Assembly (NCBI GenBank): GCA_963783385.1
Contig: CAWANJ010000004.1
Span: 1 to 43,516 of the forward strand
Length of the DNA: 43,516 nt
Direction of reading: 5' to 3'
Source: an uncultured Gemmatimonadales bacterium
GTDB lineage: Bacteria; Gemmatimonadota; Gemmatimonadetes; Palauibacterales; Palauibacteraceae
Shown here: piece by piece, positions 1 through 43,516 of the stretch
Layout of the letters: the number at the start of each line of letters is the position of its first letter
Position numbering within the stretch: position 1 is the stretch's first letter
Position numbers and translations under genes: made by a program
Notes under the pieces: generated by a model
The model's database searches: none
Told to the model about the DNA's origin: nothing
Seen by the model: only the letters and a program-made list of their open reading frames with translations

Positions 1-206
1 AGGGTGGGCGAGGGGCGCTCTCGAGGAGCGGGGTCCGGCCCTCACCCCGACCGTCAACGGAATCCTGTCAAGGCCCGACCGGCCAGTTGAATGACCGGCC
101 GGTCCCGGCCCCCACTCGATTTGGAGCCGTCCGGCCGGTGCGCCCTTCGACCTCGAGCCGAGCCGCCGGTTCGATCACCGCCAGGGATCATGGGGCGGGC
201 GACGCA

Positions 207-452
207 TCACTCCAGGTCGTCCAGAAACAGCGAGCGCGGAGGCCGTGTCGGTCTTGAGGACCGGCTCCCGTCCAGCAGCTTCTGGAGCTCCTCCGCGCTG
301 AGCTCGAACGGATCGTCGATCCGGGGCGGCGGCGTGACCCGGACCTCCTTCCCGTCGTTCCCGCGCAGCGGCCGGAACGTCCACGCGCTGTCCGAGAGGT
401 CCCGGATCTCCCAGCCGCCGCCGTCACGGTCCCGGAACTTGCGGTAGCCCAC
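207..452 (-). CDS. small hypothetical protein (81 aa; MGYRKFRDRDGGGWEIRD...FELSAEELQKLL)
   Basis: GTG at 452 lies ~8 nt after a strong GGAGGAGG RBS and directly downstream of the Vps10 gene. It resembles, from recall, short R.F.D..G..W proteins of Gemmatimonadota. Confidence 0.7.
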   Translation of the reverse strand: MGYRKFRDRDGGGWEIRDLSDSAWTFRPLRGNDGKEVRVTPPPRIDDPFELSAEELQKLLDGSRSSRPTRPPRSLFLDDLE

Positions 453-495
453 GGCCGCACCTCCTCCTGTCGCCCTCGCGCCCCGGTCCCGGGCC

Positions 496-3400
496 TCAGC
501 CGCCGGCCGGGTCCGTGCCGGCCGGCCCCGATGCCTCCGCCGGCACCACCACCGGCGGCACGCCGTAGCGGCGCAGGAGCTCGTTGAAGCCCGACACGCC
601 GTCGGTGAGGGCCCGCTCGACCTCGGCCCGGATCGGCTCAAGCTCGGCGTTCAGGTCCGCGAAGCGCGTCCTCGAGCCCTCGGTGGGCCGCCCGTACGCG
701 TCGTGGATGTGTCCGTACAGGAAGTCGAAGTGGTTGTCGATGCGGGGCGGATAGTTGATCCCGTCCTCGCCCGTGCGGATGGTGTCGTTGTGGAGCTGGC
801 CGGCCAGCGACGACAGCGTCGACCGCAGGGAGTCGGCCGCCATCTTCACCCGGCTGTTCACCGAGTCGGGGAAGTTGCCGTGCGCCACTCGATCCGACGC
901 GTGCCCCACCTGCTCGCGCGCCGAGCGCAGGGCCCGCACCGCGTCGTGGATGGCGGTGACCGAGTCGCGGACCCGGGTGGCCAGGTCGAACTCGGCCTGC
1001 AGGTCCTCCGGGGTCACGTCCGTGTAGCGCGGGTCCTTGCGCACGTCGAAGCTCCGGTCGAGGCTCCAGCCGTCGCCCTTCACCCGGACCGTGTAGGTGC
1101 CCGGGACGGCCCACGGCCCACCCGTGTAGCCCAGGTCCATGACCGCGCCCTTCACCAGGTGGGGGCCCGGGTAGTGGAGGTCCCACTCCAGCCGGTTCTC
1201 GCCGGCGTGGAGGTCCAGGGAGTGCGTGGCCCAGGACGCGAAGTCCCCGCTCTCCGCCGCGGCGCCGCTCTGGCCCGCGGTCGCGAAGTCGCCCTCTTCG
1301 CCGCCTTCGGACGACCCCGCGCCTCGGCCCGAGCGGCCCTTCCGGGCGGTCGACCAGCGCGCCGCCACCCGGCCCTGCGGGTCCACGACCTCCATGCTCA
1401 CCTCACCGGCCGGCGCACTCGCCAGGTACAGGTCGAACACGGCCGGCCCCGGCGGCGACTCGGGCGCCTCGGAGCCGCGGAAGCCGCGGAAGCTGGCGCG
1501 GTATGCGGCTCGGGGCTCGAACAGGTAGTGATCGGCCTTCGCCACCGCGCCGGTGAGCTGCCGGAGCGGAGTCACGTCGTCCAGGATCCAGAAGCTCCGG
1601 CCCTGGGTGGCCAGCACCAGGTCCGAGCCGTGCACCGTGAGGTCGGTGACCGGCACCGGCGGCAGGTTCTGCTGCAGCGTCTGCCAGTGGGCCCCGTCGT
1701 CGAAGGAGACGTACATCCCGAACTCGGTGCCCGCGTACAGGAGCCCCGCCCGCACCGGGTCCTCCCGCACCACCCGCACCGGGTCTCCCGCCGGGATGCC
1801 CCGGGTGCCGTCGGCGATCCGGGTCCAGTGGGCCCCCCAGTCCTTCGTCTCGTAGACGTAGGGATGCCAGTCGTCCATCCGGTAGCGGTAGGCGGTGACG
1901 TACGCCTGGCCCGCCTGGTGGGGCGAGGGGGCGATCACGTTGACGGTGGAGTAGGCCGGAAGCCCCGGGGGCGTGACGTCCTTCCAGGTCTTGCCCCCGT
2001 CGCGCGTCAGGTGCACGAGCCCGTCGTCCGAGCCCGCCCACAGCACGTCCGGCGACTCGGTCCCCTCGGCCAGCGCGAAGATCGTCCCGTAGATCTCGAC
2101 GCCCGTGTGGTCGTGCTGCACGGGCCCGCCCGGGATCGCCTGCGTGGTGGTGTCGTGGCGCGTGAGGTCGGGGCTGATGGCCGTCCACGTGCGGCCCTCG
2201 TCCGTGCTCTTCAGCAGCACCTGGGCGGCGTGGTAGACGACGCTGGAGTCGAACCTCGACATGAGGATGGGCGCGTTCCACTGGAACCGGTACTTGAGGT
2301 CCTTGGGCGCCACCCCGTCGGTGAGCTCGGGGTAGGCGATCACGTCACGCACCTTGCCCGTGGTGCGGTCCACCCGGTCGATCACGCCCAGGTAACTTCC
2401 CGAGTAGACCAGGTCCGGGTGGTCGGGGTCGAGCGCGAGGTAGCCGCTCTCGCCGCCCGCCAGGTCCAGCCACTGCGTCTGCGGCGAGATGCCGCCGCTC
2501 GACCAGGCCGGCACGCTGATCGTGCCCAGGTCCTGCTGCGCGCCGTACAGGCGGTAGGGAAAGCCGTTGTCGACGGTCACCCGGTAGAACTGCGCCGTGG
2601 GCTGGTTGAGGAGCGTCGACCACGTTTTCCCGCCATCCGTGGTCACGTGCGCGCCGCCGTCGTTCCCCTCGATCATCACCTTCGGCTCGGAGGGGTCGAT
2701 CCACAGCGAGTGGTTGTCGCCGTGCCGGGTGCGCACCCGCTGCCACGTCTTCCCCGCGTCGTCCGAGCGCCAGAAGCCCACGTTGGGGATGTAGACGGTG
2801 TTCGGGTCCTGCGGGTCGGCGATGATGCGCGAGTAGTACCAGCCGCGCTGGGTGAGCTCGTGGTCGGAGCTCACGTGCCTCCACGTCTTGCCGGCGTCGT
2901 CCGAGCGCCAGATGCCGCCGTCCGGCTCCTTGGCCGTGATCACCGCGTACACGCGGTCCGGGTCGGCCGGCGACACGGCCACCCCGATCTTCCCGAGGAG
3001 GCCATCCGGCAGGCCGCCCGAGAGCTTCGTCCAGTGGTCTCCGCCGTCGGTGGACTTCCAGATGCCGCCCTCGCGGGAGCCGTCCACGATCGTCCATGGC
3101 TTGCGCTCGGATGTCCACGCGGCGGCGTACAGGACCCGGGGGTTGGCGGGATCCATCGACAGGTCGGCCACCCCGGTCGAGTCGGAGATGAACAGGACCT
3201 TCTTCCAGGTCGTCCCACCGTCCTCGGAGCGGAACACGCCGCGGGTCGGGTTGGGGCCGAAGGGATGGCCGAGGGCGGCCACGTACACGCGGTCCGGGTC
3301 GTTCGGGTCCACCCGCACGGCCCCGATCGAGCCGGCGTCCTCCAGGCCCACACGGGCCCACGTCTTCCCGGCGTCGGTCGACCGGTACAGCCCGTCGCCG

Positions 3401-3828
3401 GTCGACACGTTGCCGCGCCACGCCCACGAGCCGGTGCCCACGTACACGACGTTGGCGTCCGAGGAGGCCACGGCGATGGCGCCGATGGAGCCCACCCCGA
3501 ACCCGCCGTCCGAGACGTTCGACCAGGACAGACCCGTGTTGGTGGTCTTCCACACGCCTCCGCCCGTGGCGCCCATGTAGAAGGTGCGGTGGTCCCCGTG
3601 GGGGACCCCGGCCACGGCGGTCACCCGGCCGCCGCGGTAGGGCCCTACCATGCGGTAGTCGAGGCCGGCGTACAGCGCCGTGTCGTAGACCGGCTGCCCG
3701 GCCGGGTGGGGCGCCACGCGGGCCGTCTCCTGGGCGGAGGCCCGGGCCGGCGGCAGGGCCGTCAGGAAGGCTAGGGCCGCGGCCAGCGGGAGCGCCGCGA
3801 CGGTGCGTCGGACGAGGGAGGAGGTCAT
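496..3828 (-). CDS. secreted Vps10/sortilin-like BNR (Asp-box) repeat beta-propeller protein, putative glycosyl hydrolase (paralog 1)
   Basis: Signal peptide, 'GPYRGGRVTAVAG', many S/T-x-D-G-G-x-T/S-W Asp-boxes, 'ATQGRSFWILDD' and a helical C-terminus. The ATG at 3828 overlaps the upstream stop (ATGA). Confidence 0.9.
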   Translation of the reverse strand: MTSSLVRRTVAALPLAAALAFLTALPPARASAQETARVAPHPAGQPVYDTALYAGLDYRMVGPYRGGRVTAVAGVPHGDHRTFYMGATGGGVWKTTNTGLSWSNVSDGGFGVGSIGAIAVASSDANVVYVGTGSWAWRGNVSTGDGLYRSTDAGKTWARVGLEDAGSIGAVRVDPNDPDRVYVAALGHPFGPNPTRGVFRSEDGGTTWKKVLFISDSTGVADLSMDPANPRVLYAAAWTSERKPWTIVDGSREGGIWKSTDGGDHWTKLSGGLPDGLLGKIGVAVSPADPDRVYAVITAKEPDGGIWRSDDAGKTWRHVSSDHELTQRGWYYSRIIADPQDPNTVYIPNVGFWRSDDAGKTWQRVRTRHGDNHSLWIDPSEPKVMIEGNDGGAHVTTDGGKTWSTLLNQPTAQFYRVTVDNGFPYRLYGAQQDLGTISVPAWSSGGISPQTQWLDLAGGESGYLALDPDHPDLVYSGSYLGVIDRVDRTTGKVRDVIAYPELTDGVAPKDLKYRFQWNAPILMSRFDSSVVYHAAQVLLKSTDEGRTWTAISPDLTRHDTTTQAIPGGPVQHDHTGVEIYGTIFALAEGTESPDVLWAGSDDGLVHLTRDGGKTWKDVTPPGLPAYSTVNVIAPSPHQAGQAYVTAYRYRMDDWHPYVYETKDWGAHWTRIADGTRGIPAGDPVRVVREDPVRAGLLYAGTEFGMYVSFDDGAHWQTLQQNLPPVPVTDLTVHGSDLVLATQGRSFWILDDVTPLRQLTGAVAKADHYLFEPRAAYRASFRGFRGSEAPESPPGPAVFDLYLASAPAGEVSMEVVDPQGRVAARWSTARKGRSGRGAGSSEGGEEGDFATAGQSGAAAESGDFASWATHSLDLHAGENRLEWDLHYPGPHLVKGAVMDLGYTGGPWAVPGTYTVRVKGDGWSLDRSFDVRKDPRYTDVTPEDLQAEFDLATRVRDSVTAIHDAVRALRSAREQVGHASDRVAHGNFPDSVNSRVKMAADSLRSTLSSLAGQLHNDTIRTGEDGINYPPRIDNHFDFLYGHIHDAYGRPTEGSRTRFADLNAELEPIRAEVERALTDGVSGFNELLRRYGVPPVVVPAEASGPAGTDPAGG

Positions 3829-6800
3829 GGGCTCTCCGGAGATGATGAGGTTCGATCCGGGACGACGACCGCGGGGACGTCGTGGTCGGACAGGAGACGG
3901 TCCAGCGCCGGCAGTGCCCCGTGCAGGGCGCGGTCCAGCCGGGCCCGCACCGCCGTCCACCCGGCTTCCAGGTCCCGGAAGCGTCGGCGCTCCCCGGCGG
4001 TCGGCGGCGCGTCGGCGCTGATCACCGTTCCGGCCAGGTGGGCGTAGTAGGTCCACAGCTTCGACTCGAAGTTGATCGGGTCCTGTCCCGACTCGCTCCG
4101 GGTCTGGATGAGGGCGTCCTCGACCGCGCCGAGGCTGTCCGTCAGCGCCGAGGCGGCCGCGGAGATCGACGCGCTGTCGGCCGCCGGCAGCGAGCCCGCG
4201 TCCGCGGCCCGCTTCACCGCCGCGTGGGCCTGCGAGCGCACGTCGCGCAGCGTGCGGAGCGCGTCGTGGATGGCCTGGATCCGGTCACGGATCGCCTCGA
4301 GGAGATCGAATTGGGCGGCGAGCTCCGAGCGCGTCGCGTGGATCCGCGGGTCTTCCTTCACCCGGAAGGTGCGGGTCCGGCTCCAGCCGTCCGCCGACAG
4401 CGTGGCCCGGTAGCTCCCGGGTACGGCAGGCGGGCCGCCCGCGTAGCCGTAGTAGACCACGGCATCCGGGACGAGCCGCGGCCCGGGGTAGAGGAGGTCC
4501 CAGGTGAAGCGGTGCGCGCCCGCGCCGGAAGGCAGCGACGACGAGTCGCTCCGGAACGACCGCACGGTGTGGCCGGAGGAGTCGGCGATCGTGAGCGTGA
4601 CCGGCCCGCGGGGCGCGCGGGGGAAGAACCAGTCGAAGATCGCGCCCTCGGGCGGCGGCTCGGGCGCCGCCGGGCCGCCGTAACCCTGAGCCCGGGTGCG
4701 CCACGCGTCCCGGGGCTGGAAGAACACGCGGCCAGAGTCGGGCGCCGCGGCCCGGCGGGCCAGCTCCGCGTCGATTTGCCGCAGCGGCGTCACGTCGTCC
4801 AGGATCCAGAAGCTCCGGCCCTGCGTGGCCACCACCAGGTCGGTGCCGTGCACGGCCAGGTCCGTGACCGGGACGATGGGGAGGTCCAGCTGCAGCGTCT
4901 GCCAGTGCCCGCCGTCGTCGAAGGAGACGTACATCCCGAACTCGGTCCCGGCGTACAGGAGCCCGGGCCGCTCCGGGTCCTCGCGCACCACCCGCACCGG
5001 GTCGTCGGCCGGGATGCCGCGCGTGCCGTCGGCGATTCGCGTCCAGTGCGCCCCGTAGTCCTCCGTCCGGTAGGCGTAGGGCCGGAAGTCGTCCAGCCGG
5101 TAGCGGTAGACGGTGAGGTAGGCCCGGCCGGCGGCGTGGGCGGAGGGCTCGATCACGTTGACCGTGGACAGGCGGGGAAGGCCGGCCGGCGTGACGTCCG
5201 TCCAGCTCTTCCCTCCATCCCGGGTGACGTGCACGAGCCCGTCGTCCGAGCCGGCCCACAGGACCAGGGAGTCGCGCGGCGACTCGGCCAGCGAGAACAG
5301 GGTGGCGTAGGTCTCGACCCCCGTGATGTCGTGCTGCACGGGGCCGCCCGGGTAGCCCATGGTCGCGGAGTCGTGCCGCGTCAGGTCGGGGCTGATCGCC
5401 CTCCACGTGTGCCCGCCGTCCGAGCTCCGCAGCACCATCTGCGCGCCGTAGTAGAGGACAGCCGGGTCGTGCGAGGAGACGATGAGGGGCGGATTCCAGT
5501 TAAAGCGATACTTCAGATCACGGATCGCACGCCCATCCTGCATCTGTGGATACGGGTTTACGTTCTCGGCCTGCCGCGTGCGCGCGTCGAACCGGTACAG
5601 GTCGCCGCTGTAGCAGCCGCCGTACACGATGTCGGGCTCGCGCGGGTCGACGACGACCGAGCCGCTCTCGCAGCCCCCGGTCTCGTACCAGAAGGAGAAG
5701 CGAGTGGGGGCCAGCTCGGTCCAGGCGGGCACGCCGATGGCCGTGTTGTCCTGCTGGGCGCCGAAGATCCGATACGGGAACTCGTCGTCGACGAACACGC
5801 GGTAGAACTGGGCCGTTGGCTGGTTCAGCATCGTGGACCAGGTCCGGCCCCCGTTCGTGGTGACCTGCGCGCCCCCGTCGTCTCCGAGGATCATGCGCGC
5901 CGGATCGTCCGGGTCGATCCACAGGTCGTGGGTGTCGCCGTGCGGGACGCGGAGGCGCCGGAAGCTGCGGCCGCCGTCCACCGACCTCCACACCGACGTG
6001 TTGAGGACGTACACGGTCTCCGGGTCCCGTGGGTCGGCGATCACGTGCGTGTAGTAGAAGGCCCGCTGGCGCAGCTTGCGCTCGCGGTTCACGCGCGTCC
6101 AGCTCGCCCCGCCGTCGTCGGACCGGTACAGGCCGCCCCGGTCGTGCGCCTCCTCGGTCACCATGGCCCACACCCGGTCGGGGTCGGCCGGGGAGACGGC
6201 CACGCCGATCTTGCCCACCAGCCCCGTCGGCAGACCCCCGGACAGCTCCGTCCAGTGGTCGCCGCCGTCGGTCGTCTTCCACACGCCGCCCTCGCGCGAC
6301 CCGTCGATCAGGGTCCACGGCTTCCGCTGCGCCCGCCACGCGGCGGCGTACAGCACGCGCGGATTGGAGGGATCCAGGGCCAGGTCGATGAAGCCGGTCG
6401 AGTCGGAGACGAACAGGACCTTCTCCCAGGTGGCGCCGCCGTCCTCGGAGCGGAACACGCCCCGCGTGGAGCTCGGGCCGAAGGCGTCGCCCAGCACGGC
6501 CGCGTACACGCGCTCGGGATCGCGCGGGTCGACGACCAGGTCGCCCACCTGGCCCGCGTCGGCCAGGCCGAGGAAGCGCCAGGTGGCGCCCCCGTCCGTG
6601 GAGCCGTACAGGCCCCGGCCCGCCGAGGCGTTGCCGCGGATGTCGGCCTCGCCGGTGGCGGCGTACACGACGTTCGGGTCCGAGGGCGCGACCGCCAGGG
6701 CTCCGATGGAGCCGGCGGCGAAGGTGCCGTCGGAGACGTTGTGCCAGGTCACGCCAGCGTCCGTCGTCTTCCAAACGCCGCCGCCCGTGGCGCCCATGTA

Positions 6801-7097
6801 GAAGGTCCGGGGATGGCCGCGGACGCCCGCCACCGCCTGGACGCGCCCGCCCCGGGAGGGTCCCACTTCGCGGTAGCGCAGTCCGGCGTACAGGGCCGTG
6901 TCGAACAGGACGTGGCCGGGGGGGTGGAGAGGCGAGCGGGTCGGCAGGCGGCGCGAGCTCGGCGCGGCGGGCGCCGGAGGGGCCCCGTGCGCTGGCGGCC
7001 CCGCGTACAGGGTGGAGGCCGGACCCCAGGCCAGGACGACCGCCGCGAGCGTCAGTCCGACGCCCGTTCGGACTCCCCAGCCGGGCCGTCCCGTCAT
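3825..7097 (-). CDS. secreted Vps10/sortilin-like BNR repeat protein (paralog 2)
   Basis: Same motifs as paralog 1. ATG at 7097 follows an AGGGAGG RBS, and a signal peptide is present. Confidence 0.9.
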   Translation of the reverse strand: MTGRPGWGVRTGVGLTLAAVVLAWGPASTLYAGPPAHGAPPAPAAPSSRRLPTRSPLHPPGHVLFDTALYAGLRYREVGPSRGGRVQAVAGVRGHPRTFYMGATGGGVWKTTDAGVTWHNVSDGTFAAGSIGALAVAPSDPNVVYAATGEADIRGNASAGRGLYGSTDGGATWRFLGLADAGQVGDLVVDPRDPERVYAAVLGDAFGPSSTRGVFRSEDGGATWEKVLFVSDSTGFIDLALDPSNPRVLYAAAWRAQRKPWTLIDGSREGGVWKTTDGGDHWTELSGGLPTGLVGKIGVAVSPADPDRVWAMVTEEAHDRGGLYRSDDGGASWTRVNRERKLRQRAFYYTHVIADPRDPETVYVLNTSVWRSVDGGRSFRRLRVPHGDTHDLWIDPDDPARMILGDDGGAQVTTNGGRTWSTMLNQPTAQFYRVFVDDEFPYRIFGAQQDNTAIGVPAWTELAPTRFSFWYETGGCESGSVVVDPREPDIVYGGCYSGDLYRFDARTRQAENVNPYPQMQDGRAIRDLKYRFNWNPPLIVSSHDPAVLYYGAQMVLRSSDGGHTWRAISPDLTRHDSATMGYPGGPVQHDITGVETYATLFSLAESPRDSLVLWAGSDDGLVHVTRDGGKSWTDVTPAGLPRLSTVNVIEPSAHAAGRAYLTVYRYRLDDFRPYAYRTEDYGAHWTRIADGTRGIPADDPVRVVREDPERPGLLYAGTEFGMYVSFDDGGHWQTLQLDLPIVPVTDLAVHGTDLVVATQGRSFWILDDVTPLRQIDAELARRAAAPDSGRVFFQPRDAWRTRAQGYGGPAAPEPPPEGAIFDWFFPRAPRGPVTLTIADSSGHTVRSFRSDSSSLPSGAGAHRFTWDLLYPGPRLVPDAVVYYGYAGGPPAVPGSYRATLSADGWSRTRTFRVKEDPRIHATRSELAAQFDLLEAIRDRIQAIHDALRTLRDVRSQAHAAVKRAADAGSLPAADSASISAAASALTDSLGAVEDALIQTRSESGQDPINFESKLWTYYAHLAGTVISADAPPTAGERRRFRDLEAGWTAVRARLDRALHGALPALDRLLSDHDVPAVVVPDRTSSSPESP

Positions 7098-7252
7098 GCC
7101 GTCCTCCCTTGCCGGCGGTCTATCCGGTCCCGCCGGCAGGGTCCCTGCACACCGGAGGCGTGGGTGCGCTCCGGACGGGCGGGTCGGAACGAGGGGCGTA
7201 CGATACGTCGGATGCACCGGGTGCACAAACCATCACGGGACCGGGAGGCCGC

Positions 7253-7618
7253 ATGAGGATACGGGTCACGGGCGAGACGGAGATCACGGTGGAGCCGGCG
7301 GAGATGCTGGAGATCGAGGAGGTCGGCGAGGCTCACTTCGGCCCTCTGCACATGCTGGCCGCGTCGCTGGCCACCTGCACGGTCGCCGTCCTGGCGTCCT
7401 GGGCCGACGCGGTGGGCCTCTCCCTGGACGATCTCGAGGTGCGCCTGGCCTGGAACTACGTGGAGGAGCCCTACCGAGTGGGGACCTACCGCATGGACAT
7501 CGAGTGGCCCTCCCTGCCCGAGGAGCGGCTCGGACGCGTCCGGAGGGTGGCCGAGGCCTGCACCGTCCATCACACCCTCACCCACTCGCCGGCCATCCAG
7601 ATCGACGCGGGCGGCTGA
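7253..7618 (+). CDS. OsmC family protein
   Basis: 'GPLHMLAASLATCT' and 'AEACTVHHTL' give the two-Cys OsmC/Ohr pattern. GGGAGG RBS before the ATG at 7253. Confidence 0.8.
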   Translation: MRIRVTGETEITVEPAEMLEIEEVGEAHFGPLHMLAASLATCTVAVLASWADAVGLSLDDLEVRLAWNYVEEPYRVGTYRMDIEWPSLPEERLGRVRRVAEACTVHHTLTHSPAIQIDAGG

Positions 7619-7653
7619 GCGGCGCCGGCGAGGCGAGGCGCCCGCCGCTGGGA

Positions 7654-8448
7654 TCAGCCCGCGCCGCCCCGCCTCCAGAAGATGACGCCGCCCACCACCG
7701 AGATCACCGCGAAGGCGAACCACTGGATCGCGTAGGACAGGTGAGGGCCGTTGCTGAGCTCGGGGAGCGGGATGCGGACCGGGAAGATCCGGGCGCCGGC
7801 CGGATCCGTGCGCTGCGCGTACAGCCGGGCGACGGGATAGGGGAGGAGGCGCGCGAGGGCCCCCGGGTCCAGGTGACCGAGGACCGGGTGGGGCCCGTCC
7901 GGCGCGTCCAGGCTGTCGACCCGTCGTGCCCGCGTGCCGGGTACCTGCAGGAGGAGGACGTTCGCCGTGTCCGGCGCGCCGCCCGGGGCGACCGCCGAAT
8001 CGGGGCGTCCCGCCAGCAGGGGGGCGTGGAACGCGTCGGGGGCCGGTAGCCAGCCCCGGAGCACCGGGATGCCCACCGAGTCCCCGCCCTCCCGCACGAC
8101 CAGCGGCGTCACCACGTACACGCCCGGCGCGCCCTGGAAGGATCGGTCCCGCAGCACGATCTCGCGCCGCCAGTCGAAGCGTCCGACCAGGCGGGCGGAG
8201 CGCCACGCGAGGCTGTCGGAGCGGGCCGCGGCGGCCGAGTCGGGGCCGGACGACCGGGCGATCGGCAGGCGGCCCAGCGCCAGGCCGCCGGGCAGGGCGA
8301 GGGAAGGACGCGCCTGCCGGAGACGGCGCGCGGCGTTCTCGGCCTTGCGCTCCGCGAGCCGGTGGATCTGCCAGAAGCCCAGGCGGGTGAACAGGGCCGT
8401 GGCCGCGACGACGATGCCGACGAAGGTGATGCGCCCGAAACGCTTCAA
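7654..8448 (-). CDS. SURF1 family protein (cytochrome oxidase biogenesis)
   Basis: 'LGFWQIHRLAERK', 'GVYVVTPL', 'VLRGWLP' and 'HLSYAIQWFAFA'. Likely TTG start at 8448. Confidence 0.9.
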   Translation of the reverse strand: MKRFGRITFVGIVVAATALFTRLGFWQIHRLAERKAENAARRLRQARPSLALPGGLALGRLPIARSSGPDSAAAARSDSLAWRSARLVGRFDWRREIVLRDRSFQGAPGVYVVTPLVVREGGDSVGIPVLRGWLPAPDAFHAPLLAGRPDSAVAPGGAPDTANVLLLQVPGTRARRVDSLDAPDGPHPVLGHLDPGALARLLPYPVARLYAQRTDPAGARIFPVRIPLPELSNGPHLSYAIQWFAFAVISVVGGVIFWRRGGAG

Positions 8449-8477
8449 CGGACCCGTTCCCGCCGCCGCGCGGCTCG

Positions 8478-8506
8478 CCGTTCGTCCCCCTCCTTCACGG
8501 CTCGTC
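8478..8506 (+). promoter_or_regulatory. candidate LytTR direct repeat (CCGTTCGTC ... CGGCTCGTC, 20-nt period)
   Basis: The first copy matches the AlgR-type LytTR box CCGTTCGTC. It lies upstream of the lipoprotein gene next to the LytS/LytTR pair. Confidence 0.45.
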
Positions 8507-8619
8507 CCACCGCCGTGCGCTCCGGCCCCCGCCGGCCGCGCCCCCTCCGGCCCTCCCCGACGTTGAACGGGGGACGTCGGACGGGCCAATGTCCCGGCCA
8601 TCTCTCGAGGAGGAGCCTC

Positions 8620-9265
8620 ATGCGAACTACTCCATCTCGGCATCGCTCTCACTCTCATCGCGTTGGCGGTCGCGGCCGGCTGCGATTCTCCGGCGAGTCC
8701 CTCCGCGCCGCGGGCCTCCGCGTCGGCCGCCGCGGTGCCGACCACCTCCGGCCCGAACGGTGCCTTCGTGATCCGCGGCACCACGCCGGGATTCATCATC
8801 CACGTCGACACGGAGCGCGACCTCATGGCCGTGCACGCTCCCTCGAACGTATGCGGCGGGGGTAGCCTCAACACGCTCACCTACCAGCGCGTGGTCACGC
8901 CCTCGCAGATCGGGCAGGCGCCGTTCAACATCCGATCGGTGGGCCCGGTCGCCCTCTACAATACGAGTTCGCTGGCCGAGGCGGGGTTCGAGGGGGGCTT
9001 CGACACGGCCGGACTCACCGGGCTCGTGGACCTGGGCAAGTTTTGCGCGTTCCTCACCGGCGAGCACAGGATCGCCGAGGGGGACGTCCTGCGCACCTCC
9101 AGCTTCACCAACGCCAACTTCTCGGCCACCTGGCGCGGCACGGTGCAGGACCTCCAGGGCGGGACGCTCCACCTCACCGAGGTGTACGAGCTGACCGGTG
9201 ACGCGCACGACCCGAACAACCCGGCGACCTGGAGCGTGAACGTCTCGAAGATCTTGCTGCACTGA
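8620..9265 (+). CDS. hypothetical lipoprotein (one extra base near codon 2-3)
   Basis: GAGGAGGAG RBS then ATG at 8620. Removing one base gives MRLLHLGIALTLIALAVAAG-C, a lipobox, in frame with ORF 8663..9265. Confidence 0.7.
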
Positions 9266-9339
9266 TCCCCACGACGCACCGTGGGTCGGGGGCGGCGTCC
9301 GCCGCCCTCGACTCGCGCCCCCGACCTGAGGACGGCGGC

Positions 9340-10500
9340 ATGGACTCCGACGCGCACGGGCCACCGGCAAGCCTGCTGAAGCCGAGCCTGTACGCCCTGG
9401 CCGGGGCGTGCCTCCTCGGCGGCATCGAAACGGTGAAGGGCTACGTGGCGGGCCGCTCGGCCCCCAACGCGTTCGGCTGGCCCCAGGCCGCGCTCACCAA
9501 CCTGCCCTGGTGGCTGTTGTGGGGCGCCATGGCCCCGCTGATCTTCGCGCTGGCGCGGGCGTTCCCGTTCGGCGAGGGGCGGAACGGGCGGGCGGTGACC
9601 GTCCACTTCGTGGCGTCGGTGGCCCTGTCGGGCCTCCACCTCGTGCTCTCCGCCCTCGACGTGTGGGCCGCCGTCTCGCACTCGTTCACCACGCTGACGG
9701 CCCAGGTCCGCTCCTTCGTGGTCGGCTACGGAGTCCCGGACCTGGTCACCTACTGGGCGATCCTCGCGGCGTACGCGACCTACGACTCCCACCGCCGCCT
9801 GCGGCAGGCCGAGCGACGCCAGCACGGCCTGGCCATCCGGACCGCGCAGCTGGAGGCGGATCGGGCCCGGCTCAGCGAGAGCATGACGGAAGCGCGGCTC
9901 GACGCGCTCCGCACGGAGCTAAATCCGCACTTCTTCTTCAACGCGCTCCACACGGTCTCGGCGCTCGCCCAGCGTGGCCGGGGGGAGGAGGCCGTCCAGG
10001 TCATCTCCAGGCTGTCGGACTTCCTGCGACGCACCCTCGACGGCGGGCTCGATCACCAGGTGACCCTGGCCGAGGAGCTCGAGCTCCTCGACCTGTACCT
10101 GGACGTCGAACGGGTGAGGTTCGGCGACCGGCTCACCGTGGTGGTCGACGCCGAGCCCGGGACCGCGGACGCCCTGGTGCCGACGCTCGTCCTCCAGCCG
10201 CTCGTGGAGAACGCCATCCGTCACGGGGTGGCGGCGGTCCGTGGCCCGGTGGAGCTGCGCATCTGTGCGGAGCGGCACGGCGATGAGCTCCGGGTGTTCG
10301 TGCGGGACCGCGGTCCGGGCTTCAACGGATCGTCGCGAAGCGCCGGAGACGGCCTGGGTCTGCGGAACACGCGCTTGCGCCTGGCGACCCTGTACGGTCC
10401 ACGCGGGTCCCTGGAGCTCGGCGAGGTACCGGGGGGAGGCGCCGAGGTGCGACTCCGGATGCCGCTCGAATACGAGGACGAGGTCCGTGTCGAAGACTGA
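9340..10500 (+). CDS. LytS/YehU-type membrane sensor histidine kinase
   Basis: N-terminal TM helices, 'ELNPHFFFNALH' H-box, 'LQPLVENAIRHG', 'DRGPG' and 'GLGLRN'. Confidence 0.92.
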   Translation: MDSDAHGPPASLLKPSLYALAGACLLGGIETVKGYVAGRSAPNAFGWPQAALTNLPWWLLWGAMAPLIFALARAFPFGEGRNGRAVTVHFVASVALSGLHLVLSALDVWAAVSHSFTTLTAQVRSFVVGYGVPDLVTYWAILAAYATYDSHRRLRQAERRQHGLAIRTAQLEADRARLSESMTEARLDALRTELNPHFFFNALHTVSALAQRGRGEEAVQVISRLSDFLRRTLDGGLDHQVTLAEELELLDLYLDVERVRFGDRLTVVVDAEPGTADALVPTLVLQPLVENAIRHGVAAVRGPVELRICAERHGDELRVFVRDRGPGFNGSSRSAGDGLGLRNTRLRLATLYGPRGSLELGEVPGGGAEVRLRMPLEYEDEVRVED

Positions 10501-11263
10501 GGAGCTCCGCGTGCTGGTCGTGGACGACGAGCCCCTGGCCCGCTCCATGGCATGCGACCTGTTGCGGGAGCTCGAGGGCGTGTCCGCGCTGCGGCCGTGC
10601 GGGGATGGTCTCGAGGCCGTGCGTCGCATCCGGGAGGAGGTGCCCGACCTGGTCCTCCTCGACGTGCAGATGCCGGCTCTCGACGGCTTCCAGGTCCTCG
10701 AGCGTCTCGGAACCGACCTGCGGTCCGAGGTCGTGTTCGTCACGGCGCATGACCAGTACACGCTGCGGGCTTTCGAAGTGCACGCCCTCGACTACGTCCT
10801 CAAGCCCTTCGAGCCGGGCCGGCTCGGGCGGGCGGTCGAGCATGCCCGGGATCGGATTCGGGCGGGCACGAGCGAGCCGCTGGGGAGCCGTGTCGAGACC
10901 CTGCTGGAGTCGCTTCGCGAGCGGGGATCGGGTCGTTACGCGCGCCGGCTCACGGTTCGACGGGGCGATCGGATTCGATTCGTGGCGCTGGAGGACGTCG
11001 ACTGGATCGAGGCGGCCCGCAACTACGTGCGCCTCCACGTCGGCGAGGAGACCTCCCTGGTCCGCTCGACCCTCAAGGGCCTGCTCCAGCGGCTCGACCC
11101 CGGCCGATTCGTCCGGATCCACCGTTCCGCGGCCGTCAACCTGGACCGGGTGCGCGAGGTGCAGCCGTGGGTCGGGGGCGACTACGTCGTCATACTGGAG
11201 ACCGGGCGGAGGCTCCGTGTCAGCCGCACGTATACGTCCCGCCTCCTGGAGCTCACGCACTGA
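10487..11263 (+). CDS. LytTR family response regulator
   Basis: REC domain (VVDDE, LLDVQMP, FVTAHD, DYVLKP) plus LytTR domain (FVRIHRS, VSRTY). The GTG at 10487 overlaps the kinase 3' end. Confidence 0.95.
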   Translation: MSKTEELRVLVVDDEPLARSMACDLLRELEGVSALRPCGDGLEAVRRIREEVPDLVLLDVQMPALDGFQVLERLGTDLRSEVVFVTAHDQYTLRAFEVHALDYVLKPFEPGRLGRAVEHARDRIRAGTSEPLGSRVETLLESLRERGSGRYARRLTVRRGDRIRFVALEDVDWIEAARNYVRLHVGEETSLVRSTLKGLLQRLDPGRFVRIHRSAAVNLDRVREVQPWVGGDYVVILETGRRLRVSRTYTSRLLELTH

Positions 11264-11405
11264 GGTCCGGGTCGTCGCCCCCCTCCCGCCGGGTCGCTCC
11301 CGATCCCGACCGTGGCTCCGAAGTCCCGCCCATCTTGTAGGATCGATCCCCGCACCGCACCTTGTGGCGCGACCGCGCGACCCTCACCCGGACCGAGCGA
11401 GCCCC

Positions 11406-12014
11406 GTGGACGACGCGTCTGCCTACGAGATCCTGCGCAACCTCTCGTCTCCCATCGTGGCGCTCACTTGCCGCCGGGGCGAGCGGCTGAACGGCATGAT
11501 CGCCAACAGCGCCATCCGCGCCTCCCTCGTCCCGGGAAGCCAGCGCGTGGCCAATTACGTATTCAAGCGCCACCTGACGCACGCTATCCTCTCCGCCACC
11601 GGCCGCTATGTCCTGCACCTCCTCTCCCGCGAGCAGTGGGACGAGATCTGGGCGCTGGGCTTCCACTCGGGCCGCGACGGCGACAAGTTCGCCGGGCTCG
11701 AGTACGAGCTCACCGAGGGCAGCCGCCTGCCGGTGCTGCCGCGCGCCTATGCGTGGATGGAGTGCGAGGTGGTCAACGTCATGGACGCGGGCGCGTCCAC
11801 CTTCTTCATGGGCGAGATCCTGCGCCTCGAGCGCGGCGCGGGGGGCCAGGTGATGGACAGCGAGCACTTCCGCCAGCACATGCCCGAGGCCTGGCGGGAG
11901 CCGTACGAGCGCAACCTGGAGGCGGTCCAGGAGTGGGCGGCCAGCCACGCTCCCGCCATGGACGATGGCCCGTGGCGCGCGCTGCACGCGAGCGCCGGGG
12001 CGGACGGCGCGTGA
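11406..12014 (+). CDS. flavin reductase family protein (DIM6/NTAB-like)
   Basis: 'NGMIAN', 'GFHSGRDGDKFAG', 'AWMECEVVNVMDAGASTFFMGE'. Confidence 0.85.
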   Translation: MDDASAYEILRNLSSPIVALTCRRGERLNGMIANSAIRASLVPGSQRVANYVFKRHLTHAILSATGRYVLHLLSREQWDEIWALGFHSGRDGDKFAGLEYELTEGSRLPVLPRAYAWMECEVVNVMDAGASTFFMGEILRLERGAGGQVMDSEHFRQHMPEAWREPYERNLEAVQEWAASHAPAMDDGPWRALHASAGADGA

Positions 12015-12046
12015 CGCAAGGAACGCCGGAGCCGGGGGAGGGGAGG

Positions 12047-13769
12047 ATGGGACGAGAGGACTCGGGTCCGGTCGGGGGCGGGCTTCCTGGAAAGCGGACC
12101 CATGCTCGCGGCGTACCGGGCGGGAGGCCTGGAGCGGCGAACGCCGCCCGCTCGGGTCCTCAGCATCAGCCTCCTGGCCCTCCTCGTGGCCGGGCTCGCC
12201 AGCCTGGTGTTCCCTTCCTCGCTGGACCAGTACGCGGGCCTCGTGTGGGTGCTGGCGCTGGTTCCCGTGTCGCTCCTGGCCTACTACCGCGGCTGGCGAG
12301 GCGCCGCCCTGGCCACGGTCGGGGCCATGGTCGTCTACATCCTCATCCAGGTCGTCGTCATCCGCCTGATGGGGCGGGAGGTGGACTGGCGCCTGTTCGG
12401 GGCGGTCACGGTCGTGCTCATCGCCGTGACCTTCGCCGTCGGCGGCCGTCATCGAGCTCCTCCACCGCGAGCGGCGGCAGGCGCTCCGCCTGGCCCACCA
12501 GGACCCCTCACAGGGCTGGCCAACCGGCGCCTCCTGCGCCTCGAGGTGGATCGCGCCATGTCGCTGGCGGACCGGCAGGAGAGCCGCGCGGCCATGATCT
12601 ACGTCGACCTGGGGCGCTTCAAGCGGGTGAACGACACGTACGGCCATCGGGCCGGCGACGAGGTGCTCGCCCAGGTCGCGGAGCGCGTGCGGCGCTCGGT
12701 CCGCGCGTGCGACACCGTGGCGCGCGTGGGCGGCGACGAGTTCGCGGTCCTCCTGCTCGACGTTCGGACCATCGGGGACTCCCACGCCGCGGCCCGGCGC
12801 ATCGGCCGCTGCTTCCAGGAGCGCGTTCCGGGCGGAAGACGCCGAGGTCGAACTCACGGCGCGTCTGGGCGTGGCCGTGTATCCCGGATCACGCCCGCAC
12901 CTTCGACGAGCTCCTCTCGAACGCCGACCACGCCATGTACCGGTTGGAGGCCGGGTCGGACACGGAGGTCGCCTTCTTCCACACCTCCTCGCCGATCGGG
13001 GACCTGGGCCTGGAGCCGCTGGGTGACGAGCAGCTCCGCCGGGCGCTGCGGACGGACGTGCTCGACCTGGCGCTCGCGCCGATCCACCGGGTGAAGGACG
13101 GGGCGGTCGCCGGGGCCGAGGCGACCGCGCGCTGGCTCCAGGAGGGGACGATTATGCCGCGCCTGGCGACCTCCCTCGACCCCGACGAGCACCCGCTGCT
13201 GGCTCATCGGCTCGACCTGTGGGCGATCCGCGGTGCCCTGCGAGCAGACTCGCGATGGCCGCGGGCGCGACCGGCGGTCCGGACGGCGGCGGATGGCTGG
13301 CGTGCAACGTGTCGTCCTCCTCGCTCGAGGACCCGAGCTTCCCGCGGCAGGTGGAGCGACTCCTCCGCGAACACGACGGAGACCCCGGGCGCCTGGTCCT
13401 GCAGATCGGAGAACGCGCGGTGATGAGCGATCCGCGTGGTGCGGTCGAGGTGCTGGACGCGCTCCGCTCGCTCGGCCTCCGCGTGGCCATCGCCGAATTT
13501 CGGCACCGGGCCACACGTCGCTCGCCTACCTGGAGCGGTTCCCGGCCGACCTTCTCAAGGTCGACCGCGTGTTCCTGGTCCGGGTCGGGCGGGATCCGCA
13601 CCAGGAGCGGCTGGTGGCGGGCATGATCGCGCTGGGCCAGAGCCTGGACCTCACGGTCGTGGCCGAGGGGATCGAGCGCCCGGAGCAGCGCGAGTGGCTG
13701 GCGGCCACCTCGTGCGACCTGGCGCAGGGCAGGGCGTTCGCCGTGCCGGAGGTGGATCCCGCTGCCTGA
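12047..13769 (+). CDS. membrane GGDEF + degenerate EAL domain protein (several frameshifts)
   Basis: TM helices, 'DPLTGLANRR', an RACD I-site and an intact GGDEF motif, then an EAL-like domain spread over frames (EATARW, LQIGE, AEFGTG, LKVDRVF, VVAEGIE). Start is 12047 or 12102. Confidence 0.85.
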
Positions 13770-14984
13770 GCCGGGCGGTCCGGGCGTCGGCGGGTCCACC
13801 GTCCTCCTCGTCGGACTCGGCCACGTGGGCCGGGCGGTGCTGGAGCGACTGGCGGCCGAGCCTTGGCCGGGCCGGATCGTGGCCTGCCGTCGCGACGCGG
13901 AGCGGGGCGCCGAGGCGTGCCGCCTGGCCCGGGTCGCCGCCCTGGCGTCCGGGGCCGGAGGGGCGGCCGGGGCCTTCGAAGGCTCGCTGCCCGCGGTCGA
14001 GTTCGAGCCCCTGGACGTCACCGATCCGGAGCGCGTGGCCAACGTGGTAGGGCGCACGCGTCCCGACCTCGTCCTCCTCACGATGAGCCTCCAGACCTGG
14101 TGGCTCCCGGCCCTCCTCCCGGAAGAGGCGGCGGCGCCCTTCCGCGGGATCGGGTTCGGCGCCTGGCTGCCGCTCCACCTGCCGCTCGTGCTGGCTGCCA
14201 TGCGCTCGCTGGCGGCGGCCGGCTACGAGGGCCCGGTCCTGTCCGCGCCCTTCCCGGACGTGACCGGTCCGGTGCTCCGCCGCCTGGGCCTGGCCCCGAC
14301 CTGCGGCGTCGGGAACGTGGCCGAGATGGTGCCGAAGCTGCGGGCTCTGGCCGCCGAGCGCCTGGCCGAGTCGGGGGAGGACGTCGGTCCGGAGGACGTG
14401 GAGGTCACGCTCGTGGCGCACCACGCCCTTCTCTCGGCCGCCTACCGGAGCCCGGGCGCGCCAGAGCCCGGGGAGCTGCCGCCCCACCATCTCCGGATCC
14501 GCTGCGGAGGCCGGGACGTGACGGAGGCGGTCGGCGCCGAGGAGCTCCTCCTGCGGCCCTGGCCGCTGCCGGGCGGAGCGGCGTGGGCCTCCCTCACGGC
14601 GGCCTGCACGGTGCGGCTGCTCCGCGCGGTGCTGGCGGACGGGGAGACCCGCCTGCACGCGCCCTCGCCGGACGGCCTCCCGGGCGGCTACCCGGTGCTG
14701 GCCGGAACCGGAGCGGTGCGGCCGGCGCCGATCGAGGGACTCCGCTCGAGGAGGCCATCCGCCTCAACGAGCGCTCGCACCGCTTCGACGGGATCGAGCG
14801 CATCGAGGAGGACGGCACCGTGGTGTTCGCCGAGCGCGTGCGGTCCGCCATGTCCGGGACGCTGGGCTTCGACTGCCCGCGCCTGGCGCCCGACGAGGCC
14901 GCCGCCCGGGGCGCCGAGCTCCGCGAGCGCTTCGTGGCCTACGCGGCCCGCCATGGCGCCGACCTGTCGGCGGGGCGGATCTGA
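13762..14984 (+). CDS. uncharacterised NAD(P)-binding oxidoreductase, saccharopine-dehydrogenase-like (frameshift near 14742)
   Basis: Rossmann motif 'VLLVGLGHVG', plus 'APTCGVGNV', 'GLPGGYPV' and 'DGIERIEEDGTVVF'. The start is uncertain (CTG at 13762 after GGAGG). Confidence 0.7.
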
Positions 14985-15036
14985 CCTCCGGGCGATCGGA
15001 CGGCCGCGCCGAGCGGGTCGGGAAGGAAGGGATCGC

Positions 15037-15789
15037 GTGAAGGGACTGGCCGGCAGGCGGGTGCTGGTGACGGGCGGCGCGAGCGGAATCGGCGCGGCCA
15101 CGGCGGCACGCTTCCTCGACGAGGAGGCCGCCGTGTGCGTGCTGGACCGGGACGCCGACGCACGGGAGGGCACGCTCGAGCGCCTCCCGGGCCTGTCCGC
15201 CTTCGTGGTCGCCGACGTGTCCGTCCCCGCGGAGGTCGAGGCCGGGGTGGCCGCGGCGGCCGGCGCCATGGGCGGGATCGACGTCCTCATCAACAACGCC
15301 GGCATCAGCGTGCGCCACCCCTTCCTCGAGATCACGCTGGAGGAGTGGGATCGCGTTCTGGCGGTGAACCTCACCGGCGCCTTCCTGGTGGCCCGCGCCG
15401 TGGCCGGGCGCATGATGCAGGGGAAGGGCGGCGTGATCCTCAACATGGCCTCCACCAACGCGCTGGCCGGCTACCCGCTGTACGCCGACTACAACGCCTC
15501 CAAGGCCGGGGTGGTGGCCCTCACCCGGACGATGGCCCTGGAGCTGGCTCCGAAGGTCCGGGTGGCCGCCGTGGCGCCCGGCTACGTGCTCACCCCCATG
15601 CAGCGCGCCGAGTACACCGACGCCATGCTGGAGGCGGTGAACCGGAAAGTGCCGATGGGCCGTCACGCCCGGCCCGAGGAGGTGGCCTCGCTGTTCGCCT
15701 TCCTGGCCTCCGAGGAGGCGCCGTTCATCACCGGCCACGTCTATACGATCGACGGGGGCGAGATCGCCGGCGGGCTGGCCAGCCGATGA
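15037..15789 (+). CDS. classical SDR oxidoreductase (probably NAD-preferring)
   Basis: TGGASGIG, an acidic 'VLDRD', NNAG and YNASK. Confidence 0.93.
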   Translation: MKGLAGRRVLVTGGASGIGAATAARFLDEEAAVCVLDRDADAREGTLERLPGLSAFVVADVSVPAEVEAGVAAAAGAMGGIDVLINNAGISVRHPFLEITLEEWDRVLAVNLTGAFLVARAVAGRMMQGKGGVILNMASTNALAGYPLYADYNASKAGVVALTRTMALELAPKVRVAAVAPGYVLTPMQRAEYTDAMLEAVNRKVPMGRHARPEEVASLFAFLASEEAPFITGHVYTIDGGEIAGGLASR

Positions 15790-15803
15790 GAGAGGAGCCC
15801 GAC

Positions 15804-17138
15804 ATGACGCACCGCTCGGACGCATCCGAGGCCCTGTTCGCCCGCAGCGCCGACTCCCTGGTAGAGGGCGGCAGCTCGCCCTCCCGCGGGCCGGCGACCT
15901 ACGGCGCGCACCCGATCTTCATGCGCGAGGCGTCGGGGAGCCGGATCGTCGACGTGGACGGGAACGAGTACGTGGACTGGATGATGGCCTACGGCTGCCT
16001 GCCGCTCGGTCACGCCCATCCCGCCGTGACCGAGGCGATCCGGCGGGCGGCCGGCACCGGCGCGCATTTCGCCACCGCCACGGAGGTGGAGCTCGAGGTG
16101 GCCGAGCTCATCCGCTCGCTCGTCCCCGGCGTCGAGAAGGTGCGCTTCGCCAACACGGGCACCGAGTCGATGATGGCCGTGCTCCGCCTGGTCCGCGGCT
16201 ACACGGGCCGGCCGAAGTTCGTCAAGTTCGAGGGCCACTACCACGGCTGGTACGACGACTACCTGGCCAACGCCCACCCGCGCCCGCCCGCCTCCCTCGG
16301 GCACCGGCGCGACCCGGTGAAGGTGGCCGAGAGCTCGGGGCTGGGCCGGCACGCCCTGGACGACACCGTGGTCGTGCCGTGGAACGACCTCGAGGCGGTG
16401 GAGCGCGCCCTGTCGAACCACCCGGGCCGGATCGCCGCGGTGGTCACCGAGGGGATCATGGCCAACATGGGCGTGATCCCGCCCGAGCCCGGCTACCTGG
16501 AGGGCCTGCGCGCGCTCACCCGGGCGCACGACGTCCTCCTGGTGCTCGACGAGACGGTGACCGGCTTCCGCATCGGCCGGGGCGGCTGCCAGGCGCGATA
16601 CGGGGTCGAGGCCGACCTGGTGAGCTTCGGGAAGGGGATCGGGGCCGGGCTCCCGGTGGCCGCGTTCGGCGGGCGGGCCGAGATCATGGAGGCGCTCGCC
16701 TGGGGCGGCGTGCTCCACTACGGGACGCAGAACGGCTCCCGCATCGGCCTGCACGCCGCCCGCGCCAACCTGGAGGCCCTGTCGGCCGACGGCGGCGCGG
16801 CCATAGAGCACGCGTGGACGATCGGGGAGACGCTCCGCGACGGCCTCCGGGAAGCCCTGGACGAGGCCGGGGTGTCCGCGCTCGTGCAGGGGGTGGGCCC
16901 CATGCTTCAGGTGATGTTCACCGGGGCCGAGGCGATCCGCGACTACCGCGACTACTGCGCGGGCGTCGACGCCGGGCGCTATCGGCGCTTCGCCCTCGCC
17001 CTGTTCGAGCGCGGCGTGTACACGACCCCCTCGGCCGCGCTCCACTGGATGGCCTCGGCCGCCCACACCCACGAGGACGTCGACCGCACCCTGGATGCGG
17101 TGCGGGTGGTGCTGCGGGAGGGGGAGTTCGCGGGGTGA
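15804..17138 (+). CDS. class III PLP aminotransferase, glutamate-1-semialdehyde aminomutase-like (not canonical HemL)
   Basis: 'DVDGNEYVD', 'FANTGTES', 'KFEGHYHG', 'DETVTGFR' and the 'SFGKG' PLP lysine. GAGGAG RBS. Confidence 0.9.
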   Translation: MTHRSDASEALFARSADSLVEGGSSPSRGPATYGAHPIFMREASGSRIVDVDGNEYVDWMMAYGCLPLGHAHPAVTEAIRRAAGTGAHFATATEVELEVAELIRSLVPGVEKVRFANTGTESMMAVLRLVRGYTGRPKFVKFEGHYHGWYDDYLANAHPRPPASLGHRRDPVKVAESSGLGRHALDDTVVVPWNDLEAVERALSNHPGRIAAVVTEGIMANMGVIPPEPGYLEGLRALTRAHDVLLVLDETVTGFRIGRGGCQARYGVEADLVSFGKGIGAGLPVAAFGGRAEIMEALAWGGVLHYGTQNGSRIGLHAARANLEALSADGGAAIEHAWTIGETLRDGLREALDEAGVSALVQGVGPMLQVMFTGAEAIRDYRDYCAGVDAGRYRRFALALFERGVYTTPSAALHWMASAAHTHEDVDRTLDAVRVVLREGEFAG

Positions 17139-17905
17139 GCGAGAACGCCGCCTTCGCGGGCCGCGTCGCCCTGGTCACCGGCGGCGCCTCCGGGATCGGC
17201 CGGGCCACCTGCCTCCTCCTGGCCCGCCGCGGCGCCCGGGTAGCCGTCGTCGACCTCGATCGCGCGGGCGGCGCGGCCGCGAAGGCGGCGATCGAGGCGG
17301 AGGGCGGGGAAGCGGTCTTCCTCGCCGCGGACGTGAGCCGCACGGGGGACTGCGGGCGAGTCGTCGAGGCGGCCGAGCGCGAGCTGGGCCCGGTCGACGT
17401 GCTGGTGAACTCCGCCGGCGTCATCCACCGGGGCTCCGTGCTCGAGACCTCCGACGAGGATTGGGAGCGCCTCATGGCCGTCAACGTCGGGGCCGCCTTC
17501 CGCATGGCCCGGGCGGTCCTCCCCGGCATGACCGGCCGCGGGTGCGGGGCGATCGTCAACGTGGCCTCGGGCTGGGGCCTGGTCGGCGGCCCCCGGGCCG
17601 CGGCCTACTGCGCCTCCAAGGGCGCCGTCGTGCAGCTCACCCGCGCCATGGCCATCGACCACGGCCCCGACGGCGTGCGGGTCACCTGCGTGTGCCCCGG
17701 CGACACCGACACGCCCATGCTCCGCCAGGAGGCCCGCGAGCTGGGCGAGGACGAGGCGGCCTTCCTGGCCGGGGCCGCCGACCGGCCGCTGGGCCGGGTG
17801 GGCCGTGCGGAGGAGGTCGCCGAGGCGATCGCCTGGCTGGCCGGCGACGCCGCTTCCTTCGTCACCGGGACCTGCCTGGTCGTGGACGGGGGCGGGCTGG
17901 CGTAA
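17135..17905 (+). CDS. classical SDR oxidoreductase
   Basis: TGGASGIG, NSAG, YCASK and 'CPGDTDTPM'. GTGA overlap with the aminotransferase stop. Confidence 0.93.
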   Translation: MSENAAFAGRVALVTGGASGIGRATCLLLARRGARVAVVDLDRAGGAAAKAAIEAEGGEAVFLAADVSRTGDCGRVVEAAERELGPVDVLVNSAGVIHRGSVLETSDEDWERLMAVNVGAAFRMARAVLPGMTGRGCGAIVNVASGWGLVGGPRAAAYCASKGAVVQLTRAMAIDHGPDGVRVTCVCPGDTDTPMLRQEARELGEDEAAFLAGAADRPLGRVGRAEEVAEAIAWLAGDAASFVTGTCLVVDGGGLA

Positions 17906-17920
17906 GTTGTCGGGCCCCCC

Positions 17921-18004
17921 GCCGGGGTGGCGGAACTGGCAGACGCGGAGGACTTAAAATCCTCTGGGCTTCGGCCCTTGCGGGTTCGACTCCCGCCCCC
18001 GGCA
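17921..18004 (+). tRNA. tRNA-Leu (anticodon TAA), CCA not encoded
   Basis: Acceptor stem GCCGGGG/CCCCGGC-A, D arm GCGGAACTGGCAGACGC, anticodon arm GAGGA-CTTAAAA-TCCTC, long variable arm GGGC-TTCG-GCCC and GGTTCGACTCC T loop. Confidence 0.97.
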
Positions 18005-18062
18005 TGGCTCCGCACGGGCTTCGCCCGGGTCCGCCGGGGCCCCCGAACCCCTCCGATCCGGG

Positions 18063-19199
18063 TCAGCTCGACGCGGATGCCCGGCCCGAGCGCACGTCCC
18101 GCTCGGCCCGGGCCGCCTCCCGCTCCGAGATCCCGAGCTCCTGCTGCAGGCGGCGCAGTATGCTCCGCTCCCTGACGGAGATCACGCCGTCGGCGACCGC
18201 GCCCTCCAGCGCCGCCCGATAGACCTGGTGCTTGCGGGCCCGGAGGTATTCGGGCGTGTCCTGCACGCCTCCCATGAGACGATTCGCCACTCCCTCGGCG
18301 AAGCGCTGCACGGGCTTCAGGGCCAGCACAATGGCGGCGGACACCAGGAATCCGAGCAGGGCGCCGTTGACCGGTATGATCCGATCCAGCACATAGCTCC
18401 CCGTGAAGAAGGCGGTGCCGAACACGGCCCCTACCGTGCTCCGCGTGAGGGCGACCTTGAGTTTCAGGTCCAGGTCGAACAGCTGCCAGCGCAGCACCCC
18501 GTAGGCCAGCAGCACGACGTAGAAGAACAGCGCCAGCTGCCACGCGGAGTTGTACATGAAGTCGCCCCAGACCGGAATGGGACGCAGCACGGGGTAGAGC
18601 AGGAAGGTGAGGCCCGTATATGCGTCCCGGATCCCGAACGCGATGGCGAACCACTTCGCGCGCGAGCGGGCCGCCGTCCCCGGCCGCGACCTGCGGTACC
18701 CGTCGAGCGCCGCCGCCAGGCCGAGCAGCGACGCGAGGCCGACGACCTGCGCCAGTCGCTCCCCGGCGGGCGCGAAGTGGTAGTTCCACGTGGCCCAGTC
18801 GGGCGAGTACAGCGCGCCCATGAACGTCTCGGGCGACGCCACCAGCCAGACCGCGGCCGTGGCGCTGCCGAGCGCCAGGAGTCCGTAAGCCAGGCGGGAA
18901 CGGAACGGTCGCACCAGCGGCGAGTCGACCGCGACGGCGAGGAAGGCCGGGTACTGGAAGGGCAGGGTCGCCAGCATGGCCAGCGACACCGACACGACCA
19001 GGCGGAACGTCCCGGGGTCGTCGACCAGGAAGGACACCGCGCCCAGCGTCGATGCGCAGCCCTCCAGGAACAGGAGAACCGTCAGCCGCCGGTTGAGCGA
19101 CCGCTCGGGCGCAGTCCGGGCGACGACGATGGCCTCGGTCCAGGCCGTGAGGCCCGTGAGGAGGCCGGGCAGCGCCCAAGAAGTCCAGGTGAGACCCAT
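18063..19199 (-). CDS. multi-pass membrane protein with C-terminal TerB/DjlA-like helical motif
   Basis: About 7-9 hydrophobic helices followed by 'AVADGVISVRERSILRRLQQELGIS'. ATG at 19199. Confidence 0.75.
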   Translation of the reverse strand: MGLTWTSWALPGLLTGLTAWTEAIVVARTAPERSLNRRLTVLLFLEGCASTLGAVSFLVDDPGTFRLVVSVSLAMLATLPFQYPAFLAVAVDSPLVRPFRSRLAYGLLALGSATAAVWLVASPETFMGALYSPDWATWNYHFAPAGERLAQVVGLASLLGLAAALDGYRRSRPGTAARSRAKWFAIAFGIRDAYTGLTFLLYPVLRPIPVWGDFMYNSAWQLALFFYVVLLAYGVLRWQLFDLDLKLKVALTRSTVGAVFGTAFFTGSYVLDRIIPVNGALLGFLVSAAIVLALKPVQRFAEGVANRLMGGVQDTPEYLRARKHQVYRAALEGAVADGVISVRERSILRRLQQELGISEREAARAERDVRSGRASASS

Positions 19200-19342
19200 G
19201 CGTACCCCCGCGATCCGGACGACCCGGCACGGCGTGAGATTTGGGCCGGGGGAAGCTAGAGGACACGTTCGAGCGGACGCAATGCCGGACTCGACGACCG
19301 GGATCGGCGACGATGCGCTCTCCTCCGGCTTGCGGTCGGACG

Positions 19343-19348
19343 TATAAT
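19343..19348 (+). promoter_or_regulatory. perfect sigma70 -10 hexamer TATAAT upstream of the UBP zinc-finger gene
   Basis: Consensus hexamer in a GC-rich intergenic region. No good -35 element found. Confidence 0.4.
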
Positions 19349-19421
19349 GCCGGGGCCGGGAGTCGCCTGGCGCGGCGCACCGTGCCCCGGGTCGGCTCCA
19401 GCGCCCCCGACAGGAGGTCCC

Positions 19422-19694
19422 ATGAGCCCGCAGGCGGCGTGTCCCCACATCGACGAGATCACCGAGGTCCTGCGCCCCGAGCGCCGCGTGTGCGAGGAGT
19501 GCGTGAAGACGGGGGACCGGTGGGTGCACCTGCGCACGTGCCAGACGTGCGGCCGCACGCTGTGCTGCGACGATTCCCCCAACCGCCACGCCACGGCCCA
19601 CGCCCGCTCCTCGGGCCACCCGGTCATCGCCTCGGCCGAGCCGGGGGAGCGGTGGCTGTACTGCTATCCCGACGACGCGTTCGCCGAGTATTGA
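19422..19694 (+). CDS. UBP-type zinc finger protein
   Basis: CPH...CEEC...WVHLRTCQTCG...CCDDSPNRHATAH...HP...EPGERW.YCY. AGGAGG RBS. Confidence 0.92.
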   Translation: MSPQAACPHIDEITEVLRPERRVCEECVKTGDRWVHLRTCQTCGRTLCCDDSPNRHATAHARSSGHPVIASAEPGERWLYCYPDDAFAEY

Positions 19695-19707
19695 GAAGGA
19701 GCGGCCA

Positions 19708-20644
19708 ATGACGCGCCCGACGTCGCACGCCGTGGAGCCCTGGCCCGACCTGCCCCTCGCGGCGTGGCGGGACAGCTGCGCGACGCTCCACATGTGGACG
19801 CAAGTCGTGGGCAAGATCCGGCTGGCTACCGCTCCGCACGTCAACCACTGGTGGCAGGTCCCGCTGTACGTCACGCCCCGAGGTCTCACGACCTCGATCA
19901 TGCACCACGGCAAGACCCCCTTCCGGATCGACTTCGACTTCCAGGATCACCTCCTGCGGCTGGAAACGAGCGCGGGGGCGAGCGAGTCCTTCCCGCTCGG
20001 CGCCTACTCGGTGGCGGAGTTCTACGACCGCGTCGTGGCCAGCCTGGCGCGCCTCGGCCTGGACGTTCGGATCTGGCCGCACCCCGTGGAGGTCGTCGAG
20101 GCCATCCCGTTCGAGGAGGACACGGCGCACGCGGCCTACGACCCGGAGTCCGCGCGGCGCTTCTGGCGGGTCCTCCAGCACGCCGACCGGGCGCTGCACG
20201 AGCACCGGAGCCGCTTCCTCGGGAAGGCGAGCCCGGTGCACTTCTTCTGGGGGAGCTTCGACCTGGCGCTGACGTTCTTCTCCGGGCGGACGGCGCCGCC
20301 GCATCCGGGCGGGGTTCCCCAACCTGCCCGACCGGGTGGCCCGCGAGGCGTACTCGCACGAGTGCTCGAGCGCCGGATTCTGGCCGGGGAACGGCGCCCC
20401 GGCCATCGACGCGCCGGCCTTCTACGCCTACGCCTACCCGGAGCCGGACGGCTACCGGGACGTCGCCGTCGGTCCGTCGGACGCGATCTACAGCCCGGAC
20501 ATGGGGGAGTATGTCCTTCCTCTACGAGGCGGTGCGGCGGGCGCGGGACCCGGAGGGGATGCTGCGGGAGTTCTTCTCGAGCACCTACGAGGCCGCCGCC
20601 GACCGGGGAGGCTGGGACCGCGCGGCGCTGGAGCGCGCGGCTAG
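19708..20644 (+). CDS. DUF5996 family protein (frameshifts near 20320 and 20517)
   Basis: 'TLHMWTQVVGKIRL', 'NHWWQVPLYVTPRGLTT', 'SPVHFFWGSFDLA', 'EAYSHECSSAGFWPG' and 'WDRAALER'. The 3' end is approximate. Confidence 0.88.
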
Positions 20645-21607
20645 GGCTCGCGCCAGGGCCAGGCCGAAGCGATCCTCCTCGTCCGTCTCCCAGCGCTCCA
20701 CCGTGAATCCGCCATCCTCGAGCAGCGCGGTCGCCGAGGCGCGCGTGTACTTGTGGCTGAGCTCGGTGCGGATCGACTCCCCCTCCTCGAACGCCAGCTC
20801 CAGCTCCAGCGAGGGCAGGTGGACGGTCTGGGGGCGGTCCGAGACCAGGTGCATCTCGACCCGGACCTCCTCCTCGTTCCAGGTGGCCCGGTGCCGGAAG
20901 GCGTCCGGGTCGAAGTCGGCGCCCAGCCGGTCGTTCAACACGCGCAGGGCGTTGCGGTTGAAGTCCGCCGTGACGCCGCGCGCGTCGTCGTACGCGGCCA
21001 CCAGCTCCCGGCGGTCCTTCACCAGGTCGAAGCCGACCAGGAAGGCGTCGGACGCCGACAGCAGGCCGCGGACGCGGGCCCCGAACGCCCGGGCCTCGTC
21101 GGGCCGGAAGTTTCCGATCGTGCTCCCCAGGAAGAGGACGAGGCGCGGAGCGCCGGCGAAGGGCAGGTCGAGGTCCTCGTGGAAGTCGGCCACCATCCCG
21201 ACAATGTCGAGGTCGGGATAGCGTCCGGACAGCCGCACCACCGCCCGCTCGATCGCGTCCCGGCTCACGTCGATGGCCGCGTAGGCCTCCAGGCTTCCCT
21301 CTCTCCGGCCGGCGTCGAGGAGGATCTCCGTCTTGCCGGAGCTCCCGGAGCCGAACTCCACCAGGGAGGCCGGCCGGACGTCCTCGACCAGCGACGGTGC
21401 CGTTCGGAGCAGGATCGAGCGCTCGGCCCGGGTCAGGTAGTACTCGGGGAGGCGGGTGATCTCCTCGAACAGCTTCGAGCCCCGCGCGTCGTAGAAGTAC
21501 TTGGGCGGCAGGGTCCTGGGTCGGCGCATCAGGCCCTCCCGCACGTCGGCCACCAGGGCGCGGCGCAGGTCGGCCGGCTCGATGAAGGTCCGGATCTCAA
21601 TGCTGAT
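20585..21607 (-). CDS. egtD: L-histidine N-alpha-methyltransferase EgtD
   Basis: 'LPPKYFYDARGSKLFEEITRLPEYYLTRAE', 'EFGSGS', 'FLGSTIGNF', 'AYDDARGVTADFN' and 'IRTELSHKY'. The GGAGG RBS points to an ATC codon at 21607, so the start is uncertain. Confidence 0.95.
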   Translation of the reverse strand: MSIEIRTFIEPADLRRALVADVREGLMRRPRTLPPKYFYDARGSKLFEEITRLPEYYLTRAERSILLRTAPSLVEDVRPASLVEFGSGSSGKTEILLDAGRREGSLEAYAAIDVSRDAIERAVVRLSGRYPDLDIVGMVADFHEDLDLPFAGAPRLVLFLGSTIGNFRPDEARAFGARVRGLLSASDAFLVGFDLVKDRRELVAAYDDARGVTADFNRNALRVLNDRLGADFDPDAFRHRATWNEEEVRVEMHLVSDRPQTVHLPSLELELAFEEGESIRTELSHKYTRASATALLEDGGFTVERWETDEEDRFGLALARALAARSSAARSQPPRSAAAS

Positions 21608-21766
21608 GCTCGTCCTCCGATCCTCGAGGCCGGTCCCGGGCGGCGGAACGCTCCCGGGACCGCCGCGGGCTCTCGGCACGTGGAATGCACGCCATCGATC
21701 GGGACAACGTACGGCGGAGCGCGACGGCCGCCACGCACCGTGCAACGATCGAGCCCGGGAGGACGC

Positions 21767-22277
21767 ATGTTCGCAGAGTCTGCTCGAGGAAGCTCTCGAC
21801 GCCTGGACGGACGCTCGGGAGGGGGTGATCGCCGAGCTGGAGAACATCCCCGGCGATCGCTACGATTTCCGTCCGGCCGAAGAGGTACGCAGCGTGGCCG
21901 AGCTCGCCTGCCACATCATGGAGGTGTCCGAGCTCATGGTGGGTGAGCTGACCCGGGAGGACACGGATTTCCACCGGGCGTCCTTCCCGGAGCTCCTGCG
22001 AGAGCACGCCCGTGACGTCCAGGGGCTGACGGAGAAGGAGGAGATCCTCGAGACCATGGAGCGCACCCTCGAGCGCGGCCGAGCCCGCTTCCGAGAGGTG
22101 GGCGAGCTCCACATGCTCCAGCTCATCGAGCGCTTCGACGGGGAGCTCGGCACGCGCATGGCCTGGATGCACCACGGGATCGCGCAGGAGATGTATCACC
22201 GGGGCCAGCTGTGCACGTACGAGCGGCTCATGGGGCTCGTGCCCGTTCTGACGAAGCGGATCCGCGGCGAAGACTGA
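21767..22277 (+). CDS. DinB family protein (one extra base just after the ATG)
   Basis: 'YDFRPAEEVRSVAELACHI' and 'QEMYHRGQL..Y.RLMG.VP'. GGAGG RBS before the ATG at 21767. Confidence 0.85.
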
Positions 22278-22290
22278 CACGGGAGGAACG

Positions 22291-23651
22291 GTGGCGACTC
22301 GAGCGAGGGCCGGGAGCGAGCCGACCCATGGAGCGTCGGCGCAGGCGGCGGCCACCGACGGCCCGGCCGCCGTCGCGGACGGCCTGTCGGGGCGGTACCG
22401 CCGGGTCCGGGCGTTCACGGAGGCGCTGTGCGAGCCGCTGGCGACCGAGGACTACGTCGTCCAGACGATGGAGGACGTCAGCCCCACCAAGTGGCACCTG
22501 GCGCACGTGAGCTGGTTCTTCGAGACCTTCCTTCTGCGTGAGAACCTGCCCGACTACGAGCCGATCGACGAGACGTACGCCTACCTGTTCAACTCCTACT
22601 ACGTGCAGGCGGGCGAGCGGCACTGCCGCGACCGGCGCGGGTGGATCTCGCGGCCCACGGTCGAGGAGGTGTACCGCTACCGCCGGCACGTGGACGAGCA
22701 CATGCAGCGGCTCCTCGAGCGGGCTGCCGCGGACGAGGACCTCGCGGGCCACGATCGAGCCCGTGGTCACGATCGGGATCCACCACGAGCAGCAGCACCA
22801 GGAGCTGCTCCTCACCGACATCAAGCACGTGTTCTCGGTGAACCCGCTGCGGCCCGCCTACCGGGCCGAGCCGCTCGAGAGCGGCAGCCGCACCCCGGAG
22901 CTCGCCTGGCGCGCGTTCGAGGGGGGGCTGGTGCGGATCGGGCACGAGGGCGAGGGCTTCGCCTACGACAACGAGGGCCCGCGCCACCGCGCTTTCCTGG
23001 AGCCGTTCCTCCTGGCCGACCGGCTGGTGACCAACGGCGAGTTCCTGGCGTTCATGGAGGACGGCGGCTACCGGACGCCCGAGCTGTGGCTGTCGGACGG
23101 CTGGGCCGCCGCCCGGGAGAAGGACTGGACCGAGCCCTTCTACTGGGAGGAGCGGGGCGGCGAGTGGTGGCAGTTCACCCTGTCCGGCATGCGCCCGGTC
23201 GATCCGCACGAGCCCGTCTGCCACCTGAGCTACTACGAGGCCGAGGCCTACGCGCGCTGGGCCGGGGCGCGCCTTCCCACCGAGGAGGAGTGGGAGGTGG
23301 CGGCGAGCGCCCGGCCGATCGCGGGGGAACCTGGTCGAGTCCGGACGCCTGCACCCGGCCCCGGTCTGCGCGGAGGCGTCGCCCCCCGACCCGTCCTCCG
23401 GTCCCCCCCTCCGCCAGCTGTGGGGCGACGTGTGGGAGTGGACGCGCAGCCCCTACTCGCCCTACCCGGGTTACGAGGCGCCGCCGGGAGCCCTGGGCGA
23501 GTACAACGGGAAGTTCATGAGCAACAAGTTCGTGCTGCGGGGCGGCTCCTGCGCCACCTCGGCCACGCACATCCGGGCCACCTACCGGAACTTCTTCCCG
23601 CCCGACGCCACGTGGCAGTTCACGGGGCTCCGGCTGGCGAGGGACCCGTAG
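22291..23651 (+). CDS. egtB: ergothioneine sulfoxide synthase EgtB (two frameshifts, near 22748 and 23326)
   Basis: '[15 protein letters not shown]', 'FNSYY', iron motif 'HEQQHQE' and an FGE-like domain ('RLPTEEEWE', 'GDVWEWT', '[13 protein letters not shown]'). Confidence 0.93.
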
Positions 23652-24373
23652 CCGGGGAGCCCGTCGTAGCGTTCCGCGAGGTGGCGCTCCGCCGGGGCGG
23701 ACGCGCCGTCCTCGACGGCCTCTCCTTCGAGGTCGCCCCCGCGGAGACCTTCGTCCTGGTCGGGCGGAGCGGGGCGGGGAAGTCGAGTGTCCTCCGCCTC
23801 GCCAACCGCCTCCTGGAGCCCGACGCCGGCGAGGTGCGCGTGAGCGGACGCGACGCGGCCGACTGGGACCCGATCCGGCTCCGCCGCAGCACCGGCTACG
23901 TCCTGCAGGGCATCGGGCTCTTCCCCCACTACACGGTGGCTCGCAACGTGGGCCTGGTGCCCCGGCTGCTGGGCTGGGAGGAGGCCCGGGTCGAGGCGCG
24001 GGTGCGGGAGCTCCTGGACGTGGTCGGCCTCCCGTTCGCGGAGTTCGGGGAGCGCTTCCCGGCCTCCCTGTCGGGGGGCCAGCGCCAGCGGGTGGGCGTG
24101 GCGCGCGCGCTGGCCGCCGACCCGCCGCTCCTCCTGTGCGACGAGCCGTTCGGGGCCCTGGACCCGATCACGCGCCGGGAGCTCCAGGACGAGTTCCGCG
24201 CCCTGAGCCGCCGGCTGGGGAAGGCGCTCCTGTTCGTGACCCACGACGTGCGGGAGGCCCTGGCGCTCGGCGACCGGATCGGGCTCCTCGAGGGCGGACG
24301 GCTGGCGTTCGAGGGCTCCCCCGACGCCTTCCGGGCCAGCGACCACCCGCTCGTCCGCGCCTTCCTGGGGTGA
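23648..24373 (+). CDS. ABC transporter ATP-binding subunit, osmoprotectant/quaternary-amine (OpuA/EgtU-type) family
   Basis: Walker [24 protein letters not shown], '[13 protein letters not shown]' and FVTHD. The start is approximate. Confidence 0.92.
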
Positions 24374-24423
24374 GGGGGAGAGCGGCGTGACCGGGGAGAG
24401 ATCGGCGTGATCGGAGAGCTCCC

Positions 24424-25068
24424 GTGAGTTTCCTCGCCTACCTGGCCGCGCACCGGGGCGAGCTCTTCCAGCGGCTCGCCGAGCACATCGTCCTGGTCGG
24501 GAGCTCGGTGGGCCTCGGCGTCCTGGTCGGGGTGCCGATCGGGATCCACCTGACCCGGCACCGCCGCTTCCGCGGCGCCATCCTGGGCGTGGTGAACGTG
24601 ATCCAGACGATCCCCAGCCTGGCGCTGTTCGGCTTCCTCATCCCGATCCCGTTCATCGGGGGCATCGGCACCCGGACCGCCATCGTGGCCCTGTTCGGCT
24701 ACTCGCTCCTCCCGATCATCCGGAACACCTACGAGGGGATCCAGGGCATCGACCCCTCGGTCCGGGACGCGGCCCGCGCCATGGGGCTCACCGACCGGGA
24801 GCTCCTGCGCCAGGTCGAGCTGCCCCTGGCACTCGGCGTCATCCTGGGGGGCGTGCGGCTGGCGGCGGTGATCGGCATCGGGATCGCCACCATCGCCGCG
24901 GCCATCGGGGCGGGCGGGCTGGGCGTGTTCATCTTCCGGGGCCTGTCCATGGTGGACGACCGGGTGATAATGGCCGGGGCCCTCCCGGCGGCGCTCCTGG
25001 CGCTGGCCGTGGACTGGGGGCTCGGCCGGCTCGAGCGGCGGTTGTCCCGCTGGCGTGAGGCGGCGTGA
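24424..25068 (+). CDS. ABC transporter permease, OpuB/EgtU-type
   Basis: 'IQTIPSLALFG', 'YSLLPIIRNTY', EAA loop 'DAARAMG' and 'IGAGGLG'. Confidence 0.93.
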   Translation: MSFLAYLAAHRGELFQRLAEHIVLVGSSVGLGVLVGVPIGIHLTRHRRFRGAILGVVNVIQTIPSLALFGFLIPIPFIGGIGTRTAIVALFGYSLLPIIRNTYEGIQGIDPSVRDAARAMGLTDRELLRQVELPLALGVILGGVRLAAVIGIGIATIAAAIGAGGLGVFIFRGLSMVDDRVIMAGALPAALLALAVDWGLGRLERRLSRWREAA

Positions 25069-25144
25069 GGTGGCTGGAGGTGGCGCGAGGCCGCCCGAGA
25101 GCGCACCAGGCGGCGACAGGCCGCCCGGGACGATTGGAGGCCGC

Positions 25145-26040
25145 GTGAGGAGCCGGCGCTCCGTCTTGGCCGCCGCGGCCCTCCTCGCCGCGCTCGGGGC
25201 CACCGGGTGTGGCGGCGGAGGGCCCGCCCCGGTGGTCGTCGGCGGCAAGAACTTCACCGAGCAGGACCTCCTGGGGGAGATCGTCGCGACCTGGATCGAG
25301 CGCACCACCGACATCCCGGTCGAGCGCAAGCTCCACCTGGGCGGGACGTTCGTGTGCCACAAGGGGCTCGTGAGCGGCGACCTGGACGTGTACGTCGAGT
25401 ACACGGGCACGGCGCTCACGGCGATCCTCGGCCGGGTCCCGGTCCACGACGCCGACTCGGTCTACCGGGCCGTGCAGTCGGCGTACGAGTCACGCTGGAA
25501 GCTGAAGTGGGAGAGGCCGCTCGGCTTCGACGACACGTTCGTGATCCTCGTCCGGCGGTCCACCGCCGATTCCCTGGGCCTCCACAGCATCTCGGACCTG
25601 GTGCGGTACGAGGACCGCCTCGTCCCGGGCTTCGGCTACGAGTTCACCCAGCGGGAGGACGGGCTGCCCGGGCTGTCCAGGAGCTACGACCTCCACTTCG
25701 CCCACACGCCCAAGGCCATGGAGCTGGGGCTCATCTACCGGGCTCTGGCCGGCGGCCAGATCGACGTCACGGCCGGCAACGCCACGGACGGCCAGATCGC
25801 CGCCCTCGACCTGGTCCGACTCCGGGACGACCGGGGCTACTTTCCCCCCTACGAGGCCGTCCCCGTCGTGCGGGAGGAGGCCCTCGAGCGGAACCCCGGC
25901 CTGGAGGCGGCGCTCCGTCGGCTCGGCGGACGGATCTCCACGGCCGACATGCGCCGCATGAACCGCCTGGTCGACGTGGATGGCCGGGACTACCGCCAGG
26001 TGGCGCGCGACTGGGTCCGGGAGCACCTGAAGGGTTGGCC
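25145..26040 (+). CDS. lipoprotein substrate-binding protein, OpuAC/EgtU-type (no stop codon seen; frame runs into the next gene)
   Basis: Lipobox 'LGATG-C', 'GGKNFTEQ', 'YVEYTGT', 'EFTQREDG' and 'FPPYEA'. The end is approximate. Confidence 0.9.
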
Positions 26041-26155
26041 GTCCCCGCCGCGGTCGCGGGCTTTCACCGTCCGGCCGTCGTCTCCGCTCTGTCGCCCGGG
26101 CCCCCGCCGCGCGTATCCTCCGGGCCGTCACATTCCACATGGGGGGATCGTCGCC

Positions 26156-29100
26156 ATGACAGAGCGCGGGACGCTGTACCGCCGGGTGGGGCTCCTGGGA
26201 CTCGCCGCCGCGAGTCTCGCGAGCCTCGGGGCCGCTCCACTCGCCGGCGAGCGCCCGCCCGGACACGCCGGGCGCCCGCCCGCCTCCATCGCGAGCTGGT
26301 CGGCCCGCGCCCCGGCCACGTCGTGGCCCCGCGCCCGCAGCCATGTCGCGGCCCGTGCCCTCGCCGCCCCCGATTCGGTCCCGCCCGACCTCCTCTCCGG
26401 CCTGGTGTGGCGGAACATCGGGCCGCTCCGGGCGGGGCGCGTGGCCGCGGTGAGCGGGGCGATCGGCGAGCCGGGCGTGTTCTACGCCGGCATGCCGGCC
26501 GGGGGCGTATGGAAGACCGACAACGCCGGGGTGACCTGGCGGCCCATCTTCGACTCGGTCCAGTCGGTCTCCTCGGTGGGGGCGGTCGCGGTCGCGCCCT
26601 CTGACGCGAACGTCGTTTACGTGGGCACCGGCGACATCATCACGGGCGGCAACATCGACGAGGGCGATGGCGTCTACAGGTCGACCGACGCCGGCCGCAC
26701 CTGGCGGCAAATCGGGCTCGACCGCACCAAGCAGATCCCTTCCATCGTGGTCGATCCGTCCGACCCGAACCTGGTGCTGGTCGGCGCGCAGGGGGACATC
26801 CACCACGCGAGCGACGCGCGCGGCGTGTTCCGGAGCGCGGACGGCGGCCGGACGTGGACGAAGACGCTGTTCGTGAACGACTCGACGGGGATCGAGAAGC
26901 TGGCCCGGGCCTACGACGCGCCGAAGGTCGTGTTCGCGATGACCGTCCGGCACTACCGGGCGCCGGGCGCTGCCGCGCGGGAAGTTCTACTTCGGCGCGG
27001 AGACCGGGACGCGGCTGTACAAGTCGACCGACGAGGGCGCGACCTGGCGCCGGGTCACCGGCGGCGGGCTGCCGAAGCTGGAGGGCCGCATGTCCGTGGC
27101 GGTGGCCATGCACACGAACGCGCAGCGCGTGTTCGTGATCGGCGACTCGGGCCTGTACCGCTCGGACGACGGCGGATCCGACCTGGCGCCGCATGGACCC
27201 CGGCCGACCCGCGCATCCGGACGGGGCAGGGCGGCTACAACTGCGGCGTGTACGTGAGCCCCTCGAACCCCGACGTCGTCTACACGGTCAACACCTCGAG
27301 CTACGTGTCCACCGACGGCGGGAACACGTTCACGGGTTTCCGGGGCGCGCCGGGCGGCGACGACCCGCAGCAGATGTGGATCGACCCCACCGACGGCCAG
27401 CGCATGTTCCTGGGCATGGACCAGGGCGCCACCGTGAGCCTGGACGGCGGCCGCACCTGGAGCCCGTGGTACAACCAGTCCACCGAGCAGGTCTACCACG
27501 TCTCGACCGACAACTCGTGGCCGTACTGGGTGTACGCCCCGCAGCAGGACGCCGGCGCCATCCGGGTCCGGAGCCGCGGCAACTACGGCGAGATCACGCC
27601 CCTGGACTGGAGCCCGGTGGGCGGGTGGGAGTGGGGCACGGTGATCGCAGACCCGCTCGACCCGAACGATCGTGTACAGCAGCAACGGCGGGGCGCCGTC
27701 CTACGCCAGCATCACCCGCATCACCTGGCCCAGCGAGCAGACCGTCAACGTGAGCCCGCAGGTGGACCCGGAGGCCGACCTCCGCTCCACCTCCACCAAC
27801 CCGATCGTGTTCGCGCCCTGGAACCCGCACGAGCTCCTGGCCGGCTTCCAGGTCCTGATGGCGACGACCGACGGCGGCGCGCACTGGCGGCGGCTGAGCC
27901 CGGACCTGGGCGTGCCGGCCGGCGCGAAGCCGCCGGCCGAGGGAGCGGAGGCGGGTCGGGCCGGCCCGGGCGCTCGGGAAGGCGCGATCGAGTCCATCTC
28001 CCCCTCCACGGTCGAGGAGGGGCTCATGTGGGTCGGGACGAGCAACGGGCTCGTGAAGCTGACGCGCGACGGGGGGAAGAGCTGGGAGGACGTGTCGATC
28101 CCGGACCTGCCCGACTCGACCTTTTCCGACATCTCGGCCATCGACGCCTCCCACCAGGACCCAGCCGAGGCCTACGTGGCCGTCGACGCGCACGGTCTCG
28201 GCGACTACGCGCCCTACCTGTACCGGACGCGGGACTACGGGAAGACGTGGACGAAGATCGTGGACGGGCTGCCCACGGGCCTCCCGAGCGGCAGCTTCGC
28301 CCGGGTGATCCGCGCCGACACGAAGAAGCGGGGGCTCCTGTTCGCGGGGACCGAGAGCTCCATGTACGTGTCCTTCGACGACGGCGACCACTGGCAGTCG
28401 CTACGGCTGAACCTGCCCGACGACCTCGTTCCGCGACGCGACCATCCACGGGAACGACCTGGTCGTGGGCACGTACGGGCGCGGCATCTGGATCCTGGAC
28501 GACCTCTCGCCGCTCCGGCAGATGACGGCCTCCCTGGCCTCGGAGCCCGCGCACCTGTTCGCGCCGGGCGACGCGGTGCGGGTGCGGCGGAACGTGAACC
28601 GGGACACGCCGTTCCACCCCGAGGTCCCGCACTCCCTGAACCCGCCCCCGGGCGCCCTGATCTACTACTCCCTGAGACAGGCGCCGCAGGGCACCGTGAC
28701 CCTGGACGTCCTGGACGCGGACGGGCACGTGGTCCGCCACATGTCGAGCGCCCCGGTGAAGCCGGGACCCGAGTACCGGTATCCGCCCGAGCCGAACCAT
28801 TGGCTCCAGTGGCCGGCGCCCCTGCCGACCAACGTGGGACTGAACCGGGTGAACTGGGACGTCCGCTACGACGATCCGCCGGTTTTCGAGCACTCCTTCG
28901 ACATCAACGCGAACCCGGGCCTCACGCCCTCCTCGCCCCAGGGGCCGCTGGCCCTGCCGGGGACCTACACGGTCCGCCTCACGGTGGGCGGGCGCAGCTA
29001 CACGCAGCCGGTGAAGGTGACCAACGACCCGCGCTCGCCGGCGAGCGCGGCGGACCTCGAGGCGCAGCACGCCCTCGAGATGCAGAGTCTACGCCGGGAT

Positions 29101-29566
29101 ACGGGAGGCGTGGCACGGCCACGCGCAGGCGGCGGCCATGGACTCGGCCGTCGTTCGCGCGGCGGGGCAGGGCGCGCCCACCGCCGTCGCCCGGGCCGCG
29201 AAGGCGTTCGAGGCGCGGCTCGACTCGGTGGCCGGGCGTGCGCCACAGCCGGGTGGCTCCGGAGGGCCCTCCGGCCGCTCCGGCCCGCCGCCCCCCGACT
29301 TCGTGCGGGAGAACGGCGCCCTGGTCCAGCAGCTCGAGCGCCTGGAGACCGGCGACCTCGCGCCCACCGAGGCCATGTTGGGCGCGTACGCCCACGAGTG
29401 CGGGCGCCTGGCGGGCGTCGTGACCCGCTGGCGGACGCTCAACGGGGCGCCGCTCGAGGCGCTGAACGAGGCGCTGCGCGGCGCTCACCGGCCTCCGGTC
29501 GAGGTGGCCTCGCCGCTCCCGGCGGTGCTGGAGTGTGGCGTCGCGGGCGGAGGGGCGGAGGACTGA
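26156..29566 (+). CDS. secreted Vps10/BNR repeat protein (paralog 3, multiple frameshifts)
   Basis: Signal peptide from the ATG at 26156, 'WRNIGPLRAGRV', Asp-boxes, 'GTYGRGIWILDD' and 'LPGTYTVRL'. The pieces lie in ORFs 25055, 27672, 28465 and 29138. Confidence 0.85.
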
Positions 29567-29599
29567 CGGACCCCCCCGGCCCTCCCTCGCCGGCCGTCT

Positions 29600-29848
29600 T
29601 CAGTCCGAGTCTTCCACCTCGTCCAGGAGCCGCACGATGCGCTCCTTGAGTCCCTGCGCCCGCGCCGCCGGCAGGCCCCGCTCGCGAATGCGGTCCAGGA
29701 AGGCGCGCTCCACCTCGAAGCGGGGCCAGCAACGGCGACACACCTCGACGTGGCGCCGCACCTTCTCCGTCCACTCCGGGCTCAGCTCGCCGTCCAGGTA
29801 CTCGTACACCCTGGCCAGGGCCTCCTGGCAGGTGATCATGTCTTCCAT
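29600..29848 (-). CDS. zinc-binding anti-sigma factor (zf-HC2, RsrA/RshA-like)
   Basis: 'TCQEALARVYEYLDGEL...HVEVCRRC' (C...HxxxCxxC). Lies downstream of an ECF sigma gene. Confidence 0.9.
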   Translation of the reverse strand: MEDMITCQEALARVYEYLDGELSPEWTEKVRRHVEVCRRCWPRFEVERAFLDRIRERGLPAARAQGLKERIVRLLDEVEDSD

Positions 29849-29889
29849 CGAGTCTCCGCTGGTGCGGTTCGGCCCGGACGTACCGGCCG

Positions 29890-30450
29890 TCACGAGACGA
29901 TGCCCGCGTCGCGCGCGTAGTCGTACAGCTCCCTCTGCAGCTGCCGCCGGGCCCGGAACAGCCTCGACTTGACCGTCCCGACCGGGACGCTCAGGCTCTC
30001 GGCGATCTCCCGGTACTTGAGGCCCTGGAGGTCGGAGAGGATGAGCGGGAGCCGGTACTCGTCCGGGAGCGCGTCGATCGCCGCCACGATGCGCGCGTCG
30101 ACGATGCGCTCGAAGAAGCGCGCCTCGGGATCGTCCGGCGACCGCTCCTCGAACACGCTCCACTCGGCGAACTCGTCGTAGTCGACGGGGGTCGGCCGCT
30201 GGCGACGGGAACGATAGTCGTTGATGAACGTCGTCCGGAGGATGGTCATGAGCCACGCCCGGCAGTTGGTGCCGACTTCGTACTGGCTCCAGCGCTGATA
30301 GGCCCTGAGGCACGTGGTCTGTACGAGGTCCTCGGCCCGCGGCTCGTCGCCCGCCGTCAGGCGGAGGGCGAGCCCGTACAGGTCGTCCAGGTGCGCGAGA
30401 GCCTCCGCCTCGAACTGGGCTGTCTTCCGATCCCTGTCGACATCCGTCAT
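29890..30450 (-). CDS. ECF sigma-70 factor, SigR/SigH-like (sigma 1)
   Basis: 'AEDLVQ', 'GTNCRAWLMTIL..FINDYR' and 'YREIAE...PVGTVKSRLFRAR'. Confidence 0.92.
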   Translation of the reverse strand: MTDVDRDRKTAQFEAEALAHLDDLYGLALRLTAGDEPRAEDLVQTTCLRAYQRWSQYEVGTNCRAWLMTILRTTFINDYRSRRQRPTPVDYDEFAEWSVFEERSPDDPEARFFERIVDARIVAAIDALPDEYRLPLILSDLQGLKYREIAESLSVPVGTVKSRLFRARRQLQRELYDYARDAGIVS

Positions 30451-30484
30451 CCCGGCCCGGCCTCCCGTCGGCGGCTTCGCCAGG

Positions 30485-30510
30485 AACGGCGGCCTCTCGT
30501 CCGCCGTCCC
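30485..30510 (-). promoter_or_regulatory. ECF promoter GGGAC-N18-GTT upstream of sigma 1
   Basis: Minus strand GGGAC ggcggacgagaggccgcc GTT, ~35 nt before the ATG. Confidence 0.65.
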
Positions 30511-30584
30511 GCCCGGCTCAATCTCCGCGCCCGGCTGGCGCGGAGCAACGACCGGGCTCATGTCGGGGAGCGGAGACGGGGCTC

Positions 30585-31250
30585 TCAGCCCAGGAGCCAT
30601 CCGGGCTCGTGGATCCAGCGGCGGGCCAGCAGTCCGAGCACGAGGCCGTAGACGGCATGCGCGAGGACCACGGTCACGATCATCCAGGGCATGTCGAGCG
30701 CCAGAAAGCCGACGCCCAGCGCGCGGACCGCGGGACTCACCAGGAAGCCCAGGCCGACGAGCTGGCCGAAGGCCAGCGCCCACCACACCGGCTTCCGGCC
30801 AAGGAGGACGGCGAACACGATCCCGAAGGTCACGCCGTTCCAGAAGTGGTAGGCCCAGCCGACGACGTTGGAGAGGGCCGAAGGCCCGAGCATGAACCGG
30901 TTGAGGAGCAGCACGCCGAGGAGCTTGGGCATCGAGCCCGGCATGCCGCCCAGGTGGAAGCCGGTGATCCGCACGGCCTCCAGCCCCACGGTCGCCACGA
31001 GCCCGGCGGCGCCGCCAGCCAGGAGCCGGTTCACCAGCCGCCGGTGCCCCTGTGCACGGGCGGCCAGGCCCACGCCTGCGAGGACGATGATCGAGGGAAC
31101 GAGCACGTACAGGCCGAGCCACGAGAGCTTGGCGTAGCCGGCCTGCGCGATCCAGAACAGGTTGGGGGAGACCCCCGCCGCCGCGAGGGCGACGAGGGAT
31201 TCCCCGATCTCGAGCGTTCGGCTCCCGGAGCTGTGGGTGTCGGAGGGCAC
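30585..31250 (-). CDS. multi-pass membrane protein with two membrane histidines
   Basis: About 6 TM helices, with 'AYHFWNG' and 'AHAVYG'. Confidence 0.8.
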   Translation of the reverse strand: MPSDTHSSGSRTLEIGESLVALAAAGVSPNLFWIAQAGYAKLSWLGLYVLVPSIIVLAGVGLAARAQGHRRLVNRLLAGGAAGLVATVGLEAVRITGFHLGGMPGSMPKLLGVLLLNRFMLGPSALSNVVGWAYHFWNGVTFGIVFAVLLGRKPVWWALAFGQLVGLGFLVSPAVRALGVGFLALDMPWMIVTVVLAHAVYGLVLGLLARRWIHEPGWLLG

Positions 31251-31257
31251 GGTCGGC

Positions 31258-31740
31258 CTACGAGGCCGCGGCGGCCGCGATGGCGTGCAGCTTCTGGTCG
31301 AGCATGGGGGCCATCTTGTCCAGGGCCGGGGAGCCGTATGCCCTGAGCTCCTCGGAAGGCTTCAGGTAGCTGATGACCGTGTGCCCCTGGCCGTCCCGGT
31401 ACACGTTCACGCGGACCGGCACCACGACGCCGACGCCCTCGTCGGCCGCGAACAGCTTCTTGCCGAGCTGCGGGTTGCCGACGAAGAAGGACTGCGACTC
31501 CACCTTCGCGCCCGTCATGCCCAAAACCTTCCCCTGGTTCAGCTGGCCCATCACCATGAGGCCGTTCTGGCTCACCGCCTGCTTCAGGCGACCGGCCACC
31601 TGCGAAACCGAGCCCTGGGCCTGCACGCGGACGAGCATGTCTCCGCTCATCTGAGCCCGAAGGCCCGGCGCGACGGATAGCGACAGTAGGGTGGCGGCCG
31701 CCACGGCCAGCGCGCTCCGGTAGCTTCTCGTCTTCTTCAT
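31258..31740 (-). CDS. exported DUF302 domain protein
   Basis: Signal peptide, 'FVGNPQLGKKL' and 'VPVRVNVY...TVISYLKP'. Confidence 0.8.
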   Translation of the reverse strand: MKKTRSYRSALAVAAATLLSLSVAPGLRAQMSGDMLVRVQAQGSVSQVAGRLKQAVSQNGLMVMGQLNQGKVLGMTGAKVESQSFFVGNPQLGKKLFAADEGVGVVVPVRVNVYRDGQGHTVISYLKPSEELRAYGSPALDKMAPMLDQKLHAIAAAAAS

Positions 31741-31795
31741 CGTCCCGACTCCTGTGTGGTTCGTGAGTGCTATCGATCCCGTGCTGCGGATCGAG

Positions 31796-31821
31796 AACAG
31801 GAGAGTCGGGCGGGTTGTTCC
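31796..31821 (-). promoter_or_regulatory. ECF promoter GGAAC-N18-GTT upstream of the DUF302 gene
   Basis: Minus strand GGAAC aacccgcccgactctcct GTT. Confidence 0.75.
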
Positions 31822-31879
31822 AGGGCCGCACGACGACGCCGGTGGAGCCGGTGCTGGATGGCGCCGCCGGGACCGTGGG

Positions 31880-32488
31880 CGACCGGGCGGTCTCGCGGGG
31901 CACCGCCTCGACGTCGAAATCGAGACGCAGCTCGTCCTTCACCTTGATGGCGCCGAACCCGAACGAGTAGGGCTCGACCCCGAAGTCCGTCTGCCGGAAG
32001 TGAAGGGTGCCACGGGCGACGAGCGTGTCCCCGCGGCTCTCGAGCCGGGCCACGACGGCCACGGTCCGGGTCGAATCCTCCAGGGTGAGCGAGCCCGTCA
32101 CCCGCAGCCCACCGGCCACCGGCTCCACGCTCCGCGAGACGAACCGGATCTCCGGGTAGCGCCCGGCGTGCAGCACGTCCTTCAGCATGTGCTCGCGGAT
32201 GGCGTGCAGCTGCGCCGGGCTGGCGTCGACGGTCCGGACCTCGAGGCTGTCGACCGGAACGACCACGTCGAGGCGATCGGTGGAGGAGTCGCCGGGACGG
32301 TACTCGAGGTCGGCCCGGAAGGCCCCGGCCACGATTCGGTGCTCGTGCGAGAGGGCCGCCAGGAAGCCGCCCGCCTCGCTGGTCACCTCGAAGCGGCTCG
32401 AGGGCAGGACCGTCCAGGCGGACGCCGTGTCGACGGCCGACCCGCTCAGCGTGCAGGCTCCGGCCAGCAGGATCATCGTGCACATCAT
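31880..32488 (-). CDS. YceI family periplasmic lipid/quinone-binding protein (true stop not visible)
   Basis: Signal peptide, 'VLHAGRYPEIRF', 'VTGSLTL' and 'QTDFGVEPYS...IKVKDEL'. GGGAGG RBS. The frame runs on to 31031, so the 3' end is approximate. Confidence 0.85.
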
Positions 32489-32551
32489 TGTAGGGCCTCC
32501 CTCGCTCCGTGGTGTCTCCGTCCGGAACCGGCCGCCCATGGGCCGCCGCTC

Positions 32552-32581
32552 TTGACGCGGAAAGACGACCGGTCGTATTCT
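32552..32581 (+). promoter_or_regulatory. sigma70 promoter TTGACG-N18-TATTCT with embedded TetR operator 1 (AGACGACCGGTCGTAT, 32563-32578)
   Basis: The -10 ends 6 nt before the tetR ATG, implying a leaderless mRNA. The opposite strand carries TAGAAT facing yceI, and the palindrome sits between -35 and -10. Confidence 0.8.
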
Positions 32582-32587
32582 ACAGCC

Positions 32588-33178
32588 ATGATCCGCATGA
32601 AGCACGCAGAGCGCGTCCGGGAGCGTCTCCTCGACGAGGGCGTCGCGGCCTTCCTCGAGTTCGGCTTCCATGGTACCGGCCTCAAGCGGGTACTCGACCG
32701 CGCCGGCATCCCGAAGGGCTCCTTCTACAATTACTTCGACAGCAAGGAGTCGTTCGGGGCCGCGACCATCCGGCACTTCGCCGAGGGCGTCCGGTCCCTG
32801 CTGGCGCGCGAGCTGGCCCGGGCGCCCGACCCCCTCAGCGGTCTCCGGGCTTTCTTCGGAGCCATGATGGAGCAGTTCGAGGAATCGGGTTACGTGGGCG
32901 GGTGCCTGCTGGGGAACCTCGGAGGCGAGCTCGACGGCAGCGCGGTGTGCCGCGACGCCCTGGCCGGGTCCATCCAGAGTCTGTGCGGCGAGATCCGCGA
33001 CGCCCTCGGCGACGCCCAGGAGCAGGGTCTGGTGCGCCGGGACATTGACGCGCAGGAGCTGGCGTGCCTCCTCGTCGAGACCTGGGAGGGCGGCGTCATC
33101 CGGATGAAGATCGAACGGTCCCTGGAACCCGTGCGACGCTGTCAGCGTCGATTGTTGGACGACTACTTCCTGCCCTGA
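32588..33178 (+). CDS. TetR family regulator, NemR-like, five Cys
   Basis: HTH 'GFHGTGLKRVLDRAGIPKGSFYNYFDSKE', plus 'GGCLLGNL' and 'WEGGVIRMK'. Confidence 0.93.
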   Translation: MIRMKHAERVRERLLDEGVAAFLEFGFHGTGLKRVLDRAGIPKGSFYNYFDSKESFGAATIRHFAEGVRSLLARELARAPDPLSGLRAFFGAMMEQFEESGYVGGCLLGNLGGELDGSAVCRDALAGSIQSLCGEIRDALGDAQEQGLVRRDIDAQELACLLVETWEGGVIRMKIERSLEPVRRCQRRLLDDYFLP

Positions 33179-33210
33179 CCGGGAGCGACGTTTTTTTCGG
33201 TCGTCGAGTA

Positions 33211-33226
33211 AGACGACCGGTCGTCT
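33211..33226. promoter_or_regulatory. TetR operator 2, perfect 16-bp palindrome AGACGACCGGTCGTCT upstream of sigma 2
   Basis: 15/16 identical to operator 1, and likewise followed closely by TATTC. Confidence 0.85.
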
Positions 33227-33304
33227 ATTCATTGCTCCGCCGCGCGTGCCTTTCCGGCCGCGCGCCGGAAGGTCGGCTCCTCCACCTGAATCTGGATGGC
33301 CCGG

Positions 33305-33988
33305 ATGAGCAAAGCAGCCCACGATCCGATGGAGCGCTCCGGAGCCGCCGGAGGCGACGCGGACCTGCGTGCGCGATTCATGCGGCTTCTCGATCCGGTG
33401 TTGCCGCGCGCCTATGCCGCCGCCCGGCACCTGACGCGCGACCCGCACGACGCGGAGGACCTGGTCCAGGAGGCGGCTCTCAAGGCCTGGAACGGCTTCG
33501 ACGGGTTCGAGCCCGCCACCAACTTCCGAGCCTGGTTCCTGAAGATCTTGACCCACGCATACTACGACTCGTACCGGCGACGGCGACGATCTCCGAGCAC
33601 GGTCTCCATCGACGGTGAGCCCGACCACTTCCTGTACCACAAGCTGGCCACGGCCCGGGCGGCGCGGGGTCCGGAGAACCCCGCGGGGGCCTTCCTGCGG
33701 CGCCTGGACGGTCGCCACATCGCGGCGGCCCTCTACGCGCTCCCGGACGAGTTCCGCGCCGCGGCGGTGTTGTACTTCGTGGAGGACCTCTCCTACCCGG
33801 AGATCGCCGAGGCGCTGGGCTGCCCGATCGGAACGGTGCGCTCGCGCATCCACCGGGGCCGGAAGCGCCTCCAGGTGGCGCTGTGGAGGGTGGCGGAGGA
33901 CCACGGTCTGGTCGGGTCAGCGGCGCGCGGCGAGGGGAAGGGGCCGGACGTCGCCCCGCAGCGGACGGCCGGCGGCGGACGGCCGTGA
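33305..33988 (+). CDS. ECF sigma-70 factor, SigR/SigH-like (sigma 2)
   Basis: 'DAEDLVQE', 'TNFRAWFLKIL' and 'YPEIAEALGCPIGTVRSRIHRGR'. Start could be 33296, 33305 or 33329. Confidence 0.92.
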   Translation: MSKAAHDPMERSGAAGGDADLRARFMRLLDPVLPRAYAAARHLTRDPHDAEDLVQEAALKAWNGFDGFEPATNFRAWFLKILTHAYYDSYRRRRRSPSTVSIDGEPDHFLYHKLATARAARGPENPAGAFLRRLDGRHIAAALYALPDEFRAAAVLYFVEDLSYPEIAEALGCPIGTVRSRIHRGRKRLQVALWRVAEDHGLVGSAARGEGKGPDVAPQRTAGGGRP

Positions 33989-33999
33989 GGTCGGGCAAC

Positions 34000-34293
34000 C
34001 GGAGATCAGCCTTCGGAACGGCTCGCCGTAGCGTCGGTCGCTTCCGCGCGGTCCCGCCTTCAGGGCGGACTCGATCCTCTCCCGTAGTCCCGGGGGGACG
34101 TCTGTCTTCCGGATCCTCTCCTTCAGGCCCATCCAGCAGCGTCCGTTCGAACTCGAGAACCTCGGCGCAACGGTCGCAGCTGGCCAGGTGCTCCTCGACG
34201 CCCCGCGCCTCCTCGGGCGACAGCTCGCCGTCCACGTACGAAGTCCACCCGACGGCGTACGTCTTCGCAGCTGTAACCAGCCATCGGCCCCAT
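34000..34293 (-). CDS. zf-HC2 anti-sigma factor 2 (two frameshifts), convergent on sigma 2
   Basis: 'MAGYSCEDVRRR' / 'YVDGELSPEEARGVEEHLASCDRC' / 'VPPGLRERI'. The last frame stays open to 33917, so the 3' end is approximate. Confidence 0.8.
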
Positions 34294-34357
34294 CCTGACT
34301 CCGGCCTGTCGTTTCGGCGGGGAGTCTTCTCGTGATCGTCCGCGCGACGCGTCCCAG

Positions 34358-34383
34358 AACGACGTGCCGGATAATCCGGTTCC
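34358..34383 (-). promoter_or_regulatory. ECF promoter GGAAC-N18-GTT upstream of anti-sigma 2
   Basis: Minus strand GGAAC cggattatccggcacgtc GTT. Confidence 0.75.
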
Positions 34384-34425
34384 CCTCCCACGAACGTCAA
34401 GCCTCGAGCCCTCCCGATCCACCGG

Positions 34426-34451
34426 GGAACCGTTTCGGGACGACCTACGTT
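34426..34451 (+). promoter_or_regulatory. ECF promoter GGAAC-N18-GTT upstream of the barrel-cupredoxin gene
   Basis: GGAAC cgtttcgggacgacctac GTT. Confidence 0.75.
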
Positions 34452-34569
34452 CGTGGCCCTCGTGAGTGCCCGCGGAATTGCTCACCGCGCCGTCTCCTGG
34501 CGGGACGGTCGGGCGGCGGGCGTGGATCCCCAGGTCGAACCCGATCTCCCGAGGGAGGGCAGGCGAGGC

Positions 34570-35788
34570 ATGTGTTGGACGCGTTCGTGGCTTGCGACGA
34601 CAGCCCTGGCGGGGGCCCTGCTCCTGGCGCCGGCGGGCTCGAGCGCCCAGCCCGTGACAGGGCGGACGCCGAATCTGGCGGGCACGTGGACGGCCTCCCC
34701 GGGGCAGCTGTTCTTCGACTTCTCGCATCGGTTCCAGGTGGCGGGGTCGGACGCCGACATCGGAGACCTCTTCGGCGACGGCAAGGTCGTCAACTACCCG
34801 ACCTTCCAGCTCGACCTGGGGATGGCGCCCGGGCTGATGGCCGGGTTCCGCTACAGCACGCGCTCGCTGCTGGCCGGCGGCTCGAACGAGTGGCAGCCGT
34901 ACGCCACGTGGTCGCCGGGCGGCCGGCGCGCCGGGCGAGCCCTCTCGGTGGCGCTGACGGCGGCCTGGAACGGGGCCACGCACAGCCTGGACGGGGAGGC
35001 GACGGGGGCGACGCGCTCCTCGGACCCGTCCACGTCCTCGGCGCGGCGCGCGGCTTCGGGGACGGGTTCGAGCGGCCGGGCGGGCAGGACCGGCCCGCCT
35101 CCCTCGCCCTGGCGGGCGGGGTGGGACTGGAGCTGAACCGGTACGTGACCCTGGCCGGGGACGTCTCGGACCTGGTGGCGGGGATCGACGGTCCGGCCGC
35201 GTGGAGCGCGGGGCTGGAGCTCGCGATCCCGTACACTCCGCACACGCTGACCCTGATGGCCACGAACGTGTCCAGCGGAACGCTGGAGGGGACCTCGACC
35301 GGCGTGGCCCACACGGTCTACTGGGGGTTCGAGTTCACCGTGCCCTTCAGCGGCTTCGCCCGCTGGGGCCAGCTGGTGCACCCGGGCGAGCTCGGGGGGA
35401 GGCTCGTCGGAAGGCTCCGCGAGCGGAGGGGCTGGGGGCGAAGCCTCCGGCGCGGGAGCCGGCCTGGTGGCCCCGTCCGGCGACGCGTCCGCGGTCCGGC
35501 GTGCCGGTCGGCGGACCCGGCACGGTGGTCGAGATCGAGGTCAAGGGGCTCGCCTTCCATCCGGACACGGTACGGGTGCGTCCCGGCACCACCATCCGGT
35601 GGGTGAACCACGACCCGCTGGCCCACTCCAGCACCTCGAGCGACGGGCTGTGGGATTCTCCGCTCGTCGACCCGGCCGCCAGCTGGCAGCGCGCCTTCGA
35701 CCGGCCCGGACGCTTCGCCTACCACTGCACTCCGCACCCCTTCATGAAGGGGCTGATCATCGTCTCCGACACGGGAGTCCAGCCATGA
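34570..35788 (+). CDS. DUF5777-like outer-membrane beta-barrel fused to a C-terminal amicyanin-like cupredoxin (frameshifted)
   Basis: Signal peptide, 'LFFDFSHRF', amphipathic strands, 'HTLTLMATN', a Gly/Ser linker, then 'WVNHDPLAHS...YHCTPHPFMKG' type-1 Cu ligands. Confidence 0.75.
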
Positions 35789-36220
35789 CACGTGCGCTAC
35801 CGATCCGTCGATCCGCCGCCACGATTCGCGGCCTGGTCGTCGCCGCCGCTCTTCGCCTGGCCGCCTGCGGGGGCGGGAGCACCTCGCCGACGCCAGAATC
35901 CGCCCCCCCGCCCCCGCCTCCGGGCGGCGGCTCGGGCGACGTGCAGATCGACATGCAGAACATCGCCTTCAAGACGTCCAACGGGACGGACTCGATCACG
36001 GTGGCGGCGGGCTCGACCATCCAGTGGACGAACCTGGACCAGGGCGATCCAGCACTCGGCCACCAGCGACTCGGTGCCCTCGGGAGCGTCGAGCTTCGAC
36101 TCGAGGCTCCTGAGCTATCAGGAGAGCCAGACCTACACGGTCGACAAGCCGGGGCGGTACGTGTACCACTGCACCGTCCATCCTGGGCAGATGGCGCACG
36201 CCGTGATCATCGCCCAGTGA
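35785..36220 (+). CDS. cupredoxin (plastocyanin/azurin family) lipoprotein (frameshift near 36045)
   Basis: Lipobox 'LAA-C', Pro linker and 'WTNLD..QHS...YHCTVHPGQM'. ATGA overlap with the previous gene. Confidence 0.85.
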
Positions 36221-36293
36221 GCTCGGGAGCCGGCCGGGCCGGGAGCGCTCTCCCCGGCCCTGGCCTGCGCTCCTCCCCCGCTCGCCCTCCGTC

Positions 36294-37082
36294 TCACCCG
36301 CGCTGTCGCAGGGCGTCGAGCGCCTTCCTCGCGTTGTCGTTCTTCGGGTTCAGGCGGAGCGACTTCTGGTAGCTTTCGATCGCCTCGCGGGTCTTCCCCG
36401 CGGCGGCCAGGGCCTCGCCGAGGCTGTCCCACACGTTCCAGGAATCGGGATGGAGGACCGTGTTCAGCCGGAAGATCGCGATCGGGTCGTCTGGGTTCCG
36501 GCCGCGGCGAAGCAGCTCGTAGCCCAAAGCGTTAAGCCCCCGCTCGGGAAGGGTGGCCGGCCGACCGGACGCGGAGTCGGCCCGCTGGAAGAGAGCGACG
36601 GCCTCTTTCGTGAAGCCCATGCGCGCCAGGTCGAGGAAGCGCTGCTGGCGGGTCACGAAGTCGCTGGTCGAGGGCCGGCTCAGCGTCCACACGTAGGAGG
36701 CGATGGCCCACAGCTGCTCCCGGTCCAGGTGCATGCCGCCCTCCGGATTCATCTCGAACGGCCGGGGCGTCACGGCCCTGAAGTCGGCCTTCTGGACGCC
36801 CCAGAAGATGGTGTGCCGGATGCCCTGGATGTCCCCGGGACTGTGCAGCCACTCGGCGTCGGAGAGGTTCGGCGCCCGGCGGCCGGTGCCACGGCCGCCC
36901 ACGGCGTGGCAGGCGACGCAGCTCCCGCCGTTGAACAGGTCGCTTCCGGCCATGACCCGCGCGGGCGTGACGCTGTCCGGCACGGTCATGGCGGAATCCG
37001 CAGGGAAGGTTTGCTGGGCGTCGGCCGCGGCCGGCAGCGCCGCCCCGAGGATCAGGAGGACGGCCATCACGCGCATGCGCAT
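36294..37082 (-). CDS. exported monoheme cytochrome c with C-terminal TPR domain
   Basis: Signal peptide, CVACH, 'APNLSD.EWLH', a candidate axial Met and TPR 'NVWDSLGEAL...YQKSLRLNP'. Confidence 0.88.
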   Translation of the reverse strand: MRMRVMAVLLILGAALPAAADAQQTFPADSAMTVPDSVTPARVMAGSDLFNGGSCVACHAVGGRGTGRRAPNLSDAEWLHSPGDIQGIRHTIFWGVQKADFRAVTPRPFEMNPEGGMHLDREQLWAIASYVWTLSRPSTSDFVTRQQRFLDLARMGFTKEAVALFQRADSASGRPATLPERGLNALGYELLRRGRNPDDPIAIFRLNTVLHPDSWNVWDSLGEALAAAGKTREAIESYQKSLRLNPKNDNARKALDALRQRG

Positions 37083-37132
37083 GATCTCTTCTCTCGCCGA
37101 AGGAGGGGTACCGAGGTACGGTCCCGTCTTCT

Positions 37133-37158
37133 AACCGGCCCTTCGTCCAGCCGGTTCC
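37133..37158 (-). promoter_or_regulatory. ECF promoter GGAAC-N18-GTT upstream of the cytochrome c-TPR gene
   Basis: Minus strand GGAAC cggctggacgaagggccg GTT. Confidence 0.75.
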
Positions 37159-37209
37159 CGGCCCGCTCGATGGGACAGCCCCGCCGCTCCCTTCGCCCTC
37201 GACGGCGCA

Positions 37210-37235
37210 GGAACTTCACCAGGGTCGGTGCCGTT
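37210..37235 (+). promoter_or_regulatory. ECF promoter GGAAC-N18-GTT upstream of the barrel gene at 37283
   Basis: GGAAC ttcaccagggtcggtgcc GTT. Confidence 0.75.
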
Positions 37236-37282
37236 GAGGAAACCGGCACTCCGCACCGGACTTCGTGCGAGGAGGCGGCAGG

Positions 37283-37981
37283 ATGGTGTGGCAGACAGCG
37301 CTGTCTCGCGGCCGGGTCCCCGCCATCGCCGCACTCCTGGTAGTCGCGGCCCTGCTTCCCAGCTCGCGGGCGGTCGCCCAGGGGCGTGGGATCGAGGTGG
37401 GTCCGTTCTTCGGCCTGTTCGTTCCGACGTCGACCCTGGCCGAGTCCAGCTTCCCCAGCGTCGAAGGCGAGACGATCACGACCTCGGTGGAGCAGCGGAG
37501 CGCGGTCGCGCTCGGAGCCAGGGCCACCGGCTGGCTGGGAGAGAGGGTCGGAATCGAGGGCGAGTTCACCTGGGCGGCGAGCCTCGTGAGAACCTCGGTG
37601 TCACCGAGCGTTCTCGCCACGAGCGCGACGACGTCGACGGCCGGCTCGGCCGTGTGGCTGGCGAGCGCCTCGCTCGTGTACGGCCTTCCGCTGGCCCACT
37701 ACACCGCCGGCCTGTACCTGAAAGCGGGTCCTGCCCTGGTCGGAAGTACGGGGGCGGACGCCCTCGCGAACGCAGCCGGTGGCGTGGACATCGGTGGGCT
37801 CGGGGGCGTGGGATTCCGTTTCCGGATCGCGCGCGGCGTGTCGTTGCGCGTCGACGCGGAGGATGTGGTCTCGTGCTCCGGCGTCCGGGACGCGACGACG
37901 GGAGCCGATGCCGGCTGCCGGACGCAGAGCGATCTGGTGCTGTCGACCGGGATGTCGGTCGCGCTGGGAGCCGGAAAGTGA
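37283..37981 (+). CDS. small outer-membrane beta-barrel protein
   Basis: Signal peptide and alternating beta strands ('IEVGPFFG', 'VGIEGEFTW', 'GGVGFRFRI', 'SLRVDAED'). GAGGAGG RBS. Confidence 0.75.
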   Translation: MVWQTALSRGRVPAIAALLVVAALLPSSRAVAQGRGIEVGPFFGLFVPTSTLAESSFPSVEGETITTSVEQRSAVALGARATGWLGERVGIEGEFTWAASLVRTSVSPSVLATSATTSTAGSAVWLASASLVYGLPLAHYTAGLYLKAGPALVGSTGADALANAAGGVDIGGLGGVGFRFRIARGVSLRVDAEDVVSCSGVRDATTGADAGCRTQSDLVLSTGMSVALGAGK

Positions 37982-38154
37982 GACGCCTCACGACGCCTCG
38001 GTCTCCGGCGTGCGGGGGATCTCCCTACGGGAAGGTACACCATTTCCGGACGGGCGAGTCCGTCGCACGGCGTCGATGTTGGATCGGTCGTGTCACGTAC
38101 ATCCGCGCGTCGCCAGCCCCGTCCTTTCCCGGGAGGCTCCCCGTGGTCACGGAC

Positions 38155-38919
38155 ATGCGGTCGTTCCCGCAGCTGATTCTGCGCTTCCTCGTGGGCCTCG
38201 CCTGGGTGGCCGGTGCGGCGTGCGGCTCGCCGTCGGCGCCCCGGGACGAGCTGTCGCAGACGCTGACGACGGAACACTTCGTGTTCCACTACTCCGAGGG
38301 CGACCACGTCGAAGCCGAATGGCAGGAGGCTTACCACGCGTGGCTCCTCGACCGGCTCGGGGTCCAGCTGCCGGAGCGGATCGACTACTACAAGTACCGG
38401 GACCGGGCCCAGAAGCTGAAGCTGATGGGGATCGACGGAAACGCCATCGCCATCCCGGAGCTCATGGAGGTGCACACGATCTTTCCGCGGGACAACCACG
38501 AGACCGTCCACGTGCTCGTCAATCTCATCTGGGGGCGCGCGCCGGCCCTGTTCGGGGAAGGCGTCGCGGTTGCGTTCCAGAGCGATCCGGTCGCCGGCGA
38601 CACCGTCCCGAGGTGGAACACGCGGCCTCTCGACGACATCGCCCGCGACGCGTGGGCCGCCGGAACGGTACCGGCGCTGGACGACCTGATCCTGAACGAC
38701 TCGTTCCGGACCTACGCCGAGGGCCTCACGTATCCAGTCGCCGGGTCCTTCGTCCACTACCTGCTCGAGTCGAGGGGCGTCGCCACCCTGCGCTCGTTCT
38801 TCGAGTCGTTCGGCCCCGATGACGCCGCGCAGGTGCGGGACTACTTCCGTGCGGCGTATGGCGAAGAGCTGGACGTGGTGTGGGACGGCTGGCGAGCGCA
38901 GCTCGTCTCCGGTCTCTGA
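38155..38919 (+). CDS. lipoprotein, gluzincin (peptidase MA-like) metallopeptidase domain
   Basis: Lipobox 'AGAA-C', HExxH 'HETVH', a downstream 'EGVA' and 'YPVAGSFVHYL'. Confidence 0.8.
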   Translation: MRSFPQLILRFLVGLAWVAGAACGSPSAPRDELSQTLTTEHFVFHYSEGDHVEAEWQEAYHAWLLDRLGVQLPERIDYYKYRDRAQKLKLMGIDGNAIAIPELMEVHTIFPRDNHETVHVLVNLIWGRAPALFGEGVAVAFQSDPVAGDTVPRWNTRPLDDIARDAWAAGTVPALDDLILNDSFRTYAEGLTYPVAGSFVHYLLESRGVATLRSFFESFGPDDAAQVRDYFRAAYGEELDVVWDGWRAQLVSGL

Positions 38920-38937
38920 TCATGGGTCCCTCGAAGC

Positions 38938-38963
38938 GGAACCGCCCCGACCGGCCTTCCGCT
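38938..38963 (+). promoter_or_regulatory. weaker ECF promoter GGAAC-N18-GCT upstream of the barrel gene at 39002
   Basis: One mismatch in the -10 element. Position and orientation are correct. Confidence 0.45.
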
Positions 38964-39001
38964 GACGGGCCGGCCCCGACACTCCAACGGGAGGTCAGAG
39001 C

Positions 39002-39517
39002 ATGCGCTTCACGCGCGTTCGAACCGTCACACTGCTCCTCGCCGGCGTGCTTGCGGTCGTCTTCGGGACCTCACGCCTCCTTGCCCAGGAGCGTCCGTCG
39101 ATCGTGGCCTCCGCCGGCGTGGCGCCCTACGATCTCTCGGGGACGGGCACGGCCGGTATCTATGGATTGTCCGTGGCCCTTCCTCTCCCGTCGGTCTTCC
39201 TGGCCGAGGGTGGCGTCCGGTACCTGCACTACAGCAGCCAGTTCGGTAGGAGCTACGACTACCTGATGCCGGAGGTCAGCCTGCAGGTCGAGCCGGGCCT
39301 TCGGTCGCCCGTGCGTCCCTACCTCGGCGTGGGGGCGGGTCCGGTGATCGAGCTGAATGCGAGTGGGTACACGTCGCTGACCCTGCACGCCGCCGCCGGA
39401 GCCCGTATCCGGGTCGGTGAGAGTTGGCTCCTGAGGCCGGAGGCGCGGCTGCGCAGCGTGGACCCGTGGCACGGAAGCGACGTCGAGCTCACGGTGGGCG
39501 TGGGGCGGTTCTTCTAG
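39002..39517 (+). CDS. small 8-stranded outer-membrane beta-barrel protein
   Basis: Signal peptide, 'VRPYLGVGAG', 'LRPEARL' and a C-terminal Phe. Confidence 0.8.
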   Translation: MRFTRVRTVTLLLAGVLAVVFGTSRLLAQERPSIVASAGVAPYDLSGTGTAGIYGLSVALPLPSVFLAEGGVRYLHYSSQFGRSYDYLMPEVSLQVEPGLRSPVRPYLGVGAGPVIELNASGYTSLTLHAAAGARIRVGESWLLRPEARLRSVDPWHGSDVELTVGVGRFF

Positions 39518-39544
39518 AACTTCGAGAATCGCGCCCCAGGATGG

Positions 39545-39583
39545 CGCGGCCGACGCCCCCCTCGTGACGGGGCGTCGGCCGCG
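39545..39583. terminator. 15-bp perfect hairpin between convergent genes
   Basis: CGCGGCCGACGCCCC-N9-GGGGCGTCGGCCGCG. No U-tract. Confidence 0.65.
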
Positions 39584-39594
39584 GGGCCGCCGCT

Positions 39595-40749
39595 TCAGCT
39601 CCCGGCGCTCACCAGGTGCGGGTACTTCACCACCTGGCCGGCGCCCGGCTGTCCGAGGGCGCTGATCGCCACGTAGGCGTTGCCCTCCCTGTCGAAGGCG
39701 ACGGCGGTCGGCAGCTGGAGGCCGCTGAGGACGGGCTCCGACGTCTCGCCCGGCCCGATGCGGATGATGGCGCCGGAGTTCGGCGTGGGCCCCTGCTCGG
39801 TGAACGTGCCCATGGATACGCCGTAGAGCTTGCCGTCCGGGCCGGTCCTCAGGTCGGAGAGCATCGAGAAGCCCGTCGCGTAGTCGGAATACTCGCCGTT
39901 CGCCGAGAGCTTGACGACCTTGCCCGATCCCGGCACGAACGGCGCGCCCGGCAGGAACGACACGTAGGCTTCGCCGTTCATGAAGGCGATCCCGGTGGGC
40001 ACCGCCTCCGTTTCCATCGCGTTGCCCCGGTTGGCGTTCGGGACGGGGCCCGGCAGCGCGTGGAAGACCGTGACCAGCTGGAGCGTGTCCGACGGAGACG
40101 CGACCCGGAACAGGTCGTTGCCGGCCGCGTCCACGATCCACAGGGCGCCGTCGGGCCCGACCGCGATGCCGAACGGGTGCGCCTCGACGAGCGCGCCCTC
40201 CGGGTTCCGGCTCTCCTCGACGTCCCACGTGGTGAGGATCTCGGTGGCGTGGTCGCCGTCCAGCCGGAGGAGAGCGGCCGCGTTCGGGGCGCGCGGGCCC
40301 GTGCCCTCCGCCATGCTACCGCTGGTGAGGTAGAGCGACCCGTTCCACCTGGCCAGCCGGGCGGCGCCGATCGGGGCGTCGGGCAAGATGACCGACGGGA
40401 GATCGCTCAGCACGTCGCTTTGGGTGCCGGACGGGTCCACGCGCACCAGGCGCGCGGTCAGGCCGAAGGGCAGTTTGGCCTCTTCTCCGGTCACGGGATT
40501 CTGGCCCGCAAGGGAATCTGTACCGCCGGTCCCGCTGTCGGTGATCCAGATCGTGCCGTCGTCATCGACGAGCACGCCCATGGGTGCGTTCAGGCCGCTG
40601 GCGACGACGGTCGGCCCGCCGGTCTCGGCCATGGCGGCCTTCTCCGAGGTGGAGGCGGCCTCCTTCGCGTCGTTGCCCCCGCCGCACGCGAACAGCGCGG
40701 AGACGGAGAGGAGCAGCAGGGGAGCGAGTGCTGTGGGACGTCGGGTCAT
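39595..40749 (-). CDS. ScyD/ScyE family beta-propeller lipoprotein
   Basis: Lipobox 'LFA-C', 'VVASGLNAP', 'HPFGI', 'VDAAGNDL', 'EAVPTGI' and 'PFVPGSG'. Confidence 0.85.
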   Translation of the reverse strand: MTRRPTALAPLLLLSVSALFACGGGNDAKEAASTSEKAAMAETGGPTVVASGLNAPMGVLVDDDGTIWITDSGTGGTDSLAGQNPVTGEEAKLPFGLTARLVRVDPSGTQSDVLSDLPSVILPDAPIGAARLARWNGSLYLTSGSMAEGTGPRAPNAAALLRLDGDHATEILTTWDVEESRNPEGALVEAHPFGIAVGPDGALWIVDAAGNDLFRVASPSDTLQLVTVFHALPGPVPNANRGNAMETEAVPTGIAFMNGEAYVSFLPGAPFVPGSGKVVKLSANGEYSDYATGFSMLSDLRTGPDGKLYGVSMGTFTEQGPTPNSGAIIRIGPGETSEPVLSGLQLPTAVAFDREGNAYVAISALGQPGAGQVVKYPHLVSAGS

Positions 40750-41384
40750 CGCGGTCCTCCTTGGGGTGAAGGTTGCCAGAGAAGCATCCGCACCAGTGCG
40801 TCCACTTCGGCGTCGCTGAGCTGCGTGAACGCCGGCATCATGAAGTGCGTATGCTCGAACCCGGGAGCGCGGTACGCGCCGGGATCGCGGATGCTCTCCC
40901 GGACGTAGGCCTCCGGCGTCGTCGCGTGGCCGGTGTACCCTGGATCGTGGATGCGGCGCGCGGCGTTCACGCGCAGGCTGTCGTGGTCCGGACCGAAGAT
41001 GCCGGCCGTCCCCGCGAGCGTGTCGCGGTGGCAGGTCCCGCAGTAGTTCGTCCGGTACACGCGGATCCCCTCCGCGACCACTGCCGGGACGGCCGGCATC
41101 GTCCAGGGTGCCGGGCCGCCCGAAGGTGCCGGGCCGCTCGAACCGGCGGCCGACGCGGTCGCGTCCTTCGACCTGCCGGTCGACGCGATGCCGGCGTTCG
41201 GCCTTCCGGCCTCAGGAACCGCGGCCACGGCCGCGTCGGTGGACCCCACCGTCCCCGGCGCCTCGGCCCCAGGTCTCGAATCACAGGCCGCTACGACCAG
41301 GAGGAGCCCGGTGACGAGGCTGACCGGCATCGTCGCTCCGCGCCCCATCCTCCGCGGCCGCCGGGACCGGACGCGCTTCGGCAC
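40746..41384 (-). CDS. monoheme cytochrome c lipoprotein
   Basis: Lipobox 'VAA-C', CGTCH, 'GP' and 'YVRESIRDPGA...MMPAF'. Start could be 41330. Confidence 0.88.
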   Translation of the reverse strand: MPKRVRSRRPRRMGRGATMPVSLVTGLLLVVAACDSRPGAEAPGTVGSTDAAVAAVPEAGRPNAGIASTGRSKDATASAAGSSGPAPSGGPAPWTMPAVPAVVAEGIRVYRTNYCGTCHRDTLAGTAGIFGPDHDSLRVNAARRIHDPGYTGHATTPEAYVRESIRDPGAYRAPGFEHTHFMMPAFTQLSDAEVDALVRMLLWQPSPQGGPR

Positions 41385-41387
41385 GGC

Positions 41388-43460
41388 TCAGGAACCCACG
41401 GTGAGGCGGAGGTCGATGGCGCGGCCCATCCCGGGACGGATCATGCGCACGCTCTCGCTGGTGAAGGGATCGTAGAGCAGGTAGCCGTAGCTGCCGTACT
41501 CGGCGTCGAAGATGTTGCGGACGGAGAAGCGGGCGCCGAGCCGGCCGACGCGCCACCCCACCGCGGCGTCGAAGCGGGAGCTCCCGGAGAGGGCCTGCGT
41601 GTTCTCGTCGTCGAGCCACACCCGGCCCATGGCCCGGTGCGTCAGCGTGAGAGACACGGGCTCGGCGACGGTGATGCGGGCCGTCGTGGTGAACGCGCTC
41701 TCGGGGATGTTCTTGAGCTGGTGGCCGCGGTTCGCCGAGGTCCGGAAGACTGCCCGGCCGAGCGTGGCGGCATGCGTGACCTCGATCCTCCGGGAGAGGA
41801 CGACGCGCGCCGACAGCTCCGCGCCCGTGTGCCGGCTCGCCAGGATGTTGCCGTAGCGGTACGTGAGGATGTCGAAGTCGATCTCGTCGTCCAGCCACTG
41901 CCGGTAGGCGGAGAGCGACAGCTCGGCGTAGGGCCCGCCGCCGCCCAGCGGGAGCCGCTGGTAGACGCCGGCCTCGACCGCGGTGGAGCGCTCCGGCCGG
42001 AGCTCGCCGTTGGCGATGCTGATCGTCTGGCCGGGCGCCCCGGTCGGGATGGCGCGCGCGTCGAAGAGCTGGTCCAGCGTGGGCGCCTTGAACGCGCGCG
42101 TCCACGACACGTACACGTTGCCGGCGCTGGCGGGGTCGTCGAGGTAGGCGAAGTTCGCGCCGAGCCGCGGCGACCACTGGTGGAAGGAGCGCGACCCGCC
42201 CGAGGCCGGCGCCTCGTCCGTGGGGAGCACGGCGTCGAACCGGATCCCGGCGACGAGTCGGAGCCGCTCGATCGGCCGGCCGCTCAGCTCGCCGTGCAGG
42301 CCGAGCTTCCACTGGTGCCCGTCGCCGGAGGTGAGGAGCGCGTCCGTGCCGGGCGTCGTGTAGCGGGTCCGGAACGAGGCGCCCTCGGCCTCGGCGCCGA
42401 CGTGGAGCAGGGCGGGGCCGAGCGGCTCGGCGAGCTGCGTGCGCGCCCACAGGCCGATCTCGCGGTCGTCCTGGTCCTGCGTGTCGCCGAAGCTCGGCGT
42501 GAGCAGCAACGTTCGCGTCCGCTGCTGGTCGTACCACCGCAGGCGCACGGCCCCGTCCAGCCGCTGGCCGCCGGACCAGGCATGCCGCCCCCGGACGCTC
42601 GCCTCCGCCATCTTCCGGGTGCGCTGATCGCCCGCGAAGGCCGGATGGCTGCCCGCCGGTCGAAGGCGCCGTTCGTCTCGGGAAGCGGGCCGGGATCCTG
42701 GTCGAACCGGCGGCTGAAGGCGAGCCGTCCCGACAGCCCGTCCTCGCCGGCCGCCGCCGCCGGGCCGAACGCGAGCGATGTCGTGAGCTGGTTCGAGCGG
42801 GAATGCGCGCGGAAGCCGTCGTCGCGATCGAAGTCGACCGTCGCGTCCAGCTCGCCCGAGCCGAGCCCCGAGCCGGCCGAGGCGTGCACGCCCGCGCCGC
42901 TCCACGACGAGACGGTCACGGCCGTCCGGCCGGCGAGCCCGGCGTGCGGCGCCGCCGCCGGGTCACGACGTCGATGACCGCGCCGAGCGCGGCGTCGCCG
43001 TAGGAGACGGAGGCGGAGCCGCGCAGGACCTCGATGCGCTCGATGTCCTCGAGCGGATCCGGCTCCGCTCGACGAGCCCGGTTCGGCCATTGTTCGCCCG
43101 CACCCCGTCGATGTGACAGCACGTAGGAGGCTGCCTCCCGCCGAAGAAGCCCGCGCGATCGCGATGGCAGCCGCCCGGAGCCGTCCTGCTCGAGGAAGAT
43201 GAGTCCGGGCACGGTCCCCAGCGCCTCGGCGAGGATGTGCGCCGGCAGCGCGTCCAGGTCGGCGCGCGTGAGCAGGCTCCGTGGCCGCGACAGTGCTGCG
43301 GAGCGTGGTCGCGTAGGTCGGCCACGACCACCAGCGCGTGCCCAGCCCGGTAAGGCTGCGGGAGGCGGCGTGTTCGGCGTCGCCTGCACGAAGGACGGGC
43401 GCCGGGCGGGGCAGCAGGGCGCCGCTCGAAGGCACAGGGTGGTGCAGATCGGGACCTCAC
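41388..43460 (-). CDS. TonB-dependent receptor (many indels toward the 5' end)
   Basis: Plug 'IERIEVLRGSASVSYGDAALGAVIDVVT' and barrel 'SPRLG', 'RAFKAPTL', 'LRPERS', 'VRNIFDAEY', 'PGMGR'. Probable GTG start at 43460. Confidence 0.88.
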
Positions 43461-43516
43461 GGGCGTTGCCTACGGCTCTCCGGGGAGGTGGAACGACGAT
43501 CGCACGCGTGGGCGTG

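Follow-up and report, generated by a model that had tools for sequence, protein, structure and literature searches.

A conserved beta-barrel-cupredoxin fusion and its lipoprotein cupredoxin partner, a probable electron-handling module at the outer membrane of Gemmatimonadota

The window analysed, a stretch of 43,516 nucleotides from an uncultured Gemmatimonadales bacterium, contains two adjoining genes (Table 1), the first of which encodes an outer-membrane-type beta-barrel fused to a type-1 copper (cupredoxin) domain and the second a lipoprotein cupredoxin. This pairing of a barrel-cupredoxin with a lipoprotein cupredoxin is conserved and unstudied. The module probably handles electrons at the outer membrane, and a somewhat better than even case can be made that the gene 1 product is a periplasmic electron carrier tethered to the outer membrane, with the lipoprotein cupredoxin as its partner and with docking on the barrel mouth. 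As a tethered carrier, gene 1 would give rise to one exported, OmpA-like protein, in which a 12-stranded barrel is followed by a brief conserved stretch and then by a flexible linker, 18 to 70 residues long, that would place an amicyanin-like copper domain against the periplasmic side of the outer membrane. Gene 2 would supply a second type-1 cupredoxin, attached through a Pro/Gly spacer to a lipid anchor. Single electrons would be relayed by this pair of tethered copper centres between donors in the periplasm or the inner membrane and a reaction that takes place at the outer membrane or close to it, and the conserved periplasmic mouth of the barrel may be the docking site for the copper domain.

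Table 1. Positions of the two genes of the module, their parts and the genes around them in the window
Feature	Position	Strand	Basis or remark
ECF sigma factor	33296..33988	+	Sigma70_r2, r4_2; upstream, context in this genus only
Small zf-HC2 anti-sigma gene	33917..34300	-	Divergent from gene 1; frameshifted, two frames
Gene 1, barrel-linker-cupredoxin fusion	34570..35788	+	Three frames as assembled; single ORF after omission of extra bases
Sec signal peptide of gene 1, 26 aa	34570..34647	+	End SSA-QP cleavage; read from sequence
12-stranded outer-membrane beta-barrel of gene 1, DUF5777-related	34648..35369	+	Model, fold matches, profile, conservation
Low-complexity Gly/Ser/Ala/Pro linker of gene 1	35370..35527	+	Holds two extra bases of the window
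Amicyanin-like type-1 copper (cupredoxin) domain of gene 1	35528..35764	+	His...Cys-x2-His-x2-Met, CTPHPFM
Gene 2, lipoprotein cupredoxin	35785..36220	+	Lipobox LAAC, Pro/Gly spacer, loop CTVHPGQM
Cytochrome c-TPR protein	36294..37082	-	Cytochrom_C (E 5.1e-11) and TPR; convergent with gene 2

As assembled, gene 1 starts with an ATG at 34570 and ends with a TGA at 35786-35788, the barrel shifting to the second frame at about 35018 and the copper domain lying in the third. Extra bases were located at 35018-35019 (two bases), 35387 and 35495 (one base each) in gene 1, and at 36045 (one base) in gene 2. All of them were absent from every Logan contig that covered the respective sites, retrieved from four public sediment runs of one study (X1-X4), possibly the source sample; these contigs were 95-99% identical to the window and may stem from sister strains and from the same sample. 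Omission of the extra bases gave ORFs of 404 aa for gene 1 and 144 aa for gene 2, and the repaired 404-aa product shared 85% identity, along its entire length, with the orthologue P0001 of the same genus. Furthermore, the fusion was found in a single frame at all 11 loci of relatives (11/11) and at 71 of the 72 genome loci. The sequence-only reading had joined barrel and cupredoxin into one gene across these indels; the reconstruction was correct, as the Logan contigs lack exactly those extra bases and both domains stay together in the corrected ORF. Assembly error is the likely cause of the frameshifts, because other genes in the window are frameshifted too. A neighbouring gene product of 1102 aa mapped in four frame pieces, and frame breaks amounted to approximately 7 per 15 kb. 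That both genes are pseudogenes in the source genome, their frameshifts being genuine, is very improbable: the three frame breaks in gene 1 and the one in gene 2 are what such a reading starts from, but the covering contigs are free of them, within the limit set by their degree of identity and possible strain origin, and the other genes of the window display a similar break rate, as uncorrected assembly errors would give.

The signal peptide at the start of gene 1, which had been recognized before, is present, and the QP of the mature N-terminus was invariant among 87 homologues. The claim that the N-terminal part is a barrel was borne out by modelling and fold comparison. The AlphaFold2 model of an orthologue (mean pLDDT 83.5, pTM 0.74) displayed 12 strands over residues 47-259, with a pLDDT mostly of 82-96 in the barrel and a short helix after strand 12. 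A fold search with residues 45-260 against 48,161 chains returned outer-membrane barrels, of which the top matches were all 12-stranded, namely VhGalP (Z 18.2, rmsd 2.5, 176 aligned), KdgM (Z 17.9), FapF (Z 17.6) and NanC (Z 16.7), followed at lower scores by EstA (Z 15.5), 5g26 (intimin; Z 14.9) and AIDA-I (Z 14.9). At the sequence level, barrel profile A2 matched 34648-35025 and 35013-35369, and the barrel motifs comprised a conserved N-terminal segment (QPxTxRTPNxxGxW), HRF, NEW, TPHT and WGFEFTVPFSGFARWG. The N-terminal segment aligned with the plug or hatch regions of FapF and of FadL-type matches. Pfam searches yielded no barrel family for the three frame pieces of the window and no KdgM match for P0001 or P0002 at E values up to 1, indicating no detectable sequence relation with the latter family.

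The barrel had also been called DUF5777-like, which turned out to be marginal. Pfam describes DUF5777 (PF19089) as a membrane bound beta barrel domain of about 250 residues, and the 12 strands over residues 47-259 of the orthologue model, like its outer-membrane barrel matches, agree with this description. With the gathering cut-off of 23.1 bits, PF19089 was matched neither by the window pieces nor by P0001, and P0002 reached only 10.4 bits. Among 26 related genomes, the orthologues of two (G014 and G011) passed the cut-off. On the other side, a precomputed PF19089 match occurred in 37 of 120 listed homologues, DUF5777 accounted for 26 of the 30 nearest Atlas clusters, and two proteins, P0124 (30.5 bits) and P0244 (33.8 bits), bridged the barrel-family profile and PF19089. 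As judged by sequence comparison, the gene 1 barrel is a fringe relative of DUF5777, a family that is itself unstudied. No longer fused forms (474-2000 aa) of the canonical DUF5777 protein P0244 were found, which is weak evidence.

Between barrel and copper domain, the predicted Gly/Ser linker is present (Gly/Ser/Ala), with a median length of 25 aa among the 87 homologues and a pLDDT below 50 at residues 275-299 of the orthologue model. The copper domain, with YHCTPHPFM as its loop in the window, matched PF00127 (Copper-bind; E 8.2e-10), and the type-1 ligands H344, C378, H381 and M384 were invariant among the 87 homologues, which upheld the type-1 assignment made earlier from CTPHPFM. Its nearest solved relatives were amicyanins (E 5.9e-22), the best sequence match, and the C-terminal cupredoxin of 9cck. 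Similarly, the fold was close to that of amicyanin 1aac (Z 13.0, rmsd 1.6, 83 aligned), other matches being CupA (Z 10.6) and Laz (3ay2; Z 8.7). The copper domain is, on its sequence, amicyanin-like with a complete predicted set of type-1 ligands. As had been noted before, no methylamine dehydrogenase family occurred among the window ORFs; likewise, PF02975 and PF06433 gave no match in genome G000 (92% complete), nor in any control genome.

The sequence-only reading of gene 2, as a translationally coupled lipoprotein with its own copper loop, stood as well. The start of gene 2 overlaps the stop of gene 1 as ATGA (35785-35788), and the lipobox occupies residues 25-28, with Cys28 as its cysteine. 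The C-terminal piece of the split gene matched PF00127 at E 0.0028, and the intact orthologue P0123 at E 5.8e-7. The nearest solved relatives of P0123 were 9cck, amicyanins and the copper domains of NirK, with no azurin listed at E values up to 0.01. Such a partner was frequent: at 41 of the 72 loci a further cupredoxin ORF adjoined the fusion, mostly directly downstream on the same strand, and of 48 adjoining cupredoxin ORFs, 26 received a lipobox flag, inspection by eye adding several more. In addition, a metagenome scan with the barrel-only protein P0160 yielded three loci, all of fused forms and each with an adjoining second cupredoxin; no RNA run was listed among the 17 runs.

Sister proteins carry a different electron carrier on the same barrel. 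In a profile search with the barrel only, 66 of the best 150 representatives possessed a cupredoxin domain, and four of these best 150 (P0187, P0219, P0228 and P0259) had, at the corresponding C-terminal position, a monohaem cytochrome c, with the CXXCH at positions 288-344; another search added two cytochrome c forms. In the model of P0228, a disordered linker joined approximately 12 to 13 strands (13 elements listed) to a helical domain, the pLDDT being only 65 from 6 sequences. Rieske and TonB-receptor fused forms were also seen beside the cytochrome c forms, with no names or taxa on record for any of the three.

The haem of cytochromes c is attached in the periplasm, and an even-stranded barrel has both its ends in the periplasm. 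A periplasmic location of the copper domain is most likely on topological grounds, because the barrel is even-stranded and because the haem variants require periplasmic haem attachment. Display of the copper domain at the cell surface, exported through the barrel pore as in the inverse autotransporters intimin and invasin, is very improbable. The linker is hypervariable and modelled with low confidence, unlike a conserved pore-threading segment, and the cytochrome c of the sisters should not cross a narrow pore. It is true that the order of the domains, with the barrel first and the passenger last, is that of intimin and invasin, that the helix following strand 12 would fit such export, and that 12-stranded autotransporter and intimin barrels are found among the fold matches, but EstA, 5g26 and AIDA-I scored below KdgM, FapF and NanC. 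Moreover, the alignment of the N-terminal segment with plugs of the FapF and FadL type suggests an occupied pore.

The sequence-only reading had left the choice between electron transfer and copper trafficking. The former is favoured, because in sister proteins the position of the copper domain is taken by a monohaem cytochrome c, and trafficking is disfavoured. In a copper homeostasis function, copper would be the cargo of both cupredoxins or would be buffered by them, and the barrel would serve as a copper channel of the PcoB/CopB kind. Such a function is very unlikely, as the type-1 ligand set is complete and invariant, as in electron carriers, the copper domain is replaced by cytochrome c in sisters, and the sequence contains no Met/His-rich stretch. 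A fold match with PcoB (7pge; Z 11.6, rmsd 3.8, 169 aligned) speaks in its favour, but it ranked 28th, many other 12-stranded barrels scoring higher, and no CopB Pfam match was obtained at E values up to 1. The match with the cupredoxin-fold chaperone CupA, mentioned above, is a further point for copper handling, as is the presence of the ECF sigma factor and the zf-HC2 anti-sigma gene upstream in this genus; on the other hand, genes for a copper ATPase, CusCBA or a multicopper oxidase did not recur as neighbours at the 72 loci.

The ECF sigma factor itself recurred at 7 of the 72 loci. The anti-sigma orthologue in L003 matched PF13490 (E 1.5e-13), the window copy mapping only partly (17 of the 94 residues of the orthologue). 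The convergent cytochrome c-TPR gene, which had been put forward as a partner, did not hold up in that role: it was located approximately 4 kb from the module in G003, with other genes intervening, it was not beside the module on the G001 contig, and no cytochrome c cluster recurred among the 72 loci. Neither did any oxidoreductase or other enzyme recur beside gene 1 at these loci, and no multihaem gene was present among the window ORFs. Two further candidates were rejected. A YceI gene lies 2 kb upstream in the window (its G003 counterpart is a 200-aa gene with a product 84% identical to the window stretch), but no YceI cluster reached 4 of the 72 loci. A link with copper nitrite reductase was dropped too, since the barrel occurred in 4 of 15 genomes with a bona fide NirK (TIGR02376) versus 40 of 151 overall; for NirK-like matches at E values up to 1e-45, the barrel was found in 22 of 53 genomes versus 18 of the 98 others, a difference confounded by family f3 and not taken as a link.

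Conservation suggests that the barrel does more than hold the copper domain in place. Among the 87 homologues, the majority fraction was 0.19 for the linker, 0.69 for the copper domain and 0.64-0.94 for the barrel regions, the most conserved parts being the turn IPYTPH (0.94), strand 12 (0.93), and the N-terminal and post-strand-12 segments (both 0.80). The predicted external loops L1, L2 and L6 were conserved as well (0.68-0.73), and distant barrel-only members kept H53, E107, S139, D141, D197, P223-H224 and N232 (P0001 numbering). Since the barrel, with its loops, equals the copper domain in conservation, it is probably too conserved for a mere anchor and would do more than tethering. In a predicted docking of the barrel (residues 27-268) with its own copper domain (residues 303-397), the ipSAE was 0.53, compared with 0.18 for the best of three controls, with at least 20% of contacts shared between the runs and a partner pLDDT of at least 87. 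Among 157 solved complexes, 116 attained the docking mark, as did 2 of 215 mismatched pairs, but at values of 0.60 or below it was attained by only 18 of the 157, together with both passing mismatches. These models weakly suggest that the copper domain may dock on the barrel.

The same observations can be read differently, namely that the barrel is itself a working redox site, fed or drained by the tethered carrier, and thereby a copper-based, 12-stranded counterpart of Cyc2, with a substrate such as Fe(II), Mn(II), Cu(I), a quinone or a lipid radical inside the barrel or in the lipid phase of the outer membrane. This reading is unlikely, although the conservation of the barrel, external loops included, equals that of the copper domain, the residues kept in distant members resemble a metal or substrate site, the barrel motifs are retained when the carrier is swapped between copper and haem, and the docking pass, weak as it is, lies above its controls. 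Indeed, no known cofactor motif was seen in the gene 1 barrel, and P0001 has a single Cys, located in the copper loop. Further, 12-stranded barrels of the KdgM/NanC/FapF type are narrow-pored, and no connection with genes for iron, manganese or copper was seen in the 72 neighbourhoods. A wider proposal, in which the conserved His, Glu and Asp residues of a new outer-membrane redox barrel would bind either a metal or a substrate from the lipid phase, and in which a swappable carrier (copper, haem, perhaps Rieske) and the lipoprotein would form a two-tether relay, is slightly more doubtful still. If true, the relay would let electrons cross the periplasm with no need for a diffusible carrier, and the barrels would represent a class of small barrel-based electron outlets, distinct from Cyc2 and MtrCAB. 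Cyc2 and the porin-multihaem complexes are two architectures by which electrons are transferred at the outer membrane, and a redox-active barrel would be a third. The conduit of the porin-cytochrome kind that the sequence-only reading had envisaged is not supported, because a 12-stranded barrel of the KdgM/NanC/FapF type lacks the width to enclose a cupredoxin, and no cofactor motif was seen in the gene 1 barrel.

Gemmatimonadota are abundant in soils and sediments, with few cultured representatives. By profile search, the barrel was present in 40 of 151 sampled Gemmatimonadota genomes (38 of 149 without the unpublished genomes G096 and G133), about a quarter of those sampled from the phylum. 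Nearly all of the 72 fusion loci came from Gemmatimonadota MAGs, and all family members from uncultured genomes. Database labels for the gene were only 'plastocyanin' or 'cupredoxin family protein', the barrel being unannotated. With a type-1 copper centre or a haem c built into the same protein as an outer-membrane barrel, an electron path that ends at the outer membrane is implied, either respiratory or protective; to our knowledge, current models of Gemmatimonadota contain no such path. The module is small, with two genes, and its copper domain offers an optical and an EPR handle, making the proposal directly testable. Literature searches returned no paper on DUF5777, on porin-cupredoxins or on plastocyanin-barrel proteins of Gemmatimonadota, and a search combining cupredoxins, Gemmatimonadota and the outer membrane gave nothing on the gene 1 protein. 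The available parts of the papers on cupredoxins and outer-membrane barrels or electron transfer mentioned no barrel-cupredoxin fusion, and for fused cytochrome-porins combined with cupredoxins, a Sideroxydans paper treats other cupredoxins.

Several known systems share parts of this design. Amicyanin is a free periplasmic protein of 105 residues that serves methylamine dehydrogenase. The Paracoccus protein (1aac, 2gb2) has the ligand loop CTPHPFM in common with gene 1, but is free-standing and soluble, whereas the gene 1 domain forms the C-terminus of a barrel protein of approximately 400 aa. Laz of Neisseria is an azurin, a blue-copper carrier on a lipid anchor. Its plan of lipobox, spacer and cupredoxin is that of gene 2, whereas gene 1 is anchored by a whole beta-barrel, and the domains of both genes appear to be of the amicyanin/plastocyanin type. 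The KdgM and NanC porins and the FapF barrel share the 12-stranded fold with gene 1; they carry no redox domain, unlike the gene 1 barrel. Cyc2 was reportedly treated by Keffer et al. in 2021 as a fused cytochrome-porin. According to the available text of one source, Cyc2 is a fused monohaem cytochrome-porin and Fe(II) oxidase of Acidithiobacillus, Mariprofundus and Gallionella, with a haem domain (CXXCH) at its N-terminus and 16 strands in its barrel (PMC13741234), and according to that of another, it passes electrons to rusticyanin, a cupredoxin, in A. ferrooxidans (PMC10367259). Gene 1 resembles Cyc2 in combining a one-electron carrier and an outer-membrane barrel on one polypeptide. In contrast to the N-terminal haem of Cyc2, gene 1 has a C-terminal type-1 copper domain on a long flexible linker and no CXXCH, its barrel is 12-stranded according to the model and the fold matches, and even the cytochrome c forms of its family bear the haem domain at the C-terminus. 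In the MtrCAB and PioAB/MtoAB conduits, as described in the available part of the source cited first for Cyc2, a decahaem wire is surrounded by a large barrel that is separate from it (PMC13741234). These conduits share with gene 1 the placement of redox proteins at an outer-membrane barrel, but the barrel of gene 1 is small, and its single-centre domain is fused to it and lies outside it.

The barrel-cupredoxin fusion (gene 1) and the lipoprotein cupredoxin (gene 2) are spread over several frames in the window, which is contig C4 of a 3.54-Mb genome in nine contigs and whose close homologues carry database names pointing to Gemmatimonadota. Alignment with two same-genus genomes revealed insertions of 2, 1, 1, and 1 bases unique to the window. 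Logan contigs of four public sediment-metagenome runs from a single study, in which 35-52% of the sampled words of the region were present, were 95-99% identical to the window and lacked two bases at 35018 and single bases at 35387, 35495, and 36045, in all runs covering the respective place. Without the extra bases, gene 2 encodes 144 aa and gene 1 is a single 404-aa ORF with 85% identity along its whole length to P0001, its intact orthologue in the same-genus genome G003, so that the sequence-only reading, which had rebuilt the fusion across indels as one gene, was borne out. The ATGA coupling, the lipobox, and the copper loop of gene 2 are equally present, though this gene is frame-split. 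Other window genes are broken at a rate similar to the module; the three breaks in a BNR/Sortilin-repeat gene fit an error rate of about one indel every 2 kb there, and the anti-sigma gene, split over two frames in the ORF list, could be mapped only partially. The frame breaks of the module are taken as assembly errors, with the runs being possibly the source sample or containing sister strains, and the reading of the module as a pseudogene is less likely.

Features of the module and of other genes in the window
Feature	Position	Strand	Remarks
Gene 1, start	ATG 34570	+	Signal peptide ending in SSA, followed by QP; first half of beta-rich domain in one frame
Gene 1, second frame	from about 35018	+	Protein goes on in shifted frame
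Gene 1, third frame	from about 35400-35500 to TGA 35786-35788	+	Contains YHCTPHPFM
Gene 2	ATG overlapping gene 1 stop (ATGA)	+	Lipobox LAAC, Pro/Gly spacer, loop CTVHPGQM beyond frame change near 36045
Tandem genes	535-3852 and 3861-6929	-	Two genes, about 1,000-1,100 aa each; Sortilin-Vps10 and BNR repeats
Ergothioneine-synthesis-like set	20654-24367		Methyltransf_33 (histidine-specific methyltransferase), then DinB and FGE-sulfatase domains; last open stretch continues into ABC ATPase, possibly another frame error
BNR/Sortilin-repeat gene	26156-29548	+	Orthologue of a 1102-aa G003 protein, in four frame pieces
YceI-domain gene and TetR regulator	31805-33175	- and +	Immediately upstream of sigma/anti-sigma pair
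Second small cytochrome c and TonB-dependent receptor	40779-43275	-	Adjoining genes; receptor seen as separate Plug and barrel pieces

Pfam matched Copper-bind/Cupredoxin_1 in the C-terminal pieces of genes 1 and 2 and no family in the barrel pieces of the window. An AlphaFold2 model of P0001, built with 87 homologues (mean pLDDT 83.5), placed 12 strands within residues 47-259, followed by a low-confidence stretch (263-299) and a cupredoxin sandwich (310-390). Comparison of the barrel fold against 48,161 solved chains yielded as best matches, without exception, 12-stranded outer-membrane barrels, and Foldseek also matched FapF and a designed 12-stranded barrel. The N-terminal part is thus predicted to be a barrel, as had been proposed.

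Solved structures matching the modelled barrel (Z, structural-match score)
Structure	Z	rmsd	Residues aligned
VhGalP	18.2	2.5	176
KdgM	17.9	2.5	166
FapF	17.6	3.4	198
NanC	16.7	3.0	178
COG4313 channel	16.4	3.7	198
Autotransporter and intimin barrels	about 15	3.2-4.1	176-192
PcoB	11.6	3.8	169

At the sequence level, the barrel appears to lie at the fringe of the Pfam family DUF5777 (PF19089). The earlier label DUF5777-like is marginal: the family was found in 26 of the 30 nearest Atlas clusters and, precomputed, in 37 of the 120 listed homologues, but P0001 gave no match to the model and its homologue P0002 reached 10.4 bits. Two orthologues among 26 related genomes passed the cut-off, and two homologous proteins over it (P0124 and P0244) were also matched by the barrel profile. 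A literature search found no mention of DUF5777.

Residues H344, C378, H381, and M384 of the copper domain (P0001 numbering) are invariant among 87 homologues of gene 1. Among solved structures, amicyanins come closest to this domain (E 5.9e-22; Z 13.0, rmsd 1.6), together with the cupredoxin at the C-terminus of 9cck, a Nitrosopumilus protein; P0123, the orthologue of gene 2, has the same solved relatives. Methylamine dehydrogenase families were matched neither in the window, in agreement with the sequence-only reading, nor in the genome, where the search is to be read alongside control genomes that gave no match either, suggesting that the domain, amicyanin-like in form, is probably not amicyanin by role. 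Distant members (loci L075, L076, L101, and others) have a longer, plastocyanin-like copper loop, C-x-P-H-x4-M, instead of CTPHPFM.

The fusion was a single ORF in each of the 11 loci that DNA similarity retrieved from relatives, aligning to P0001 from within the first 27 residues to at least residue 384. A word-indexed search (8000 candidates scored) returned 459 clusters at E <=0.001, and the 120 listed were 350-461 aa long, all with PF00127. A pattern scan of species-representative genomes found 72 loci, all in MAGs and nearly all labelled Gemmatimonadota (other phylum labels on three bins), 71 of which had barrel motifs and a cupredoxin HMM match within one ORF. Of 151 genomes sampled evenly across the phylum, 40 had the barrel at E <=1e-10 (including the unpublished G096 and G133), mostly of one family, f3 (32/71). 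Occurrence of NirK does not track the barrel, and no link is drawn. The same-genus genome G002 contains two diverged module copies (C85:11712-13093 and C4:70942-72549), 77% and 73% identical to the window at the DNA level. For 9 of 13 relatives (loci L017-L025), the short-read contig ended inside the requested 8 kb past the module; assemblies may be broken there by cupredoxin genes in tandem or by low-complexity Pro/Gly DNA.

A further cupredoxin ORF adjoins the fusion in 41 of the 72 loci, mostly immediately downstream on the same strand, and many of these second cupredoxins are lipoproteins with a Pro/Gly spacer. In six loci (L058, L059, L060, L062, L063, and L078), an Ig-like N-terminal region replaces the simple lipobox and spacer. 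An Lrp/AsnC regulator occurs in 10 and an ECF sigma factor in 7 of the 72 loci, near which no enzyme recurs and nothing else is widespread; a YceI gene neighbouring the module was seen in this genus alone. The cytochrome c-TPR gene, suggested earlier as a partner, is convergent with gene 2 here but lies about 4 kb off in G003 and is absent beside the module in G001, which leaves that role unsupported.

A barrel-only profile (A2), run against 1.84 billion representatives, retrieved 276 proteins at E <=0.001. Among the best 150, 66 had a cupredoxin domain, 4 had a monohaem cytochrome c in its place at the C-terminus, 1 was a fragment with a Rieske piece, and 1 had a TonB-dependent receptor in front, the remainder being barrel-only proteins or fragments. 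The cytochrome c forms retain the barrel motifs TPN..G.W, F.F.HR, PHT, and GF.FTVP, with an Ala/Pro-rich linker ahead of CXXCH, and a shallow model of one of them has the same plan (pLDDT 65). Similarly, a profile from barrel-only members retrieved chiefly cupredoxin fusions and two further cytochrome c forms. This exchange at the C-terminus indicates that the property kept is a small one-electron carrier and not copper as such; a role in copper trafficking is less likely. The receptor-bearing protein, P0134 (1045 aa), encoded on a contig of 1.1 Mb, combines a TonB-dependent receptor (Plug and barrel), a 12-stranded barrel, and a cupredoxin in one predicted protein, which may be a true triple fusion or read-through.

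The linker is hypervariable (majority fraction 0.19; 18-70 aa, median 25), compared with 0.64-0.94 for barrel regions and 0.69 for the copper domain. Conservation peaks in the turn IPYTPH (0.94), strand 12 (0.93), and strand 4 (0.85), as well as in two segments at 0.80 each, the N-terminal one and that following strand 12. Known even-stranded barrels have both ends in the periplasm; if this applies here, most peaks would lie at the periplasmic mouth. Display of the copper domain at the cell surface is less likely. The barrel itself may be the redox site, an unlikely reading that keeps some weight because the barrel is conserved while its carrier is swapped. Complex prediction of the barrel with its own copper domain scored 0.53 (best of 3 controls, 0.18). 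The docking mark was reached by 116 of 157 solved complexes, compared with 2 of 215 mismatches; at <=0.60, those reaching it were only 18 of the 157 and both passing mismatches. With at least 20% of contacts in agreement across docking runs and a partner pLDDT of at least 87, this hints that the barrel may dock its own copper domain.

Best supported is an OmpA-like plan of an outer-membrane barrel, a tethered type-1 copper carrier, and a lipid-tethered second cupredoxin. The barrel would carry the copper domain on a flexible tether at the periplasmic face of the outer membrane, where this carrier may work together with the second cupredoxin. Literature searches turned up no account of a barrel fused to a cupredoxin. 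In concept, the nearest described protein is Cyc2, from which the fusion is set apart by its domain order, cofactor, strand number, and linker (PMC13741234).
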